Source: a virus
Lineage: Duplodnaviria > Caudoviricetes
Reading direction: 5' to 3' (one strand)
Virus record (IMG/VR): IMGVR_UViG_3300003937_000325
DNA length: 64,000 bases
Shown: positions 1 through 64,000 of the stretch, in pieces
Layout: each line of letters opens with the position of its first letter
Numbering within the stretch: the first letter of the stretch is position 1
Notes under the pieces: model-generated
What the model saw: only the letters and a program-made list of their open reading frames with translations
Database searches by the model: none
What the model was told of the DNA's origin: nothing
Program-made: the position numbers and the translations under genes

Positions 1-636
1 AAATGGATATTCAGTTTCCATATCGTTAACATATAAAGCATATTTATTATAATTGGTGGTCATATCCCTTAATGGACTTGTTGGGTATGGTCTAACTGAT
101 ATGTTACGAGCGGCATTTACTGAATAATCAATATCAAACGGATTATCAAATCTGGTAACATCCATAGTGAACGTTGTAATTTGTTCAACACTATCAAATG
201 TTATATTATTAGCAGTATTTGCACTAGAATAAGATGGTAACGAAACCCTATTTACTTGTATTGAAGCCGGAAAAAAATTAATTATTTTAGTTATAGATGT
301 AGACAGTCTTTTCTGTAATGACCCATAAAGAGCGTAATTAGTAACTTGACTTATATCATAGTTTGGATAAACTCTATAATTTTTTATTGCAATCGCTTTA
401 GACTCTTCAATACTACCAACGTCAAGGTCGTTTAAAGATATGGGATTACTAAAAACACCCGTTTCAAATGTCCTATTAACTTTTTCAACAATATTTGTGG
501 AAAATTCAAAATTACCCTGCGTTAACCCTCCACCATCAACCACCTGTAACCCAACTAAATCAGGTGAAAATGATTGGTCAGCACTTGGAGGTGCTGGAGG
601 ATAAAAAAACTTTTTTTTATTGTTGTTTGTAGCCAT
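1..636 (-). CDS. Conserved-looking phage structural protein, N-terminal part (runs off the window edge; not in the ORF track)
   Basis: Manual translation from ATG at 636: MATNNNKKKFFYPPAPPSADQSFSPDLVGLQVVDGGGLTQGNFEF... open to position 1. It lies 2 nt downstream of the stop of 639..1547, in the same operon. Confidence 0.85.
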   Translation of the reverse strand, partial: MATNNNKKKFFYPPAPPSADQSFSPDLVGLQVVDGGGLTQGNFEFSTNIVEKVNRTFETGVFSNPISLNDLDVGSIEESKAIAIKNYRVYPNYDISQVTNYALYGSLQKRLSTSITKIINFFPASIQVNRVSLPSYSSANTANNITFDSVEQITTFTMDVTRFDNPFDIDYSVNAARNISVRPYPTSPLRDMTTNYNKYALYVNDMETEYPF

Positions 637-638
637 TT

Positions 639-1547
639 TTAGTTGGTTATGTTATTGAAATTTTTACTGAAATCTATGTTATCATCTCTATCTTGTCTAA
701 CCTCATATAATAAATCGTTAAATTCATCTCTAATCTCATATAAGTTATATTGTTTGTATATATTAAGATTACTATCATACATAGTATAAATTCCATCTTC
801 CATACTTTTTGTTTGATTACCATAAAGTGCGATAGCTAACGTATCAATATCATGTTCAGCCAATTCAATATCCATACTAATTGGATTAAAGAATGTGTTA
901 GTCATAACAATATTTTGATTAGGTTGACCAATAAATGGTGTCGCATTTGCCTTATTAGAAGGGGCACTTGAAGGTGATACCGTACAAAATATTAAATCAC
1001 TTCCCCCATCAACATATCTATATCTTATCGCCTTTTGAGAACTATTACTTAAATTAGTCACAACTGGTTCACAATAAAAAGCTGATGTAACAACTCTATA
1101 AAAATTAGGTATCTTAGTGCCGTCACTATTTAAATATTCAATACGGTAACCAATTAGTCCTTGATTGATAAATCTATTTCGGTACTCTTGTGGTACCCCA
1201 TTTAAGTCGATGATTATACCCTTAACATTGGGTAATGATGATAATACACCACAATCTGTAATAGTGGTTCTTATTTCTACAGGTCTTATATATAATGTGT
1301 ATATACCTATTTTATTAAATTCTTCAGCTGGAAGTTTTAAGTTATATAAACCACCTAATATTTCAACATCGGCATTACCTCCTGTAGTTGAACTGTGGAA
1401 ATAAGGTGTTAAAACATCTTGGGCGTTCAGTTTTGTTAAAACAAAATTTGTCGTAACGTCTCTTGATGGAGTATAATTTAAAATTATCTCAACATCTTCT
1501 GGTGACATGTCAGCTGGTCTTACTGTTCCGTATGTTCCTAAAGCCAT
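639..1547 (-). CDS. Hypothetical virion or baseplate-associated protein (302 aa)
   Basis: Long ORF tightly packed in the structural operon. No catalytic motif recognised. Confidence 0.8.
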   Translation of the reverse strand: MALGTYGTVRPADMSPEDVEIILNYTPSRDVTTNFVLTKLNAQDVLTPYFHSSTTGGNADVEILGGLYNLKLPAEEFNKIGIYTLYIRPVEIRTTITDCGVLSSLPNVKGIIIDLNGVPQEYRNRFINQGLIGYRIEYLNSDGTKIPNFYRVVTSAFYCEPVVTNLSNSSQKAIRYRYVDGGSDLIFCTVSPSSAPSNKANATPFIGQPNQNIVMTNTFFNPISMDIELAEHDIDTLAIALYGNQTKSMEDGIYTMYDSNLNIYKQYNLYEIRDEFNDLLYEVRQDRDDNIDFSKNFNNITN

Positions 1548-1551
1548 TTTT

Positions 1552-2634
1552 TTACTCGTTATTATTGTTTATTCTAAAGTAACCATACCCATAAGATATC
1601 ATGTCACCTAAGTTATCCACCTCTCCAAGTCTTTGTAGTGATTCAAACCCTGAAAGCTTACCTCTTTCAATAAATATTTCAGATTGTATTTCTGGCGAGT
1701 CAACTACGTTAATTAATACTTCTTGTTTAGTAATTGCTGACGCAACTAACTCATTACTTGTTAAACCCGAAGATTCGGCGATATATAATGTAGTACCATC
1801 TAAGTAATCGTAGTATTGAACATTATTAATTGTATAGGAGGTGTAACCACTCGTTATTTGGTCCACTTTACCAAAAGGTTGACCCCCCTTAACCACTGTT
1901 GTGGTCACATCAAATTGAGTATTTCCATATAATTTAAGTTCAGATAACCTTGAAGAACTAAACCCACTCAATATAAATGGTACCGTTGTAAAATTATTAG
2001 ACGTTTGACTTTGTACCGTATTAGAACTATCACCCGTAAAAATATAATCGTAACTAATAGGTATTCCTGACCAACTTCCACCTTGGGGAATAAATGTGAC
2101 GTTACCATAAGGATTAGTTATTGTTACCCCTGTTGTTGGAACATAAACCTTTTTCTCAACTATCGTTTGTCCCCATGGATTATTTTGAGTCAATGTTATA
2201 ACATAGCTAGTGGTTACATTAGGATAAGTATGTGATAAATACTGAGGAGCGTTTGACGTTAGTGGTTCACTAAAACCGTCCCCCCAATCGACAATATAGT
2301 CAGACAACTTTAAAAATCCTTTAAATTCGTCAGACGTATTAAATAACCTTATCGTATTTTGATTAGACGGGTCACCTGATGTTATAAAATTTGATACTAC
2401 ATCTTGCTGTAACGCAAATCCATCAAATGGAGTATAAAAACCGTAGTTTTCATACGTTTGTCTAAAAACTATTGGTACTGTTAAACCTGTTAATAAACTA
2501 CTACCATCCGTACCCCCACTTAATATTTGAGTCATACCAGTATATACACCAAAAGTGTTTCCACTAAAGTATTCAGTAATAACGTCACCTTTTATTGATT
2601 CGGGTGAAATCTTTATGTAGTATTTCTCTTCCAT
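1552..2634 (-). CDS. Putative structural protein with a PKD/Ig-like repeat (360 aa)
   Basis: YIVDWGDG...SHTYP...YVITLT matches the PKD-domain WDFGDG-type signature. The protein is S/T/G-rich and lies in the structural operon. Confidence 0.65.
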   Translation of the reverse strand: MEEKYYIKISPESIKGDVITEYFSGNTFGVYTGMTQILSGGTDGSSLLTGLTVPIVFRQTYENYGFYTPFDGFALQQDVVSNFITSGDPSNQNTIRLFNTSDEFKGFLKLSDYIVDWGDGFSEPLTSNAPQYLSHTYPNVTTSYVITLTQNNPWGQTIVEKKVYVPTTGVTITNPYGNVTFIPQGGSWSGIPISYDYIFTGDSSNTVQSQTSNNFTTVPFILSGFSSSRLSELKLYGNTQFDVTTTVVKGGQPFGKVDQITSGYTSYTINNVQYYDYLDGTTLYIAESSGLTSNELVASAITKQEVLINVVDSPEIQSEIFIERGKLSGFESLQRLGEVDNLGDMISYGYGYFRINNNNE

Positions 2635-3494
2635 TATTGCGGATTAACATATTCATACCATTTTATACCGTTTGTAAGTTGTCCCACACGATTTCCTAAA
2701 CCGTATCCTTGAAACACTTGATACTGATAATTATTCACATCTAAATCAACCTTGTAATAAAAGTATTCAGTTTTATTAAATTTAAACGTTTCACTCATTT
2801 CAGATTGTGGTCGATTAATCATTCTAACAAATTGTCCTGTTTTGGCGTTAAAAAATTTAGCTGACATATAAAATGTATTGACATCAATATATTCTCTACT
2901 TTTTAACCAATAAATAAAATACCCTTCTTTATCACCTATAAAATCTAAATTAAAAGTGGGGGTCCTTATTATAACAGGTTTTGGTACTGATGGTGTTCCA
3001 ATGTCAACTTCTTGTTTTTCACCTTGCTGAGTAGGTATCACCAATGTGAAGTATAATCTTTGGTTTTCAGGTTGTGTAGAATCATAAAAGTCTAACTTAA
3101 AAAAACTCCTTTTAAATGAATTAGCGTAATAATACATTTCTTTATTAGTAAATGAAATTCCACTATATGTTTGGTAAACTGAGGGGTCCACATAATTGTA
3201 ACTTGAGACCCACATATTAGTATTTGCTGGTGTGGTATTATTAACGTCTATGGTCCTATTAAAAAAGAAAAACTCATAAGTCGTACTAGTTTTAGGTTCA
3301 TTATTAACCGTTAACCACTGAGTATGTGAATATCTAGTAGTCTCAAAATCCTCCACGGGATTAATGATTTCCTCAAGCACATCATTTTCATACTGTTTAA
3401 TTAAATCTTCCCTTCCGAAATTATCAAAGTCAATTTCCATAGGAAGATTAATATACGTATCTTCATTATTAACGGTAAATCTAAATTTATTCAC
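2634..3494 (-). CDS. Hypothetical structural protein (286 aa)
   Basis: ORF with start/stop overlaps to both neighbours. Aromatic-rich, predicted beta composition. Confidence 0.75.
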   Translation of the reverse strand: MNKFRFTVNNEDTYINLPMEIDFDNFGREDLIKQYENDVLEEIINPVEDFETTRYSHTQWLTVNNEPKTSTTYEFFFFNRTIDVNNTTPANTNMWVSSYNYVDPSVYQTYSGISFTNKEMYYYANSFKRSFFKLDFYDSTQPENQRLYFTLVIPTQQGEKQEVDIGTPSVPKPVIIRTPTFNLDFIGDKEGYFIYWLKSREYIDVNTFYMSAKFFNAKTGQFVRMINRPQSEMSETFKFNKTEYFYYKVDLDVNNYQYQVFQGYGLGNRVGQLTNGIKWYEYVNPQ

Positions 3495-5247
3495 AATTAT
3501 CTATTATTGGTTGAAAGATTATGTTATTGAAAACGTTATTATTTTTCATTAGTGGCGTTTGTAAGAATAATACATCAGCAAATGGGTAGTGTTCTCCGTT
3601 TAAAAATGGATAATTAACACCGTTACCACTTGAATCAACAAAACCGTAAGAGTATATGTCTCTCCATCTCCATTGTTGCTCATAGTTTGAAAAGAATGAG
3701 TAGTCTGGTACACCACTTACATCATTTTTATCACCCACTTCAATATAGTCTGAATACACTCTTAATTTTACCGAATGGTGTGGATTATACGTATAACCAT
3801 CAGGTAAATTAATATCCGTATTAGTTTTGAAAACATCAGTATTAAATGAAAATTTATGTGATATCGGTGAAAGCACAGTTTCTTTTTGGTCAAATTCATT
3901 CCACTCACAAACATCACCCTTTAATTCAGTACCGATAGGTAAATCTTTATTATAATAAAATCTAATATTTAATCCTGGTGGGATATCCCCTTGTTTATCA
4001 TAAAAATCAACATCAATATTATCTTTATTATTAAAATTTATTTTAGACCACCAATCATCCACACTGTTTTCTAAAAAATTAAAACCCCATCCAACTTCTA
4101 ACCCTTTAGTTGGTTGAATACCGTCAACACGTGGTTTATTAAAATAACCAATATAACCTTTATTAATAATGGTAATAAATAATTCAGTTACAGGTCGGTC
4201 TAAATTATCCATTAAAGAAATTATATCGATATCTTTATCGAAAGATACTCCGAATGTTCCCCTACCATCTTTAATAGATATTCTTGAAACCTCATTAGGA
4301 GTCAATGCAGAATATTCTAATTTTTTATTGACAGGAAAATTATTTTGTTCAAACCCCATTTTAGTTAAATCTACATTTGAAACATCCGTTAAAGTTTTAT
4401 GTTTTCTAACATAGTACTTAGACATTGTTTCTCCTGAGTTTTTAGGGTTTATAACACGTTTTAAATTTGACATATATCCGTCACTAATTGTTACCCCAGT
4501 AAAACCATAGTTATATACATTAAGAATTTTATCGTCATTTCCATATGCTTGGTCACCTAAACTATAAACCTCAAGAAGGTTACTACCATTTATTGGCGTA
4601 TTTAAATAAATGTAATCCCCCTGTTTTATATTATGTTTATAACCGCAATAAAAACTTAACATATTCTTACCGTTCACCACTCGGTTTTTAATTGTGTAGG
4701 GTATACCTTCTGAAACTTGAAACGATATATCCGTACCACTTTCCTCATCAGTATATTTCATTATTTGATTATAATCGTTACTATGTGGATACGTTAGGTA
4801 GGTGGACCAATTATAAGTTGATGCGCTCTTACTTTTATATATAATATGTCCAGGGACTGCACTTACTCTAAAAAAATTAAATTCATCATACGGTGGGTAA
4901 CCTGTCCAAACACAATTTGCTAAGACCCCGTAAGCATCTACTACAGTCTTAGTCGGGTCAATTAAATATAATTCATTCTCAAACGGTTGATAGTTATTTG
5001 TTTTACCTGAAACGATATTATCAAACAGATTAACTATTTTTCCGGCGATTCTAAACTTAGTCGATATTTGTCTTTCGTGGTCAAATCTTTCCTCTAAATT
5101 TAATAAAACAGTTCTATCACCTTCGATAATACTTTTTTTGGTATTCTCTATAGGTACTTGGATAGATAAGTCCGTGTCGGGAGCACCTGCGTATCTGTCA
5201 GAACCCCTAACAATCCTTATTGTTTGATTATTTTTTTGATTACCCAT
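3487..5247 (-). CDS. Hypothetical structural or baseplate protein (586 aa)
   Basis: Long ORF translationally coupled to its neighbours (8-nt overlaps). Confidence 0.75.
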   Translation of the reverse strand: MGNQKNNQTIRIVRGSDRYAGAPDTDLSIQVPIENTKKSIIEGDRTVLLNLEERFDHERQISTKFRIAGKIVNLFDNIVSGKTNNYQPFENELYLIDPTKTVVDAYGVLANCVWTGYPPYDEFNFFRVSAVPGHIIYKSKSASTYNWSTYLTYPHSNDYNQIMKYTDEESGTDISFQVSEGIPYTIKNRVVNGKNMLSFYCGYKHNIKQGDYIYLNTPINGSNLLEVYSLGDQAYGNDDKILNVYNYGFTGVTISDGYMSNLKRVINPKNSGETMSKYYVRKHKTLTDVSNVDLTKMGFEQNNFPVNKKLEYSALTPNEVSRISIKDGRGTFGVSFDKDIDIISLMDNLDRPVTELFITIINKGYIGYFNKPRVDGIQPTKGLEVGWGFNFLENSVDDWWSKINFNNKDNIDVDFYDKQGDIPPGLNIRFYYNKDLPIGTELKGDVCEWNEFDQKETVLSPISHKFSFNTDVFKTNTDINLPDGYTYNPHHSVKLRVYSDYIEVGDKNDVSGVPDYSFFSNYEQQWRWRDIYSYGFVDSSGNGVNYPFLNGEHYPFADVLFLQTPLMKNNNVFNNIIFQPIIDNCE

Positions 5248-8200
5248 TTAAGTCAGCATTAAACATATATTTAGTTATGAATAAATTCATTGCACTTTTA
5301 CCTTTTTTTAATCCAAAGTAATTTTGGAATGGTGAACCCACACGATACCCGTCGCCATAATCGCCATCTGGTGGTGGAGTACCCGAAAAGATACCTAATG
5401 TTCGATTAAATAAGAATCCTGTTCCAAGTCCATCTTGAGGTCTGGGATAATTATTAGCCCCATCAAATGTTTCATCTTGGTATTTAGCTGTTATCGCGAC
5501 TTCTGTTTGCCATGTATTTTCCTCACTACCCCAAACACTTCCTCCTTCGTATTTCCACCCATAATGTGGTATAATTTGACTACCAGGGTATTTAAAATCA
5601 CTTGTTATAAAAGGAGATGGCTCATTAAAAGTTAATTGTCCCGGACCTAATATCCTTCTATCTTCGACTGTACTACCACCAACTGTATTATAAATACTTT
5701 TAGTACTACCTGTAAACCATATTCCCATTAAACTTTGATTAACTGAAATACTATCATAATAGTTTCCTGATAGATAAGGTAACACCCCAAACTCAGTATT
5801 AATAGAAATCATTTGAGCGTAGTCCCCATCGATTCTAGAATCAGTAAATTGGTTTAGTAGGTTAGATTCCGCGTCCCTTGAAAATAATTTTTGTATTGAT
5901 GCGTCACCAACACCTAATAAATTTTCTAAGAAATTTGAGTCTATCAATCTCGATATTATAAATAAATTTAAAACACCTGATACATCTTGAAAAGATGTTG
6001 ATTCTATTTCATCAATGATATATCCTTGAAATTCAGGAGTTAATAAAATTTCTTTTAAGAAATCAGTTTTAGGTCCTAAATCCATTATAGTTGTCGGTTG
6101 AAAAATATTACCCTTGTTAGCACCTATCGTAGCTAATCCACCAAAAAACCCATAGTTACATTTTTTTGATGGTACAAAATCACCATTATAGAAAGGGGTG
6201 GACCTATAAAAGAATGAATTAGTGTCGGTATTGTAATAAAGTGGTCCACAATTTTTCTTAGTCGTCTCAAGCAACCCACCTTCACCACTTTGAGGGTCAC
6301 CACAATACTTATAACGTTTTACCTCATTATCAGTATTATAGAAAGTTCTCTTTTGAAATGACGGCATATATAACGTTCCGTTAATCCAATTGTTTTGGAA
6401 TGAATGAGCAATTACACCTCTACACGCGGCAAACATAAATTTAATTCTAGTTCTCCACTCAAAAAGATATGCAAAATCACCTTTAGACCCAAACAGACTC
6501 ACAATAAGAGGATTATCCACATAAACATAACAACCCCCTTGTGTCCTATCAAATTCACTACAATTTGGGTCCACACCAAAAGTATCACCCTCTCCTTTAT
6601 AACATTTAAGGACAACCAACCCATCACACGTAAAAGTTTGTAACACGTCAGGAAGAAAAGCGGTGTCTGGGTCAGACTCTAAATCACCTTGACCACCTGA
6701 ACTATCGTTAGAAGTATTTGCACCGTCAGCACCTACTAATGTACTTTGTCCATTATCACCAATATACCAATAAGCAAACGTTTCATTCAACATAAATGGA
6801 AAATCCTGATAAGTTCTTAAATCGGAGTCAAGACCCGTATCTCTATACGATGAAGTAGGTAACCTATCAGACCTAAATATTAATTGTGTAGGGTCATTTA
6901 TCTCAATGGTCGGAGTATTTCCACCAGGATTTAATGGGTCTTCATTTAACCAATATGATGGTGCAATAGTAAAACCTTTTTGACTATTATCATTACTATC
7001 TATTGGATAATTAGGACTTTGATTCGTCCATTGGTATGATGCTCCATCAATACGTCCCTGACCGTTATTCGTAAGATAAGTACTACTTATTGAATAGACT
7101 TTATTTGGTTGTACACCTGAAGTACTTGCAGGAGGATATGTCGGGGTACTAGAATTAGAATTAACTACTTTACCATCAGGGCAACCCATATTACCAATAG
7201 GGGCTGGTGAGGATAAATTACCACCCCATTGTTCACCTAATGATGAGTAATAGGCAAATGCCGTTGTCTCAAATGTTGTAAATGAGTTTATTAATGATAT
7301 ACACCAAGTACCAAGACCACCTGAGGTTCCAGGGATAAATGTCGAACTAACAATCTCAAATGAAATATCTCCGTTTGCTGAGTTATATGAAATAACAGTA
7401 CCTATTATAAAATTTGAATCATCTAAAGAAAATTTTATAGTTTCTCCCGCAACATACGGTAGACCCGCACTTATTGTACAACCAGTAGTTGTATTTGGTG
7501 TTTGAGGTAATTTAAAATTTTGTGAAGTACAATCTTCATATGCCGTACCAATGTTAGGAGGAGTAAACAAAAAAGATTTATGAAATAATTTACCATTACT
7601 ATTACCTATCCCACCATTATTAAATTGGAGTCCAACTAAATTTTCGTAGTGAGTTTCAGGTGCATAAATATCCGTAGGGTTAGTCGCACCAATAGGTATA
7701 TTTGGGAAGTAATCACCCTCAAAAACGGTTTGAACATGAGTACTAGTTATCGAGTAATTCGTATTACCAAACAACATAGACATATTAAATTTCATCTTTT
7801 GTCTTGGGGCGAAGGGGTCAACACCCTTAGTTAGGAAATATATTTTTAAATCTTTATATTGTTCAAAATATTCTGTCCATGATAGTGATTGAATAGACAT
7901 TGAATTGAGTAGTGATACTTGCCTATAACATAATATTTGATTAACTTTACCTATCAAATAATTCCATAATATGGACCTAGTTTTGTAAATTTGGTTCGAA
8001 CTGTATCCCGTCATAATATCAATCGCCTCACCTATCGTAACACTTCCGATTACTTGGTGATACTCAAGACCCATTTTAAAATTATATGACAATCCTGAAA
8101 CAGGTGAGTAGAAATCTATATCAGCATTCTGAGTATTACCATCAGGTTTCATATATGTTATTGCATTTGTAACCTGAACATAATTAGACGAGTTGTGGGT

Positions 8201-10705
8201 CATAGTACCCTCAATACTTTGGTACCCGTATTGGTTAATTGTTAAACCAGTATTATTAACGTTTTCATCAGGTACCAATTCAGGGTCTACAAAACTTAAT
8301 AATTGTCCATTATCCATATTGACTTGACCATCAGTAACCATTATAAGAGGCATATCTTCATACCGATTTCTAGTAGCGGTTATCGGTGGGTCAGAGACAC
8401 CATTAGATGCGAATTGGTTGTTTGTAAACTCAACTTGCATACGATTTGGTAAATTATTAAAAACTGTATTACCGTCACCATCATCAATATTTTGAAAATA
8501 TCGTTCCCTTTGATTCATTAAATTTACCGCTTGAGGTACTGTTACGTGATAAGGAATTCTTGTTCTAGGGTTACCGGGGGTTGGGTCCTGTAAAGAAATC
8601 GGACTTTTATACCACCTATTACTTGGTTGAGGTAAATCATTCGTACCTGGACCTGAAATTTCAGCGTCAGGGTCATACCCTGAGAATATAACCATGTTGT
8701 AATTTTCTGGCGCACCGTCATCACTTGTACCGTTATAACAAGAGTTACAAATCTGCGTATTAGAACCCGCACCATCTAGTTGGACTCCATTTGGTAGCGT
8801 AGAATTCCTACATTCAATTGGTGCGTCATACGCTCCAATACTAACAAAATCCGCTAAATTACTTTCGTTGTTATTTGCTAATACCACATTCATATCATCA
8901 AGAGTCTCACTCTCGGCGGGAGGTAACGTCGCTTCTTTACAGTTACAAGCCTCACAATCGGGATAAGTTATCATAGGTAGTGTTAACCTCTTGAATGGGT
9001 TATCTTTAGGTAATGGAGTAATTGTTTCTTTTTTACAATCACTCTTTTTTAATTTTCTACTTAGAAATGCAACAACCTTACAAATACCATAAACTAACTT
9101 GTTTATAATCCATAAAACAAAATTAATTATTACCCTAAAAATTGGATATAGTAACGCTAAAACGTGCATTATAGGTAAAATAACCACAATAATCGGTGTA
9201 ACGATAGTTAATAGAATATTAAATAAAAAGTACAATAAATCAAAATTTCGCTGTCCATCATTTGTTGGAAACCTATTATTCTCACTCGCACATGACTTGT
9301 CTAAAATTTCTTTTATACCGTAATGTGACGCCCTATTAATACCGTATTTCCAACGGTCAATATGTGCCGCTGTTGTATATACCTTATTATAACCAAACAA
9401 ATAAAATGTGTCTTCACATTTTATTGCGGAATCTTTATCATAATAATCCGACCAATCTAATGAAAACGAATATGATTTATTTCTATTTATAAAATTGGTA
9501 TTGGAACCCATATTAGGCGCGGTGCCACCTGTCCAATGTTCTTTTATATTTGGAATTAAATAATTGGCCCTCATTATTTGAGTTTGTAGTCCCGCCTCAT
9601 TTTGCCATTTAACTTTAAACCTATACTTAGATTTAGTTGGTATACCGACTGTTGGGTCAACTGAAATAACTCGTTCCCCGAACTCGTTAGTAGTTACATA
9701 ATCTAAGTTCATCGGTAGGTCAATTAACCAAGCACCGTTATCATCTATAACATTACCACCATCCTCTAATTGGTATTGTTCAAGTACTGGGTCACCATTC
9801 TCATCTTCTTGTATCGTTTGTCTTATGGCTAAAATCTCTCCAGGACCTGCAACCATATCACATAGGTTACCCGTATCTTTTTTAGGTCTACAATTGGCTT
9901 TGATATATTCATCATCATTTGATGACGTAATTGAACCCATGAAAGTTGAATGAGGTAAGATTTCAATACCCTGGTCAGATAAATCAAAATCGACCCTAGT
10001 TATTCCAACGTCACACATCTCATCTTGTCCCCAAAATGAACTAACATCTATATCTTTTATTTCGTGAGCTATCTGTGGTAGTGAGTCAATATTTTCAGAA
10101 TCTTTAAATAGTTGACCATTAAATTGAGATTTAACCCCTCTACCCATTCTAATTAAATCGGAAGGCCTTAATGAAAACTCACCCATATTAGACAGGTCTA
10201 AATCCATAACAATTTTTTGACTACCTAACGGTACCCCCACAATCATAAAATCACCTGACGCATTGGTTCTTACAGAATACTTATAATACTTTTCATAAAC
10301 CTGTAAAACTTCTTTACGTGTTAATACATCATCAACCGAAGGGAACGTCCCCGTAGCATTGTGTCCATAGTACTCATCTTCATAAGGTAAAAGATTATAA
10401 CGATACCCATCCTCATTTTTAGTGGTTGGTGTTTTATATGGGTAAAGTGTAGATATTATCGGGTCTTCTTCATCCACACTATCTAAAGGTATAAAAATAG
10501 AAATATGGGCGTTAGGTACACCTAACCCCCCATTGGCGATAACACGACCTACAACGACCCCATAGTCGGCACAAAACTGTGTGTATAAATCCTCTTGTCT
10601 TAATTTTAAAGACAGAATTTCTAACGAATCAAAATCTTGGTCAATTTTAACATTAATATTTCTATCAACACCAGGTTCTGTTCTTATTCTAATTGATTTC
10701 GGCAT
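5240..10705 (-). CDS. Very large putative virion protein (1821 aa) with an internal hydrophobic hairpin
   Basis: N-terminal carboxypeptidase-regulatory-like beta domain (GVVVGRVIANGG...TNASGDFMIVGVPLG). Hydrophobic segment at about aa 488-548. S/T/G/N-rich C-terminal half. Lies downstream of the baseplate wedge gene. Confidence 0.7.
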   Translation of the reverse strand: MPKSIRIRTEPGVDRNINVKIDQDFDSLEILSLKLRQEDLYTQFCADYGVVVGRVIANGGLGVPNAHISIFIPLDSVDEEDPIISTLYPYKTPTTKNEDGYRYNLLPYEDEYYGHNATGTFPSVDDVLTRKEVLQVYEKYYKYSVRTNASGDFMIVGVPLGSQKIVMDLDLSNMGEFSLRPSDLIRMGRGVKSQFNGQLFKDSENIDSLPQIAHEIKDIDVSSFWGQDEMCDVGITRVDFDLSDQGIEILPHSTFMGSITSSNDDEYIKANCRPKKDTGNLCDMVAGPGEILAIRQTIQEDENGDPVLEQYQLEDGGNVIDDNGAWLIDLPMNLDYVTTNEFGERVISVDPTVGIPTKSKYRFKVKWQNEAGLQTQIMRANYLIPNIKEHWTGGTAPNMGSNTNFINRNKSYSFSLDWSDYYDKDSAIKCEDTFYLFGYNKVYTTAAHIDRWKYGINRASHYGIKEILDKSCASENNRFPTNDGQRNFDLLYFLFNILLTIVTPIIVVILPIMHVLALLYPIFRVIINFVLWIINKLVYGICKVVAFLSRKLKKSDCKKETITPLPKDNPFKRLTLPMITYPDCEACNCKEATLPPAESETLDDMNVVLANNNESNLADFVSIGAYDAPIECRNSTLPNGVQLDGAGSNTQICNSCYNGTSDDGAPENYNMVIFSGYDPDAEISGPGTNDLPQPSNRWYKSPISLQDPTPGNPRTRIPYHVTVPQAVNLMNQRERYFQNIDDGDGNTVFNNLPNRMQVEFTNNQFASNGVSDPPITATRNRYEDMPLIMVTDGQVNMDNGQLLSFVDPELVPDENVNNTGLTINQYGYQSIEGTMTHNSSNYVQVTNAITYMKPDGNTQNADIDFYSPVSGLSYNFKMGLEYHQVIGSVTIGEAIDIMTGYSSNQIYKTRSILWNYLIGKVNQILCYRQVSLLNSMSIQSLSWTEYFEQYKDLKIYFLTKGVDPFAPRQKMKFNMSMLFGNTNYSITSTHVQTVFEGDYFPNIPIGATNPTDIYAPETHYENLVGLQFNNGGIGNSNGKLFHKSFLFTPPNIGTAYEDCTSQNFKLPQTPNTTTGCTISAGLPYVAGETIKFSLDDSNFIIGTVISYNSANGDISFEIVSSTFIPGTSGGLGTWCISLINSFTTFETTAFAYYSSLGEQWGGNLSSPAPIGNMGCPDGKVVNSNSSTPTYPPASTSGVQPNKVYSISSTYLTNNGQGRIDGASYQWTNQSPNYPIDSNDNSQKGFTIAPSYWLNEDPLNPGGNTPTIEINDPTQLIFRSDRLPTSSYRDTGLDSDLRTYQDFPFMLNETFAYWYIGDNGQSTLVGADGANTSNDSSGGQGDLESDPDTAFLPDVLQTFTCDGLVVLKCYKGEGDTFGVDPNCSEFDRTQGGCYVYVDNPLIVSLFGSKGDFAYLFEWRTRIKFMFAACRGVIAHSFQNNWINGTLYMPSFQKRTFYNTDNEVKRYKYCGDPQSGEGGLLETTKKNCGPLYYNTDTNSFFYRSTPFYNGDFVPSKKCNYGFFGGLATIGANKGNIFQPTTIMDLGPKTDFLKEILLTPEFQGYIIDEIESTSFQDVSGVLNLFIISRLIDSNFLENLLGVGDASIQKLFSRDAESNLLNQFTDSRIDGDYAQMISINTEFGVLPYLSGNYYDSISVNQSLMGIWFTGSTKSIYNTVGGSTVEDRRILGPGQLTFNEPSPFITSDFKYPGSQIIPHYGWKYEGGSVWGSEENTWQTEVAITAKYQDETFDGANNYPRPQDGLGTGFLFNRTLGIFSGTPPPDGDYGDGYRVGSPFQNYFGLKKGKSAMNLFITKYMFNADLNG

Positions 10706-10719
10706 AATTAGTTTTTAAG

Positions 10720-10726
10720 ATAAATA
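10720..10726 (-). promoter_or_regulatory. TATTTAT motif (putative late promoter) upstream of the 1821-aa protein
   Basis: The minus strand reads ACTATTTATCT, 14 nt before ATG 10705. The same heptamer recurs upstream of about 17 genes. Confidence 0.6.
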
Positions 10727-10776
10727 GTTATTCATCCTAATTTTAATTTGATTTTGTCAAAAGTATATGGATAGAT

Positions 10777-12615
10777 TTAAGAGAAGTCGACATTTTTAAG
10801 TGACTTAGCCCTTACTTTGATATCGTTATCGGGAAAACGAATTTGATACACCTGATTTGGTTGAGCAAAAATGGTATCATCAATTAACTTTATTTCTTTT
10901 GTTTGACTATCAGAATATCTTTGTGATGTTTGCGAATTAGAGTACCTACCCCCAACTTTTCCAAAAACCTTTAAGTCAGATAATGAAATAACACCTGGAA
11001 TATCTTGAACGATTCTTCTAACATCTGAAACATTAACATTACTACCTAACTGTTGTCTTTGAGGTGAAAAATAACTATCTACAGAATTAATAATATTTGT
11101 GATAATTTGCCCTTGATTTTGAGTCGAATCCATAACAACTGATAAGTCAAATTCTAAATCCACTACGTTTGCACTTGATATGGAGATATAATCATTTATC
11201 ATCCTATAATGTGATAAATAATTAGCAATATTTTGTTTTAATGTATTAGATACCGATTCAGTTAACTTACCTTGGGTGTCGTATGAAAGAATTTCAATTT
11301 TTATTTTATTATCTTCTTCAGTAATCGCAGCCTTAGCAGGTGCACCATATCTACTCGGCATAGTTCTAACTAATGAATTATAATCATTAACCGTTACCGC
11401 TCTTTTTTGTGCGGCAAAATTAAAGGATACCATATTTCTAACTTCCTCAGCAGTTGGTAAATCACCTCCACCGATTGCCGCGGTAACATTATTAGTTCTT
11501 AAACTTTCAATTACATTTTGACTAATTGTACTTGACGGTCCATTTACATCAAAAAATGTTGTACCAAATTGAGTTAATGTATCAACACCAATATTAGACG
11601 CCTTACCACCACCAACTCTATATTGTACAAATAATGTCGTGTTAGCCCTAACAGTAACACCTAAACCAATATTATTTTGATAATCTTGTATTCTTAACGG
11701 AACTCCCGTTCTTGTGAATTCTTGTAACTGTTCTTCAGGTGTTGTAGTACCACCACCAAAATTTATTTTACAATACCCTTCAGGTGTATATTCAGAAACA
11801 AATCGTGTTTCAGTCTCAATATACTTCCCAACTTTAATACCTGGTTGGTCAGCAGGTTTAGTTGGGTCCTCAACAAATATTTTAGACTCAGCCAACGCAT
11901 CGACTTCATACCATTTGTTAGTTGAACTTATAAATTCATCATATGTAGGTGGAGACTGATAGTTAACCCCATCTTTTTGTATTATAGAAGTTATACTAAT
12001 AACATTCTTTTCAGGTAAAAAGAATTCAAAAAATGGTCTAACATCGTTATTATTAATAACCTTTTTAAAAGTTTTAGTTAAACCATTAACTACAACCTCT
12101 CTTTTGGTCATAGTATAATTTATTAAACGATTATTGGCGTCAAAATTTGGTGTCTTAGTACGATTCGGGTAACCTTCACTATTATACTGTGAACTAAACT
12201 CAATGTCATTAGGGTTCTCAAATACTTGACCCCCACCAATAAACTGAGAACCCGCTCTCATAGTACCCAAATATCTCTCATCTTCTTGGTCACCTAAAGC
12301 CGGTACTGTAATTGATACATCAACTAAAGCGATGGAAGGTCTATTACCGGGTATTTTTAACCCATACGTTCTTGCGATATTATATATTGATGACTTCTGT
12401 TGAGCATATTGAAGTACCGTTTCTTGTATACTACGGTCCATATGGTAATGTAAGTTATCACCAATCGCAGCGTTTAAATCCATAAATACCGAATAAATGG
12501 ATGCGTCATTAAAATTACCTATTAAATCAGGGTAATATTGTTGAGTGTAATTTATCAATTCCTGTCTTAAGGATTGAAAGTCTCTATCTGTGTATGAAAT
12601 TTTACGGTTAGCCAT
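10777..12615 (-). CDS. Baseplate wedge subunit (T4 gp6 / baseplate J-like)
   Basis: YTDRDFQSLRQELINY...; YRVGGGKASNI; FAAQKRAVTVNDY motif typical of gp6/BplJ. Adjacent to a gp25-like gene. Confidence 0.9.
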   Translation of the reverse strand: MANRKISYTDRDFQSLRQELINYTQQYYPDLIGNFNDASIYSVFMDLNAAIGDNLHYHMDRSIQETVLQYAQQKSSIYNIARTYGLKIPGNRPSIALVDVSITVPALGDQEDERYLGTMRAGSQFIGGGQVFENPNDIEFSSQYNSEGYPNRTKTPNFDANNRLINYTMTKREVVVNGLTKTFKKVINNNDVRPFFEFFLPEKNVISITSIIQKDGVNYQSPPTYDEFISSTNKWYEVDALAESKIFVEDPTKPADQPGIKVGKYIETETRFVSEYTPEGYCKINFGGGTTTPEEQLQEFTRTGVPLRIQDYQNNIGLGVTVRANTTLFVQYRVGGGKASNIGVDTLTQFGTTFFDVNGPSSTISQNVIESLRTNNVTAAIGGGDLPTAEEVRNMVSFNFAAQKRAVTVNDYNSLVRTMPSRYGAPAKAAITEEDNKIKIEILSYDTQGKLTESVSNTLKQNIANYLSHYRMINDYISISSANVVDLEFDLSVVMDSTQNQGQIITNIINSVDSYFSPQRQQLGSNVNVSDVRRIVQDIPGVISLSDLKVFGKVGGRYSNSQTSQRYSDSQTKEIKLIDDTIFAQPNQVYQIRFPDNDIKVRAKSLKNVDFS

Positions 12616-12621
12616 ATACTA

Positions 12622-13083
12622 TTAAATATTTATAATCACGAAATCTTTTGATGAAAATGTACCACTAACAATTGTATAGTCAATTCTTAACTTTGCAGTA
12701 TACTCAACCGCACTATCACTAGCTACTCTAAAAATTTGACCACCTAACTCATCATAGTTTATTTCACCAGGTAAAGGTTCCGCCTCTACATAAGGTTCTA
12801 TTGTAATATCATTTATTTGTAAATTAGGTATATACTTATCTACAGCTTGTCGGACATCGGCTTTTATAGCATCGAATGTTGGTCCATCCATTGGTTCAAA
12901 AATAAACTCATAAATACGAGTTCCAAAATCAGGTAAATAATATCTACTTCCTTTCCTAGTTAATATTAAATGTAGTAAATCTGCCCTAATCTCCTCATCA
13001 GTTGATTGAGTCAATCTAAGGTAGTCCCCTTGTAAACTATCCCTGAATGGAAAGAATACACCGTATGTTTTACCGTTCGCCAT
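12622..13083 (-). CDS. Baseplate wedge protein gp25-like (GPW/gp25 family)
   Basis: IRADLLHLILTRKGSRYYLPDFGTRIYEFIFEP...YIPNLQINDITI is the canonical gp25 pattern. Confidence 0.92.
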   Translation of the reverse strand: MANGKTYGVFFPFRDSLQGDYLRLTQSTDEEIRADLLHLILTRKGSRYYLPDFGTRIYEFIFEPMDGPTFDAIKADVRQAVDKYIPNLQINDITIEPYVEAEPLPGEINYDELGGQIFRVASDSAVEYTAKLRIDYTIVSGTFSSKDFVIINI

Positions 13084-13127
13084 ATTTCATAAATATAAAC
13101 ACAGATTATTTTATCTAAATATAAAAG

Positions 13128-13152
13128 AAAAAAGGTTAGACGAATCTAACCT
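13128..13152 (-). terminator. Intrinsic terminator after nrdA
   Basis: Minus strand: AGGTTAGA-TTCG-TCTAACCT followed by a T run. UUCG tetraloop. Confidence 0.85.
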
Positions 13153-13181
13153 TTTCACATAAAATACTATTATTTTATTCC

Positions 13182-14888
13182 TTAACCTTCACATGCAACA
13201 CATTGTAAATCATTTAGATTTAACTTTTTCCTTGCAAATGCCTGTGCCGAATTCATAGAATGTTGGTAATATAAAGTTTTAACCCCCAACTTCCACGAGT
13301 CAATAAGTAATTTATTAACATCTTTAGTCGGCATCTCAGGTGATACCATTAAGTTTAGAGACTGTGATTGGTCAATAAAATCTTGTCTAATTGCCGCCTG
13401 ATTAATAATCGATGATTGGTTAATCTCAGCAAAAGTTCTAAAGACATCTTTTTGTTCGTCACTTAGGAAGTCTAAGTGTTGTACTGACCCATCAGCCTTT
13501 TTTATACTATCCCAAGTCTCTTTATTATCTCGACCCATAGTGTCTAATAATTCTTTCAACACTGGATTTTTTATAGTTACCTTCATCTTAGCAACATCCT
13601 TAACATAACAGTTAGACCAAATTGGTTCAATAGATTGTGATACCTGACCAAGAATAAATGCTGATGACGTAGTCGGAGCGACCGCATTAAGTGTTACGTT
13701 TCTTCTACCATAACCTTTTAGATATTCAGGTTCCCCAAATATTTCAGCTAACTCCTCGGATGCTTTATATGATTTATCTTTAATAGTTTTAAACACCTCA
13801 ACGTTAAGTTTAGCGGTTTCTCTGGTATCAAAAGCCAACCCTTTTGATTGTAATAATGAGTGCCAACCTAAAACACCTAAACCAAGAGCTCTTTGTCTTT
13901 TAGCGAAGTTATAAGCTTTTTCCATATAAAGAAACGCCATTTTACCTTCTCTAGTACCATTGTCTCTTAATTCCTCTAATTTATTACAATATTCAGTAAC
14001 TACTGCGTCTAAGAAATAAACCATAGTTTCAACAGCATCGGTATCTTTCCACTCATCGTAGTGTAACACATTCATTGAAGATAATACACAAACGAATGAT
14101 TCATCTTCAGAGTTATGTAGAGCTATCTCAGAACAAAGATTAGAGTTATAAATTTTAGCCCCTTTATCTTGGTAAACTTTAGGTGCATTATTATTCATCG
14201 TGTCATGAAACATAATATATGGGTAACCAATTTCACCTCTTCTTTGGATTACTTTTGCCCATATTTTTCTTTTCTCATCGTCACCTGCAATCATTTCTTC
14301 CATAAATTTATCAGTCACTGTAACTGCGTGTGTTAAATCTTGGATTGAAGCCCCTTCTGTACCAATCTCTAAGAACTCCATAATATCTGGATGTTCAACG
14401 GGTAAGTAAGGTGAGAAACGACCTCTTCTTGTCGCCCCTTGTGAAATATTATCAACAACACTCTGAAATAAGTTCATGAAGTGAACCGCACCAGGAGCAT
14501 GTCCATTGTCAGTTATCTTAGCTCCACGACCTCTAATGTTACCGAAGTACCCTGAGGTACCACCACCCATTTTACTCATTTCTCCAACTTCAGCTTGAGT
14601 AAATAATATTGATTCTATGTTATCGCTAACATTAGAACCAAAACAACTTACAGGTAAACCTCTAACTTTACCAAAATTTGCCCATACAGGTGATGATAAC
14701 GAATACCATCCTTTACTCATATAGTCGTAAAATTTTTCAGCAAACCCTTCTTTACCTAAAAGTTTTTCTGCATGTTGTGCAATTGTTTTTATTCTATCTA
14801 AAGGTTCTTCACCTTCACTTAAATAACCTCTACGAAGAAACGTTATTGATTCTTCATTAATCCAATTAAAAGGTTTTCTATTTTTCAT
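13182..14888 (-). CDS. nrdA: Ribonucleotide reductase class Ia large subunit, without an ATP-cone
   Basis: VSCF, SNLCSEI (N-C-E catalytic triad), FVCVL, LYYQH tyrosine pair and C-terminal CVACEG. The short N-terminus lacks an ATP-cone. Confidence 0.95.
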   Translation of the reverse strand: MKNRKPFNWINEESITFLRRGYLSEGEEPLDRIKTIAQHAEKLLGKEGFAEKFYDYMSKGWYSLSSPVWANFGKVRGLPVSCFGSNVSDNIESILFTQAEVGEMSKMGGGTSGYFGNIRGRGAKITDNGHAPGAVHFMNLFQSVVDNISQGATRRGRFSPYLPVEHPDIMEFLEIGTEGASIQDLTHAVTVTDKFMEEMIAGDDEKRKIWAKVIQRRGEIGYPYIMFHDTMNNNAPKVYQDKGAKIYNSNLCSEIALHNSEDESFVCVLSSMNVLHYDEWKDTDAVETMVYFLDAVVTEYCNKLEELRDNGTREGKMAFLYMEKAYNFAKRQRALGLGVLGWHSLLQSKGLAFDTRETAKLNVEVFKTIKDKSYKASEELAEIFGEPEYLKGYGRRNVTLNAVAPTTSSAFILGQVSQSIEPIWSNCYVKDVAKMKVTIKNPVLKELLDTMGRDNKETWDSIKKADGSVQHLDFLSDEQKDVFRTFAEINQSSIINQAAIRQDFIDQSQSLNLMVSPEMPTKDVNKLLIDSWKLGVKTLYYQHSMNSAQAFARKKLNLNDLQCVACEG

Positions 14889-14918
14889 ATTATTGTTTTA
14901 TTATTGTTTTGTTTCTTT

Positions 14919-16199
14919 TTAAAATAAGTCGTTTGACGTTATTGATTTTTGTTTCTTACTATAGTTAATACTTCTTTTATTGAAAAAATCAGTATGTTTG
15001 GTCGTTAAAATCTCATCATCAAACCACTCTGTAGTTTCTAATAATGTATCATTAGTTTCGAATATACTGTCAACACCTATAGAATTCAAAGATACATTAA
15101 ATCTATATTTAATGAACTCCATTGTTTGTTTTTTAGTTAAGAAATCTAAATCACCTTTTTCAAAAATCCAATTAACCACTTCAGTCTCAGCCTCGTAAGC
15201 CTCTTTAGTTGCAATAATTAAATCTTCAACTAACTGAGGTGTCCACCATTCAGGGTTTTCTTTTTTAATTAAATTAACTAACTCAAACCCAAATTCAGCA
15301 TGAATATTTTCTTCTTTAGATGTCGCCTCAACCGCGTTACTAATACCCTTTAATTTGTTTTTATGTTTATTAAATGACATAATAACTAAAAATTGTGAGA
15401 ATAACGAAACGTTTTCAACAAACATCGAGAATAAAACTATAGACTCAAAATACTCTTTATCGTCAACTGATTTTGAATTTGAAATCGCTTTCTCTAAATA
15501 TTTAATTCTCCTTCTCACTTGTGGTACTTCTAATAAATTTTCAAATTCATTATTAAGACCTAATAGTTGTATTAAGTGTGAATATGCGTCTGCGTGTCTT
15601 ACTTCCGATTCCGCAAATGTCGCACCGACATTACCAATTTCAGGTTTTGGCATCCTCTTATAAATGTCACCCCAAAATGATTTAACTGCAACTTCAATTT
15701 GTGAAATTGCTAACATCGCTCTTTCAACTGCCGATTTTTCTTTTTCGTTTAAATGTACTTTGTAATCTTGGATATCTGACGTATAATTAAATTCAGTGTG
15801 TACCCAGTATGAATGTCTAATTGCGTCAACATACTCATTTAAATTAGGGTATTCGTAAGGTTTAAGATTAATTCTTTTTGAAAAGATGTTAGGTTGGTTC
15901 TTAGAACGATAAATAATGTATTCTTTGGCAACGTCATTTAAACCGTTATCCATTAACTTATTTTCAACCATATCATGAATTTCATCTACGTTAGGAATTC
16001 TTTCTTTATTACCTCTGAAAAGTCCTTTTGTTGTGAGTCTAGCAATTTTTTCAGCCATACCCTCATCAACTTTATCAATACTTTTCATGGCATTTAAAAT
16101 AGCCATTTCAATCTTTTCAGATTTAAAAACTACTTTATCTCCACTTCTCTTTATTACGTAACGAATGTCTTTTGAGACACTATCTATTAGATTGTCCAT
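14919..16199 (-). CDS. nrdB: Ribonucleotide reductase small (beta) subunit with an N-terminal ATP-cone
   Basis: Di-metal motifs (ESEVRH, VEN, KEENIH) and C-terminal DFF..RSINY. aa ~12-100 (VIKRSG...FKSEKIEMAI...VDEIHDMVENKL...VAKEYIIYR) form an ATP-cone. Confidence 0.95.
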   Translation of the reverse strand: MDNLIDSVSKDIRYVIKRSGDKVVFKSEKIEMAILNAMKSIDKVDEGMAEKIARLTTKGLFRGNKERIPNVDEIHDMVENKLMDNGLNDVAKEYIIYRSKNQPNIFSKRINLKPYEYPNLNEYVDAIRHSYWVHTEFNYTSDIQDYKVHLNEKEKSAVERAMLAISQIEVAVKSFWGDIYKRMPKPEIGNVGATFAESEVRHADAYSHLIQLLGLNNEFENLLEVPQVRRRIKYLEKAISNSKSVDDKEYFESIVLFSMFVENVSLFSQFLVIMSFNKHKNKLKGISNAVEATSKEENIHAEFGFELVNLIKKENPEWWTPQLVEDLIIATKEAYEAETEVVNWIFEKGDLDFLTKKQTMEFIKYRFNVSLNSIGVDSIFETNDTLLETTEWFDDEILTTKHTDFFNKRSINYSKKQKSITSNDLF

Positions 16200-16221
16200 T
16201 TACTATTGTTTTTAAAAAAAT

Positions 16222-17601
16222 TTATAATTTATTTTCCCTTTGTTTTCTTTTTTGTAGAAGTTCTTGAATACGTACTTTGTTCTTTTCTTCTTTTTGTTCT
16301 TCCATTCCTAAGAATGTTACACTACTGTCCGTATCAATTTCTATCATTTCGTTATCGAATTTACAATTTTCAAATACAATTCCATCTTTACCAATTCTTG
16401 ATTTAGTAATAGCAATTGTTGCTAAATTCATTTCTTTCTGTTGTAGGGATTTAGCAACAGAAATAATAACGTGACCTACTTGAGCTTTCTTAATTGAACC
16501 ACCCATTTGGTCCGTAGTAACTACTTCAGAAGATATTGACGAACGGTTACCTTGAGTGGCCGTCCATCCTGCTATATCTAATTCATGACACATAGATTCA
16601 AACCCTCTCATAACCGAACCTTCACTTTTCCATTCGTCCCCTAAATTTTTATCGGGAACGATACAATCAATATAATCAACTACAACTAAATCTATTTTAG
16701 TACCTTCCGCTATCATTTTACGTATCTGATTTTTTATTTGATTCATCGTTAACGTATCGGATGGTAACTTCTTTAGAACTAATCGATTAGATGCATTTTC
16801 TTTAATTTGTCTAACTTTTTCTAAAACTTCTTCCCTTTGTAGTGACAAATTATCAGGTGCAATTTTTGTCCACATAGTGAAATGTTTTCTTTGTATAATC
16901 TTAGGGTTGTCTTCGAAAAATATTTGTAAAACATTATAACCTAAGTTAAATGCGTTATTAGCTATTTTACTAAGTACTGTAGTTTTACCCACACCTGTCG
17001 GAGCTAAAATAACTCCAATTTCACCCTTCGCTAACCCACCTTTTAGTAGATTATCTATACCTGTTATTCCCATCGGAATCGGATGTCTAAAGTCATCATC
17101 CAAAACCTCATCTAAATTAAAAAAAACATCTGCAGTTCCCGTATCAACTTCTCCAACTTGTAAAGCTTCTCTTACCATTTCTTCTAAATGGTCATAAGAT
17201 TCAAAATCACCTTTATCGATAATCTTCTGTGCTTTAGTCATTACCTTCTGTAATTCTTGTTGTTTACAGAACTTTAACGCCTTTTCTTGAACGTATTGGT
17301 ATCCATCATCAGGTGCATCTACTACTTGAGTAATCATATCTAAGACCATTTTTTGGGCCATAGGTGACGTAACTTCTGATTTTGTAATTTGTTCAAGTGT
17401 TGAGAACGAAGGAGCGTGTTCGTACTTGTGATAATACTCCTTGGTCATCTGCATGATTAACTTAAAATATTGATTGTCAAAGTACTTAGGTTCCAACACA
17501 TCTACAATAGAACTTGCAAAATCCTTATGAAGGATAATATTGTTAAGTATTTGTAGTTGAAATGTATTACCGAGGTAACCAAAATTCTTTTCTTTTGACA
17601 T
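16222..17601 (-). CDS. dnaB: Replicative DNA helicase (DnaB / T4 gp41-like, SF4)
   Basis: Walker A APTGVGKTT, Walker B VVVDYID, WTATQGNR, and a KSR arginine finger. Confidence 0.92.
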   Translation of the reverse strand: MSKEKNFGYLGNTFQLQILNNIILHKDFASSIVDVLEPKYFDNQYFKLIMQMTKEYYHKYEHAPSFSTLEQITKSEVTSPMAQKMVLDMITQVVDAPDDGYQYVQEKALKFCKQQELQKVMTKAQKIIDKGDFESYDHLEEMVREALQVGEVDTGTADVFFNLDEVLDDDFRHPIPMGITGIDNLLKGGLAKGEIGVILAPTGVGKTTVLSKIANNAFNLGYNVLQIFFEDNPKIIQRKHFTMWTKIAPDNLSLQREEVLEKVRQIKENASNRLVLKKLPSDTLTMNQIKNQIRKMIAEGTKIDLVVVDYIDCIVPDKNLGDEWKSEGSVMRGFESMCHELDIAGWTATQGNRSSISSEVVTTDQMGGSIKKAQVGHVIISVAKSLQQKEMNLATIAITKSRIGKDGIVFENCKFDNEMIEIDTDSSVTFLGMEEQKEEKNKVRIQELLQKRKQRENKL

Positions 17602-17632
17602 ATTTTTTTGAGTTTTAATCTGTGTTTGTAAA

Positions 17633-18097
17633 TTATAAATATGGGTGAATTAGTGAATGCTCCATGTACTTGTAAGTTAAATTTTCACTTGAGAAAGTGT
17701 CAGTTAACTCGCGAAGTAACTTTTTTAGGTGTGGGCGTACATCCACAGTGTATCTAGTCTTAGGTGGGTATAATTTAGCGTCCCAAATTCTATGACAAAT
17801 TGTCTCATCTCCTATCTTAAGATAGATGTTAAAATACTCATCTCCTTCAGTATTTGATGTTTCTAAAATTTCAGGATTGACCATAATTTGACCCATATTT
17901 TCTGAAAGGTAGTTAGATGATTTGATTTTCAAATCTTCTTGGATTACTTCAGCAGCATTTCTGATTACCTCATAAAGTTCAACACTCCCTCTCGCCTTAG
18001 GATTGTACCCACGAACATTAAAGTACCTCTGTACAACAAAGTTGTTGTTTAGAGTCATTAAGAACTCTAATTTGGTTGTTTCTGTTTTTTCTTTCAT
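17633..18097 (-). CDS. Hypothetical protein (154 aa) in the replication cluster
   Basis: ATGA overlap with the exonuclease gene. No motif recognised. Confidence 0.8.
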   Translation of the reverse strand: MKEKTETTKLEFLMTLNNNFVVQRYFNVRGYNPKARGSVELYEVIRNAAEVIQEDLKIKSSNYLSENMGQIMVNPEILETSNTEGDEYFNIYLKIGDETICHRIWDAKLYPPKTRYTVDVRPHLKKLLRELTDTFSSENLTYKYMEHSLIHPYL

Positions 18098-19110
18098 ATT
18101 AAACGTTTTTTAGTTTTAAATCTTCTTTTTTCTTTTCTTGTTAATTTCATAAAAGGGGTTAAAAATTCAACCCACGCGTTGTCATGTTTTGGTAGATACT
18201 TAAAAATTCCATCTTTCATCATCATTCTCATTAAGTTTTTATAACCTCTACCATCAGGGTCTAAATTTTCTGTATGGTACTGTTTAATTATTTCTTTTGA
18301 GTCTTCAGTTAATAATGGTTGAGACAAATCTACGAGTTTTTTATTTATTATAAAAAATTCTTCACCATAAATTCCTCTTTTAGTTTTACCTGAGAGTAAA
18401 TTTTGTAATGCTCGATTGTCTTTATCATTTTTATGTAGCTCCTCCGCACGTTTTAAAATATCATCAATAGTTACGACACTATCAACTATTTCGGGAAATA
18501 ACTTAACAAATGTTTTTTCTCCCATATAACGGATACCGTCAATATTATCGGATTTATCTCCCGATATAATCTTAAATGTTGATATGTTTTGGTGAGGGAT
18601 AGATATATCCTTTAAAGGGACTAAATCTCCATTTTTAAGGGTTATTCTCTTCATCGGTTGGTACACCTCCACTTTGTCCGATATAAGTTGTGTAAGGTCT
18701 TTATCTGAAGAATATATAGTCTTATACTCGTTTTCAGATATTTGACAGTAATAAGCAATTAAATCATCACTTTCAGTATTTTTAACAGAAACTTGTCTGA
18801 TAAACATTTCTTCAAGATAAGCTTTAACTTGTTGTACTTGCCACTCAAATGATTCTTTTTTAGCCTCATTTAAAGTTTGCTTACGATTACCCTTATAGTC
18901 TGGTGAAATAAGTTTTCTTTGGGATGAGTTATTCTCCCCATCCCAAAACACAATTACTTTATCATGATTGTGTTCATTAAGAAACTTTTTGATTGTATTG
19001 ACAAAATGATAGATACCTCCAATATGTTTACCCCCATGATAGAAATCTCTAACTCCATGAAAACCTATTTTAAATAAATTATTTCCGTCAATTAATAATG
19101 TTTTAACCAC
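18094..19110 (-). CDS. 5'-3' exonuclease / flap endonuclease (T4 RNase H, Pol I N-terminal-like)
   Basis: LLIDGNN, FWDG, YKGNR, ESDDLIA, SSDKDLTQL, GDKSDNIDG..GEKT (H3TH motif). Confidence 0.93.
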   Translation of the reverse strand: MVKTLLIDGNNLFKIGFHGVRDFYHGGKHIGGIYHFVNTIKKFLNEHNHDKVIVFWDGENNSSQRKLISPDYKGNRKQTLNEAKKESFEWQVQQVKAYLEEMFIRQVSVKNTESDDLIAYYCQISENEYKTIYSSDKDLTQLISDKVEVYQPMKRITLKNGDLVPLKDISIPHQNISTFKIISGDKSDNIDGIRYMGEKTFVKLFPEIVDSVVTIDDILKRAEELHKNDKDNRALQNLLSGKTKRGIYGEEFFIINKKLVDLSQPLLTEDSKEIIKQYHTENLDPDGRGYKNLMRMMMKDGIFKYLPKHDNAWVEFLTPFMKLTRKEKRRFKTKKRLI

Positions 19111-19128
19111 TTTTTATGCGTTAAATTG

Positions 19129-20133
19129 TTACACTTCCTGTTTTTCTTCTTCTAACTTAAAGTCACCTTCTACTCCAATGACTTCTTTCCAATACTCAGA
19201 TTGTTCACCTTTGTATTTTTCAATTGATTTTTTTTCTTCACTACTTTCCTTACCTGCTAAGAATCCGTGTGGGGTTACAATTATTTTCCCATCAGCATAT
19301 CCTAATCCATTAATGTGATTTTTCATTACTGATATTTTTGTTCTTGAAGCGAACTTTACTTTTCTTTTGTTCTTAACCGCAGATATAGTTGTTGTCCCAG
19401 CATTTTTTTGATTACCAAATAAAAACACCAAAGACGAGTTTAACCATATTGATTCTCCACCTTTAGCCTTAATTTTGGGTTGACCAAATGGTGAGTCAGG
19501 TAAAGCCACCCACGGTTGATTAACTATTAGTAAAGTATTTTCATACTTAGAATCTGCCTTACGTGAACCCGATATCCTTTGGTTGATACCCATACCTATT
19601 TTATCCGCTAATGTGGATGCATTATGTTGTTTACCTCCTTTACCATCAAAAGTCATCTTACATGGTACCGAACCTACTGAATCCCATAAGAAAAGTAAAT
19701 CATACTCTAATTCACCCTTATTTTGTGCATCCAATAATTCATTGATGTAGTCAGTTATTTGCTCAATATAATTAAAATTATTATTAAAAATAAAGAACCC
19801 GTCCCAATCTAATTCACCCGTTTCTTCATCCACAACTTCTTCACATTCAAACCCCATTAACTTAGCGTGTTCAAATGACCATTTTTGTTCGGTAATTATA
19901 AACACAGGTAAAATACCTTTTTTTTGTGCGTCAACCGCCGCCTTTACTAAAGCTGTTGTTTTACCCGTATCTGAATGACCTAAAAACATATTTAAATGAC
20001 CAATTGCGGGGCCAGGTAATCCAACCGCGTCTAAGAAATCTTCACCCAAATCTAAAAACCTTTGTGGTTTGTATTTTGCAGATGTAGAAAATTTCTTCTT
20101 TATACTACTAAAATCTTTTTTCTTTATTGCCAT
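19129..20133 (-). CDS. recA: RecA/UvsX-like recombinase
   Basis: Walker A GHSDTGKTT, Walker B LFLWDSVGS, INQ-like VNQ, KAKGG, and KNH near the C-terminus. Confidence 0.88.
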   Translation of the reverse strand: MAIKKKDFSSIKKKFSTSAKYKPQRFLDLGEDFLDAVGLPGPAIGHLNMFLGHSDTGKTTALVKAAVDAQKKGILPVFIITEQKWSFEHAKLMGFECEEVVDEETGELDWDGFFIFNNNFNYIEQITDYINELLDAQNKGELEYDLLFLWDSVGSVPCKMTFDGKGGKQHNASTLADKIGMGINQRISGSRKADSKYENTLLIVNQPWVALPDSPFGQPKIKAKGGESIWLNSSLVFLFGNQKNAGTTTISAVKNKRKVKFASRTKISVMKNHINGLGYADGKIIVTPHGFLAGKESSEEKKSIEKYKGEQSEYWKEVIGVEGDFKLEEEKQEV

Positions 20134-20151
20134 ATTTTTTAATTTGATAAA

Positions 20152-20181
20152 GGTGGTAACGACATCACTGTCGTCACCACC
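20152..20181 (-). terminator. Strong hairpin between the SSB and RecA genes (attenuator or terminator-like)
   Basis: Minus strand: GGTGGTGACGAC-AGTGAT-GTCGTTACCACC (12 bp, one G-U pair), followed only by TTTAT. Confidence 0.6.
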
Positions 20182-20197
20182 ATCATGTTAGTTGTTA

Positions 20198-21058
20198 TTA
20201 AAATGGTAAGTCTGTGTCCACACCCATTTTTGATTGTGGGTCAGTTGTTTCCTCAGTTTTAGTCGATTCGTTTGAACCACCTAACACTACTTCAGAAGAG
20301 TCGTCACCATAAACATATTTCTTTAAGTCAGAACTCCAAACAGGTGTCTCACCTCTTGCAATCGCCTCTAAGTACTCCACAGGTTTCTGTGCGTAAACAT
20401 CTTGCCATGTTAACTCATTAGTCATCCACTCATCCATTTGAGACTTTTCTGAGTGTATCGGACATGGGTCGTCATACATAACTGTCTGTACAACAGTGTA
20501 CTCAATACCTTTAGGTGTTTTAGCCTTTGATAATTCAACCATTAAATCACGTCCTTCATTCGCGTCGGTAACATCTCCCTTAGCTTTCCATATTGGAATG
20601 ATTTTATCTAAGATACCTTCTTGTTTGTAGTTATCTTTAAATCTCCAAAATTTAGGTCCGTGGTCTTCATTATCTCTATCAATAAGTTTTACAATATAGA
20701 ATTTACGTGGACGGTATTGTCTCGCCAAATCCTTGTCAGATTCCTTACCTGTTGAGATTAGTTCTTCGTAAACCTCTGTAAGAGGTGAACGTTCTCCGTC
20801 ATTCTTTCCTGGGTCATATAGTTTTGTCCATTTACCATCAATCTGTACTTCGTGGTACCACACTTCTTTAAAAGGTGATGACCCGTCAGGTGTTGGTAAG
20901 ATACGCACTCTTTTTTGTCCCGAACTTGTACCTTTTGGTAAATAAGTCGTGAAATAACGTTTTAGTCTATCTTCTTGAGAGATAGATTGTTTTCCATTGT
21001 TTGATTTTGAAGTATTCTTCTCGTACTGAGCTAATACTGCGTCTAATGCATTTGCCAT
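20198..21058 (-). CDS. Single-stranded DNA-binding protein (T4 gp32-like)
   Basis: RVRILP...PFKEVWYH, YIVKLIDR...PKFWRF, GRDL, acidic tail ending DTDLPF. Located next to the recombinase. Confidence 0.85.
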   Translation of the reverse strand: MANALDAVLAQYEKNTSKSNNGKQSISQEDRLKRYFTTYLPKGTSSGQKRVRILPTPDGSSPFKEVWYHEVQIDGKWTKLYDPGKNDGERSPLTEVYEELISTGKESDKDLARQYRPRKFYIVKLIDRDNEDHGPKFWRFKDNYKQEGILDKIIPIWKAKGDVTDANEGRDLMVELSKAKTPKGIEYTVVQTVMYDDPCPIHSEKSQMDEWMTNELTWQDVYAQKPVEYLEAIARGETPVWSSDLKKYVYGDDSSEVVLGGSNESTKTEETTDPQSKMGVDTDLPF

Positions 21059-21107
21059 AATTTTTCTTTTTTCTCTGTTATTATTTATTTATCGTTTACT
21101 CAATTAT

Positions 21108-21135
21108 AATATAACAAAGAAAGTCATTAAGTCAA
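21108..21135 (-). promoter_or_regulatory. sigma70-like promoter for the SSB-RecA-exonuclease-helicase-RNR operon
   Basis: TTGACT-16 nt-TATATT immediately downstream of the upstream terminator. Confidence 0.65.
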
Positions 21136-21137
21136 AT

Positions 21138-21161
21138 AAAAAAAGACCATCGAAATGGTCT
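21138..21161 (-). terminator. Intrinsic terminator
   Basis: Minus strand: AGACCAT-TTCG-ATGGTCT followed by a T run. Confidence 0.85.
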
Positions 21162-21194
21162 TTTAGTGTTTTTATAAAAATTATATAAGGGGTG

Positions 21195-21812
21195 TTAATA
21201 TTCGTTTTCTAATGGTGCGTCAAATGAGTCTTTAATATCTCTATCAGTATAATTTTCAACTTCATCAGATGTTAAAACATACTCATTTTTACCCGTTTTT
21301 TCCATATCAGGACCTTTGTCCATAAAGAAATCAGTTAACTTTTGATTGTATGGATAACTATCTAAACTTCTTAATTGTAATTTTTCTTCGGGAGATTTTT
21401 GACGATACTTATCTACCTTATCTTCTAAATTATTAATTTTAACTAATATTTTGTCCATATCAGATAATTTAGAAGTTAGGTCATTTAACCTATCCATCAT
21501 ACTATCCATATATTCTTCTTGTTTGGTGGACATATCTTTTTGAGTAGTTACTAAGTCAGTAATATCTAACTCTTCAGTTCCACTTTCTTCATCACTTAAT
21601 TCAGATGTTGGCTCACCCACAACTTCTACTTCAGGGTCAGATTCAACATCGACAGGTTGTACATCATCAATATCAAGTTCAGAACCATCTAACTCAATAT
21701 CTTCACCACCACCTTCGATTGGTTCAGGTAAATCAGTTTCTTGCTCACTAATATATTTGTTAATATTATTATATTTAGTTATCTCTTCTAATATTTTCTT
21801 ATCTACAGACAT
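21195..21812 (-). CDS. Acidic coiled-coil protein (205 aa), possible head scaffold or internal protein
   Basis: Basic/amphipathic N-terminus ending in ISE, a very acidic middle and a coiled-coil segment. Confidence 0.7.
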   Translation of the reverse strand: MSVDKKILEEITKYNNINKYISEQETDLPEPIEGGGEDIELDGSELDIDDVQPVDVESDPEVEVVGEPTSELSDEESGTEELDITDLVTTQKDMSTKQEEYMDSMMDRLNDLTSKLSDMDKILVKINNLEDKVDKYRQKSPEEKLQLRSLDSYPYNQKLTDFFMDKGPDMEKTGKNEYVLTSDEVENYTDRDIKDSFDAPLENEY

Positions 21813-21825
21813 TTTGTATTTTTTT

Positions 21826-22050
21826 TTAACCGTTCAAGAGTGTTTTTACCCCGTGAGGTGTTTCAACTCTTAAAGTCCTATTTAGTTTCATAGAATTATC
21901 AACTCTTTCTATAAGGCCATCTCTCATTCTTACGGTATAACAATCTCCAGTATCTAAATCACAAACTTCTTTGTAACCATTACCCGTATTTTTTTCAGTT
22001 ATTCTAGTGTCTTTTGACAAAAACTGGTCTAATAATGCTTTAGTATCCAT
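21826..22050 (-). CDS. Hypothetical protein (74 aa)
   Basis: ORF preceded by the TATTTAT motif at 22063..22069. Confidence 0.75.
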   Translation of the reverse strand: MDTKALLDQFLSKDTRITEKNTGNGYKEVCDLDTGDCYTVRMRDGLIERVDNSMKLNRTLRVETPHGVKTLLNG

Positions 22051-22094
22051 AATCTTTTATTTATAAATATACGATAAATGCCCTTTTTCTTAAA

Positions 22095-25000
22095 TTAGTT
22101 TCTATTCCAAGCGTTTATTTTAGATTTAAAAACCGCCTCAGCTTTATCAAAAAGTTGTTTTGATACGCTATTCGCATTTAAATCATGATTAACTGACGCA
22201 ATAATCGAATCATCGATATTACTACCCGCAGTCAATTCTTTATCCATAGTAGTAAATCTAAAGGTATAATACCATAAGTATGCAAATGTTTTAGGTAAAT
22301 TACCATTTATTGTTGTATTAACTAAAAATGCGTCAATTATTTGTTCATACTGTGAACATACTTGACCCATAAATTTAATTGAATCGGCTGGCGATTTAAA
22401 TGATAAGTATGGTACCGCATAATTATTATCATTTACACAGGTTTGTTCTTCAAAGTTAATTGTCCATCTAGCATTTTCTTTAAGGTTTTTTAAATTGAAG
22501 TGATTATTATTTATACTTACCACATTAGTATCTTTACCATTTTCAACATAACCAACCCCAAAAATAAATCGTTTTACATTCTCATTTAGATTACTACTTC
22601 CATCAATTAAAGTTTTAAATTTAGTCTGAGTAATACTTTTTCGTGTAATATCAACATAAGGTTTATTAATTTTTTGTACCGCAACACATTTTTGATTGTC
22701 AGCAATTTGTGTTTTTGCCCCACTCTTGGTTGAACTATTTTTTATATCTGTTGACCTAGTAACTGTGTCTGCAGTAGAACCCGCAAGTGTGGGTATTCTT
22801 CTAACTTCTGATAAATAGTTTTGTACAATTTCTCGGTTAACACTAGATATTAATCCATTAGGCATTTTTAGTGAGTATTTTGACATACGTACCCCCTCGA
22901 AACTCGTTTGAAAATCTCTAGTAGTGATATCATGAGTTACACTTGTTATTAAATAAGGACCATAAAACATTGGGACATACCTTAAATTAAAATACATTGT
23001 AGGTTGAATCATAACGTTACCCATAGACGTAACACTACAATTATAACTAGCCGCTTTATAAAAATTATATAAGCTAACCGATTGTTGAGCCACTTTTTGC
23101 CCATCGGCCTGAGCGCCCATATCCGCGAGTACTTGAAACGTTGGTGCTATATTTTTTCTTTGAGACATATCAATATTTATTGATTTAAATATACTTTGAT
23201 TTTGTATCCCAAAGTCCACGTTAAACGCAACAACTTTATTTCTATCTGAGAAATTAGTGACACCATCTTCGGTTGCTCTAACCCCACTTTGTGATGGTAT
23301 TGATATATCAAAAGAGTCGTCCCCGTATAAGTAATTATCGTTTTCAGGTGACGTGTTTAATTTTTCGGCGGGTTTACCAACATATATCGCCAATAATTTA
23401 GGTTCAGAGGTATGGGTATCTACTTCTAAAAATGTTCCAAAAGTATTATTAGCAACATCACTAAACGCGGGGTTAGGCATACCTTCTTTTACTCTTTCGT
23501 TTCTACCATAAAAATTTGCGTAAGATGGTGTGGGCATAAATATAAAATTATTTTTTTCTAAAATACTACCTATTAAGTCCAACACACTAGTTTGAGCTAA
23601 ATTACTTTTTAAAAACCCTCTTAATTGATTAATATTAATGATTACCTTATCACCAATAGGTCTATTCGCCTTATCCAAAAATAGAAATTGCTCAAACAAT
23701 GTTTTATTCTTAACATCTTGACCTGATATCCACCTATCATTAAAGTTTTTAAATGTTTCCCATAATTCAGTTTTTAAAGCACCTCCCTTATCGTCTAATT
23801 TAGAAATTCTTGATTGAGTATTGTTTACTTTAACTGACGGTAACGTTTTATTTAAATTAGTAAAAATTTGGTTTAACATGTCATTTTGAAATGTTACCTG
23901 GCCTGACATAAAATCATCAAATGTTTGTTGGAAATCACTCTTAGTTAAATTATTGTCATTCATTTTTTGTGTTGCAAAAACTTTAATAATTTGTGACAAA
24001 TCTCTAACATTTTCTTTAGTAAACTGAATATCCATAACAGGAAAAAAATCAGTAATAAAGGAACCATTATCACTATACATTAAGTCAAAGTCTTCATACA
24101 TGCCAACACGTAAATATAATTCGTCCCATACTTCAGGGAATGTTCCTTGGCTCGCAGCCAATGTAGTTGAGTTTGTCGCAGTTGGAACACTATTCTCTCT
24201 ATAATAACTAAAGTCAATTGGGTCTATTGGAACAATATTTTCAATGGATGAGAATGAATCAAACACTCGTCTATTAAATCTCCCTGGGTTACCTATTTTT
24301 AATATAATATCCCTTTCCTGTATTTGAGTTTTATTTAAATTGACAAATTGTTCCATTTGATTATCAGAAATACTCTTAACATCATTTATTGAATTATCTG
24401 TTAATTCAGGTTTATCAATAATGAGTAAACTTTTCATTACTTTTTCAATATTATAATTGTACTCAATATTAAATGCCCCTAAGTACTCGTCATCGTTAGG
24501 TGTGGATGGATTAAATACTATATCTTCATAGTCCTTATCTTTTTTACAAAAGTTTAAAAAGTGTTTTTCAAATTCATCTAACATCTCTTTAGAGAAAATT
24601 GCAAAAATTTCCTCAATAGATTTATATGGGTTATCATTATCTTTATTAATAATATTAAACGCATTTTGTTGAGTATCTCCCGTATCAATAACTTTAATAT
24701 ATTGATTTGTCTTGGGTTTTCTTACCCATTCATTATTATAATACCCGTAATTAGATGACGCCCACAATGACCTAACATTACCATTTTGAATCGATTTATT
24801 ATTAATATCTATACTTTGGGTTAAGTGATTTTGTGAGTTTAGACACTCTCTTTGGGCTTGTGTAAATTTTAAATAACCTGAAGATGGTATTATTAACATC
24901 TTTGGTGAAGTAGTATTTTCACCTGAAACTGTAAAATTAAAATCAAAACTAACGTTACCCTCAATATCAAAGTACTGATAGTAACTATCATAACTTAAAG

Positions 25001-28000
25001 TATTAAGTACGTTATCTTGGTCATATCCCGCAGGTAAAAAATTACTTTGTGATTTACCTAATTTGAATTTACCATTATTAAATAAGTCATTCATTTCAGT
25101 GTTGGTGTACCCCGTTAAAGGTGATTTACCAGTAAAGAATTTGTAAGTGTCATTTACCACTTTAGGATAAAATCCATTTTTAGTAATTTGTTTGTTAAAA
25201 TTAACAAGTGTACCTGGAAGTGTTGGATTTATTATATTAGGTATTAGTACAGGAACTATTTCGGTCTTTTGAGGCACATAAGTCGTACTTCCTCCCGTAT
25301 AGTTTTGTACATCATAAACTTTATTTATATCGTTAGTAATTGGGTCATACGCGTTAACATAATCAAAATCTTTCCATATCCCATCAAGAATATCTCCATT
25401 ACCTACTTTATCTTCTTTGTATCTATGCCATATTGAACCGTACTTTAATAACCAAAGGTAAGGTATTTTATGGAGAGCTGCAAACTTACTTAAACCAGCA
25501 TAAATGTTATCTCCCCATTTTACAGTATCAACACCAGCATCGCTAGTGTTTTTTGTTAAATATTTCTCACTTAATGTTGGTAGTGGCAGTGAATTCAAAT
25601 ATATATAACCTAAACCAACATATGGATTTACCTCTTGATTTGTTTCACCCGATACCCCCTTCAATATTGCATTAGTAAAATAAGGAGTATTCAATAGAGA
25701 CGTTGTCTGTATTGTTGTTAAATTGTTTGTTGCAGTATTATAATCAGTCCCATAATCTATTGGGCTTTCCGTTAAATAAAAATCTTTATTTTCTCTATTT
25801 AAATAGTAATCCTTAACCTGAGCATTTGTTTGATACTGCGTACTATCACTATTATTACTAGTATTTTGATTTGGATTTGACGGGTAGTTTTTATCATATT
25901 GGTAATAAGTGATAAAATTATTTTTATATCTTACATCATCAGATGATTGGTCATCAAACGTCGCTATACTCTTTTTAAGAATATTAAAATTCATAACACC
26001 AGTAGTACTATTAGTTCTTTCAATATTTGATATATCTTTACCGTTAGAAATATTTTCTTTTAACCATTTAAGATTATTAAATGGATACACATCCATTAAC
26101 GTAGTAGCGTTTGATGACGTTCCCGTAATATAAGTTTCTAAATCTTTTACTGACTCTGTTGATGATATAACCTCAACCGAATTTGTATTCATACTTTCTT
26201 GACTGTAGATACCAAAATCGTGTTCAATATAACCTTTTATATAATTTTGAGTATATATGTCTCTCACCTTTCTGGCAAAATAACTACCTTCACCATTATT
26301 GGAAATTGATAAAAGGTATCGATTAAAAGTTGACGCATTAAATTTAAATTCCTTTAATATTTTCATTAATTCAGGAATGTTATCTACACCATCTTTTATG
26401 TTAGATGATTCAAAATCCGCCAATACGTTATATAACGTTTTTCTAAAATTATTATTTCTAACTACTTTACTATAGTTAGCTCCTAAGTAGGTTCTTTCAA
26501 ATATTTCATAGAAAAATGAAACATATTCTTCATTGGTATATGGCGAATTATCGAACGGGAACTCCACTGAATTTATTCCAATATAGTTAGTGACTTGGGT
26601 TTCATTACCATAATTTATATTAATATTAGGTTTGTCTTTTTCTAAAGACGCAGTAATATATTCCTCAGTAAATTGTATTTCAGGCCAAACATTATGGTTC
26701 CATCCCTGTAACGTAGTAACCACTGCGGGGTCACCCGGATAAGTTAGAGTATATTCAGTTTTGTTATCAACCGTCTCTTCAATAAAATATTGTGGCCACG
26801 GATAAACTATTTGACTATTTTGTAAAGTAGGTGATTTACCATCAACTTTCACAGTCTTTAATGAAGCTTTAGACGCATCAACACCAAAAGATTTTTCAGA
26901 TGGCATAATTGCGGTTAACCTTACCGGATTGTCTCTAACATCCCACGCCCTTCTATGAGTCTCATCCATTAATCTATAAAATGCCTCGGCGTTTGCACAT
27001 ATAACCGCTAATACATTATTCATAGTTGGATTAAATCCTAATCCCACATCTGAACTTACAATTTTTTTAGCTAATGCCTCAGATAATTTTGTTTCAATCT
27101 CTTCCTTTAATCTTTTAAATGTAGTCTCAATTTTAGCTAATTTAGCCAGAAAACTACCATTTTGAAAGTTAGCACTTTTAAAAACTCCACCAAAAGCGAT
27201 AAGTACTGAAGGGCTATCAGTTTCCTGTAATTCACCATCCTTTCCAACTTTATAACTTTTGGACGAAACTTTAAACGCCCCTTTAATGTCCCCTTCAAAC
27301 GTTTTTAATTGGTCTTCTGTTGGTTCATTACCATTACGTTTAATGTATGTTGCTTTATAATCTATTACCTCTGGGTCCGTAATATCTTCTATTAAGTCAC
27401 TAGCTTTAATGTTAACCGCAATTTTTGAAGGATTTGATTTACCTTCTATCTCATAAGTACCAGGAAGAAAAAACGTTGGGTTATCTTGTAATGATTTATT
27501 ACCTTCGTCAATCGCAATTTTTAATTTTGATATTGCGGTTCTACGTCCTTGTTCATCAAGGTCAGGATTTAATCCGTACAACACGGTAGCTTTAGTATCT
27601 TTTAAAATATAGATTTGATTCCTGTCAATATACTGATTATACCAATTTTTACCAACATCAGGATAAAGACTTCTTCTATATTTCGTAATGGCTCTCTCAT
27701 AATTAACAATATTAGTTAAAACTGACATATCTTCTTTAGAATACGCCTCCATAACATAACGATTAAAGTACTCTAACCTCATTCTCATTTGATTAAGAGT
27801 AATTTCAGGAAAATCTTCATCAACTAAACCTTTAGCCTTATATAAAGAATACACTTCTTTTATTTTTTCCATTCCTTTAGTGGTATCAATCTTATCAATT
27901 GCAACTGTTCCTCCCGCAGGTACCCCCTTGACGTTTTCAAGTTCATAACTTTTTGGGTACATATGTGGTGTAGTGTATAGATAATCTAATAACGTATCTT

Positions 28001-28712
28001 TTAGAAAGGCGTGTGACCTAGCAACATATGAGGTCGTTATTTTGTAACTACCGTCTGAAGGTTCAAATCTGGCGTTAAAATCTTTTAACATTAACTCTAA
28101 CTTAATCGCTTTACCATAATGACCTTTTACCGTTAAAATAAAAATTGGGTATGGTAAATTCATGAATATCGAATACGGCGACTTATCACCCCTTTCAAAT
28201 AAAACTCTTCCCTGTACATCGGTCATTTCAATAGTAACCGTAGGGACAAATGCAGGATTCATTTTTATGTTAATTCTGGTAATACCTAATAATTGTGTAT
28301 CAACACCTCTTCCCGAACTAAAAATGTCATTTTCCATTTTATTATTTTGTCCAGGTAAAAATTGGTCAGTCCATGTAGAATCAAAATATTTTGGGTCTTC
28401 AGAGTCTTTACCCCCTAAGTTAACGTTGGGTTCTTTTTGATTTTGTGGATTACCCTCCATAAAGTTAACCTTTAATTGAGCTACCCCCACATTTTTAACA
28501 CTATCCGAGTAATTAGACCCAATGGCTAATTTTGTTCTTGGTATTACTCTTGCTTCTAAGTTTGCGTAGGTTATTAAATTTTCTTGTTTGATATTGCGTT
28601 CTTGAACAGTGCCGTCAGAGTTGACAACTTTGTTGGGGTCAATTAGTACAACATTATCATATTCGGTTTGTACATAGACCTTATCGTTACCAAAAAATTT
28701 ATTATCTGCCAT
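22095..28712 (-). CDS. Giant baseplate hub-like protein (2205 aa) with a C-terminal glucosaminidase/lysozyme-like domain
   Basis: N-terminal LGITRINIKM...VTIEMTDVQG and late MGNVMIQPTMYF...YLITSVTHDI...FQTSFEGVR resemble gp27/gpD hub ends. C-terminal YVENG...NNHFNLK...YLSFKSPADSIKF resembles the GH73 pattern. Confidence 0.65.
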   Translation of the reverse strand: MADNKFFGNDKVYVQTEYDNVVLIDPNKVVNSDGTVQERNIKQENLITYANLEARVIPRTKLAIGSNYSDSVKNVGVAQLKVNFMEGNPQNQKEPNVNLGGKDSEDPKYFDSTWTDQFLPGQNNKMENDIFSSGRGVDTQLLGITRINIKMNPAFVPTVTIEMTDVQGRVLFERGDKSPYSIFMNLPYPIFILTVKGHYGKAIKLELMLKDFNARFEPSDGSYKITTSYVARSHAFLKDTLLDYLYTTPHMYPKSYELENVKGVPAGGTVAIDKIDTTKGMEKIKEVYSLYKAKGLVDEDFPEITLNQMRMRLEYFNRYVMEAYSKEDMSVLTNIVNYERAITKYRRSLYPDVGKNWYNQYIDRNQIYILKDTKATVLYGLNPDLDEQGRRTAISKLKIAIDEGNKSLQDNPTFFLPGTYEIEGKSNPSKIAVNIKASDLIEDITDPEVIDYKATYIKRNGNEPTEDQLKTFEGDIKGAFKVSSKSYKVGKDGELQETDSPSVLIAFGGVFKSANFQNGSFLAKLAKIETTFKRLKEEIETKLSEALAKKIVSSDVGLGFNPTMNNVLAVICANAEAFYRLMDETHRRAWDVRDNPVRLTAIMPSEKSFGVDASKASLKTVKVDGKSPTLQNSQIVYPWPQYFIEETVDNKTEYTLTYPGDPAVVTTLQGWNHNVWPEIQFTEEYITASLEKDKPNININYGNETQVTNYIGINSVEFPFDNSPYTNEEYVSFFYEIFERTYLGANYSKVVRNNNFRKTLYNVLADFESSNIKDGVDNIPELMKILKEFKFNASTFNRYLLSISNNGEGSYFARKVRDIYTQNYIKGYIEHDFGIYSQESMNTNSVEVISSTESVKDLETYITGTSSNATTLMDVYPFNNLKWLKENISNGKDISNIERTNSTTGVMNFNILKKSIATFDDQSSDDVRYKNNFITYYQYDKNYPSNPNQNTSNNSDSTQYQTNAQVKDYYLNRENKDFYLTESPIDYGTDYNTATNNLTTIQTTSLLNTPYFTNAILKGVSGETNQEVNPYVGLGYIYLNSLPLPTLSEKYLTKNTSDAGVDTVKWGDNIYAGLSKFAALHKIPYLWLLKYGSIWHRYKEDKVGNGDILDGIWKDFDYVNAYDPITNDINKVYDVQNYTGGSTTYVPQKTEIVPVLIPNIINPTLPGTLVNFNKQITKNGFYPKVVNDTYKFFTGKSPLTGYTNTEMNDLFNNGKFKLGKSQSNFLPAGYDQDNVLNTLSYDSYYQYFDIEGNVSFDFNFTVSGENTTSPKMLIIPSSGYLKFTQAQRECLNSQNHLTQSIDINNKSIQNGNVRSLWASSNYGYYNNEWVRKPKTNQYIKVIDTGDTQQNAFNIINKDNDNPYKSIEEIFAIFSKEMLDEFEKHFLNFCKKDKDYEDIVFNPSTPNDDEYLGAFNIEYNYNIEKVMKSLLIIDKPELTDNSINDVKSISDNQMEQFVNLNKTQIQERDIILKIGNPGRFNRRVFDSFSSIENIVPIDPIDFSYYRENSVPTATNSTTLAASQGTFPEVWDELYLRVGMYEDFDLMYSDNGSFITDFFPVMDIQFTKENVRDLSQIIKVFATQKMNDNNLTKSDFQQTFDDFMSGQVTFQNDMLNQIFTNLNKTLPSVKVNNTQSRISKLDDKGGALKTELWETFKNFNDRWISGQDVKNKTLFEQFLFLDKANRPIGDKVIININQLRGFLKSNLAQTSVLDLIGSILEKNNFIFMPTPSYANFYGRNERVKEGMPNPAFSDVANNTFGTFLEVDTHTSEPKLLAIYVGKPAEKLNTSPENDNYLYGDDSFDISIPSQSGVRATEDGVTNFSDRNKVVAFNVDFGIQNQSIFKSINIDMSQRKNIAPTFQVLADMGAQADGQKVAQQSVSLYNFYKAASYNCSVTSMGNVMIQPTMYFNLRYVPMFYGPYLITSVTHDITTRDFQTSFEGVRMSKYSLKMPNGLISSVNREIVQNYLSEVRRIPTLAGSTADTVTRSTDIKNSSTKSGAKTQIADNQKCVAVQKINKPYVDITRKSITQTKFKTLIDGSSNLNENVKRFIFGVGYVENGKDTNVVSINNNHFNLKNLKENARWTINFEEQTCVNDNNYAVPYLSFKSPADSIKFMGQVCSQYEQIIDAFLVNTTINGNLPKTFAYLWYYTFRFTTMDKELTAGSNIDDSIIASVNHDLNANSVSKQLFDKAEAVFKSKINAWNRN

Positions 28713-29019
28713 AGTAGAAGAAATGTTGTTCCACCGCCGCTTTGTAGTCCTGTAAAGAATTTGTTAGGGGAAATGGTATAAAAAGTAGAGCGTTATCAGG
28801 TATATTAGACTCCAAACCACCATACTGTGGATTCGCGGCTAATATTAACCAACCAAAATACGGTGATTCATAAAACTCATAACTTAGTTTATCTAACCTA
28901 CTACGACCAGTCCTAAAAATAAATCTTTTATCCGAAGGTTTTGAAGGTATTCTAACAAACGGAACCACTGATTGTTGTCCGTTAACTAAAAAGTCTGTAT
29001 ATCTGTTCCAATATCTCAT
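28702..29019 (-). CDS. LysM-like / gp53-like baseplate wedge protein (105 aa)
   Basis: RLDKLSYEFYESPYFGWLILAANP...IP matches the LysM/tail-X/gp53 pattern. Lies in the baseplate cluster. Confidence 0.8.
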   Translation of the reverse strand: MRYWNRYTDFLVNGQQSVVPFVRIPSKPSDKRFIFRTGRSRLDKLSYEFYESPYFGWLILAANPQYGGLESNIPDNALLFIPFPLTNSLQDYKAAVEQHFFYYGR

Positions 29020-29021
29020 AA

Positions 29022-32000
29022 TTAATTAAATGTTACTTTTCCGTTGTATGATTCTGCAGTACCTTTATTTAATCCAGAATACAGTTCGTTAAAGTACCCA
29101 TCTCTAACTGAATTTATGTTCTCTTTAGGTACGTTTATATAATAAAATATTCTTTCTTTTTCTTTAGTAAATGGTGAATAGTCGTTAAACTTCCTAACTG
29201 AACTACGTTTACTAAATCTGTCTAACTCTCTTTCAGTTTTTCTTTGTACTTTTTCATAGTTCCTTTGTAAGTCATCAACAAGATTATTAACGTATCTATC
29301 CCATTTATTGATGTTACCTAACCTATCATTCAATAGTTTTAATATAACCGTGTCTTTATCGTTTAATATTTTTTGATACATAGCATTCATAAAACGAGAG
29401 TAATATTGACCCTCATCTTGGTATTCAATCGAAAATGAGTAATCAGGTTTAAATGGTTTTTCGACTAATTTTTTATTATCGTCAAATATTTGGTCATAAA
29501 ACTCCTTTAAGTCAGTACTTAAAGTCACCATATCATTTTCCATTTCTTCGTATGTGTTATTTGCGTTTTTAGAAGTTTTATCAACACTATCGGTTGCCTC
29601 TAATTCTTGTTGTACATTTCTAGCCTTATCCGCAAACCCATCTGTATTAGTCATTACAAAACTTATTTTATCTATGGTTTCGATTAGACTTAATTGGTTA
29701 TTCACAACTTTTGGCATAACACTCATATAATCTGATATGTAATTTGGTTTAACTTCATTAATCAAAGTGATTATATTAAACTTATATAAATCTATATCGG
29801 CATTTGTAAAATTCTTATTATGTATCTTTTTAAGTAATGGTGAATTATCATTATTCACGTCATCAATTATTTCATCAAAAAGATTATTTATTTTATTTTG
29901 TAACTCGTCCTCTTTTGGTTTACCAAATAGTTTGGTATCTGTAGTTGTACCTGTAAATCCATCAGTATAATAACCTAACGTTTTACCGTCAGTATAATTT
30001 CTTTCGTCCGTAAAGTAAGCTAAACCATCTATTGAGTAAGTATTTGCTACTTGAGTCAGTGATTCGGTAATTGAGTTTGCATAATTTTTAACGTCCTCAA
30101 CCGCAGTTGCCATTATTGTTTTAAAAGAGGTTTGACCACTAGTCGTAGTCGCGGTAGTTGTAGGATAAGTGGTTAATTCGTCACTTTTAATAGTACCAAT
30201 TGTAACACCTTTATTTGGTATGTTATCATTAGTTGGTATATTATCTTTACCATCAAAGACTACATTACTTTCTATAGATTCCCATATCTCTTGATTTAAC
30301 TCGTCCCTTTGTTCTGTAACTACAGACCTTTCATCATAAACCTCTGTATTGGCATAATAATTAAATGAAAGTGCGTTTTGTAATCTATTTACGGGTTCTT
30401 TCAATCCTTGACCACCTATAAAGAAAAATGACATATTAATATCCGCTAACATTGGTTGAACACCTATTCCCTCAGGATTTAAATCAAAAGTTAATGGTTC
30501 ATAACTGATAGATATTTGATTAATGGCAATTTTAGTATGATAGAAATCACCAATTCTTAATATACATATTGGTGGCGCCCCAAATGATGTATTCTTCGCA
30601 TTAAACTCAGTTGGTCTACCATCATCACCTATTACGGGTATAGTATCACCAGGTCTAATACATTGTTGTAAAAAAGTAAGTCTTGAATTTAAACCTTCAG
30701 GTGTTATAGAGTGAAATGCTGGTTGGAAGTACTTTATTTTTTCCTTTATACCACTATAAACCATCGGCGAACTTTCCTTTACTAAATTAAAGTAATCACA
30801 CTCAGTCAATAATTTTCTAACTATTATCTTCGCTACCTCTTGTTTTTGTTTTGCGGTTGTTGTTGGGTCTTTATATTTAATTGGTTCCTCAGTAACAGTT
30901 TCCGTTACAGTATCTTTTGTGGGTACCGTCTTTTCTTCATCAGTTACCGGAACCTCTTCTTGAGATGGTGTTTCAACAACACTGTTAAAAAATACTCTTC
31001 TACAACCCATCGCCTGTGGTGAATATACCTTATCTGCTTCAGGTAATTCTTGTGTACAATCGACACCACCAATAGTCACCTGCTCTCCTGACGCAACCTC
31101 TTTAATTATAAATTTACCATCATCTTTCCACTGTTGTAACGTTTTTTGACTATTTGAAGGTTTTAATGGTAATAAATATTGTATAACACTATCGATTCTT
31201 CTTTTTGATAATGATTTATTATAGTTAACATCATTAGGTGACGATGCCGAACCTTGTAATAAGACTTCAACTGTAGAGCCGGCGTTTAACGCCTCTCCAA
31301 CTCCTTCAATAAATAATAAAGTACTATGTAACGGTCCCTTTTCAGGTCCTGTTAAAATATTTTTTTCATAGAACTCCTTAACCCCCACTTTATTTTCTGT
31401 ACTCGCGTATGTATTATAATCAGTCTGTTTAGCAATATAATTAGTTAATGTTGTTTGGTAAGACTCATCAGAGGTGGTTGATGTAGCGTTTGTTGGCCCA
31501 GGAACATCATTATCAAAATAATAAGCAAAACTGTAAGTATCCTCCTTTATTTTATCAACATACTCAACAACTGCGGGGTCCTCATCTCCAGGTACGCCAG
31601 GATTTATAAAATCAAAATGTTCCTTAACGTCTTCAGGTACGGGTGAGTTAACAATTATCTCGTAGATATCATTATAAGTAAATTGAGGATATCTTAAGGC
31701 TAATTCATATATGTCGTATTTTCTACAACCAGCAAAAAATGAATCCACAATACCTGTAACTTTATTGTTATTACTCTGATTCGCCAATTCTTTATCTACT
31801 ATAGCATTTAGTATTGATGGGTGGTCAACCACAATCTTCCAACTTAAATTACCATTTCTTGTTGTATTATTATATGTGTAAATTGGTTCAGGTCGACCTA
31901 AGAACTCATTTGTATTCCAATTCGCTGAGTTTGTTTCACTTACTTTCATATCGTAAGGTGGAAACCACATTATCCTACCACCATTAGGTCCTCTCTCACA

Positions 32001-33797
32001 ATGTGGTAGGTCTTGATAGGTGAACCCTTTTTTTCTTGACGTTCTCCACGCTAAGTTTTCTAAAGAAAACATGTATTTTTTAACTCCTTCACCTTTAGGA
32101 CTAAAATCATTACCTACTATGTTTGTACTTTCATTACCCCTCATTGGTGCAATGTTTAAATTGTATGTACTATCTAACACTGAGTAAGTAAACCGTCTAT
32201 TTGCCGTTGTAATACCCTCAGTTTTTTGTAAATCACCCATAGAGTAATATGGGGTATCTTTAGTAAATACACGACAATACTCCTGTCCAACAATATCACC
32301 ATCAACATCTTTATAGGCAATTACTCTTGAACCTTTTGTTAGTTCTCTCGTACCGTCATGAAACACTTTTGATACTTGGTCGATGGCATTACCAACATGT
32401 TGTAGTTTTCTAACACCTACTACCTCATCGGCAGCGTTAATTAATTTTTGTGTATTATCTAATATAGAACCTTTAGTGTATTGGTAGTTTCCGGAACCAT
32501 CTACTGATTGTGTGGCGGTAAAAGTATTTTGAACCCCTTGTTCATTCCAATCCGTATCAATAGTACCAAAAAACTCAGCACCTTTACCAACTTTTTGTCC
32601 TGCCCTATCTTTATATTTTGGTGAAACCCAAGTAAATCCTCCTTGTAATCCCCCATCATCATATGTTGAGGTTTGATTTAAACCAAATTTATATTGATTA
32701 TCTTTTTCTTCGTTTTCGTAAATTTTAGCAACCTCATCATAACCATATACGGGTGTTTGAGTTTTATTACCATCTCTATCTAACGGTAATGACTCCGCAG
32801 GGGCAACAACATCTCTCATTTCTTGTTGCGAACTACCTACGTAATAATTTTGTTTAGGTACCTTTGTAAATAAATCGGTTAAGAAGTTTTTATTATAATC
32901 AGGTATATAACGGTTTAATCTAAGTCCGTGAAAAAGTCTTGAACGTTGTCCACCACCTGTATTATCCAAGAATATTTGCATTCCTGTCTTTTCGGTGGGT
33001 AACTTTAAAACTCCTCTCTTATCAAATAAACCTGTTATTTTATTGGCTATTTGATTTAAATACATTTGTTTTGGTTCAGAACTAAAGTAATCACCAGGTA
33101 TCCACGAATATGGTGAATACACACCACTAACTCTACTAATGAAGTCTAAACCTTTACCAATTAAACTCTTAGGTACTGAAATTTTCCAATCTCTCTCAAT
33201 AATAGATTTATTACCTGTGACGATACCGAGTAAATCAAATGGGTCTGTTAACGCATCTATCGCGTTTACTCTACCTATAGTTTGTTGATATGTTTCTTCG
33301 GCTATTCGATATTGAAACTCAGTCTTAAGTGATTCCGCAGCAATTCTCGCTAAATCAGAATCTTGAGATAGTGAACCGTTATCCCCTTGAGGGTTTTGAC
33401 TTGTTAATAATATAAATGGATTGTATGAAGAAGCAATAAAAGTATTATATGGACTTTTACCGACTAATGCTGGTATCCCTTGTCCCATATCTAAATTTAA
33501 AGTATTACTAAAACTAGTTACAGAATTTATAAAGGTTATGTCATCAATAGATTTTGGCTCACCAAAACCTCCTTCAGGTCCATATTGGTTTTTAACATAA
33601 GCATAGTTCCCTTCATCAGAACCAATTACTTCCACCTCTTGAGAGTCAATAACACCAATATCATTTATAATAACTTCACTTTGTCCTGGTTGTGACGCAG
33701 GAGTAAAACCATCACTATTATATGGTTGTAGATTTTTTACTAATAATTTTTTTCTAAAATTTTCAGTAGAATCAAATGATAATGGACTTAATGACAT
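29022..33797 (-). CDS. Tail-tube initiator-like protein (gp48/gp54 or CIS-tube-like domains) with an embedded OmpA-like domain (1591 aa)
   Basis: MWFPPYDMKVSETNSANW...LGRPEPIYTY and CILRIGDFYHTKIAINQISISY...QPMLADINMSF are tube-like domains. LQGSASS...YNKSLSKRRIDSVIQYL...GE...CRRV is an OmpA C-terminal motif. Confidence 0.7.
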   Translation of the reverse strand: MSLSPLSFDSTENFRKKLLVKNLQPYNSDGFTPASQPGQSEVIINDIGVIDSQEVEVIGSDEGNYAYVKNQYGPEGGFGEPKSIDDITFINSVTSFSNTLNLDMGQGIPALVGKSPYNTFIASSYNPFILLTSQNPQGDNGSLSQDSDLARIAAESLKTEFQYRIAEETYQQTIGRVNAIDALTDPFDLLGIVTGNKSIIERDWKISVPKSLIGKGLDFISRVSGVYSPYSWIPGDYFSSEPKQMYLNQIANKITGLFDKRGVLKLPTEKTGMQIFLDNTGGGQRSRLFHGLRLNRYIPDYNKNFLTDLFTKVPKQNYYVGSSQQEMRDVVAPAESLPLDRDGNKTQTPVYGYDEVAKIYENEEKDNQYKFGLNQTSTYDDGGLQGGFTWVSPKYKDRAGQKVGKGAEFFGTIDTDWNEQGVQNTFTATQSVDGSGNYQYTKGSILDNTQKLINAADEVVGVRKLQHVGNAIDQVSKVFHDGTRELTKGSRVIAYKDVDGDIVGQEYCRVFTKDTPYYSMGDLQKTEGITTANRRFTYSVLDSTYNLNIAPMRGNESTNIVGNDFSPKGEGVKKYMFSLENLAWRTSRKKGFTYQDLPHCERGPNGGRIMWFPPYDMKVSETNSANWNTNEFLGRPEPIYTYNNTTRNGNLSWKIVVDHPSILNAIVDKELANQSNNNKVTGIVDSFFAGCRKYDIYELALRYPQFTYNDIYEIIVNSPVPEDVKEHFDFINPGVPGDEDPAVVEYVDKIKEDTYSFAYYFDNDVPGPTNATSTTSDESYQTTLTNYIAKQTDYNTYASTENKVGVKEFYEKNILTGPEKGPLHSTLLFIEGVGEALNAGSTVEVLLQGSASSPNDVNYNKSLSKRRIDSVIQYLLPLKPSNSQKTLQQWKDDGKFIIKEVASGEQVTIGGVDCTQELPEADKVYSPQAMGCRRVFFNSVVETPSQEEVPVTDEEKTVPTKDTVTETVTEEPIKYKDPTTTAKQKQEVAKIIVRKLLTECDYFNLVKESSPMVYSGIKEKIKYFQPAFHSITPEGLNSRLTFLQQCIRPGDTIPVIGDDGRPTEFNAKNTSFGAPPICILRIGDFYHTKIAINQISISYEPLTFDLNPEGIGVQPMLADINMSFFFIGGQGLKEPVNRLQNALSFNYYANTEVYDERSVVTEQRDELNQEIWESIESNVVFDGKDNIPTNDNIPNKGVTIGTIKSDELTTYPTTTATTTSGQTSFKTIMATAVEDVKNYANSITESLTQVANTYSIDGLAYFTDERNYTDGKTLGYYTDGFTGTTTDTKLFGKPKEDELQNKINNLFDEIIDDVNNDNSPLLKKIHNKNFTNADIDLYKFNIITLINEVKPNYISDYMSVMPKVVNNQLSLIETIDKISFVMTNTDGFADKARNVQQELEATDSVDKTSKNANNTYEEMENDMVTLSTDLKEFYDQIFDDNKKLVEKPFKPDYSFSIEYQDEGQYYSRFMNAMYQKILNDKDTVILKLLNDRLGNINKWDRYVNNLVDDLQRNYEKVQRKTERELDRFSKRSSVRKFNDYSPFTKEKERIFYYINVPKENINSVRDGYFNELYSGLNKGTAESYNGKVTFN

Positions 33798-33884
33798 CTA
33801 TATATTCTTTTTAGATAAATAGATGGTAACATAATTTTGTGTAAACTAAAAGAATAGATTTATACAAAGATACCCCTATTAATA

Positions 33885-35825
33885 TTATGAGTTCATACCC
33901 ATACTAGTTACAGACCCACCATACGTTCCATCTTTATTAAGTAGTTGGGAACTGATTGCGGCTATCGCGTCTGGATTATTAATTAAGTATCTAGCAAACT
34001 CCTCCTTAGTCATAACCGAATTAGTCGGCATATTATCAAGTTTTAAATTAACTTCACCACTCACATTAAGGTTAGAATTAGATGCGATGGCACTCGTAGT
34101 TGGTTCATTAATGTTAAGACTTGAAGTATTTAAATTATTCACAGAGAAATTATCTCGTTGAGTGGGTGGGGGGCCTTCCCCACCTTCATTATTTTCATTT
34201 GTATTACCCTCACCTGTAACAGGTTGAACCTCCGTATTATTTGAACGTTCAGTAGGCGTTGCGGTCGAACCAGGAAAAAGGTCTTTAAGTTTGTCCATAA
34301 AATCCCTTTTAAAATCAAATTCCCCAAATTTTATAGCCGCCATATCGAACGCTTCTTGAATAAACCCATACGCAGCATCCGCAAAATCATCGGCCTGGTC
34401 TGGACTTACTTTTAATTGACTTAATCCCAAAGAAAACGCTTCGACAACTTTATCAGGTATTTGAAAAAATTCTTGTGCCCTTCTTCCTTTACCTCTTTCA
34501 CCTTTATCGTTCTCACCTTTAAGAGAGTCAATTACATTGGTACTAGACGTTACTAAACCTTCCGCGATATCTGTAAAACCGTCACCTTGTGCTAATTGTA
34601 GTCTAGTCATATTCGTTAGAACTGATTGAGCCGCGGCTATTTCATTGAGATAACCCATCGATTTTTTAGCGACATCTAGTTCATTCATCGCATCTTTAGC
34701 TACAACTTTTTCTAATGCCGTGTAATCATTAGCTGTCATATCATTGAAACCTTGACCAATTTGTCTAAGTGTCCCATCAGGCATAGTAATATCAATATTA
34801 CCGTCTTTATTAATCTTACCAAGATTAGAAATTAACTCTTTTTGTTCATCACTTACACCACTAAGATTACCTAATATATCTAATTTCTTATTTTTTTGAG
34901 CTGCCTTCATAGCTAATTCGGTCATCTCTTGGTAACCCATTCCAGCTAAATCCGCGGCCTCTCTAAGTCGATACATCTCAGTAACAGGGATATCAAATTC
35001 ACCCGTTTCTTCGTTAAAACTCACTGATGCTGCGGCCATACCAACAACACTATCTTGTAGACCTTCCATATCCGTTTGAGCCATGTGAAGTAACTGAAAT
35101 GGGTCACCTAGTTTACCAATGGCACCACCTAACATTTGGAAACCTGCGGCGGTTTCAATCGCGGCTTCAGGGGACATTAATTTATCAGCTAAACTAACAG
35201 TTGTACCCATATCAATTCTTAAAGATTGAGCTTGTGCGACCATATTAGAAAGACCTTTCACACCATCTTTAAAATTATATGATGTCATTAACTTTAAATT
35301 CTTGTTAACACCACCCATAAATTCTGAGACATTTAAACCATATGACCGAGCCTGTTTTGTCATACCTTCCATTGTTTCCAATGTTTTGTCGGTTGTATAA
35401 CCTAATGTATCAAATGAAGTCGCCATAGTAGCTAATTCCGCGGCAGACATATTAGCGGTAAAACCTAAGATTTGAAATGCCTCAATTTGTTTGTCAGAGA
35501 AAAATGTTAATCTCATCATGGACTCATTTAGAGCCCCATATAATTTAATATTATCTTCAACACCTTTTCCAACTAATAAAGTATTTTCTGCGGCGGCAGC
35601 AGATGCTTTTTGTATGGCGTTTCCAACTACCCTTGTCGAACCCATGACCTCCCTAGCAGTATTTGCCGCTAGAGTATTGTAACCCGCCACGGAGTTAATC
35701 ACCGATTGGATTTCGGTTAAACTATTTTTAAGACTTGTAGCAAAAGCTTTAAGGGAAATATCAGCTATTTTAATATTAGTAGCAATATTACCCGTTACTT
35801 TTTCCATATCATCAGATTGGTACAT
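33885..35825 (-). CDS. Tape-measure-like protein (646 aa)
   Basis: Ala/Gly/Met-rich helical composition. Canonical position downstream of the tube and chaperone genes. Confidence 0.75.
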   Translation of the reverse strand: MYQSDDMEKVTGNIATNIKIADISLKAFATSLKNSLTEIQSVINSVAGYNTLAANTAREVMGSTRVVGNAIQKASAAAAENTLLVGKGVEDNIKLYGALNESMMRLTFFSDKQIEAFQILGFTANMSAAELATMATSFDTLGYTTDKTLETMEGMTKQARSYGLNVSEFMGGVNKNLKLMTSYNFKDGVKGLSNMVAQAQSLRIDMGTTVSLADKLMSPEAAIETAAGFQMLGGAIGKLGDPFQLLHMAQTDMEGLQDSVVGMAAASVSFNEETGEFDIPVTEMYRLREAADLAGMGYQEMTELAMKAAQKNKKLDILGNLSGVSDEQKELISNLGKINKDGNIDITMPDGTLRQIGQGFNDMTANDYTALEKVVAKDAMNELDVAKKSMGYLNEIAAAQSVLTNMTRLQLAQGDGFTDIAEGLVTSSTNVIDSLKGENDKGERGKGRRAQEFFQIPDKVVEAFSLGLSQLKVSPDQADDFADAAYGFIQEAFDMAAIKFGEFDFKRDFMDKLKDLFPGSTATPTERSNNTEVQPVTGEGNTNENNEGGEGPPPTQRDNFSVNNLNTSSLNINEPTTSAIASNSNLNVSGEVNLKLDNMPTNSVMTKEEFARYLINNPDAIAAISSQLLNKDGTYGGSVTSMGMNS

Positions 35826-35853
35826 AGATATAATTGTTTACTATAAATATTAG

Positions 35854-36015
35854 TTATCTAGATTTCTGTCGTTGTTTTTCTATCTGTTCGTTTTTTTCTT
35901 GGAATTCAGAAGAAAGTTTATCAATAAAAAACTTTCTCTCAAAGGTGGGCATTAATTGTAGGTCTGAGTAAGACATATTAACATGTTTACTTAGATAATA
36001 GAACTCATCGAGCAT
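35854..36015 (-). CDS. Small tail or baseplate assembly chaperone (T4 gp51-like; possible frameshift extension of the upstream gene)
   Basis: EFYYLSKHVNMSYSDLQLMPTFERKFFIDKL resembles the gp51-like F.L..H...S..D...MP..ER pattern. ATG at 36015, and the frame is open to at least 36060. Confidence 0.75.
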   Translation of the reverse strand: MLDEFYYLSKHVNMSYSDLQLMPTFERKFFIDKLSSEFQEKNEQIEKQRQKSR

Positions 36016-36028
36016 AATTTTCCTATAG

Positions 36029-36778
36029 TTAGAAGAAAGGACGAAAAAACTCTGCCCCAAAAGTGATACGCATAGTCACTTTTTCTCCTGACGGGGCTGT
36101 AGTAGTTCTATTAAGGTCCAACTTAGGTTCACAATCTTTCATTGTGTTTCTAATAAATTTTGAATCCATAATAGGTAGCGTACTTATAAAGGTTGATATT
36201 TTTTCTCTATTTTCATCCCCATCTATGGAAATGATTAACTTTTCTAACCGTTTAGTAACAAGAGGTACCGTTACTCCGTCAGGGTATAAATCAGGTAATT
36301 CAGATAACTCATTAGTATCTTGAATATTTAAAAGTCGACATACAACATTGACACCTGTTTTTGGTAAATTAAATTCAAATAAGCCCTTTTCATTAGGTTT
36401 TATCTTAGTTTTTTCAATGTTTAATTCATCTAAAGCCACCTTAAAATTAAAATCCTTACCTGTTTTTGGGTCTTTTAATACAAAGTTATAGTCAGAACCA
36501 AACGCAGTATTTCTTAAAAATATTAATACAGCCTCGGCGTCCCCATCTAATAATTCGTTAACATTAAAATCAGGTTCGTAAATTTTATTTTTTAGTAATG
36601 TCATCACTAAGTTTTTACTTCCTGAATTAGATAATAATAAGTTTTCATCCTGAGCGGTTAAATAACCGACTTTAAGTGATTTTTTCTTATTAGTGTAAAA
36701 AATACCTTGCGATGGTAATGGTACCACATCGTGTGGTAAATTCATATTTGCTTGTCCGTATTGTTTTCCTTGGTCCAT
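36029..36778 (-). CDS. Tail or baseplate hub assembly chaperone (T4 gp26-like)
   Basis: VPLPSQG, YLTAQDENLL, LIFLRNTAFG and FF at the C-terminus. Located between the tube and tape measure genes. Confidence 0.8.
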   Translation of the reverse strand: MDQGKQYGQANMNLPHDVVPLPSQGIFYTNKKKSLKVGYLTAQDENLLLSNSGSKNLVMTLLKNKIYEPDFNVNELLDGDAEAVLIFLRNTAFGSDYNFVLKDPKTGKDFNFKVALDELNIEKTKIKPNEKGLFEFNLPKTGVNVVCRLLNIQDTNELSELPDLYPDGVTVPLVTKRLEKLIISIDGDENREKISTFISTLPIMDSKFIRNTMKDCEPKLDLNRTTTAPSGEKVTMRITFGAEFFRPFF

Positions 36779-36794
36779 AATAGTTTATTTAAAT

Positions 36795-36826
36795 AAAAAA
36801 CCATAGAAGTTCAATGACCTCTATGG
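36795..36826 (-). terminator. Intrinsic terminator after the tail tube gene
   Basis: Minus strand: CCATAGAGG-TCATTGAA-CTTCTATGG followed by TTTTTT. Confidence 0.8.
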
Positions 36827-36831
36827 TTTTA

Positions 36832-36859
36832 AATATACAATTGATTGGTTTATTATCAA
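36832..36859 (-). promoter_or_regulatory. Possible sigma70-like promoter for the chaperone gene
   Basis: TTGATA-16 nt-TATATT just upstream of the terminator hairpin. Confidence 0.4.
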
Positions 36860-36872
36860 TACTTGTTTTATA

Positions 36873-37361
36873 TTAGTATACCAAAATACATCTATCAGGA
36901 CGTAATGTAGCTGTAATAGTAGCTAACGCATCATCACTATATCCTAAACTATCGAAATTAACATCAGTTAAAAATGTTCCTTGTAGAATCCATTTTTCAA
37001 CCGCCACACCTGTTGGGTCTAACATCTCTAGGTCTAAGTCTTTCTTATAACCTGCAGCATATCCCATACGTCCTGTTACGGACTCTGAATGTAATCTAAC
37101 CCACTCCATTAACGCTTGTGACGCTGATGGTCCAATTGGGTCACGGAATGTAACGTTTATCGTGTTCCACACGAATCTACCTGCTACGTATGTAGAGGTG
37201 TTTAAAAAAGGAATCTCTGTTGACCCGATTTGGATGTTAGGTCTTGATGTAGACTCAACATACCAAGAATTAATACCCAATGAAGATGGAAACGATAGTA
37301 TAAATCGGTTCTTCCTTTTTGGTTCATAGGGAACGGGCATTTTCATTAATAAGTCTGCCAT
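36873..37361 (-). CDS. Tail tube protein (T4 gp19-like)
   Basis: YEPKRKNRF, SRP, YVAGRFVWNTINVTFRD, LMEW, EKWILQGTF and ITATLRPDRC. Follows the sheath gene. Confidence 0.92.
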   Translation of the reverse strand: MADLLMKMPVPYEPKRKNRFILSFPSSLGINSWYVESTSRPNIQIGSTEIPFLNTSTYVAGRFVWNTINVTFRDPIGPSASQALMEWVRLHSESVTGRMGYAAGYKKDLDLEMLDPTGVAVEKWILQGTFLTDVNFDSLGYSDDALATITATLRPDRCILVY

Positions 37362-37481
37362 TGTATTTTGGTTTTATATTTCTTTAGTTTATTTAATTAT
37401 AAATATCCAGTTTAAAAGTTTTTCTATTTACTTTTATTTTTTTTTCAGTAATCTACTAGAGCAAATAAAATATAATAATAA

Positions 37482-38333
37482 TTATACTTCTTTTTTATCT
37501 CCTCCTTTAGTTAAATACATTTTAACTGGTTTATCTTTATATTCTTTATCTAAAAATGCTTTAATCTTTTCTACATTGCCTGGGTCATCGTCAGAAAACC
37601 CAATCATAGGTATGAAATTATTTTTTATATCATTTTTAAGAAAGGCTTTTTTACCAATTCTTTCACTCATTTCTTTCACATACGCGATAAAACTCCTTAA
37701 AGCTTTAATTTTACCCTCTTCAGGGTCAGCAGCGTTACCTTCACCATATGTTACAGGATGGTATTTATTTAAATCCAAATAATCATTAATCATTACGGAC
37801 GAATCCTTTTCCTCGTCACCCGACATATTACGATACTTTTTAAGATTGTCAATTAAAGACTCCTTGCTAATACCGTTATGGTTAGTCACAATCATATTAT
37901 AAATCGCTTCACGTAATACCGATGGTGTGTGACCTCTTGCAGTGATTATTGAAAAAATTGACCCCCCGTTTATCGCTTCAACAAAATCATTCCACGATGG
38001 ACCTGGTTTTGCTAATAGGGAGTCCACTATAAAGGCGTTATCACCCTTAACTCCGAAATTTCTGTAAGGGTCATCGGCATACCCTACAATCATTTTACCC
38101 TTATATTCAAAAGGTTCTTTACCAATCATACCTCGATAGTCGGCGAAGTCTTCTGTTGACATTCCCACCTCCTCGTCCTCATCGGACAAAAGTATGATTT
38201 GTGTCGGCATAGTCGCAATATTATCATCCCAATCAAAAGCATAATACTTTAAATCGGGATTACCTTCAGGGTCAAACCCTTCTTGTAATTTTTTTTCGTG
38301 ATAAAATTCTCTAATAACCTTCTTTAAACTCAT
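37482..38333 (-). CDS. HAD-superfamily phosphatase-like protein (283 aa)
   Basis: Motif I AFDWDDNI, motif II IITARGH, motif III K and motif IV GFSDDD. Confidence 0.8.
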   Translation of the reverse strand: MSLKKVIREFYHEKKLQEGFDPEGNPDLKYYAFDWDDNIATMPTQIILLSDEDEEVGMSTEDFADYRGMIGKEPFEYKGKMIVGYADDPYRNFGVKGDNAFIVDSLLAKPGPSWNDFVEAINGGSIFSIITARGHTPSVLREAIYNMIVTNHNGISKESLIDNLKKYRNMSGDEEKDSSVMINDYLDLNKYHPVTYGEGNAADPEEGKIKALRSFIAYVKEMSERIGKKAFLKNDIKNNFIPMIGFSDDDPGNVEKIKAFLDKEYKDKPVKMYLTKGGDKKEV

Positions 38334-38341
38334 CTTTCTAC

Positions 38342-38485
38342 TTAGTTTTTCTTATTAATTTTTACCATTAGTCTCTCTAATTGTGACTCAGATATAACAA
38401 TATTCTGAGGTTTTTTAGAAAAAGACTTTTTTCCGTCAGACTTTACGTTTAACGACTCGTTAAGTGTTTTTTTCTTGAATTCCAT
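38342..38485 (-). CDS. Small basic protein (47 aa; not in the ORF track)
   Basis: MEFKKKTLNESLNVKSDGKKSFSKKPQNIVISESQLERLMVKINKKN. Fills the gap between the sheath and HAD genes and is preceded by TATTTAT at 38545..38551. Confidence 0.75.
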   Translation of the reverse strand: MEFKKKTLNESLNVKSDGKKSFSKKPQNIVISESQLERLMVKINKKN

Positions 38486-38516
38486 TTTATTTTTGTTTAA
38501 ACGTTTAATTGGCTAA

Positions 38517-38538
38517 GAGGAGGGAATTAACCCTCCTC
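38517..38538 (-). other. RNA hairpin downstream of the sheath gene and of a TATTTAT motif
   Basis: GAGGAGGG-TTAATT-CCCTCCTC with no clear U-tract. Confidence 0.55.
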
Positions 38539-38561
38539 CTTAATATAAATATAGTTAGTTA

Positions 38562-41500
38562 TTAAATATCTTCAAAAGATGCTCCTGTAGGAGTAATCAA
38601 GAATTCAATATCTATAAATTCAAGTGCTCTTGTTGGTTTCAAGTAAATTTTACCTGTTAACGTATTAGAGTCTAAATCTTCAGGTGTATTTGAAACTGTA
38701 ACTCTAAAGTCAATCAAACCTCTGTCTCTTCTAATACTATCTAAGATAGGATTAACTGAGTCTAAGAACTCTTGTCTAACTTGTTCATCGTTTTGTTCGA
38801 ATAATAATCTTACCGCTACTGCCGAAATTAACTTACGTGCTTGTAGTAATAATCTTCTAACATTTATTCTATCAAGTGCAGATTCTTTAATCTGTAAAGT
38901 TTTGTTACCCCAAATAACTGTACCAACATCAGAGAAGGTTGCTATCGGGTTTAATCTACCTTGATAAAGTGTATCTCTATCTTCTTGTGTTAGTTTTTTA
39001 CGTGCTTTAACAGAATTAACTAAACCTCTCGTGTAACCCGCTGATGCGAACCATGGGAAAGCGATGTTGTCTGTTAATGCTAAGTTTCTAACAACTTCAC
39101 CTGTTGGTGGAAGATAAATCTGTGTATTATTAACCGTATCTCTTGTAAGAATCCATGGGTAATAAGTTGCAGTGTAGTTAGAGTCAATTCCTGTATCCTC
39201 TAAATTATCTACCGCCTCTTCAGGATAAATGAAGTCCGTATCGAAATTCCCTAAAGAAGGTGTAAACATATTATAATCAGGTGTTGTACAAATATAAACT
39301 GAATCCGCTCTGTCCTGTTCAATCATGTCAATTGCTGACTCAACTAAATTTGAGTTGTTAACATAATCAATACCAGGTGTAGTAAACACGTTAATGTTAA
39401 CTGATTCAGGATTATTGAATGTGTACTGACCCCATAAGTAAGCGTAATAATCAGTGTTAGCCCAAGTTAATTTATCTGGACCTACAATTTGTTTAAATGC
39501 TCCCCACCCTGTTGCGGTTGGATAAGTTATTGATGGTGCAGCACCTGCTCTAAATCCAGCAGCTCCTAATTGGTACCTGTCACCATTAGTTCTATATTGC
39601 CTGTAAATGTCCCATCCGTCAAAACCTCCTGATGGTACAACAGTGAACTTACGTGCATTTAATCTATAATATGGGTTACTTTCACTTTGAGGTTCCCCGT
39701 CAAAACTAGCGTCACCAACTTCAAAAGCGGTTTCACCTGAAGTAACATAGTTAGATGAAATTAAAATAACCGTTGCTCCTGAATCCATATGGTAACCTTT
39801 AGTTAGGTAAGACCATGGTTGTGAATCAGTAGCGGTCGCTAAATTAGTAGGATTTTGTTTTCCTTTATATGATAAGAAATCCGCATCTATACCTGCGGTG
39901 TTAGAAACACCTAAGTATGTTCTTCTTACTCTATCACCTGAACTTCTTGTTTCATTGTCTGTACCTGAAGCCGCACCAAATGGTGGGTTCCAAATAACTT
40001 CACCCGGTGTGTCATATTTTGTTTTATATTCTAAGAATGGTGATTTAACCCCTGAATACTGTCTAGTTTGATATCCTCTAAACCCACAAGGTAGTGAATC
40101 CATAGGTGCATCTTCATTCATTTCTAACATTATAAATCTTGACCTTAATTCAAATTCACCATTAGATGTACCAATTTTCTTAGCTACAAAACTATTTTGG
40201 TTGATATCCATCGTACAGTTAGTGAATTTCTCTAAAACTACAGGATTTGCGTCTGTATCGAAGAAATCACGTACTACAACATCAAAGGTTCCATTATTAA
40301 ATGAGATATTCATAATTGAAACTTTTACCTCTCTGTTTGCAGCATTACCGTCAGATATTGTTATAACTTTAAACATATCATAAACTTGGTTACCTCTCAG
40401 TTCTGAAACAAAATATGGAGTTTCAGGTGTTTGATATTGTTCTAAATACCAACCAATACTTGTGTTAGTTCCTAAATCTTGTCTCGCACTTGGTAAATCA
40501 GTTAGTGTACAATTTAAACCACGAACACGACCTAATCTATAACCAGTATTTAATAAGTTATAATATTCTTCTTCTACGAATAAAGGTACTTCAGATTTTG
40601 GTTTTGCAAAATTCGATTTTCCGAATACCTTTGATAGGTAATTGGAATTAGATACGTTAAATGATGTTTGGAAAAAGAAATTATCTCCATTTGCAGTTGT
40701 TGCTGAAAGACCAAATGTAGAGAAAGGGTTAGTATTAACCTCCGAGTAAACACCCGTACAATCCATGTTAACATCAGTTAATCCTGATACTTCATATACA
40801 GGACCATCATCAGAAGTATATGTATCGATACCTCGTGAACGTAAAGTTGCTACTACCACATCATGATAATCATTATACGGTGTACCTGTATAATTAGTTA
40901 CGTAAACTTGAGCGGTCCCTTGATATTCGAGACCAACCGTATTTACTAACGTGGTTACACCAAAGCCGAAACCTGTACCATTATAAACACCATTAGATTC
41001 TGTAAATAATGCGTAATACCATGGGTCGTTTACTGAGTCAGTTAATTCTATTGATTCAAACTGTATATTTTCAACACCTAAAACATTTACGTTACTTACG
41101 TAATTAGGTGTAGTAGTTACTCCTGTAATATTATCATATGTGGTCGAATCGACTGCTCCCCAAAAATAGGAGGTTTGTCCCGAATTTGCGTTGTTTACAA
41201 TTTCAGAATAGAAATAACCTTCCATATCTGATTGTAAAGTTGATTCACCGCCAGTATATGTTGTATATGAATCTGTTATCACACCTTGAATTGAAGCGGG
41301 TAGACCACCATAATTGGTGATAGCCACACTTGTAGATGTTCCTGAAACTCCGGAGAATGACACTGTAAATGGTCCAGTTTGTCCCGTAGCGGTCGTTCCT
41401 GAACTATCTAAGTTACCGATAGTTGTTATTGACCATGAAGGTCCTGCGTCATACCCTGATAATCCAAGTACCCTTGTTACAAACAATTGATTTGATTGTT

Positions 41501-41756
41501 GTAGATAAGACTTAGCTATATAAGCCGCCTCATACTTAGGTATCTGAGTATTTACAAATTTAGTTGGATTTGTACCACCAAAATAGGATTGGAACTCATC
41601 GTAATTAGTAATGAAAATCGGCTCGAATGCTGGTCCCGAAATTGTTTCACCTACTAACCCAAGAGTTGTTACTCCTACACTTTGTGCTACAAAACTTAAA
41701 TCTCTTTCTGATGTATAAACACCCGGAGATACGAATACTTTGTTAGATGTCGCCAT
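38562..41756 (-). CDS. Contractile tail sheath protein (1064 aa)
   Basis: VSPGVYTSERDLS at the N-terminus. YYPW, LPP, PWFASAG..RG, LNPI, WGNKTLQ, RINVRRL and PTRALEFIDIEF at the C-terminus. Confidence 0.97.
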   Translation of the reverse strand: MATSNKVFVSPGVYTSERDLSFVAQSVGVTTLGLVGETISGPAFEPIFITNYDEFQSYFGGTNPTKFVNTQIPKYEAAYIAKSYLQQSNQLFVTRVLGLSGYDAGPSWSITTIGNLDSSGTTATGQTGPFTVSFSGVSGTSTSVAITNYGGLPASIQGVITDSYTTYTGGESTLQSDMEGYFYSEIVNNANSGQTSYFWGAVDSTTYDNITGVTTTPNYVSNVNVLGVENIQFESIELTDSVNDPWYYALFTESNGVYNGTGFGFGVTTLVNTVGLEYQGTAQVYVTNYTGTPYNDYHDVVVATLRSRGIDTYTSDDGPVYEVSGLTDVNMDCTGVYSEVNTNPFSTFGLSATTANGDNFFFQTSFNVSNSNYLSKVFGKSNFAKPKSEVPLFVEEEYYNLLNTGYRLGRVRGLNCTLTDLPSARQDLGTNTSIGWYLEQYQTPETPYFVSELRGNQVYDMFKVITISDGNAANREVKVSIMNISFNNGTFDVVVRDFFDTDANPVVLEKFTNCTMDINQNSFVAKKIGTSNGEFELRSRFIMLEMNEDAPMDSLPCGFRGYQTRQYSGVKSPFLEYKTKYDTPGEVIWNPPFGAASGTDNETRSSGDRVRRTYLGVSNTAGIDADFLSYKGKQNPTNLATATDSQPWSYLTKGYHMDSGATVILISSNYVTSGETAFEVGDASFDGEPQSESNPYYRLNARKFTVVPSGGFDGWDIYRQYRTNGDRYQLGAAGFRAGAAPSITYPTATGWGAFKQIVGPDKLTWANTDYYAYLWGQYTFNNPESVNINVFTTPGIDYVNNSNLVESAIDMIEQDRADSVYICTTPDYNMFTPSLGNFDTDFIYPEEAVDNLEDTGIDSNYTATYYPWILTRDTVNNTQIYLPPTGEVVRNLALTDNIAFPWFASAGYTRGLVNSVKARKKLTQEDRDTLYQGRLNPIATFSDVGTVIWGNKTLQIKESALDRINVRRLLLQARKLISAVAVRLLFEQNDEQVRQEFLDSVNPILDSIRRDRGLIDFRVTVSNTPEDLDSNTLTGKIYLKPTRALEFIDIEFLITPTGASFEDI

Positions 41757-41890
41757 TGTGTAATTTTTTTCTTAAGTTTTTATTTATAGATAAATATTAG
41801 CAAAAAGATGAAAAAACTATTACATAAAGAGTATATTTATATAGAGTAGGAAAAAATTCTACCTTTTTTCTACTTTTTAAAAAAACATGG

Positions 41891-42040
41891 ATGAGTAAAA
41901 TAAAAAACATAAAAATTTCACCTGAGTCACATAAGACTTTAAAACTATACTGCGAAAAACACGGTTTAAAGATTTATAAATTCTTAGAAAAGTTAATTGA
42001 GGATAATTGTAAAGAAGTTAGAGATATCTACGGAGAGTAA
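41891..42040 (+). CDS. Ribbon-helix-helix DNA-binding protein (49 aa; not in the ORF track)
   Basis: MSKIKNIKISPESHKTLKLYCEKHGLKIYKFLEKLIEDNCKEVRDIYGE: an alternating beta strand, then helix-G-helix as in Arc/MetJ/CopG. TATTTAT at 41834..41840. Confidence 0.75.
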   Translation: MSKIKNIKISPESHKTLKLYCEKHGLKIYKFLEKLIEDNCKEVRDIYGE

Positions 42041-43081
42041 TTATAGAAGTCTAGCTTTAGATTTTAATACTGACTGTTTGGTTATATCTATTTTAACTAC
42101 ATCAATCTTAATCTCATCATTAGTTGATACCTTTATTGTTGCGATATCATCACCAATATAGTTATCATTAATATAAACGGAATAACTATCTACATTAGAC
42201 GTTTCTAATATTGTTAAATCAATTTCATATCTGTAAGTTTCAGTTAAAGATTCTAAACCACTAACAAAAATAATGTCTAAATCAAAATCACTTGGATTCG
42301 AAGGTAATTTCTCAACTCTCTTACCAGTATTAAGTAAATCAACCTCAAATATAGTTGCGGTTCTAGATATTGCAGGAGACACCTCAAACTCTTCTTCATC
42401 TAATAAGAATCCCATCATTAAGAATTCGTAGTTTTGTACGTAGTATTTTCTTTTCTCAAGTTCTAAAACGGATTCGTCAGATGAACTGTTTAATATCATT
42501 GGTATATAGTGACCCTTTATTTCTGTATACGCTTGTCTAGATGAAAATTTCTGTAATACCTTTTTATTAAAGTCATTTAACTCTCTCATTCTATTACAGA
42601 ATATTTTTACATTGTAAGTAATATCTACAGGAACGGGTTGAGGTATTTTATATATGTCCATTCCTTTTCTTTGTCCGTCCCACGTTGGTACTTTAGCGTA
42701 ATAGAATTGTCTTCTATTTGGTATTGTATATTGTAATGATGGATTTGTCCCAAACTTAACATCGGGGTTTCTAACCGTGGCAACAAAAGGGGGTTTAATA
42801 TTTTTATCTAAATCCTGAAAATTCCAAGTCTCAGTAAACTGAGCCCAATTTTGTGTGGTTATAATTAAATCTATATTTTTTATATTCTTCCCGTTTACTG
42901 AAATACCTAATTCGTCTCTAACAAAATCTAACATACCCCTATCTAAATCTGCATGTAAAATGGATTTTGGTAAATAGGTACCATCTTCTTGAATTTGTTC
43001 AAGTAGTTCCTCTCTTCTCTGATGTAAAATTTTATCAGGAGTTAAAGGTAAATATTTTTTTACATTTTTAGGTAGTCCCAT
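42041..43081 (-). CDS. Tail terminator / sheath-stabiliser-like protein (T4 gp15-like)
   Basis: DLDRGMLDFV, IPQPVPVDITYNVKIF...ELND. Located between the neck and sheath genes. Confidence 0.7.
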   Translation of the reverse strand: MGLPKNVKKYLPLTPDKILHQRREELLEQIQEDGTYLPKSILHADLDRGMLDFVRDELGISVNGKNIKNIDLIITTQNWAQFTETWNFQDLDKNIKPPFVATVRNPDVKFGTNPSLQYTIPNRRQFYYAKVPTWDGQRKGMDIYKIPQPVPVDITYNVKIFCNRMRELNDFNKKVLQKFSSRQAYTEIKGHYIPMILNSSSDESVLELEKRKYYVQNYEFLMMGFLLDEEEFEVSPAISRTATIFEVDLLNTGKRVEKLPSNPSDFDLDIIFVSGLESLTETYRYEIDLTILETSNVDSYSVYINDNYIGDDIATIKVSTNDEIKIDVVKIDITKQSVLKSKARLL

Positions 43082-43641
43082 TATTTTACAGTTTCACTTA
43101 TAAAAAATACTTTATTCTTAGAGTTAATCATTTCAACCTCGTTAGCATTGTAAATTGGTTCCTCACCATCTTTTCTAACGAATGAGTCATACTTATACGG
43201 ATTATACGTTATCACATTCTCATTTGGCTCATCAGGTAAGTTTTCACACGGAAACGTACAAAAATCCATTAAAGTTCCAATCACAAAGGCATGTACATTT
43301 TTTCTCATTTCATCTCTTACTTTTTCTTTACCTCCTTGTCGTACTCTAAATTCAACATCTTTTAATTTAACATAATCGGCATACATTACAATTTTATTTT
43401 TATATGATACTGAAAATGTGTGTTTATGTAAGTTATAGTATACCATAACTTTTTTACCTATATAATTAACTTCTTGATTATCGTTACCACATTTATGACA
43501 GATATACGGGTCGTGGCCACCGTCACTTAAATCCCAAGACCACCCACAATCATCACACACAACTTTTTCACCTTCAATACCTTCACACATATGTGACATA
43601 CGGGTTTTAATAAAATTTATTTCTTTTAGTAATTTTTTCAT
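43081..43641 (-). CDS. Hypothetical protein with a CxxC...CxxC zinc ribbon (186 aa)
   Basis: CDDCG...CHKCG followed by a YYNLHK...KNVHAFVIG...TYNPYKYDSF domain. Confidence 0.8.
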   Translation of the reverse strand: MKKLLKEINFIKTRMSHMCEGIEGEKVVCDDCGWSWDLSDGGHDPYICHKCGNDNQEVNYIGKKVMVYYNLHKHTFSVSYKNKIVMYADYVKLKDVEFRVRQGGKEKVRDEMRKNVHAFVIGTLMDFCTFPCENLPDEPNENVITYNPYKYDSFVRKDGEEPIYNANEVEMINSKNKVFFISETVK

Positions 43642-44153
43642 ATTCCTCTAAATTCCCCGTCATTAACAGGTGCCGCAATTATACTTCGGTAAAATGGTTT
43701 ATACCCACCATAAGTATGTTTATTGTCGCTAACAACACGACCATCATTAACAACAGAGTAATACCTTACTCGGTCCTCAGTTTCATAATAACCTAAATAA
43801 TCGCCATAATCGATGTCAATATTTAACTCGTCTAACGCGTCTTGGTAAACACCAACCTTTAAGTTACCTGGTTCTAATTGTGATAAATTAGCATTAGAAT
43901 AATTTTGATTTTCAGGTGTCTCGATAGTTACGTATCCTTTAAATTCAACAGGAGGTAAAAACTGTATTCCGTCCTCTAAAGATTCTCCATACACATCATC
44001 GGTTTTAGTTTTTTGTCTATCGACCTTATATAGAACAACGGTGAAATGCATATCACCTTCAAGCCATTCACGACCCATATTTTGTTCTAATCCAAAATCC
44101 TCGGAACCGAAAAACTTTTCTAAACGCGTTATTGGTATCTTTCTATTACTCAT
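43638..44153 (-). CDS. Neck / head-completion protein (T4 gp14-like)
   Basis: DDVYGES...FLPPVE and IDYGDY.GY, with the expected position and size. Confidence 0.7.
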   Translation of the reverse strand: MSNRKIPITRLEKFFGSEDFGLEQNMGREWLEGDMHFTVVLYKVDRQKTKTDDVYGESLEDGIQFLPPVEFKGYVTIETPENQNYSNANLSQLEPGNLKVGVYQDALDELNIDIDYGDYLGYYETEDRVRYYSVVNDGRVVSDNKHTYGGYKPFYRSIIAAPVNDGEFRGI

Positions 44154-44156
44154 ATA

Positions 44157-44185
44157 TTGATAAATAGTTAGTTTATAGTTATATT
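44157..44185 (+). promoter_or_regulatory. sigma70-like promoter for the SNF2 helicase, overlapping the divergent TATTTAT motif (44160..44166, minus strand)
   Basis: TTGATA-17 nt-TATATT ending 14 nt before ATG 44200. Confidence 0.6.
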
Positions 44186-44199
44186 ATAAATATTAGATT

Positions 44200-45963
44200 A
44201 TGGAAAGTAATAAAGATAAATTATCTAAGATACCTGAAGTTAGGGCGCAACGTACATTAGAAGTATACGATGGGTTCAATAATTATATACAATCTATTCA
44301 AAAAAAATTTAAAGAACAAAAACATTTTAAATTAACAAGGGCTCAAGCCGACTACATCAATAGTTATCATGAGTTAGTCCCTAAAATAGCCAGAAAGTGG
44401 GTGGACTTAGATAGTTACTTCGGTAAGAAGATGATGGAAGATAAACTTCTTACAAAAGTACCTGAAAAAGTTTACATTGAAAAACTTTTGGTCGAAAAAG
44501 ATAAATCTTTTCACATATGGGGTAAAATATTTGAAAATGAAAAATTACATTCATTTTGGTTACCTCGTGTTGCACTAATAAAATCACAGGAAATTGAAAA
44601 GGTTCAAATAGATTATACTAAATACTCTCATAGACCTCCGTTAGAACATCAAATAGAATCTATTGAAAAATTAGCGAGTCATAAGAAATATATCTTAGCT
44701 GATGATATGGGGTTAGGTAAGACTACCTCAACCGTCATTGCTGCTTTAGAGTCGGGAGCCGAAAGAGTATTAATTGTTTGTCCAGCATCTTTAAAAATTA
44801 ATTGGAAACGTGAAATTCAAAATTATACCGAAAAAAGCATATCAATAGTCGAAGGTAAGAAATGGGAAAGTGCCGATTTTGTTATTATTAACTATGACAT
44901 ATTAAAGAATTTTCATGATATAAAAAACAAAGAAGAATCAATAATATTGCAAGAAGGGTTTGATTTAGTTGTTGTCGATGAGGCACATTACATTCAAAAT
45001 GTTCAAGCAAAAAGAACTAAATTAATTAACGACATAATAAATTCAATAGGTAAGGTATGGTTACTAACGGGTACTCCAATGACATCAAGACCAATTAATT
45101 ATTATAATTTATTAAATTTAGTAGAATCACCTGTGGCTTATAATTGGATGGCGTACGTAATTAGGTACTGCGAAGGTTATCAATTTAATGTGGGTAATCG
45201 TAAAGTGTGGAACGTAAATGGGGCGTCTAACTTATTAGAGTTAAGAGATAGAACCAAAACGCATGTTCTTAGAAGATTAAAACAGGATATTTTAGATTTA
45301 CCTGATAAGATTATCACTCCCGTTTATTTAAATTTAAAATCTAAAGAGTATATGGCACTTATGGGTGAATACTACGATTGGATGGAGGATGATAGGGAGA
45401 AAAAATCATTAACCGTACAATTTTCTATGTTAATGAAAGTCAGACAAATAATTGCCGAAAATAAAATAAAAGAAACTTGTGAGTTAGTTGAAAACATTAT
45501 TGAACAAGGAAAGAAAGTAATTGTCTTTACCAACTTTACTGACACACTAAATAGAATTGCGGACCACTTTGGTAAAAAGGCAGTTAAATTAGACGGTAAG
45601 ATGAGTAAAGTTGCTCGTCAAAACTCTGTAGACCAATTTCAAGAAAATGATAAAATAAAAGTTTTTGTTGGTAACTTAAAAGCTGCAGGTGTTGGTATAA
45701 CTCTTACCGCAGCAGAGGCAGTAGTTATGAATGATTTATCATTTGTTCCTTCTGACCATTCACAAGCCGAAGACAGAGCGTATAGATACGGACAAAAATC
45801 TAATGTTTCTGTATTCTACCCAATTTTTGAAAACTCAATAGAAGGTATCATATATGATATTTTATCTAATAAGAAAAATATTTTTGAAACGGTTATGGGT
45901 GATAATGAGGAGAGAGGGGACATAATGGAACAAATTATTAATGAAATATCAGTTAGAAGATAA
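44200..45963 (+). CDS. SNF2/SWI2-family SF2 helicase
   Basis: LADDMGLGKT, VCPASL..NW, INYD, VVDEAH, LLTGTP..RP, LRRLK, GVGITLT and QAEDRAYRYGQ. Confidence 0.95.
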   Translation: MESNKDKLSKIPEVRAQRTLEVYDGFNNYIQSIQKKFKEQKHFKLTRAQADYINSYHELVPKIARKWVDLDSYFGKKMMEDKLLTKVPEKVYIEKLLVEKDKSFHIWGKIFENEKLHSFWLPRVALIKSQEIEKVQIDYTKYSHRPPLEHQIESIEKLASHKKYILADDMGLGKTTSTVIAALESGAERVLIVCPASLKINWKREIQNYTEKSISIVEGKKWESADFVIINYDILKNFHDIKNKEESIILQEGFDLVVVDEAHYIQNVQAKRTKLINDIINSIGKVWLLTGTPMTSRPINYYNLLNLVESPVAYNWMAYVIRYCEGYQFNVGNRKVWNVNGASNLLELRDRTKTHVLRRLKQDILDLPDKIITPVYLNLKSKEYMALMGEYYDWMEDDREKKSLTVQFSMLMKVRQIIAENKIKETCELVENIIEQGKKVIVFTNFTDTLNRIADHFGKKAVKLDGKMSKVARQNSVDQFQENDKIKVFVGNLKAAGVGITLTAAEAVVMNDLSFVPSDHSQAEDRAYRYGQKSNVSVFYPIFENSIEGIIYDILSNKKNIFETVMGDNEERGDIMEQIINEISVRR

Positions 45964-46001
45964 AAAATTATAATTAACCATTATTTATAATAAAAAAATA
46001 A

Positions 46002-47564
46002 ATGAAGTTCAAAAGATTAATAAATAAAATCTCAACGATTGAACATAAAATTAATAGCCGAGAAAAGTTAACAGAAGTTAACGTTAATATCTCGCACACT
46101 CCCAAACAAATTTTAACAGAAATGAAAAAAATTGGTATAGAAACATTACCGTACTCTTATTCTGCCTTAGAGAGATTTATAGATTCAGAAACTATGGATA
46201 CTCACTATAACAAACATTATAAAGGATACGTTAAGAAATTAAATAATGCATTGTCGAGTAGAGTTGACGGTAACATTGAATTAGAACAATTAATAAGAGG
46301 TATTTCACGATACAATAAAACAATTAGAGACAATGCGGGCGGAGCATTTAACCACGCACTTTTTTGGAAAATAATGTCACCCAAAAAACAAAGAGCTCAA
46401 GGTGAAATTTATGACAAAATAATTAAGGATTTTGGTAATTTTCCTAAATTCAAAAAAATATTTAGTAATGAGGCAATAAAAAACTTTGGTTCAGGATGGA
46501 CTTGGTTAGTCTTAACTAAGAATGGTAAATTAAAAATAATGTCCACCCCAAATCAAGACAACCCATTAATGAATGTGGTTAAAAATGGTGGATACCCATT
46601 ATTGTGTTTAGATACATGGGAACATGCTTATTACTTGAAATACCGTAATAAGAGAGATGAATATGTTAGAAATTTTTGGACAATAATCAATTGGGATTAT
46701 GTTAATGAATTATATTTAAATCAAACATCAAAAAAACTAACTGAAACGAAGATAGTTAAAAGTATTATTTCTGAAGGTGCGAGTGCAGGATGTAATAGAA
46801 ATCAAGTACAGACGTACCGCAGATTATTTAATACTAATCCTGAGATAAAAAAACGTTTTATGTATACGATAATGGATATACTAAAAGAAGTATTTTCAGA
46901 ATATTGGTATGAAAAAAACAAATACTCTAAAGGTCAAATGTCAGGGATTTATGATTATGAACAAAAAGGTCGCTCAGTGATTAATAAGTTAAATACCAAC
47001 TACACAGCTTTTTGTACATTAGTGAGTGACACAAATAAATATTTAAGAAAATATGGTATTGATGCAATTAATTTTAATGATAAAAATCACAAACAACAAC
47101 TAACTGAAGTTGATAGACTTAACAAATATTTGATAGAATTAAGGTACTCTATTTTTAACGCAGATTCACCAACGTTTAAAACTCTAATGTCTGGTTTAGA
47201 TAAAACAAATAAGTTTGGAGATAAAAGAGAGGTTGACGCTGTTGTAAGTTTAAAAAAAATATTTAACACTTCTGATGTCAAAAAAGTTGGGGAACTAGGT
47301 GACGTAGATGATATGATTAAAGGTATAGACGCAGTCGTCACATTACCTGAAGGTACTAAAACAATACAAATTAAACCATTTAATCGTATTAATAAAAAAG
47401 ACGGTAAAGTTATTGTTTACGGTACAGGAAACGTTAAACCCTATAAAACGGATTATTTAGTTTTTCATAGTGATAAGTTAGGAACTGAAGTTTTTGAGAA
47501 TAAAAATACTAAAATAGTTAACGGAAGATACGTTTTTAACGAGTCATCACAATATATTAATTAA
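46002..47564 (+). CDS. sodA: Fe/Mn superoxide dismutase (Mn-type signature) fused to a C-terminal PD-(D/E)XK-like domain
   Basis: LPYSYSALE, HYNKH, NAGGAFNH, FGSGW, PNQD and DTWEHAYY. Then about 270 extra aa containing E...GID...IQIK. Confidence 0.9.
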   Translation: MKFKRLINKISTIEHKINSREKLTEVNVNISHTPKQILTEMKKIGIETLPYSYSALERFIDSETMDTHYNKHYKGYVKKLNNALSSRVDGNIELEQLIRGISRYNKTIRDNAGGAFNHALFWKIMSPKKQRAQGEIYDKIIKDFGNFPKFKKIFSNEAIKNFGSGWTWLVLTKNGKLKIMSTPNQDNPLMNVVKNGGYPLLCLDTWEHAYYLKYRNKRDEYVRNFWTIINWDYVNELYLNQTSKKLTETKIVKSIISEGASAGCNRNQVQTYRRLFNTNPEIKKRFMYTIMDILKEVFSEYWYEKNKYSKGQMSGIYDYEQKGRSVINKLNTNYTAFCTLVSDTNKYLRKYGIDAINFNDKNHKQQLTEVDRLNKYLIELRYSIFNADSPTFKTLMSGLDKTNKFGDKREVDAVVSLKKIFNTSDVKKVGELGDVDDMIKGIDAVVTLPEGTKTIQIKPFNRINKKDGKVIVYGTGNVKPYKTDYLVFHSDKLGTEVFENKNTKIVNGRYVFNESSQYIN

Positions 47565-47605
47565 AGAAATGTAGTTTTCTGAATATTTATTAAGAAAACA
47601 CACAT

Positions 47606-48718
47606 ATGTCAGTAATAGTTGAACCACAAAGAACAAAACTTTATACCCGTGTAAAACACCTATTAGGTGCACCAATACGTAGTATTGAAATAGAAGATGA
47701 AATGATGGACTCTTTATTAGAGTTATCTATTCAGGATTACGCTCAATATGTGAATGATTGGTTAATAGAGTCTCAATGGACATCACTTTACGGTATGAAC
47801 TTAGATGAACAATCTGTCACAAGAGCATTCACTACTCGTTCATTAGACTGGGAAACTCAATACACCTATTCTTATTCTAAAATAGTTGGACTTCAAGCCG
47901 GTGGAGACTCAGTACTCAAAAAAGATTATATCGACTTAAAAACAAACCAACAAATTTATGAAATACCAGCAGGTAGAGAATTAAATGAATTATTATGGTT
48001 TTCAAGAGCAGAATTAGACGCAGCCTTTTTCGACCCATTTATGGGTGGATTTGGAGGTATGGGTGGTGTAGGTTTAGGTGGTGGTGCCGGATTTTCACAA
48101 ATGGGACAAACAGGTAATTACATGATAACACCCGCTTTTGACATTTTACTTAGAATGCAAGACATAAATTTAAAACGAAGACTTATTGGTGGTGAATTAA
48201 CGTATAGAGTAACTGCGTTACCTGAAGGAAAAAAAGCCGTACATCTTTATAATGTCCCTGGAGGTAAATTTGATTTTGGTACAATAGAAAATAACGAATA
48301 TAGAGTATGGTATTGGTATTACGAAACTAATGATAGGGAAGATTGTTTAGCTAAAAACCCTGATGTAGTGAGACTACCTTCTGATATTCCAATTGATGAA
48401 ATGTTATGGGCAGAACTAAATAATCCAGCACAAGCTTGGGTTAGAAAGTGGTTTGTTGCTTATGTTAAAGAAACTTTAGGACGTGTAAGAGGTAAATTTA
48501 GTGGTAATTTAAAAACTCCAGATTCTGAAGTAACAATGGATTACGATTCTTTACTCACTGAAGCTAAAGACGAAAAGAGTAAATTAATGGAAGAATTAAT
48601 GAATCGATTAGAAAGGTTAAGACCTGATAAGATGATGGAAAGAGAAGCTAATTTAGCTGAAAATTTAAATAAATCATTACAATACAGAGCGTTACCGAGA
48701 CAAATGTACGTAATTTAA
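47606..48718 (+). CDS. Neck / head-tail adaptor protein (T4 gp13-like)
   Basis: RVKHLLGAP...IEIEDE and WVRKW...KETLGRVRGKF. TATTTAT lies upstream. Confidence 0.75.
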   Translation: MSVIVEPQRTKLYTRVKHLLGAPIRSIEIEDEMMDSLLELSIQDYAQYVNDWLIESQWTSLYGMNLDEQSVTRAFTTRSLDWETQYTYSYSKIVGLQAGGDSVLKKDYIDLKTNQQIYEIPAGRELNELLWFSRAELDAAFFDPFMGGFGGMGGVGLGGGAGFSQMGQTGNYMITPAFDILLRMQDINLKRRLIGGELTYRVTALPEGKKAVHLYNVPGGKFDFGTIENNEYRVWYWYYETNDREDCLAKNPDVVRLPSDIPIDEMLWAELNNPAQAWVRKWFVAYVKETLGRVRGKFSGNLKTPDSEVTMDYDSLLTEAKDEKSKLMEELMNRLERLRPDKMMEREANLAENLNKSLQYRALPRQMYVI

Positions 48719-48720
48719 CT

Positions 48721-49059
48721 ATGGGAATTATAAAAACACGACCGATTAAAAAAATTATTAATGGTAAAGAAACTATTTTTTCTGAAACTATTATGGTAAT
48801 TAATATGCCTTTTTATAAGACAAATGGTGAGAGCGCTATTGTGGTTAAAAATAGTAATTCAGAATGTGTCATTTTATTAGATGAAACCACCACAGAACAT
48901 ATTACCGTAAAATCTATGTCAGACTCTATAGTAAAAACAGACAAACTAATCGATGAACAATATGAAGAAATTAGACTCGAAAAGTTTGCCTCTGTTGAAC
49001 TAAGATATATAAATAACTACTGGTACGTTATGTCTTCTGATGGTCTAAAGAATTCATAA
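48721..49059 (+). CDS. Hypothetical small beta-rich protein (112 aa)
   Basis: Follows the neck gene after 2 nt. Its 3' end overlaps the convergent polymerase gene by 32 nt. Confidence 0.75.
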   Translation: MGIIKTRPIKKIINGKETIFSETIMVINMPFYKTNGESAIVVKNSNSECVILLDETTTEHITVKSMSDSIVKTDKLIDEQYEEIRLEKFASVELRYINNYWYVMSSDGLKNS

Positions 49060-51859
49060 TATTCATATTTTTATTAACGTATTCCATATCCACTAATTTA
49101 GTTGTATTCTCAAGATACATGTAATATGGGTTTATGTTAACGTCATCCCAAAACCTAATTTCGGGGTCAGATAATGTTAATACTTCATCTAAATTATCCT
49201 GACTACCTTCTTTCATGGGGAATCCTCTAACCAACTTAGTTTGTGATTTAGTAAAAAACGGTCTATCATCTGGATTATCCACTAATATTTCACTACGAAT
49301 TTCAGGAGAAAACACTACCAACAAAGGTTCAATACGTTTATTAAATGCTGCCATATAACGAGGAATATTGTATTCACCTAATTTGTCAGGTGTTTCACTA
49401 ATATATTTATCATCAATTAAATAACAATTCAATACGATTTCTGTAGAATCTGGAGGCATTGGCTTACCATTATTTATTGCATATTCTCTCTTTTCTGCCG
49501 CAGTTGCATTCCACTTATTCTTTTTTTGAACATCACCGTGAGATTTTCGTTCACCATTATTGACATAATAGATAGTATCACCTAATCCCACATTTAAGTT
49601 ATGTTTTATAGCTAATTCCATATGTGCCTGTCGAGACATTAAAGACCCTGATTTGGTTCGTTTTTTTACGTGTAATTTATAATCACTTATACTTTGTTTA
49701 ACACGAGATTTATTGGCGATTTTAGAAATCGGTATCTCCAAGTTATAAATTTTATTTACATACTCATAATAAAAGTCTAAAAACTCATGACCTTTACCGT
49801 CCAATAATAGACGTAACCCTTGGTCCAAAAACTCTGCGACATACGTTTGAAGCTTTTTAGATTTAATACTATTACCTGTTAATTTAACCTTACCTGTATC
49901 AGTGAGTAGTGCGTAGTTTTTACGTGCAACATTTATAGTAGACGGCCATACACCGTCAGTATCTAACCCCATTTCACCTCTCATGAAAATATCATTATAC
50001 TCCGCTACGTCCGCCTCAGTACCAATATACTCTTTACCTTCTTCAACCAACCCGTTTAATCCTTTACCGATATATGTGTGTTTTTCACGTTCAGGTGGAG
50101 ATGAAAAGTTTACACCATCCGTATCCATCACTAATGGTTTGTAACCTCTCTTCATAAACCACATTATCATTTGTCTAAGATATTGTCTACCCGTACAGGT
50201 AATTTGTTCTCCCATATCCATATCACCCCACGGAAATACGTGTGGAGCGGATAATGACCCGAAAAATGCGTTAATGAATATTTTAATTGGTAATTGTTTA
50301 CGATTATACTTTTTAGATTGTTCTGGGTCTGAAACGTATAAATCTGAAGCCAATTTTTTATAAGTGATACGAGTATCTCTAAAATACTTTAACATACTCT
50401 TCATGGCTCCCGTTACATCACATTTAGGGAAGATATCATGAACTAACTGTATCGATGGGTATAGTGATGAGTAATCGAGTTTTAAAACGTCTGTAGAGTA
50501 CCCTACTGCCATCAATCTTGACAATCCACCTGTAAATGGTCGTTTTTCACCTTTCTTAGGAATTGCTAAGTTATGTTTATATGACCAAGCGGCCATAATC
50601 ATTTTCCATAATGTTGCGGTACCCATTGTTGATAGCCTCTCATATGTGGTAGGTACTAATTTAGATAGAAGGAAGTTTGCTTGATTAAACTCCTCGTCTA
50701 CAACCATAGTCTCCCATATATCATCATAGAGATACCTTTCAATAATGTAGTTCCCATTTACCTTTTCATAGTGTCCTGGAAATCTTTCCATTAGGTTTTC
50801 AGTACCTATTGAACCAACTTCTTTGTAACCACCTGTCTTTGGGTTGAAATAATAATCTTTGTTGTCAAAATAAATTTTACCAATTTTATCTCCTTCAACA
50901 TAAACACGGTTTTCTTTTTCCGCCCCAATAAATTGAGTTATGTATTTAAGACCCCAACTTTTAATGTCTGAGTTAATTGCTTGTGTTCTTCTAACTGCAT
51001 GTGCGATATCAATGATATTGTAACCCCACATCATTGTTTGAGTGTATGGTTCCATTTCATTCGCTAACTTCAACATACCCTCCTTCTGTCTTAACTTTTG
51101 TTTGGGATTTAATGTTTTAGATATTTTTTTGACATCTAACCCTAATATTTCCGCTCTACGAAGAATAAAAGGAAAATCGAAAAAGGCTGAGTTATAACCA
51201 CCAATCAAGGTCGGTTTTATACTTGCGATTGTATCAAAAAATTCAATAATAACTTTACGTTCCTCTTCATCGTTTTCACAAGCGATAACCTTTTCGAAAC
51301 CTTTATTATCTTTCATCCCTATAAGGAATATTTTACTATCCTCAGGAGATAGTCCTGTAGTCTCAATATCAAATACAAAACGATGTACCTCATCGTATTC
51401 ATCGAAACCTTTAAAAAGTCTTTTATTTTTTTGTATTAAATATTGTTCGGCAGGTGCTAGAATCATTATGTAGTCTGAATTACCACGACCCCATGGGTCT
51501 AATCCACCACCTTTAAAAAAGTTTACTAAATTACTATATGATTTAGTTGTCTTAACTAAATACTTTAAACCCTGTTCCATTCGGGTATCATTATGAGTAT
51601 CTAATGTCTCAATAATTATTCCATGTGTAGACATAGCTTGTTTTTGAGCTGCCTTAGAACCGCCATAAAAGTTGAGTCCTTGTAGGTTACCTACCCATGC
51701 AAATGGAATAAATGTGTCTGATTTTATTGATTTACCCTGTATTGGGTCTTGAATTACTTTGAATATTTTTCCTGACGCGTAATCATATTCTAACGCTACA
51801 ATATATTTTTCAGGGTCCTCTCCATTGAGGAACGTTTCAATTTGTTCTTGTGATACCAT
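49028..51859 (-). CDS. polB: Family B DNA polymerase with a proofreading exonuclease
   Basis: ExoI DIETTG, ExoII GYNSAFFD, ExoIII YLYDD; motif A DYSSLYPS, motif B KIFINAFFG, motif C DTDG. Confidence 0.96.
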   Translation of the reverse strand: MVSQEQIETFLNGEDPEKYIVALEYDYASGKIFKVIQDPIQGKSIKSDTFIPFAWVGNLQGLNFYGGSKAAQKQAMSTHGIIIETLDTHNDTRMEQGLKYLVKTTKSYSNLVNFFKGGGLDPWGRGNSDYIMILAPAEQYLIQKNKRLFKGFDEYDEVHRFVFDIETTGLSPEDSKIFLIGMKDNKGFEKVIACENDEEERKVIIEFFDTIASIKPTLIGGYNSAFFDFPFILRRAEILGLDVKKISKTLNPKQKLRQKEGMLKLANEMEPYTQTMMWGYNIIDIAHAVRRTQAINSDIKSWGLKYITQFIGAEKENRVYVEGDKIGKIYFDNKDYYFNPKTGGYKEVGSIGTENLMERFPGHYEKVNGNYIIERYLYDDIWETMVVDEEFNQANFLLSKLVPTTYERLSTMGTATLWKMIMAAWSYKHNLAIPKKGEKRPFTGGLSRLMAVGYSTDVLKLDYSSLYPSIQLVHDIFPKCDVTGAMKSMLKYFRDTRITYKKLASDLYVSDPEQSKKYNRKQLPIKIFINAFFGSLSAPHVFPWGDMDMGEQITCTGRQYLRQMIMWFMKRGYKPLVMDTDGVNFSSPPEREKHTYIGKGLNGLVEEGKEYIGTEADVAEYNDIFMRGEMGLDTDGVWPSTINVARKNYALLTDTGKVKLTGNSIKSKKLQTYVAEFLDQGLRLLLDGKGHEFLDFYYEYVNKIYNLEIPISKIANKSRVKQSISDYKLHVKKRTKSGSLMSRQAHMELAIKHNLNVGLGDTIYYVNNGERKSHGDVQKKNKWNATAAEKREYAINNGKPMPPDSTEIVLNCYLIDDKYISETPDKLGEYNIPRYMAAFNKRIEPLLVVFSPEIRSEILVDNPDDRPFFTKSQTKLVRGFPMKEGSQDNLDEVLTLSDPEIRFWDDVNINPYYMYLENTTKLVDMEYVNKNMNIMNSLDHQKT

Positions 51860-51931
51860 ATTATTTGTTTTTTCGTTTGAGACATTTTACTCACATCGTA
51901 TTGATGTGATTACTCTTTAACACTTAAACAA

Positions 51932-51960
51932 ATTATAGGTAATGATTATAGAATTGTCAA
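51932..51960 (-). promoter_or_regulatory. Consensus sigma70 promoter of the DNA polymerase gene
   Basis: Perfect TTGACA-17 nt-TATAAT. Confidence 0.85.
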
Positions 51961-51961
51961 A

Positions 51962-52417
51962 CTATTTTGTGTTTCTTTCTTGCCATTCGTAAGATACTGA
52001 ATCTTCATCTATCGGACCACCTTTAGCCCAAGTATAACAAGTTCTAGCTGAGTGACATTTGAAGTTGTGCATCCAACAGTAACCTAAACGACCATCATCA
52101 TCTGATGTAACTCCAGGCATACATTCATCCATTCGTTTTGATATGTCAAATGCAACACAATTACCACATAAAGATTTTTTAGCTGCCTCTTCAGTAGTAT
52201 CCCAATGTTTCGATAAGTCTTGCCAATAATCACCAGGTTCATCTACATTTAATGGTCCATATTTTATATGTTCTGACTTTATAGATGAGTCTCGATTTTT
52301 CGTATTTAATTCTAAATCTTGAGTGGCTTTTGGACAGTCCATTTCTGATTCGCCTAATAATCTACGATTTAATCTTTCGATTACTAAATTTTTTTGCCTC
52401 CTTATACTATTACTCAT
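51962..52417 (-). CDS. Cys/His-rich hypothetical protein (151 aa)
   Basis: CGNC...C...C..H.F.C....C pattern suggests metal binding. Confidence 0.8.
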   Translation of the reverse strand: MSNSIRRQKNLVIERLNRRLLGESEMDCPKATQDLELNTKNRDSSIKSEHIKYGPLNVDEPGDYWQDLSKHWDTTEEAAKKSLCGNCVAFDISKRMDECMPGVTSDDDGRLGYCWMHNFKCHSARTCYTWAKGGPIDEDSVSYEWQERNTK

Positions 52418-52448
52418 AGATTATAATAAGTTAATTTATTTTACCATT

Positions 52449-54224
52449 TTAGTCACATGGTATTATGCTTGTAACCATTCCATTAGTTACAATAAGTATA
52501 TCAGTACTACCATCAACAGCTATACGACCGTTATCGAACGGGAATTCACCATTAGGGTCTGTAAATATTGGGTTATTTTGTGCTGGAGTAGTATTAGTCT
52601 CGTCTTTAAATTTAGCGAAGTAATACGTTTCAGTTTTAACCGCCGCACATTGTGTTACTCCTGATGCACCTATAAATGAAGGTAACGCCGCAGGACATGA
52701 AATATCCATATCCCATACTGTATTACTATAAAATCCAATACTTTCTAGTCTTAGGTCAGATGCAAGAGTATTTGTTTTCGGTATCACCATAAGGTTCCAT
52801 GTTCTTGGGTCACCAGCATCAGTACCTGTGTTCGCCACATAATCCCCATTTTGGAATGTTGCGTTGGCAGTACCGTTTACTACCCAAGCTTCGTTAGCAT
52901 CTAAATAATATTGGGTTAATTCATATGATACTCCCGCAGTAATACTTGTAGGTGCCTCGGTTGGTGAACTTGTTCCAACATATGTGAAGTTTCCGGTACC
53001 TGGACTTGTTGACTTGACTGGGTTTGTTACTGCAAGATTTGGACTAAACAATGTATTGTAGGTTGCTAAGTTATGACGTACTCTAATACCATCTGGAATT
53101 GAACGAGGCCCGAAATAAATAACAACCGCACCTGTGTCAGTACCAACACTAAAGTCAACAAGATACTTACCTTGTGTACCTATAGGTATACTTGGGGCTC
53201 TATTACACGGTTGTAAAGGTATTGCTGGCTCAGTTGGTGTCGGAGTTGGTGTTGAAGTACTAGTTGGTGTCGGGCTGACATCTCCACCTCCACCTGTTGT
53301 TGGTGTTGGAGTCGGAGTCGTAGTATTAGTTGGTGTTGGAGTCACATTTTTATCATCTGTAGTTGGTGTCGGAGTTGGTGTTGAAGTACTAGTTGGTGTT
53401 GGGCTGACATCTCCACCCCCACCTGTAGTTGGTGTCGGAGTTGGTGTTGAAGTACTAGTTGGTGTTGGGCTGACATCTCCACCTCCACCTGTTGTCGGTG
53501 TTGGTGTTGGGGTTGAGGTATTAGTTGGTGTCGGGCTTGGAGCTATATCACATATACAATTTCCATTTGTATTTGCTGACCCACCACATGATGGACTATT
53601 GTTTATTACACTCAGAGCACAAATTGTTTTTGAATCGTATCGGTCGAGTATGATTTGTGTAGTTATACCCTCACAATCTACTACTGTAAATGTTGTACCA
53701 GATTCACATTCCATACCTCCATATAAGGACCACGTATTACAACATGGATTCGTTGGTGTTGGTGTCGGGGTTGATGTGTTAGTTGGGGTATTAGTTGGAG
53801 TAGACGTGGGAGGAAGACCTGTTGTTACTGTCGGTGTCGGTGTTACAGTATTAGTTGGCGTATTTGTCGGTGTTACAGTATTAGTTGGAGTATTTGTCGG
53901 TGTTACAGTATTAGTTGGCGTATTTGTTGGGGTAGACGTGGGAGGAAGTCCTGCCGTTACTGTTGGTGTTGGTGTTTGAGTTGGCGTACTAGTGGGTGTT
54001 GGGGTGACAAAAGATACTGTTGCAATAACATCACACGGAGAATCACTTGCACATATATATACGTTATGAGTATCAACATCAACAAATGAATACCCATCAA
54101 TTAATTGTTGTCTAGTTACCGTAGCAATTAGATTTCCAGCATCTATTGAGGTATGATAAATATTAATCACCGAGATATTTGTCCCGACCGTTAATCCTGT
54201 TAATGTTACTGTTCTATTCGCCAT
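52449..54224 (-). CDS. Pro/Thr-repeat (mucin-like) putative virion fibre or decoration protein (591 aa)
   Basis: Two PT-rich tracts separate small Cys-containing domains and a C-terminal beta domain. TATTTAT lies 8 nt upstream. Confidence 0.8.
   Translation of the reverse strand: MANRTVTLTGLTVGTNISVINIYHTSIDAGNLIATVTRQQLIDGYSFVDVDTHNVYICASDSPCDVIATVSFVTPTPTSTPTQTPTPTVTAGLPPTSTPTNTPTNTVTPTNTPTNTVTPTNTPTNTVTPTPTVTTGLPPTSTPTNTPTNTSTPTPTPTNPCCNTWSLYGGMECESGTTFTVVDCEGITTQIILDRYDSKTICALSVINNSPSCGGSANTNGNCICDIAPSPTPTNTSTPTPTPTTGGGGDVSPTPTSTSTPTPTPTTGGGGDVSPTPTSTSTPTPTPTTDDKNVTPTPTNTTTPTPTPTTGGGGDVSPTPTSTSTPTPTPTEPAIPLQPCNRAPSIPIGTQGKYLVDFSVGTDTGAVVIYFGPRSIPDGIRVRHNLATYNTLFSPNLAVTNPVKSTSPGTGNFTYVGTSSPTEAPTSITAGVSYELTQYYLDANEAWVVNGTANATFQNGDYVANTGTDAGDPRTWNLMVIPKTNTLASDLRLESIGFYSNTVWDMDISCPAALPSFIGASGVTQCAAVKTETYYFAKFKDETNTTPAQNNPIFTDPNGEFPFDNGRIAVDGSTDILIVTNGMVTSIIPCD
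53230..53535 (-). repeat. Coding tandem repeat, about 66-bp unit (SPTPTSTSTPTPTPTTGGGGDV), three near-identical copies plus one variant
   Basis: Visible in both the DNA (gttggtgttgaagtactagttggtgt...) and the protein. Confidence 0.9.
53750..54005 (-). repeat. Coding tandem repeat, 30-bp unit (TPTNTPTNTV), with a duplicated GLPPTSTPTNT
   Basis: gttacagtattagttgg occurs three times at 30-bp spacing. Confidence 0.9.
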
Positions 54225-54318
54225 CTTAAATTATAAATATAGTTGATTTTATTATTCTTGTCATATTATTATAAATATATCCACTTTTAGTAATCTTATT
54301 ATATTTTTATTTACCTTT

Positions 54319-54672
54319 TTAAATTATATTAATATACAAATTTTCTCTTATTGGAGCAATTAACTTACCCATTGAGTTATGTATATGGAACTCACCAATG
54401 AACCTACCTTTAGTGTTCGTATCCTTTTTACGCCACTTATAATAAATATAATATTCATAAGGAGCATCGGGGTTATTTTGTATTTTTTCAGTTATATACG
54501 CATTTTCCATTAAAATTTTAGGAATACCATTCGATTCATTTTTCATCGAAAATCTAATTGTTGCGGTATCTAAATCCGTATCAAATATTTTATATGCGTC
54601 TGTTCGCCCATCTCTGACGACCTGCATTTTCAATATTGGTAACTCACTATTTTGTCTTATAAAAAATTCCAT
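54319..54672 (-). CDS. BppU-N-like / Ig-like structural protein (117 aa), intact paralog of 56405..56596
   Basis: MEFFIRQNSELPILKMQVVRDGR...YYKW...DTNTKGRFIGEF...LYINI. Confidence 0.7.
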   Translation of the reverse strand: MEFFIRQNSELPILKMQVVRDGRTDAYKIFDTDLDTATIRFSMKNESNGIPKILMENAYITEKIQNNPDAPYEYYIYYKWRKKDTNTKGRFIGEFHIHNSMGKLIAPIRENLYINII

Positions 54673-54705
54673 ACTATCAATAAATAGTTTTTATATTTAA
54701 TTAGG

Positions 54706-56436
54706 TTATTGATTACTTCCGTAACATTCCATACTAATCTCATTAGATGTTATTTTATACTCATAACACTCACTACTACCTGATGGTAAGTTACTAACTA
54801 AAACATATAATGGAAAGTCGTTATATGTTAATCCGGTACCGTAAATTTCCCATGGACCACCAACACAGTCTCTAAACTGTACAGTAAAGGTAAATGAAGG
54901 GGAAGACATATTGGACTCAATAGATAACTCACAATATGGTTCTTCAGGAGTATCTTGACATATCATATGTTGACCATACGTGGACGCGTAACTATATCCA
55001 TCTGCAATTCTTTCAGGTCTAAATTCAAGATTAATAAAAGTAATTCCAAAATTAGCACAATATGACATAATAGTATGACAATCAGAATTTGGTATGTTAC
55101 AAGGAAAGTTTGGGCAATCAGAAATATATGTACCATCGAATGTACCTAAAGGAATGGTCCATGTACCATAGTCCCATGTGTGGAATCCAAGAACAGCATG
55201 ACCCACTTCATGAGCATGTAAAAAATTATCAAATAAATTACCTGTAACTCCCGACATAACATAAGGTAAGTCTACGTTAACATTATATGCAACTGCAACA
55301 TTATTAATTGTATTATCAATATCAGGATAATAAATTCCTAAGAAATTAGATATCCCTTGTAACCCCGTATTATTAAAACTTCTTCGATTTATCTGATAAA
55401 TGAAGTTATAGTCAATACCCGGTAATAAAGTATTATGGTTATTTTTATAATAAGTACCAATAGTATCTCGATATTGTACTTCATTAGGATTTCCCGCAAC
55501 ATTCCATGGTTCTGAGGTTTGAGTAGTCCATTCTACGATACCTTTAACTTTAAAAGTGAAATCACCATTAAAACTTGGTTCATAGAAGGCATTAAGGAAT
55601 AAATTCATCGATTCAATATAAAGTTGTGAATTACCACCATTTTGCTGTATTCTATTATATGAATTAAACGGTAAATCATATATCATATCGACACAATAAT
55701 ATTGTGACCCACTTAAGGACTGTGACATTACCGACTCTCTGAATTGATTAATTTCTCTTTCTTTAGGGTTTACAGTACTACCACAATTAAAATTAGGACC
55801 TTCGATAAATGATTTAAACGCAGTATAAAGTTTATCTGTCGTTTCAGTTAATAAAACTGTAGTACTATTCTTTTCGTATAAACAATAAACCGTAGTTTCA
55901 CTAATACCTAAACTACCAATACTCTTATTACCGTCTTTAATTCGATAAGTTCTAAGTATTGGGCTAACTGACTCTATTATAGAATTTTCACCCTGACTTG
56001 ACAATGTTATTTCAGGATTAGAATACTCAGTTTTTTCTAATCTCATTATCGCCATAGTTCCATCCCAATTAGGAATTGCCATTTCAAAGGACTCGTAATT
56101 ATTATCGTAGATATTTTTTAGAGTTTCTGAATTGTAAGTAAATTCTGATAGGTTTTCACCTGTAGAATTAAATGTAAATAAACCTATAGGTGTATCACCT
56201 GAGTTAGTAAATTCACAATTTAACTCACAACTTAACGAATAATTAGGTGTTTGAGATATTGTGGGGGTGGGGGTAGGGGTAATACTTGAAGGTGATGGTG
56301 TAGGGGGTATCGGTGTATTAGACGGTGTAGGGGGTATTCCTCCTCCAGATGAGCCTCCTCCAGATGAACCTCCACCATACGGTTTACAACATAGTTCAGG
56401 CTTGCTAATTGAATCTGATAACTGAGGCAGGTTTAT
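54706..56436 (-). CDS. Zinc metalloprotease (metzincin, reprolysin/M12B-like) with an N-terminal Gly/Pro/Thr linker; the reading frame extends 118 codons upstream of the tracked ATG at 56082
   Basis: HEVGHAVLGFH zinc motif plus an IMSY Met-turn. The frame was checked open from 56436 to the stop at 54706, with no ATG before 56082. Confidence 0.75.
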   Translation of the reverse strand: MNLPQLSDSISKPELCCKPYGGGSSGGGSSGGGIPPTPSNTPIPPTPSPSSITPTPTPTISQTPNYSLSCELNCEFTNSGDTPIGLFTFNSTGENLSEFTYNSETLKNIYDNNYESFEMAIPNWDGTMAIMRLEKTEYSNPEITLSSQGENSIIESVSPILRTYRIKDGNKSIGSLGISETTVYCLYEKNSTTVLLTETTDKLYTAFKSFIEGPNFNCGSTVNPKEREINQFRESVMSQSLSGSQYYCVDMIYDLPFNSYNRIQQNGGNSQLYIESMNLFLNAFYEPSFNGDFTFKVKGIVEWTTQTSEPWNVAGNPNEVQYRDTIGTYYKNNHNTLLPGIDYNFIYQINRRSFNNTGLQGISNFLGIYYPDIDNTINNVAVAYNVNVDLPYVMSGVTGNLFDNFLHAHEVGHAVLGFHTWDYGTWTIPLGTFDGTYISDCPNFPCNIPNSDCHTIMSYCANFGITFINLEFRPERIADGYSYASTYGQHMICQDTPEEPYCELSIESNMSSPSFTFTVQFRDCVGGPWEIYGTGLTYNDFPLYVLVSNLPSGSSECYEYKITSNEISMECYGSNQ

Positions 56437-56596
56437 TCATAATGTAATAAACATTAGTTTCTTCATTCCACATACTAAAAGTGATAGTCGAGTCTTTAGT
56501 TAAGTTATCAAACTCTCTAAAGTCAACTCTACCATCTTTTACTATTTGTACCTTTATAATAGGTAACGTACTATTTTTTCTTATAAAAAATTCCAT
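56405..56596 (-). pseudogene. Truncated or frameshifted BppU-like N-terminal module, probably the true start of the metalloprotease gene
   Basis: Aligns with only the first half of the 117-aa paralog and then stops at TAG. Overlaps by about 30 nt with the open +1 frame leading into the protease. Confidence 0.6.
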
Positions 56597-58707
56597 TATG
56601 TTATTACGTTAAAGTTAGGGTTACAATCTGTTTCGGATATATCAAAACCGAAATCACAAGTTATTTCATCAGTTACAAAATCAAAATCACATACTGCCTC
56701 TTCCGCATCAAAATCAAAGTAACATCCCAATAAACAAGGGAAACAGTTACTACACCAAAAGTCATATAAATTATATCTACCTTTTAGTTCTCTATAATTA
56801 TGTTGAACTTGCGGAGTTGATAATGGTTCGGTATACATCCTAAACTGAGATATCCCACCCATAAAAGTTCCCCCAAAATTAGGTTCAAGTAAGATATCAG
56901 TGGTTAAACCAGATAATGAAGTACCCGATAAAGTTTGGTTTGGCATCGATTCTGGGTCCTGTATATACTTTCCTTCTGTGGCGGTACATGCGCTAAACAT
57001 TAAACTCTCTCTAAGTCCTTGGGTACCTCCGCCCCAACTTACATTAAATGGTACTCCAAGTTGTTTTTCTTTTTGAGTATTTAATTCACGAGGTATAATT
57101 TCTTCAAAATCCTCAATAACCATAAATAGGTAACCATTAACATATAATTTTAATAACCCTCTTCTTCTGTCTTTATTACGTAACCATTTTCTATTTAATT
57201 CAATTAAACTTTCCTTTTTCTCTTTTTTACTACCTATATGTGTTTGTGGTGGCATTATTAAATTGTACGCGGCACCATTTATTGCTGACGGGTAAACCAC
57301 ATCTCTTATATCACCTAAACCTCCCCAATTAATTAAATCACAGTCCTCTAATGTTTGATACCTCTCAAATACGGCAGAAAACATTACCCATCTTTCTTCA
57401 GTATTAGCAGTTAAACAAACTAATGAGTCGTACCCACAATCATCATATATTCCCCTAACTGAACAAATCTCATTAATACAATAACCTGAAGAATATGTTA
57501 ATCCTGTTGTTCCACAGCTACCTGTTGTAACACAGTCACCTGTTAATTTAATGTATTTAACACATAAGTGTGGGTTTTTAGGGTCCCCCGATAATCTTAT
57601 TGACATTGCATTTGAAAGTGCATCAACCCCTGGGTCCACCGGTGGGTTAACTATTGTAGTATCATATGCTCCGCAAGGTCCCGTATTATGTTTAACTGTG
57701 GTACCTGTAGTTGGAAAAACTTTAAAACAATCTGAATTGGTTACTCCTGTGTCGGCACAAGCACATGTTCTTATACAATCATCTAATCCGGTGGTAACTC
57801 TTTTATATGTCCATTCTGTACTACTTTTACCTGAGGTATCAACATTAAACCCGCAATTATAGTTATAACAACCTAAACCGTCTGAACCTTGATTACCTCT
57901 TTTAGATTCTACTTTACCTGAAGCAGGGTGGTAATATTTATTTTCAGCCCTCGTACCAAAATAAAAGAACATACCCGCATTTTCAGGGTAGACATCATTT
58001 AAATAAACTTCAGAAGGTTGTATATTAAATTCTTCTCTTTGCCTTGGTTTAATCACAGTCTCCATAGTCCATCCTTTATTTACTCTTTCAGGAAAAACTT
58101 CGTAATCATAACCAAATAATTTATAAAAACCTTGATAAAATCCTCCGTATAACTCATTATAGTAACCTATCGAATCAAAATTATTTTTAGATACTATATT
58201 ATAAATTGTTTTTGAATTACCCGAAAACCTATGGTTTGGATAATCGGCATATGAAGTTACTGGATGAAATTTCATTCTACGGTCATAGTAATGTGGGTTC
58301 CATTTTTCAAAATCATTAATACCCATTGTAAATGTTATGGTTTCACCTGTCATTTTATCATATAACCCGTTATCGGTTGCAACCAAACCTATATCACACA
58401 AAGTAGTCGCCGATTCACAGAATAAATCAACATTTTTAGGGTTATAATAATTTTCAGACACTAAAGTATTTCCGGTATAATTAACATTCCACAACAATTT
58501 CATTTTTTGGTTAGATATATTTGATGATAAATCAATATACACGGGTAACCTATCTCCATCGTCTTCCGCAATAAGTTTTTTAGAAAATACTACCTCCTCA
58601 TCATAATCTCTTTCATCTGAAGCGATTGTAAGGTCAAAGTAACTACTACTATCTAAACGGATATCGTATCGATTAAAATTATAATTATTAATATTCTGAC
58701 TTGCCAT
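56596..58707 (-). CDS. Putative virion protein with a LamG/concanavalin-like fold (703 aa)
   Basis: GWTMETVIK, LKLYVNG, FMGGISQFRMYTEPLSTPQVQHNY laminin-G-type ending. Cys-rich. Confidence 0.7.
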   Translation of the reverse strand: MASQNINNYNFNRYDIRLDSSSYFDLTIASDERDYDEEVVFSKKLIAEDDGDRLPVYIDLSSNISNQKMKLLWNVNYTGNTLVSENYYNPKNVDLFCESATTLCDIGLVATDNGLYDKMTGETITFTMGINDFEKWNPHYYDRRMKFHPVTSYADYPNHRFSGNSKTIYNIVSKNNFDSIGYYNELYGGFYQGFYKLFGYDYEVFPERVNKGWTMETVIKPRQREEFNIQPSEVYLNDVYPENAGMFFYFGTRAENKYYHPASGKVESKRGNQGSDGLGCYNYNCGFNVDTSGKSSTEWTYKRVTTGLDDCIRTCACADTGVTNSDCFKVFPTTGTTVKHNTGPCGAYDTTIVNPPVDPGVDALSNAMSIRLSGDPKNPHLCVKYIKLTGDCVTTGSCGTTGLTYSSGYCINEICSVRGIYDDCGYDSLVCLTANTEERWVMFSAVFERYQTLEDCDLINWGGLGDIRDVVYPSAINGAAYNLIMPPQTHIGSKKEKKESLIELNRKWLRNKDRRRGLLKLYVNGYLFMVIEDFEEIIPRELNTQKEKQLGVPFNVSWGGGTQGLRESLMFSACTATEGKYIQDPESMPNQTLSGTSLSGLTTDILLEPNFGGTFMGGISQFRMYTEPLSTPQVQHNYRELKGRYNLYDFWCSNCFPCLLGCYFDFDAEEAVCDFDFVTDEITCDFGFDISETDCNPNFNVIT

Positions 58708-58722
58708 GAATGGTTTTTATAG

Positions 58723-58748
58723 ATAAATACTTTGTTCGTAGTATTTAT
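58723..58748. promoter_or_regulatory. Back-to-back divergent TATTTAT motifs
   Basis: Minus-strand copy at 58723..58729 (upstream of ATG 58707) and plus-strand copy at 58742..58748 (upstream of ATG 58764). Confidence 0.7.
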
Positions 58749-58763
58749 ATTAAAAAAGAATCT

Positions 58764-59516
58764 ATGAAGTCGTATCTTTATAAAACAAAGGAGGGTGCTG
58801 AGAAAGCCTCAAAGGAATTGGGTTGTGAGGGTTCTCACAAACATAAAAGAAAAACATTTATGCCGTGTAAAACACATAAAGAGTTTTTAGATGTTACTCA
58901 GACCTCAAAACCTGAAGGAGAAATGGATGAGATAATTGACTATGACGGTACTATGTTAAATTCTAAAATACCGATTTTAGACCCTAATGTTAGTGCGGAT
59001 GGTAATACAACTATGGATAAGACTGTTGCGATGGCTCGTATTACACAAGACCCGTTAACAAGAGGGTATAGAACATATTATGGTGAGAGTATCGAAAAAC
59101 GAGAAGTTAGTGAAGAAGATATGGAAGACGCTTTTGGTTATGACGAAACCAAATTTATGGATGCCGATGAAACTATAGATTTCTTTATGGATGAATTAGG
59201 TTTTGATGAAGACGACGCTAAAGGTAGGTCTGAAGAAATGGGTAAAGACCCTAAATTAGATGATAGTTCAGAGTTTAAAGATAAGAAAAATTTTGTCATG
59301 AAAGGTCGACTTACAGAAAAAGGAAAAGTTTTAAGTAAAGAAGACTTAATTAAGATGGCTGACGATATGTTAGTTAGTAAATCTGAAGATAAAGATTTAA
59401 AAATTGACCGTAAACTTTCACCAATATTAGTTAGAAATATAAAGGCATTAAAAAAATTGGCATTATTAGATGGTATATCAACATCCGAATTAGTTAAAAT
59501 TTTAAAAAATGAATAA
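58764..59516 (+). CDS. Hypothetical protein with an N-terminal DUF3721-like motif (start revised from 58710)
   Basis: YKTKEGAEKASKELGCEGSHKH...FMPC. ATG 58764 lies 15 nt after TATTTAT. Confidence 0.75.
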   Translation: MKSYLYKTKEGAEKASKELGCEGSHKHKRKTFMPCKTHKEFLDVTQTSKPEGEMDEIIDYDGTMLNSKIPILDPNVSADGNTTMDKTVAMARITQDPLTRGYRTYYGESIEKREVSEEDMEDAFGYDETKFMDADETIDFFMDELGFDEDDAKGRSEEMGKDPKLDDSSEFKDKKNFVMKGRLTEKGKVLSKEDLIKMADDMLVSKSEDKDLKIDRKLSPILVRNIKALKKLALLDGISTSELVKILKNE

Positions 59517-59973
59517 GGAATTATATAACAGAAAAGTTAAAGTACCTGAATCACTTTGTAATCACCTATCTCAGTGTTTTGATTCTGTTGACGCCGATAG
59601 TAATGTCGAAGGGTTTAATAGAAACCAAGACTTAAGAAAAAGTGGTGTGGCCACTTACCAACAAATTAAAAGAATTAAAAATTGGTTTGAAGGTTATGAG
59701 GGTAATAAAGAAGATTCACCATACATTTTAAATGGTGGTGAAAGAATGGAAAAATGGTGTGATAGTGTTTTAGACCATTGGAGAAAAACATTAGATATCG
59801 GTAAAAAGGCCAAATCAGAAGGTGGTATGGAAAATGAATATATAAAATATCATACTAAAGATGGAATAGTTGTTAGTCCTAATCAAAAACATGAGAAAGG
59901 TATTAACAAATTTGACACGTCTGTAACTGAACAAATAAAACAAATAAACGATATAATGAAAACATTAATATAA
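59509..59973 (+). CDS. Hypothetical protein (154 aa)
   Basis: Translationally coupled ORF ending in TEQIKQINDIMKTLI. Confidence 0.8.
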   Translation: MNKELYNRKVKVPESLCNHLSQCFDSVDADSNVEGFNRNQDLRKSGVATYQQIKRIKNWFEGYEGNKEDSPYILNGGERMEKWCDSVLDHWRKTLDIGKKAKSEGGMENEYIKYHTKDGIVVSPNQKHEKGINKFDTSVTEQIKQINDIMKTLI

Positions 59974-60272
59974 TGGCAACACAAAATGACAAATTAGACT
60001 TCGCACAACCAGCTAACTCATTATCTGAATACGCTGAAGCGGAAAGAGCAAAGTTATTCCCTAAGAATGATTTTTCACCAAAAAGTGACCTTTACTCACC
60101 TCAACATCCCGATGCGATGGCAGATGGTGATAATATTGGTAGAGGAACTGCTCAATTTTTAGATGTCTACAACGAAACTGCTGGTACTTCAACAGATATA
60201 CAAGCAAGGGTTGAAAACACAAAAATTGATAAATATAGTCCTAATAAACCCTACCCTAACTTCGACTTGTAA
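59973..60272 (+). CDS. Hypothetical protein (99 aa)
   Basis: TAATG coupling on both sides. Confidence 0.8.
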   Translation: MATQNDKLDFAQPANSLSEYAEAERAKLFPKNDFSPKSDLYSPQHPDAMADGDNIGRGTAQFLDVYNETAGTSTDIQARVENTKIDKYSPNKPYPNFDL

Positions 60273-60655
60273 TGAAATTACTTACCACGGTTAAAGGTCT
60301 TATAAATGAAATTGCGTCTCTTAGTGATATTGAAAAATCAATTAGAGACCGAAAAGTTGTAGTTATTAATTACGATGGTAAGGAACCCGGTGGTAAGGGA
60401 TATAGAACAATAGAACCTGTTTGTGTGGGTAGAAGTAAGGGTGGTAATAATATGGTACTCAGAGCATGGGATACTGAAGGTGCGTCACATACCGCAACTA
60501 TAGGTGAAAAACCATTACCCGGATGGAGGTTATTCAGAGTTGATAAAATATTTACTTATAAGTTAACTAATGATACCTTTAATGAACCTAGACCTAACTA
60601 CAACCCTAACGGTGATAACAGTATGTCTAGTGTAATTTTAAACGCAAAATTTTAA
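60272..60655 (+). CDS. Stand-alone WYL-domain protein (127 aa)
   Basis: VVINYDG...YRTIEPVCVG...LRAWD...WRLFRVDKI matches the WYL pattern (Y...R.V.P...L.A....R.FR.DRI). Confidence 0.75.
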   Translation: MKLLTTVKGLINEIASLSDIEKSIRDRKVVVINYDGKEPGGKGYRTIEPVCVGRSKGGNNMVLRAWDTEGASHTATIGEKPLPGWRLFRVDKIFTYKLTNDTFNEPRPNYNPNGDNSMSSVILNAKF

Positions 60656-60666
60656 TATAAAATAAT

Positions 60667-61278
60667 ATGAGTGACTTAATGCAAAAATTAGCAGTTTCTA
60701 AAAAAATAATGGATAAACACAATGGAACACCTAGGAATCAAGGTGGAGGGTCACTACCTATGTCCGAAAATATAAACGCGACATATAATGTGCCTCAAGA
60801 TATGATACAACAACAAGTACCTCAACAACAAGTACCTCAACAGGCTCAACCAATTAGTAATGGTGAACCTGTAAGTGAAAATGCGATTAAAAATTCTAAA
60901 TTACCGGATGAAATAAAAAAATTAATGTTAGAAAATCCTATAGTTCAGCCACAGTCTAATGGTCCAGTATTAACTGACGAATTAATACAAGGAGCCACAC
61001 GACTAATGAATAATAATACACCTCCTCAAACAGGTCCTTTACAAAATGAAGGTAATACTGTTATCTCTAATTCTTCAACAATACCAAACAATGGGGATTT
61101 AAAACAAATGATTAGAGATGTAGTTCGTGACACAGTTAGAGATGTTGTTAGAGAAGAATTAAAAAGTTCGGGTATTGTTACTGAAGGAAACCAAAAAGTT
61201 AATGAAACATTATCTCTTAGAGTAGGTAAACATGTGTTTGAAGGAAAAGTCCTTAAAGTAAAAAAAGTAAAACAATAA
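60667..61278 (+). CDS. Hypothetical Gln/Asn/Pro-rich protein (203 aa)
   Basis: ORF with a QQVP duplication and an RDVVRDTVRDVVREE helix. Confidence 0.8.
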   Translation: MSDLMQKLAVSKKIMDKHNGTPRNQGGGSLPMSENINATYNVPQDMIQQQVPQQQVPQQAQPISNGEPVSENAIKNSKLPDEIKKLMLENPIVQPQSNGPVLTDELIQGATRLMNNNTPPQTGPLQNEGNTVISNSSTIPNNGDLKQMIRDVVRDTVRDVVREELKSSGIVTEGNQKVNETLSLRVGKHVFEGKVLKVKKVKQ

Positions 61279-61333
61279 CAATACCTTTTCTTATTAAAAA
61301 TCTTTTACTATATTTTGATTAAAATTAAATTAT

Positions 61334-62542
61334 ATGTCAAAGATAAGAGTATTAGTCCTACCATCCGATAGAACAGGTGTCGGTAAATTTCGTTCAGTTG
61401 AACCTCACATTTTTCTACAAAATCAAAATCCTGATGACTTTCATGTAGATATAGATTACGACCCAAAAATTAATGATGATAACTTTTGGAAAGGTTATGA
61501 TATGGTTCATTTTCATAGAACAATCACTAAAGATTATGATAGTACACCGGCCTTAATCGATAAATTACATAAATGGGGCATAGTAACAGTTGCCGATATT
61601 GATGATTATTGGTTACCAACTAAAGAACATCCCGCACATGCTATGATTCAAAATAATAAGTTGAATCTAAAAATTAGAGCAAACTTAAAAGCTGCTCAAT
61701 ATGTGACAACAACTACAGAGATTTTTGCTCAAGAAATAAAAAAGTTTAATAAAAATGTTTTTGTTTTACCAAACGCGATTAACCCTAATGAACCTCAGTT
61801 TAAACATAAGACAGAACCCTCAGATAAATTAAGATTTGGGTGGTTAGGTGGTTCTTCACATTTACACGATTTAAAAATATTAGATAATTGTTTTAGTAAA
61901 TTAGGTAACTTAAAAGAAAAATATGAGTTATATTTATGTGGTTTTGATACAAGAGGCTCAGTAACTGAAATTGACCAAAAAACAGGTAATCAAAAACAAA
62001 GAGATATTAAACCAGAAGAAACGGTATGGGCGGAGTATGAAAAAATATTCACAAAAAACTATCAGGATGTACCTGAAGAATATAAAAAATACCTTTTAAC
62101 GTATAATCAACAACCTTACAACGATGAAAAATATTATCATAGAGTTTGGACACAACCCGTCACTTCGTACGCTAAAAACTACGCAAAATTTGACGTATCT
62201 TTAGCTCCGATTAAAAATCATATCTTTAATAGAATGAAATCTCAATTAAAAGTAATTGAAGCGGGGTTTTATAAAAAGGCAATTATAGCCTCAAATATTG
62301 GACCTTATACCATCGATTTAAAACACGCACTTAAATATGGTGAATTTGTTGATGGTAATGCATTATTAGTAAATGAAGGTAGAAATCATTCAGATTGGGC
62401 AAAATATATTAAGAAATTGGTTAATAACCCAACATGGGCTGAAGATTTAGGTGAAAGGTTATATGAAACAGTAAAAGACACTTATGATTTAAATGTAGTA
62501 ACAAAAACGAGAGCAGAAATATATAAAACAATAACAAAATGA
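61334..62542 (+). CDS. GT-B glycosyltransferase (GT4-like)
   Basis: DIDDYW, YVTTTT, VLPNAI, FGWLGGSSH and DVSLAP...FNRMKSQLKVIEAG (EX7E-like region). Confidence 0.88.
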   Translation: MSKIRVLVLPSDRTGVGKFRSVEPHIFLQNQNPDDFHVDIDYDPKINDDNFWKGYDMVHFHRTITKDYDSTPALIDKLHKWGIVTVADIDDYWLPTKEHPAHAMIQNNKLNLKIRANLKAAQYVTTTTEIFAQEIKKFNKNVFVLPNAINPNEPQFKHKTEPSDKLRFGWLGGSSHLHDLKILDNCFSKLGNLKEKYELYLCGFDTRGSVTEIDQKTGNQKQRDIKPEETVWAEYEKIFTKNYQDVPEEYKKYLLTYNQQPYNDEKYYHRVWTQPVTSYAKNYAKFDVSLAPIKNHIFNRMKSQLKVIEAGFYKKAIIASNIGPYTIDLKHALKYGEFVDGNALLVNEGRNHSDWAKYIKKLVNNPTWAEDLGERLYETVKDTYDLNVVTKTRAEIYKTITK

Positions 62543-63240
62543 TAGATTTACCATTAAACAAACTTTTATTTTTCGATTTAGAAACTGTAGGTATTGAAAA
62601 AGACTTACCGACACTTAAGAAAAATAAACCAGAATTAGCAAGATTATTTGAGAGTTACTTAGATTGGTTTATTAGGAAATATCCTGACCAAGAAGGTAAA
62701 ACACCTGAAGAGATTTTTATTAATAAGGCCGCATTAGTTGCTGAGTTCTCTAAAATTATAGTAGCATCTTTTTCTTTTATAACTCCAAGTGATGAGGTAC
62801 ATACTCAAACATTTGCCGAAGATGACGAGAAAGAATTATTACTTAAGGTTAGAGACTTATTAAATAAAGTTCAAAAATTAGATTTTCACTTATGTGGACA
62901 TAATATTAAATTTTTTGATATACCAACCTTAGGTAAAAGATTTTTAACTAATAATATTTTACCACCAAAAATATTACCTTCATACGAAACTAAACCGTGG
63001 GAGGTAAAGGCTCTTGACACTAAAGATATTTGGCAGTTTGGTAACAATTTTGGGATATCATCGTTAGATTTAATGTGTGTGTCAATGGGTATTGAAAGTC
63101 CTAAAACGGGGGAAGTAAGTGGTAATTTAGTACACGACACATATTGGAACGCAAATGGATTATCGCCAATAGCGGAATACTGTGAAAAGGATGTAAATGT
63201 ACTTGTCGAATTAATTAGAAAAATTTACAATTTAAAATAA
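62539..63240 (+). CDS. Stand-alone DEDDy 3'-5' exonuclease (PolB-exo-like)
   Basis: FFDLETVG, GHNIKFFDIP and YCEKDV. Confidence 0.88.
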   Translation: MIDLPLNKLLFFDLETVGIEKDLPTLKKNKPELARLFESYLDWFIRKYPDQEGKTPEEIFINKAALVAEFSKIIVASFSFITPSDEVHTQTFAEDDEKELLLKVRDLLNKVQKLDFHLCGHNIKFFDIPTLGKRFLTNNILPPKILPSYETKPWEVKALDTKDIWQFGNNFGISSLDLMCVSMGIESPKTGEVSGNLVHDTYWNANGLSPIAEYCEKDVNVLVELIRKIYNLK

Positions 63241-63243
63241 GAT

Positions 63244-63843
63244 ATGTTTAAAAAATTTAATGAATTAAAAAATGATATGTCTAAATTAAAAGACATACAA
63301 AAGCAACTTAGTGATGTGGATATGTCTGACCCTAAAGCGATGTTAGAGTCTTTCGGTGTTGATTATGATGAGTTAGAAAAATCATTTACTCACACAGGAT
63401 TTGAACCAACACAAATAGACTATACTTTTAAGTCCGTTAATCCTGAACCTAAATATCACTATGGTAGTGATTCGGGGTTCGACTTACGAGCTAATGAAAA
63501 AGTGACATTAGAACCATTTGGTAGAGCTTTAATCCCAACAGGCTTATACATTGATGTACCACAAAGGAGTGAGGTACAAGTAAGACCTAAAAGTGGTTTA
63601 GCTATTAAGAAAGGTTTAACCGTCCTTAACACACCAGGTACTGTGGACGAAGGATACACAGGGGAAATAAAAGTTATATTAATTAATCTTAGTAATGAAA
63701 CTCAAGTAATCGAATTTGGAGATAAAATTGCACAAGCGGTAATATGTCCCGTAATTCAAGGTCGAGACGTTAAGTTAAATAGAGTTAAAGAAATTAAAGA
63801 AAAAGACCGTAACTCAAACGGATTTGGTTCTACAGGAAATTAA
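63244..63843 (+). CDS. dut: Trimeric dUTPase with an N-terminal extension of about 55 aa
   Basis: SGFDL, RPKSGLA, GTVDEGYTGEI, GDKIAQ and RNSNGFGSTG. Confidence 0.95.
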   Translation: MFKKFNELKNDMSKLKDIQKQLSDVDMSDPKAMLESFGVDYDELEKSFTHTGFEPTQIDYTFKSVNPEPKYHYGSDSGFDLRANEKVTLEPFGRALIPTGLYIDVPQRSEVQVRPKSGLAIKKGLTVLNTPGTVDEGYTGEIKVILINLSNETQVIEFGDKIAQAVICPVIQGRDVKLNRVKEIKEKDRNSNGFGSTGN

Positions 63844-63853
63844 ATAAAATTTT

Positions 63854-64000
63854 ATGATAACAATTGGATATTGTACTAAAAAAATTGACCCTAAGTTTAA
63901 AGAATATATAGAACAGTCTTGCGGTGTTCATAAAATGGAGGTCATACCTTTTGAAAATCCAGGTACCCATTCATTAAGTGAGGCTTATAATATAATTTTA
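63854..64000 (+). CDS. Probable GT2-like glycosyltransferase, N-terminal part (runs off the window edge)
   Basis: MITIGYCTKK...EVIPFENPGTHSLSEAYNIIL resembles the start of GT-A family 2-like proteins (ITII...SL..AYN). Confidence 0.6.
   Translation, partial: MITIGYCTKKIDPKFKEYIEQSCGVHKMEVIPFENPGTHSLSEAYNIIL

Follow-up and report, generated by a model that had tools for sequence, protein, structure and literature searches.

The nrdB and nrdA genes considered here raise the question of what an allosteric ATP-cone is doing on the radical-generating subunit of a phage ribonucleotide reductase (RNR), and whether its presence tells us where the genes came from. They lie in a window of 64 kb (the whole stretch of DNA that was analysed) that encodes a baseplate wedge, a tail sheath, DnaB, a UvsX-like recombinase and a B-family DNA polymerase; the source is an uncultured, abundant marine myovirus-type giant phage with a genome of roughly 300 kb. 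An initial annotation had read two open reading frames on the minus strand, 14919..16199 (426 aa) and 13182..14888 (568 aa), as a class I RNR with the cone on NrdB and a cone-less NrdA—the architecture of Leeuwenhoekiella blandensis. Both frames are as described, and the arrangement is borne out by Pfam. The parts of the two genes are as follows.

14919..16199, minus strand: nrdB, class Id radical-generating (beta) subunit, 426 aa (ORF, Pfam, PDB match, AF2 model)
15897..16160, minus strand: N-terminal ATP-cone, NrdB residues 14-101 (PF03477; beta-hairpin with K17-R18, then four helices)
15051..15875, minus strand: NrdB metal-binding core, residues 109-383 (Ribonuc_red_sm, E 1.4e-59)
14922..15005, minus strand: C-terminal tail of NrdB (residues 399-426, last letters NDLF), presumed to bind NrdA and to serve in radical transfer
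14889..14918, minus strand: A-rich nrdB/nrdA spacer, 30 nt (sequence)
13182..14888, minus strand: nrdA, class Id catalytic (alpha) subunit, 568 aa, no ATP-cone (TIGR02510, PDB matches)

NrdB thus runs from the ATP-cone through the core to the C-terminal tail, 426 residues in all. Its best match in the PDB is 5OLK, the L. blandensis NrdB (E 8e-158, residues 9-426), and further matches are likewise all class Id—6SF4 (2e-141), 8DQ3 (4e-112), 6CWO (5e-97) and also 6SF5—whereas class Ic, Ia and Ib structures match far more weakly, at 1e-23 or worse. The AF2 model of NrdB (pLDDT 87.3) aligns with 5OLK over 394 columns at 58% identity, with TM-scores of 0.80/0.86; against characterised class Id NrdB folds the model reaches TM-scores of 0.94-0.99. 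Judged by their sequences, both subunits are class Id (NrdAi/NrdBi).

The residues of the metal-binding core were mapped through the 5OLK alignment. All six metal ligands are present (E169, E199, H202, E262, E297 and H300), as are K173 in helix B, the subclass-conserved W176, Y206 and T293; the L. blandensis counterparts are Glu170, Lys174, Trp177, Glu200, His203, Tyr207, Glu263, Thr294, Glu298 and His301. The ligands, K173, W176 and Y206 are invariant in alignment A2, and T293 nearly so. Y206 and T293 align with Tyr207 and Thr294, and would correspond to the tyrosine at the radical position and the threonine that holds it off the metal. In the AF2 model the core superimposes on Mn-loaded 6SF5 with a TM-score of 0.99 and an rmsd of 0.9 A, and helix B is interrupted at residues 172-175 around K173, as it is in class Id structures. 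The C-terminal tail is disordered in the model (pLDDT ~41), as are the equivalent residues 399-427 of 5OLK; it is also the best-conserved segment of NrdB in the clade (96% mean identity), and alignments A1 and A2 show no variation at Y413.

NrdA scores 753.7 bits against the TIGR02510 'NrdE-prime' profile (cut-off 602.25), the match starting at residue 5, and its best PDB matches are 6DQX (E 5e-200) and 6DQW, the alpha subunits of A. ureae and F. johnsoniae. An alignment with 6DQX shows the catalytic motifs in place: the catalytic cysteines with the Asn/Glu pair (C82 in VSCFGS, N250/C252/E254 in SNLCSEI, and C267), the tyrosine dyad Y540-Y541, and the cysteine pair C563/C566 at the C-terminus. 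Pfam finds only Ribonuc_red_lgN and the barrel domain in NrdA, with no PF03477 ATP-cone, and the length of 568 aa fits the short, cone-less NrdAi type (about 560-570 aa). A tblastn search of the 64-kb window for a thioredoxin or glutaredoxin partner, using two Mammaliicoccus-phage thioredoxin-domain proteins, gave zero matches, although this is a weak test.

The two genes appear to close a longer unit, whose flanking features are listed here.

13129..13156, minus strand: terminator-like hairpin with a 12-bp stem and T run, 26 nt past the nrdA stop (pattern scan and sequence)
16222..21164, minus strand: upstream genes, apparently in the same unit as nrdB-nrdA (PHROGs, Pfam, pattern scan)
21108-21135, minus strand: promoter-like site (pattern scan)
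21141-21164, minus strand: terminator-like site (pattern scan)

The upstream genes encode a gp32-like SSB, a RecA/UvsX-like recombinase, a 5'-3' exonuclease, a 154-aa ORF and the DnaB helicase, whose gene ends 22 nt ahead of nrdB. The nrdB gene precedes nrdA in the direction of transcription, across a 30-nt spacer (14889..14918) in which a pattern scan detects no terminator-like site, and the two are probably co-transcribed; the hairpin at 13129..13156 is the probable end of the replication/RNR transcription unit. Boxes of the TATATTTA type occur beyond this hairpin, before the baseplate gene. The order nrdB before nrdA, singled out in the initial annotation, is real here but is the norm for the subclass: beta precedes alpha in 79/79 bacterial loci and also in those phage loci where both genes occur, and the association of this order with an NrdB cone has been published (PMC9669993).

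The cone itself is well defined. PF03477 matches NrdB with E 2.1e-18 and 67.1 bits against a cut-off of 25.8, spanning profile positions 2-86 of 88, and the cone limits first given, about 15900..16166, differ from the Pfam envelope by no more than ~6 nt. In the AF2 model, strands occur at 14-16 and 22-24 and helices at 27-40, 46-60, 71-84 and 88-100 (pLDDT 78-94)—the beta-hairpin 'roof' and four-helix bundle of ATP-cones. The hallmark residues K17-R18, Y94 and Y97 are kept, with almost no variation within the clade; we take the roles of the K-R pair and the aromatic helix-4 residues from PMC9110341 and PMC11226230. Across 120 clade representatives, there is little or no variation at K17, R18, K29, A33, D76, M77-M83, A91, K92, Y94, I95, Y97 and R98. 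The cone-cone interface of L. blandensis, in helices 3 and 4, is formed by Asp73, Met80, Lys89, Ile92, Ile93 and Arg95; the equivalents here are D76, M83, K92, I95, I96 and R98, all invariant or conservatively replaced across the phage clade. With the K-R pair, Y94/Y97 and the interface set all kept, the worry that the cone might be degenerate can be set aside. A residue that the L. blandensis paper calls 'Asp76' corresponds to either E79 (conserved) or N80 (changed) in the phage protein, the numbering being ambiguous.

The cone nevertheless differs from that of L. blandensis at points that could matter for function. Only ~42% of cone residues are identical (counted on the 5OLK alignment), and within the clade the cone diverges faster than the core, with mean identities of 82% vs 91% over the 120 representatives. 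Helix 4 and the linker are together four residues shorter than in L. blandensis, and the equivalent of Arg102 is gone through a deletion after YRSK; the position is occupied by N101-Q102, with an Arg or Lys one position on in some clade members. According to the 2018 discovery paper, no residue of 5OLK other than Arg102 contacts the gamma-phosphates of the two dATP molecules. The same paper reports that dADP, too, binds to L. blandensis NrdB and inhibits it, hence the gamma-phosphate contact is dispensable. Other changes are Gln to H75, Asp to N80, and the Asp of the KRD motif to S19 (KRS). The nucleotide contacts compared here are those that three papers mention by residue in their text.

We consider it probable that the locus is a class Id nrdB-nrdA operon closing the replication/recombination block, with the NrdB cone as an on/off sensor that works by an L. 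blandensis-like switch. NrdA would reduce ribonucleoside diphosphates and would have a specificity site only, without an overall-activity site. The NrdB centre is most likely dimanganese, giving Mn2(IV,III) once oxidised, instead of a tyrosyl radical. Overall on/off sensing would fall to the N-terminal NrdB cone: by analogy with L. blandensis, whose mechanism has been published (PMC5794259, PMC8350387, PMC6754362), ATP in the cone would leave NrdB an active dimer, and dATP would cause the cones of two dimers to pair via helices 3 and 4. The paired cones would form an inactive NrdB tetramer, and dNTP output would be capped. The sequences and the model show the domain architecture, the subclass, intact catalytic, metal and cone motifs, the fold and conservation across the phage clade; which metal is bound, and that nucleotides bind, tetramers form and dATP inhibits, we infer for the phage enzyme. 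By this analogy, a dATP off-switch acting by way of NrdB tetramers is the mechanism we hold likeliest.

Alternatively, the cone might be vestigial—inherited with the gene, its regulation lost, and the enzyme working at full rate during infection, as is supposed for many phage RNRs. The faster change of the cone relative to the core, the missing Arg102 equivalent and the many related phage NrdB proteins that are cone-less all lean this way; however, the Pfam score lies far over its cut-off, the motif residues and helices 3-4 vary little or not at all among the 120 representatives, the cone fold is modelled with confidence (pLDDT 78-94), and zero cone-less or truncated variants occur among the 120 closest homologues or 80 IMG/VR loci. 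We give a vestige very little credence. A cone that functions but does so differently is somewhat easier to entertain, though still unlikely: it might have another stoichiometry or selectivity (a single nucleotide, weak ATP/dATP discrimination) or build an inactive oligomer other than beta4. The four-residue deletion, the Gln to His change and a VEN motif are common to the window clade, Salicola phage SCTP-2 and the representatives P0124, P0128, P0129, P0131, P0135, P0137 and P0141, all of which pass the Pfam ATP-cone profile, and a quick tree of 64 rows unites these short-helix-4 members at 95 SH-aLRT; the careful tree (LG+G4) leaves the grouping unresolved. That helix 4 ends at residue 100 in the model and that Arg102 is the sole gamma-phosphate contact in 5OLK fit altered sensing, whereas the conserved K-R pair, aromatic helix-4 motif and helix 3/4 interface, together with the inhibition of L. 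blandensis NrdB by dADP, speak for the familiar switch.

There is, on the same evidence, a small chance that the clade cone represents an uncharacterised beta-subunit subtype, maybe mainly viral, that possibly senses nucleotides otherwise than L. blandensis does. Its marks are His75 for Gln, the VEN motif, a last helix one turn shorter and the missing Arg102 equivalent; SCTP-2 and several metagenomic clusters share this short-helix-4 subtype. If real, altered sensing (stoichiometry, weaker dATP/ATP discrimination or another oligomer) would suit a phage needing high dNTP output. The L. blandensis-like switch remains the reading we prefer.

How unusual is such a cone in a phage? It had been presented as notable, an opinion that the distribution does not sustain. 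The 2018 discovery paper already names viruses among the carriers of an NrdB cone; isolated Staphylococcus, Mammaliicoccus, Sporosarcina and Salicola phages have cone-bearing NrdB proteins (four from different hosts confirmed by Pfam), and relatives are encoded on at least 585 viral stretches in IMG/VR. In a tblastn search of phages with the cone alone as query, NrdD and NrdA cones were recovered and, among NrdB proteins, only that of SCTP-2; the cones of Staphylococcus phages are overlooked because they are too diverged for the query, and Pfam was used instead. Among bacteria, Flavobacteriaceae, candidate-phyla (CPR) bacteria and Thiotrichales have the same arrangement. A pattern-based scan of genome contigs missed L. 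blandensis itself, and we sampled 301 Flavobacteriaceae genomes to compensate, finding a cone-bearing NrdB in 60. The cone-on-NrdB design is thus real here yet ordinary, since it has been described before and many phages and bacteria have it, and its discovery value is small—the architecture, the mechanism in one bacterium, the presence in viruses and the link to beta-alpha order are all published. What the locus adds is that an abundant uncultured marine giant-phage lineage retains a probable overall-activity sensor on its RNR; each of the 120 best homologues and of the 80 IMG/VR loci is full length and has the cone, which argues against phage RNRs generally dispensing with dATP feedback.

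The genes could also have been read as a recent capture of an operon from a Bacteroidota host, marking donor or host. Cone-bearing NrdB proteins in a fifth of the sampled Flavobacteriaceae genomes (60/301) and the probable infection of Bacteroidota by this phage would suit such a capture, but the RNR itself does not. Identities to CPR bacteria, Thiotrichales and Flavobacteriaceae are alike at 53-62%, and those to Flavobacteriaceae (57-61%) are not above those to CPR (up to 62%) or Thiotrichales. In the NrdB tree, a clade of Bacteroidota and Thiotrichales shuts out the phage (99/96 and 98/93), and the NrdA tree does the same; AU tests reject a clade of the phage with Bacteroidota (p 0.018 for NrdB and 0.038 for NrdA; trees under LG+G4). 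Moreover, the four isolated Bacteroidota phages examined have a cone-less NrdB, 30-39% identical. A Bacteroidota donor, as first proposed, is rejected by these trees and tests, both subunits of the phage falling outside the Bacteroidota clade, and recent capture is highly improbable. The companion suggestion of a Bacteroidota host fares better in part: it is plausible, although only on independent grounds—an SD-like leader in just 1/40 genes, and a gene order and a tail sheath that resemble those of Flavobacterium phage immuto—and the RNR gives no pointer to it. The RNR is here an unreliable marker of host or donor.

Among known systems, the cones of P. aeruginosa NrdA (5IM3) and Prevotella copri NrdD (8P23) are of the same type by sequence (E 1e-4 and 5e-7 with the cone alone), with the YI.YR motif in helix 4 and a hairpin carrying K-R. 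Each takes up two dATP in a tail-to-tail arrangement and associates with other cones via its C-terminal helices; unlike the window cone, these sit on catalytic subunits (class Ia and class III) and have basic residues after the YR motif. The class Id enzymes of F. johnsoniae and A. ureae (6CWO/6CWP/6CWQ, 6DQW, 6DQX) share the subclass, the minimal NrdA and the Mn-type NrdB core. Flavobacterium phage immuto, Chryseobacterium MA9V-2, Maribacter Colly and Cellulophaga phi17:2 also have class Id NrdB proteins, without a cone; immuto has the same recombinase-exonuclease-DnaB-nrdB-nrdA order as the window phage. Such cone-less proteins, from bacteria and Bacteroidota phages, are 30-43% identical to the window NrdB and, without the cone, presumably have no overall-activity control. 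Facklamia ignava NrdB (PMC6187632) is a class Id protein with an N-terminal cone and an Mn2(IV,III) cofactor; it has an extra glutaredoxin domain before the cone, whereas the window NrdB, without Grx, starts 13 residues before it.

The closest phage parallels are Staphylococcus and Mammaliicoccus Twortvirinae (Romulus/Remus, SA11, Stau2, MSShimriz1), Sporosarcina phage Lietuvens and Salicola phage SCTP-2. These belong to other phage lineages and hosts (Bacillota, Salicola), but have the same domain order, NrdB cones with Pfam E-values of 1e-15 to 1e-22, identities to the window phage of 48-52% (NrdB) and 58-64% (NrdA), and nrdB-nrdA order inside a replication block. In many Staphylococcus phages homing-endonuclease inserts interrupt nrdA; the window nrdA is uninterrupted. 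In the Bacillota phages, which branch with Erysipelothrix, helix 4 is long and keeps the Arg, as in L. blandensis; the cone of the window phage is of the short-helix-4 subtype, which SCTP-2 shares. Finally, the L. blandensis NrdBi/NrdAi (5OLK, 6SF4/6SF5; PMC5794259, PMC6754362, PMC8350387) differs in that the phage-encoded gene does not branch within Flavobacteriaceae; it nonetheless has, as the phage does, the cone on NrdB, a cone-less NrdA of ~570 aa and nrdB followed by nrdA, and all its metal ligands, Lys174, Trp177, Tyr207 and Thr294 are matched in the phage protein.

The window encodes a genuine class Id ribonucleotide reductase (RNR), intact and conserved, that carries its predicted activity sensor on the beta subunit, NrdB; the phage lineage is what is new here—the arrangement itself is already known. 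The initial annotation had placed both genes at the ORFs found, and a PF03477 profile search bears out its reading of an ATP-cone on NrdB and none on the alpha subunit, NrdA.

14919..16199, minus strand: nrdB, ORF of 426 aa
15897..16160, minus strand: ATP-cone, NrdB residues 14-101 (Pfam, E 2.1e-18, 67.1 bits against a cut-off of 25.8)
NrdB residues 109-383, minus strand: small-chain RNR domain (Pfam)
13182..14888, minus strand: nrdA, ORF of 568 aa

Pfam matches only all-alpha and barrel domains in NrdA and no ATP-cone. Furthermore, NrdA passes the NCBIfam model TIGR02510 (753.7 bits, cut-off 602.25) with a match beginning at its fifth residue, leaving no space for a cone. The window has about 32% G+C and carries phage genes—those for baseplate wedge proteins and a tail sheath of 1064 aa, and for DnaB, a UvsX-like recombinase, a gp32-like SSB and a B-family polymerase—and an identical NrdB is encoded on another viral record, the IMG/VR fragment G001. 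In isolated phages the polymerase (49028-51859, minus strand) has only distant relatives, of which those of Salinibacter phages (24% identity) and Nostoc/Anabaena phages (24-26%) match best.

Both subunits belong to class Id (NrdAi/NrdBi). The top solved relative of NrdB is the cone-bearing Leeuwenhoekiella blandensis NrdB (5OLK, E 8e-158, residues 9-426), followed by cone-less L. blandensis constructs (6SF4/6SF5) and the class Id beta subunits of A. actinomycetemcomitans and F. johnsoniae; structures from other RNR subclasses match at 1e-23 or weaker. NrdA is closest to two solved class Id alpha subunits, 6DQX from A. ureae (E 5e-200) and 6DQW from F. johnsoniae, and its 6DQX-aligned motifs keep the catalytic cysteines, Asn/Glu pair, tyrosine dyad and C-terminal cysteine pair. 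An AlphaFold model of NrdB, built from a 30-sequence alignment (pLDDT 87.3), superimposes on 5OLK with TM 0.80/0.86 at 58% identity, and its core on Mn-loaded 6SF5 with TM 0.99 at 0.9 A. The modelled cone has a hairpin and four helices, and helix B is interrupted at 172-175, around K173; a broken helix B is a class Id hallmark (PMC6754362). Alignment with 5OLK predicts E169, E199, H202, E262, E297 and H300 as metal ligands and equates K173, W176, Y206 and T293 with L. blandensis Lys174, Trp177, Tyr207 and Thr294; across the 30-sequence family alignment all are invariant except T293, which is nearly so. Elsewhere in the window, a 520-aa protein (46002-47564, plus strand) has both Fe/Mn superoxide dismutase domains. 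Superoxide has been proposed to take part in assembling the cofactor of class Id NrdB (PMC6754362), so this protein could influence RNR activation, which is pure speculation.

The cone is intact for the features named in the text of the literature. The hairpin pair K17-R18 and the aromatic helix-4 motif (Y94, Y97), whose roles are described in PMC9110341 and PMC11226230, are present. In the dATP-induced L. blandensis tetramer, the cone-cone interface comprises Asp73, Met80, Lys89, Ile92, Ile93 and Arg95 (L. blandensis NrdB paper); these map by 5OLK alignment to D76, M83, K92, I95, I96 and R98. The cone has changed faster than the core among 120 cluster representatives of the phage clade, all 83% or more identical (mean identity 82% for the cone, 91% for the core); these motif and interface residues are nonetheless invariant or nearly so, as is almost the whole of helices 3 and 4, which indicates a functioning domain rather than a relic. 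Degenerate residues, which the initial annotation had allowed for, were not found among these.

A cone on NrdB with a cone-less NrdA is very common. Matches to at least 80% of the query occur in 89 isolated-phage records, including a few cone-less Rhizobium phages at 83% coverage; almost all come from Staphylococcus/Mammaliicoccus Twortvirinae, with Sporosarcina phage Lietuvens and Salicola phage SCTP-2 in addition, and four of these phages were confirmed by Pfam as cone-bearing. In IMG/VR, at least 585 viral stretches encode a relative, the best 80 being full length at 79-100% identity. The initial view that an NrdB cone is notable in a phage is not supported. Species-representative genomes yielded 200 confirmed relatives; the best 80, nearly all full length (one match starts at residue 68), are spread over CPR phyla, Polaribacter, Crocinitomix, Thiotrichales, Erysipelothrix and a planctomycete. 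In a Flavobacteriaceae sample, NrdBi was cone-bearing in 60 of 301 genomes and cone-less in 14. The nrdB-before-nrdA order, also remarked upon initially, is present but not special: it recurs in 79/79 loci with both genes visible and in phage loci holding both, and a link between this order and beta-subunit cones has been published (PMC9669993). Variants occur among metagenomic proteins. P0144 (1019 aa, 85-kb contig) combines in one chain an ATP-cone (11-101), an NrdB small-chain domain (116-386) and an NrdA N-terminal/barrel region from 465, and is a cone-beta-alpha fused class Id-like RNR. P0159 (464 aa) and P0165 (447 aa) are NrdBi-like and carry N-terminal extensions 130-145 residues long, which match neither the Pfam ATP-cone nor any other family.

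The block runs SSB, recombinase, 5'-3' exonuclease, 154-aa ORF, DnaB, nrdB, nrdA, with 22 nt from dnaB to nrdB and 30 nt from nrdB to nrdA. Pattern scans found two flanking features.

13129..13156: strong terminator-like hairpin after nrdA
~21108..21164: second hairpin and promoter-like site upstream of the SSB gene

Given these sites and the short gaps, the RNR genes appear, from pattern scans alone, to close an 8-kb replication/recombination unit. Two TATATTTA-type boxes (13070-13128, minus strand) follow the hairpin, before a baseplate gene (12622-13083). The window nrdA is uninterrupted, unlike that of many Staphylococcus Twortvirinae (viral record L085 and others), where homing-endonuclease inserts (HNH or GIY-YIG) often leave it in 2-4 pieces.

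The RNR is not a pointer to Bacteroidota, and the donor from that phylum hinted at initially is not supported, on several grounds. NrdB shares 57-61% identity with Flavobacteriaceae, 54-58% with Thiotrichales and relatives, and as much as 62% with a Paceibacterota genome. The phage clade falls outside a well-supported Bacteroidota clade, which pairs with Thiotrichales, in FastTree, quick IQ-TREE and careful IQ-TREE trees of NrdB; the NrdA tree gives the same picture. AU tests under LG+G4 reject a phage+Bacteroidota clade, moderately, for NrdB (p 0.018) and NrdA (p 0.038). Lastly, NrdB lacks a cone and is 30-39% identical in the four isolated Bacteroidota phages compared: Flavobacterium immuto, Chryseobacterium MA9V-2, Maribacter Colly and Cellulophaga phi17:2.

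A Bacteroidota host is plausible on grounds other than the RNR. Only 1 of 40 window ORFs of at least 120 aa has GGAG, GAGG or AGGA within 20 nt upstream of its start codon, and leaders are A/T-rich; rarity of Shine-Dalgarno motifs is typical of Bacteroidota, so this scarcity fits a phage of such a host. Immuto is also among the best isolated-phage matches of the tail sheath, and shares the recombinase-exonuclease-DnaB-nrdB-nrdA order at 27-41% identity. The RNR may have been inherited vertically in the phage lineage, with the cone lost in immuto, or may have been replaced in place.

The sole loose end that merits experiment is a cone subtype with a short helix 4, common to the window NrdB, SCTP-2 and seven metagenomic 50%-identity clusters, all of which pass the Pfam ATP-cone model. 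Compared with L. blandensis, helix 4 ends four residues earlier, and the equivalent of Arg102 is therefore absent; in L. blandensis no other residue of the protein touches the gamma-phosphates, and dADP likewise binds and inhibits that enzyme (L. blandensis NrdB paper). At position 75 the phage cone has His instead of the Gln shared by L. blandensis, Flavobacteriaceae and CPR bacteria; it also has Asn80 in place of the L. blandensis Asp, and KRS in place of KRD.

Follow-up and report, generated by a model that had tools for sequence, protein, structure and literature searches.

Chlorovirus PBCV-1 and Megavirus, giant viruses of eukaryotes, carry virion-packaged Cu/Zn superoxide dismutases (SODs), and with the gene described here they have one idea in common, that of a particle-borne SOD that blunts host superoxide at entry. 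The phage enzyme belongs to the Fe/Mn class rather than to the Cu/Zn class and its packaging is something that we infer, whereas the SODs of the eukaryotic viruses serve in eukaryotic hosts, with neither a propeptide/protease scheme nor a fusion partner. A preliminary description of this locus had considered Cu/Zn types the more familiar among phage SODs, a view at odds with several cultured phages in which Fe/Mn SODs are annotated as ordinary stand-alone genes; on phage SOD fusions or packaged phage SODs, nothing relevant was found in the literature searched. In phage T4, the internal proteins IPI, IPII, and IPIII, as well as Alt, bear a short N-terminal propeptide ending in L/I-x-E, the site after which gp21 cleaves, and a 10-residue N-terminal capsid-targeting sequence (CTS) is all that IPIII, or a foreign enzyme such as a nuclease, needs to be taken into the T4 head (PMC9026906).

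Here we describe a late gene of modular build in which an intact Mn-type SOD is fused to a member of a new, virus-only family with a predicted PD-(D/E)XK fold. As in the T4 internal proteins, its product starts with a leader closing in such a motif, a T4-type prohead protease is also encoded by relatives of the phage, and the SOD and nuclease-fold domains would likewise be dispensable cargo. Yet the leader is 25-40 aa long against 10 aa for the T4 CTS, with no sequence similarity between them, and, unlike in T4, two cargo domains stand in tandem with internal candidate sites, an arrangement resembling a polyprotein. With the bacterial Mn-type Fe/Mn SODs (such as 6gsc, 5a9g, and 1jr9) the phage SOD shares both Pfam domains, the four metal ligands, the gateway residues His72 and Tyr76, and the Gln of the NQD motif; it differs from them in being flanked by a leader on one side and a further module on the other, and the E. 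coli-numbered His31 is replaced by Tyr (HYNKHY).

Architecture of the gene and its superoxide dismutase

The open reading frame occupies positions 46002..47564 of the plus strand, uninterrupted as read within the 64-kb window (the whole stretch of viral DNA analysed), and encodes 520 aa: a 40-aa leader, a complete Fe/Mn SOD, a 15-aa linker, and a 262-aa C-terminal module (C-module). The leader (aa 1-40; 46002..46121, +) comprises a helix at aa 2-24 and a flexible stretch whose end, QILTE, places I-L-T-E40 immediately before M41. Next come the Mn-type SOD module (aa 41-243; 46122..46730, +) and the linker KKLTETKIVKSIISE (aa 244-258; 46731..46775, +), which holds two [ILV]-x-E motifs, L246-T-E248 and I256-S-E258. 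The C-module is divided into a helical N-half (aa 259-402; 46776..47207, +) and a predicted PD-(D/E)XK domain (aa 403-520 and the stop codon; 47208..47564, +). The predicted full-length structure has a pTM of 0.52, with pLDDT below 50 solely at aa 20-42 and aa 244-258; given that pTM, the domains are not expected to pack against one another, and the model presents leader, SOD, and C-module as independent beads on flexible segments. This is the arrangement that the preliminary description had set out, from a leader ending in ILTE through SOD and linker to a C-terminal E...D...QxK pattern, and all of its parts are present.

Within the SOD module, Pfam domains span aa 47-236: Sod_Fe_N (PF00081) matches aa 47-126 (E = 3.6e-21; 75.9 bits, gathering cut-off 27) and Sod_Fe_C (PF02777) matches aa 133-236 (E = 6e-39; 132.7 bits, gathering cut-off 20.9). 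A PDB search returned MnSOD 6gsc as the closest solved structure (E = 6e-57), at ~45-50% identity over 191 aa. Across 88 non-identical fused homologues there is no variation in the metal ligands H68, H118, D204, and H208 or in H72, W206, and E207, and Y76 is found in 87. The Mn-type marks at the site of the Fe-type Gln, G113 and G114, are kept in 88/88 and 87/88 homologues, respectively, and Q185 of the NQD motif in 87/88. The complete MnSOD first read from the single sequence, with its four ligands and its GG and NQD signature, is in this way upheld by residues that are invariant or nearly so. Such a residue pattern is that of an active Mn-type or cambialistic SOD under purifying selection and, judged by conservation, both the SOD and the nuclease-fold domain retain intact active-site residues.

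The fusion of the two domains is real, widespread, and conserved. A search with the C-part only yielded 273 proteins, mostly SOD fusions of 510-521 aa, at identities from 95% down to 43%, and relatives are encoded on 355 IMG/VR stretches; the survey of homologues proposed at the outset thus finds the fusion conserved across hundreds of marine contigs. At least 11 studies contributed the 14 DNA runs that contain every sampled word of the gene; six metatranscriptomic libraries contain 42-75% of the sampled words. DNA contigs of 17 kb and 12 kb span the gene with zero differences. Two contigs from RNA libraries, one of 767 nt (46078-46844) and one of 316 nt (46474-46789), likewise cross the SOD-linker-C junction without a difference; DNA carry-over is possible for them, and they leave parts of the gene uncovered. 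An assembly chimera had been foreseen as one objection to the original reading. That an assembly or gene-calling artefact joined two genes is vanishingly improbable, in view of the uninterrupted frame in the window, the identical architecture in hundreds of contigs from many samples, and the independent long DNA contigs and RNA-library contigs that cross the junction without differences; an artefactual fusion was rejected on the homologue searches and the junction-spanning contigs.

The C-terminal module and its predicted PD-(D/E)XK fold

The core of the PD-(D/E)XK fold runs helix, three-stranded meander, helix, strand. In the active site of the superfamily, the first helix provides a Glu, strand 2 begins with an Asp, and strand 3 holds a Lys; some PD-XXK variants, among them Cfr10I and EcoO109I, are active with the acid at another position (PMC3424549). 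The active site of HhaI is SD-X11-EAK (PMC7026639). For the phage protein, modelling and fold searches support the prediction that the last ~118 aa adopt this fold and put E, D, and QxK in the positions typical of it. The AlphaFold model of the C-module (mb227c79befa6; 27 homologues) has a pLDDT of 89 and a pTM of 0.82, its residues 152-269 being aa 403-520 of the protein. A Foldseek search of the PDB, a check that had been named for this part, placed I-Ssp6803I, NhoI, and Hjc resolvases on top (E from 2e-3; probability 0.8-1.0). With model residues 152-269, VIA-align aligned best to Hjc 2wcw (Z 7.8; rmsd 3.5; 103 aa aligned), further matches being HhaI (Z 7.0), NhoI (6.9), and I-Ssp6803I (6.8), and almost every remaining row was a PD-(D/E)XK enzyme; these Z values, like the Foldseek E of 2e-3, are moderate, scores of this size being rated common by the tool itself, and the model has no counterpart of the canonical second core helix. 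In BFVD and the ESM Atlas, the matches were phage Holliday-junction resolvases and PDDEXK_5 proteins. The restriction-endonuclease-like domain of the preliminary description agrees with these searches and with the canonical placing of E, D, and QxK.

All the residues in question, E410 (in GDKRE), D437, D443 (in GID), and Q456-I-K458 (in IQIKP), are invariant in the 88 fused homologues. In the model, E410 falls in the first helix (390-420), D443 just before strand 2 (444-448), and Q456-x-K458 in strand 3 (451-459). The position two before the Lys is the invariant Q456 and not an acidic residue, so that a (D/E)-x-K is lacking; D437 is an invariant candidate for a relocated acid. Nuclease activity of the C-module is uncertain because of the Gln at the second acidic position and of the second core helix missing in the model. 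HinP1I provides a precedent for QxK, which we do not count as evidence. Set against the small PD-(D/E)XK nucleases Hjc, I-Ssp6803I, HhaI, HinP1I, and MspI, the fold is matched across the whole 118-aa phage domain (Z 6.4-7.8), the helix-1 Glu, strand-2-start Asp, and strand-3 x-K are common to both, and the D-X12-QxK spacing resembles the SD-X11-EAK of HhaI (PMC7026639). The phage domain departs from them in its Gln in place of the second acidic residue, in the extra strands that replace the second core helix in the model, and in being preceded by a conserved 144-aa helical N-domain.

Conservation within the protein peaks in this N-half (aa 259-402), at the block GRSVINKLNTNY, which is invariant together with C264 and C338 (alignments A1 and A2); the N-half gave no clear structural match with VIA-align and no usable hit in an ESM Atlas feature search. 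Against Pfam, the C-part gave nothing at a limit relaxed to E<=1, also when distant members were searched, except for RE_EcoO109I, which weakly matches one family member, P0178 (E 0.0045, below cut-off). PHROGs gave no match for the protein as a whole or for its C-part or leader taken singly, and profile A2 found only chance-level rows among PDB sequences. An exhaustive search delimited a C-module family of 156 clusters at 50% identity, its members mostly stand-alone and 250-295 aa long, and the Atlas clusters of this family are all viral. We conclude that the C-module represents a new, virus-only family, probably of PD-(D/E)XK fold, without a Pfam model.

A modular slot beside the neck gene

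The source of the window is a large, AT-rich marine T4-type myovirus; the window encodes tail sheath, baseplate wedge, class I ribonucleotide reductase (RNR), DnaB-like helicase, and family-B DNA polymerase. A genome of roughly 300 kb is deduced from the nearest record, a 45-kb fragment rated 14% complete, and related IMG/VR records reach up to 322 kb. The T4 gp21-type prohead protease (Peptidase_S77, PF03420) occurs in five of five long related records. In one relative, G003, which is syntenic with the window and whose orthologue of the gene (L003) is 88% identical, a T4-type portal (PF07230), the protease (PF03420), and a gp23 capsid protein (PF07068) are encoded; the portal, protease, and gp23 genes all lie outside the 64-kb window.

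The gene fills a slot bordered on the left by an SNF2-family helicase (44200..45963, +; Pfam SNF2-rel_dom and Helicase_C) and on the right by a gp13-type neck protein (47606..48718, +; PHROG 211, head-tail adaptor), the orthologues of which match PF26809 (Phage_T4_gp13); the neck gene reported earlier at this place is therefore of the gp13 type. A TATTTAT promoter-like motif (45982..45988, +) stands 20 nt upstream of the ATG. Among homologous genes, all 33 distinct upstream regions carry it between -19 and -29, amid divergent flanks. In the window, 13 of 44 genes have it ahead of them in sense orientation; most of these are genes for the tail, the baseplate, or the neck, and the neck gene at 47606-48718 is preceded by its own copy (47584-47590). 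By chance ~1 such sense occurrence would be expected, an estimate drawn from the total motif count that ignores the AT-richer intergenic DNA. The late motif noted upstream at the outset is thus a conserved putative promoter common to structural genes, and its conservation fits co-expression alongside virion genes.

The contents of the slot vary. Its order is SNF2 helicase, X, gp13 neck gene, small ORF, and DNA polymerase on the opposite strand, where X is leader-SOD-C in the window and in L069, leader-C (294 aa) in L087, on a 332-kb contig, and leader-SOD (230 or 262 aa) in L099 and L101; the SNF2 helicase likewise adjoins the slot in L087, L099, and L101. In the complete genome G007 (321 kb, with direct terminal repeats), X is leader-SOD and the C-module is missing genome-wide, in a search that matched the positive controls G002 (E 4e-112) and G003 (E 6e-129). 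Elsewhere, the SOD is combined with an HExxH domain (HExxH-domain-SOD proteins) or with unrelated C-terminal tails, the junction motifs being retained. On the C-domain tree, SOD presence switches at least eight times and the deepest branches are without SOD. Searched with a leader profile built from SOD-bearing proteins, 21 SOD-less members matched at their N-termini (E 8e-7 to 3e-3, above nearly all decoys, of which the top one scored 2e-3), and the leaders of both forms appear to be homologous. Given the SOD-less deep branches and these homologous leaders, the SOD was probably inserted between a pre-existing leader and C-module. Since the slot contents differ and G007 is without the nuclease module, both SOD and nuclease-fold module are dispensable, interchangeable cargo, and the gene is best explained as a late, accessory "cargo" gene. 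The preliminary description had cast the nuclease as one for packaging, a role that does not suit a module missing from a complete relative with terminal repeats.

Candidate protease sites and the fate of the protein

Just five alignment columns carry [ILV]-x-E in at least 70% of the 88 homologues: the buried WEH motif of the SOD, two helix positions of the C-module, and the linker sites E248 and E258. At each of the latter the motif is found in 98% of homologues (E248 100% and E258 97% conserved; [ILV] at P3 98%), with the neighbouring linker residues conserved in merely 17-50%. I37-L-T-E40 looks like the end of a propeptide, and E occupies that column in 72% of the 88 homologues, a figure affected by alignment noise in a leader of variable length. 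E40, E248, and E258 all fall within the two segments of pLDDT <50 in the full-length model. At the N-terminus of deep-branching stand-alone members are peptides of ~10 residues, MKKPFVINE and MKKLSMLITE being examples, with [ILV]-x-E at their end. In form, these peptides are like the T4 CTS.

The composition of the phage proteins has to be kept in mind. By our estimate, [ILV]-x-E is expected by chance in about half of the 40-aa stretches at this composition. The proteome is rich in Lys, Glu, and Ile, and so short a motif is common in it. The conservation of [ILV]-x-E could instead reflect linker structure, and the E40|M41 junction may merely keep the ancestral start of the inserted SOD gene. 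When compared with all ORF N-termini of G003, the leader profile gave borderline matches only, to an L5_gp82-domain protein (E 0.003) and a membrane protein (E 0.002), and hence no sequence-level support for a shared address label.

The reading that we favour, tentatively and with confidence somewhat short of an even chance, is that of a cargo precursor like the T4 internal proteins, cut by the prohead protease at leader and linker sites and with its products packaged. It draws indirect support from the conserved motifs, from their place in flexible segments, and from the T4-type portal, protease, and gp23 of close relatives. The leader would act like the T4 capsid-targeting sequence, bringing the precursor into the prohead, where a gp21-type protease would cut after E40, E248, and/or E258 (L/I/V-x-E), freeing a ~24-kDa SOD and a ~30-kDa nuclease-fold protein inside the head. 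Both would enter the host alongside the DNA; the SOD would serve to remove superoxide in the first phase of infection, and the nuclease-fold protein would bind or cut DNA in the host. A broader and more speculative proposal, to which we give less credence, is that the neck-gene slot is a natural plug-in cargo bay, in which propeptide and gp21-type sites load interchangeable enzymes (an MnSOD, the new PD-(D/E)XK family, a zincin-like domain, and others) into a T4-type head for injection with the DNA, the SOD then being an injected effector against host oxidative response or defence.

The main rival is to our mind unlikely, if by no means negligible, and would leave the protein unprocessed in the cytoplasm as a bifunctional late enzyme, the product of an auxiliary metabolic gene. 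Here the SOD would lower superoxide, shielding for instance a radical-based ribonucleotide reductase or phage DNA, the nuclease-fold domain would act on host or phage DNA, the leader would be an oligomerisation helix, and the linker motifs would be structural. The stand-alone Fe/Mn SOD genes of cultured phages, the class I RNR subunits encoded in the window, and the helix predicted at leader aa 2-24 are in line with such an enzyme. However, two near-invariant [ILV]-x-E motifs in a variable, flexible linker are hard to explain structurally, the same leader is retained whichever domain comes next, and a neck gene adjoins, with a promoter-like motif common to structural genes; moreover, the domains need not co-occur, which makes a joint bifunctional role unlikely.

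Other alternatives concern the C-module. It could be packaged as a DNA-binding protein, an end protector or anti-defence factor like T4 gp2 or IPI, built on a weakened PD-(D/E)XK scaffold with the SOD as passenger. We hold this to be rather improbable, even though an invariant Gln456 stands where an acid is canonical, its ~262 aa are comparable with the 274 aa of T4 gp2, some relatives do without it, as would befit a host-specific counter-defence protein, and its N-half has a highly conserved surface block of its own. The invariance of E410, D437, D443, and K458 would fit metal-dependent catalysis instead, and the active PD-XXK variants with relocated acid, Cfr10I and EcoO109I (PMC3424549), together with the weak RE_EcoO109I match of P0178, point the same way; with profile A2, hhalign gave T4 gp2 a probability of 0.06%, a comparison of low power against a single-sequence target. 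T4 gp4 scored 0.5% in the same kind of low-power, single-sequence comparison, which bears on yet another suggestion, that the module is an essential head-completion or neck nuclease equivalent to gp4 into which the SOD was merely inserted. The gp13 neck gene adjoins in all relatives examined (L087, L099, and L101) and the modelled PD-(D/E)XK fold would suit such a nuclease; a search for T4 gp4 in G002, a complete relative, was empty, although uninformative for want of a positive control. Nevertheless, an equivalent of gp4 is highly improbable: in G007 the slot is leader-SOD and the module is absent genome-wide while the positive controls were matched, and an essential morphogenetic role of the gp4 kind is unlikely for domains that are both dispensable and exchangeable.

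Should the cargo precursor indeed be cut and packaged, these giant phages, which are abundant in the sea, would send an antioxidant enzyme and a protein acting on DNA into the host with their genome. Bacterial viruses would then have their own equivalent of the particle-borne SODs known from giant viruses of eukaryotes, and the delivery system engineered from the T4 CTS would have a parallel in nature. With its interchangeable architectures, the locus offers a natural experiment on which cargo a given host or habitat requires.

Partner domains of the SOD and of the C-module

In three metagenome proteins, P0328, P0341 and P0373, a zincin-like domain (HEWVH...EDEAN), itself without a Pfam match, is fused upstream of the same superoxide dismutase (SOD), and the linkers joining the two are rich in [ILV]-x-E, the candidate cut motif of T4 gp21-type prohead proteases. 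Other proteins (P0305, P0311, P0371 and P0374) consist of the leader and SOD plus unrelated tails, 110-150 aa long, at the C-terminus, attached after the conserved K-K-x-[ILV]-x-E site; a Pfam scan of P0305 and P0374 returned no match.

The complete C-module, with its helical N-half and PD-(D/E)XK nuclease-fold domain, is also found at the end of proteins of about 1100 aa, namely P0191 (1109 aa), in which no Pfam family was found across residues 1-838, and BFVD A0A8D9CCA0 (1113 aa). In the complete 322-kb relative G002, the nuclease-fold core has a paralogue of 318 aa, encoded (L082:2360-3316) immediately downstream of the prohead protease gene. This paralogue is matched by profile A2, the alignment profile of the C-module, at E 3e-9, carries E...GMDIAV...HVQVKPF, and has the N-terminus MKITISE followed by G.

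Upstream sequences and base composition

Thirteen of the 44 window genes, mostly structural ones, have TATTTAT in sense orientation 12-44 nt upstream: the motif stands at 47584-47590 ahead of the neck gene and also precedes, among others, 38562-41756, 5240-10705 and 29022-33797. The SNF2 helicase gene has a TATAAATA-like upstream sequence instead. At 52001-54000, G+C rises locally to 0.405, against about 0.31 elsewhere; the rise falls within a 591-aa ORF (52449-54224, minus strand) for which no PHROG match was found, and whose opposite strand reads as Gly/Val repeats.

Leaderless calls and a possible related leader

As called in gene prediction, some close homologues (P0010-P0012, 480 aa) lack the leader and open with MENIGIEK..., at the Met that corresponds to M41, which may reflect either loss of the leader or the choice of start in gene calling. 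In the window, 43081-43641 (minus strand) encodes a Phage_L5_gp82-domain protein whose N-terminus is MKKLLKEINFIKTRMSHMCE followed by G. Because its orthologue in G003, a relative syntenic with the window, is the best match outside the family (E about 0.002-0.003) of the profile built from the N-terminal leaders of SOD-bearing proteins, this protein may, judging from sequence, carry a related leader.
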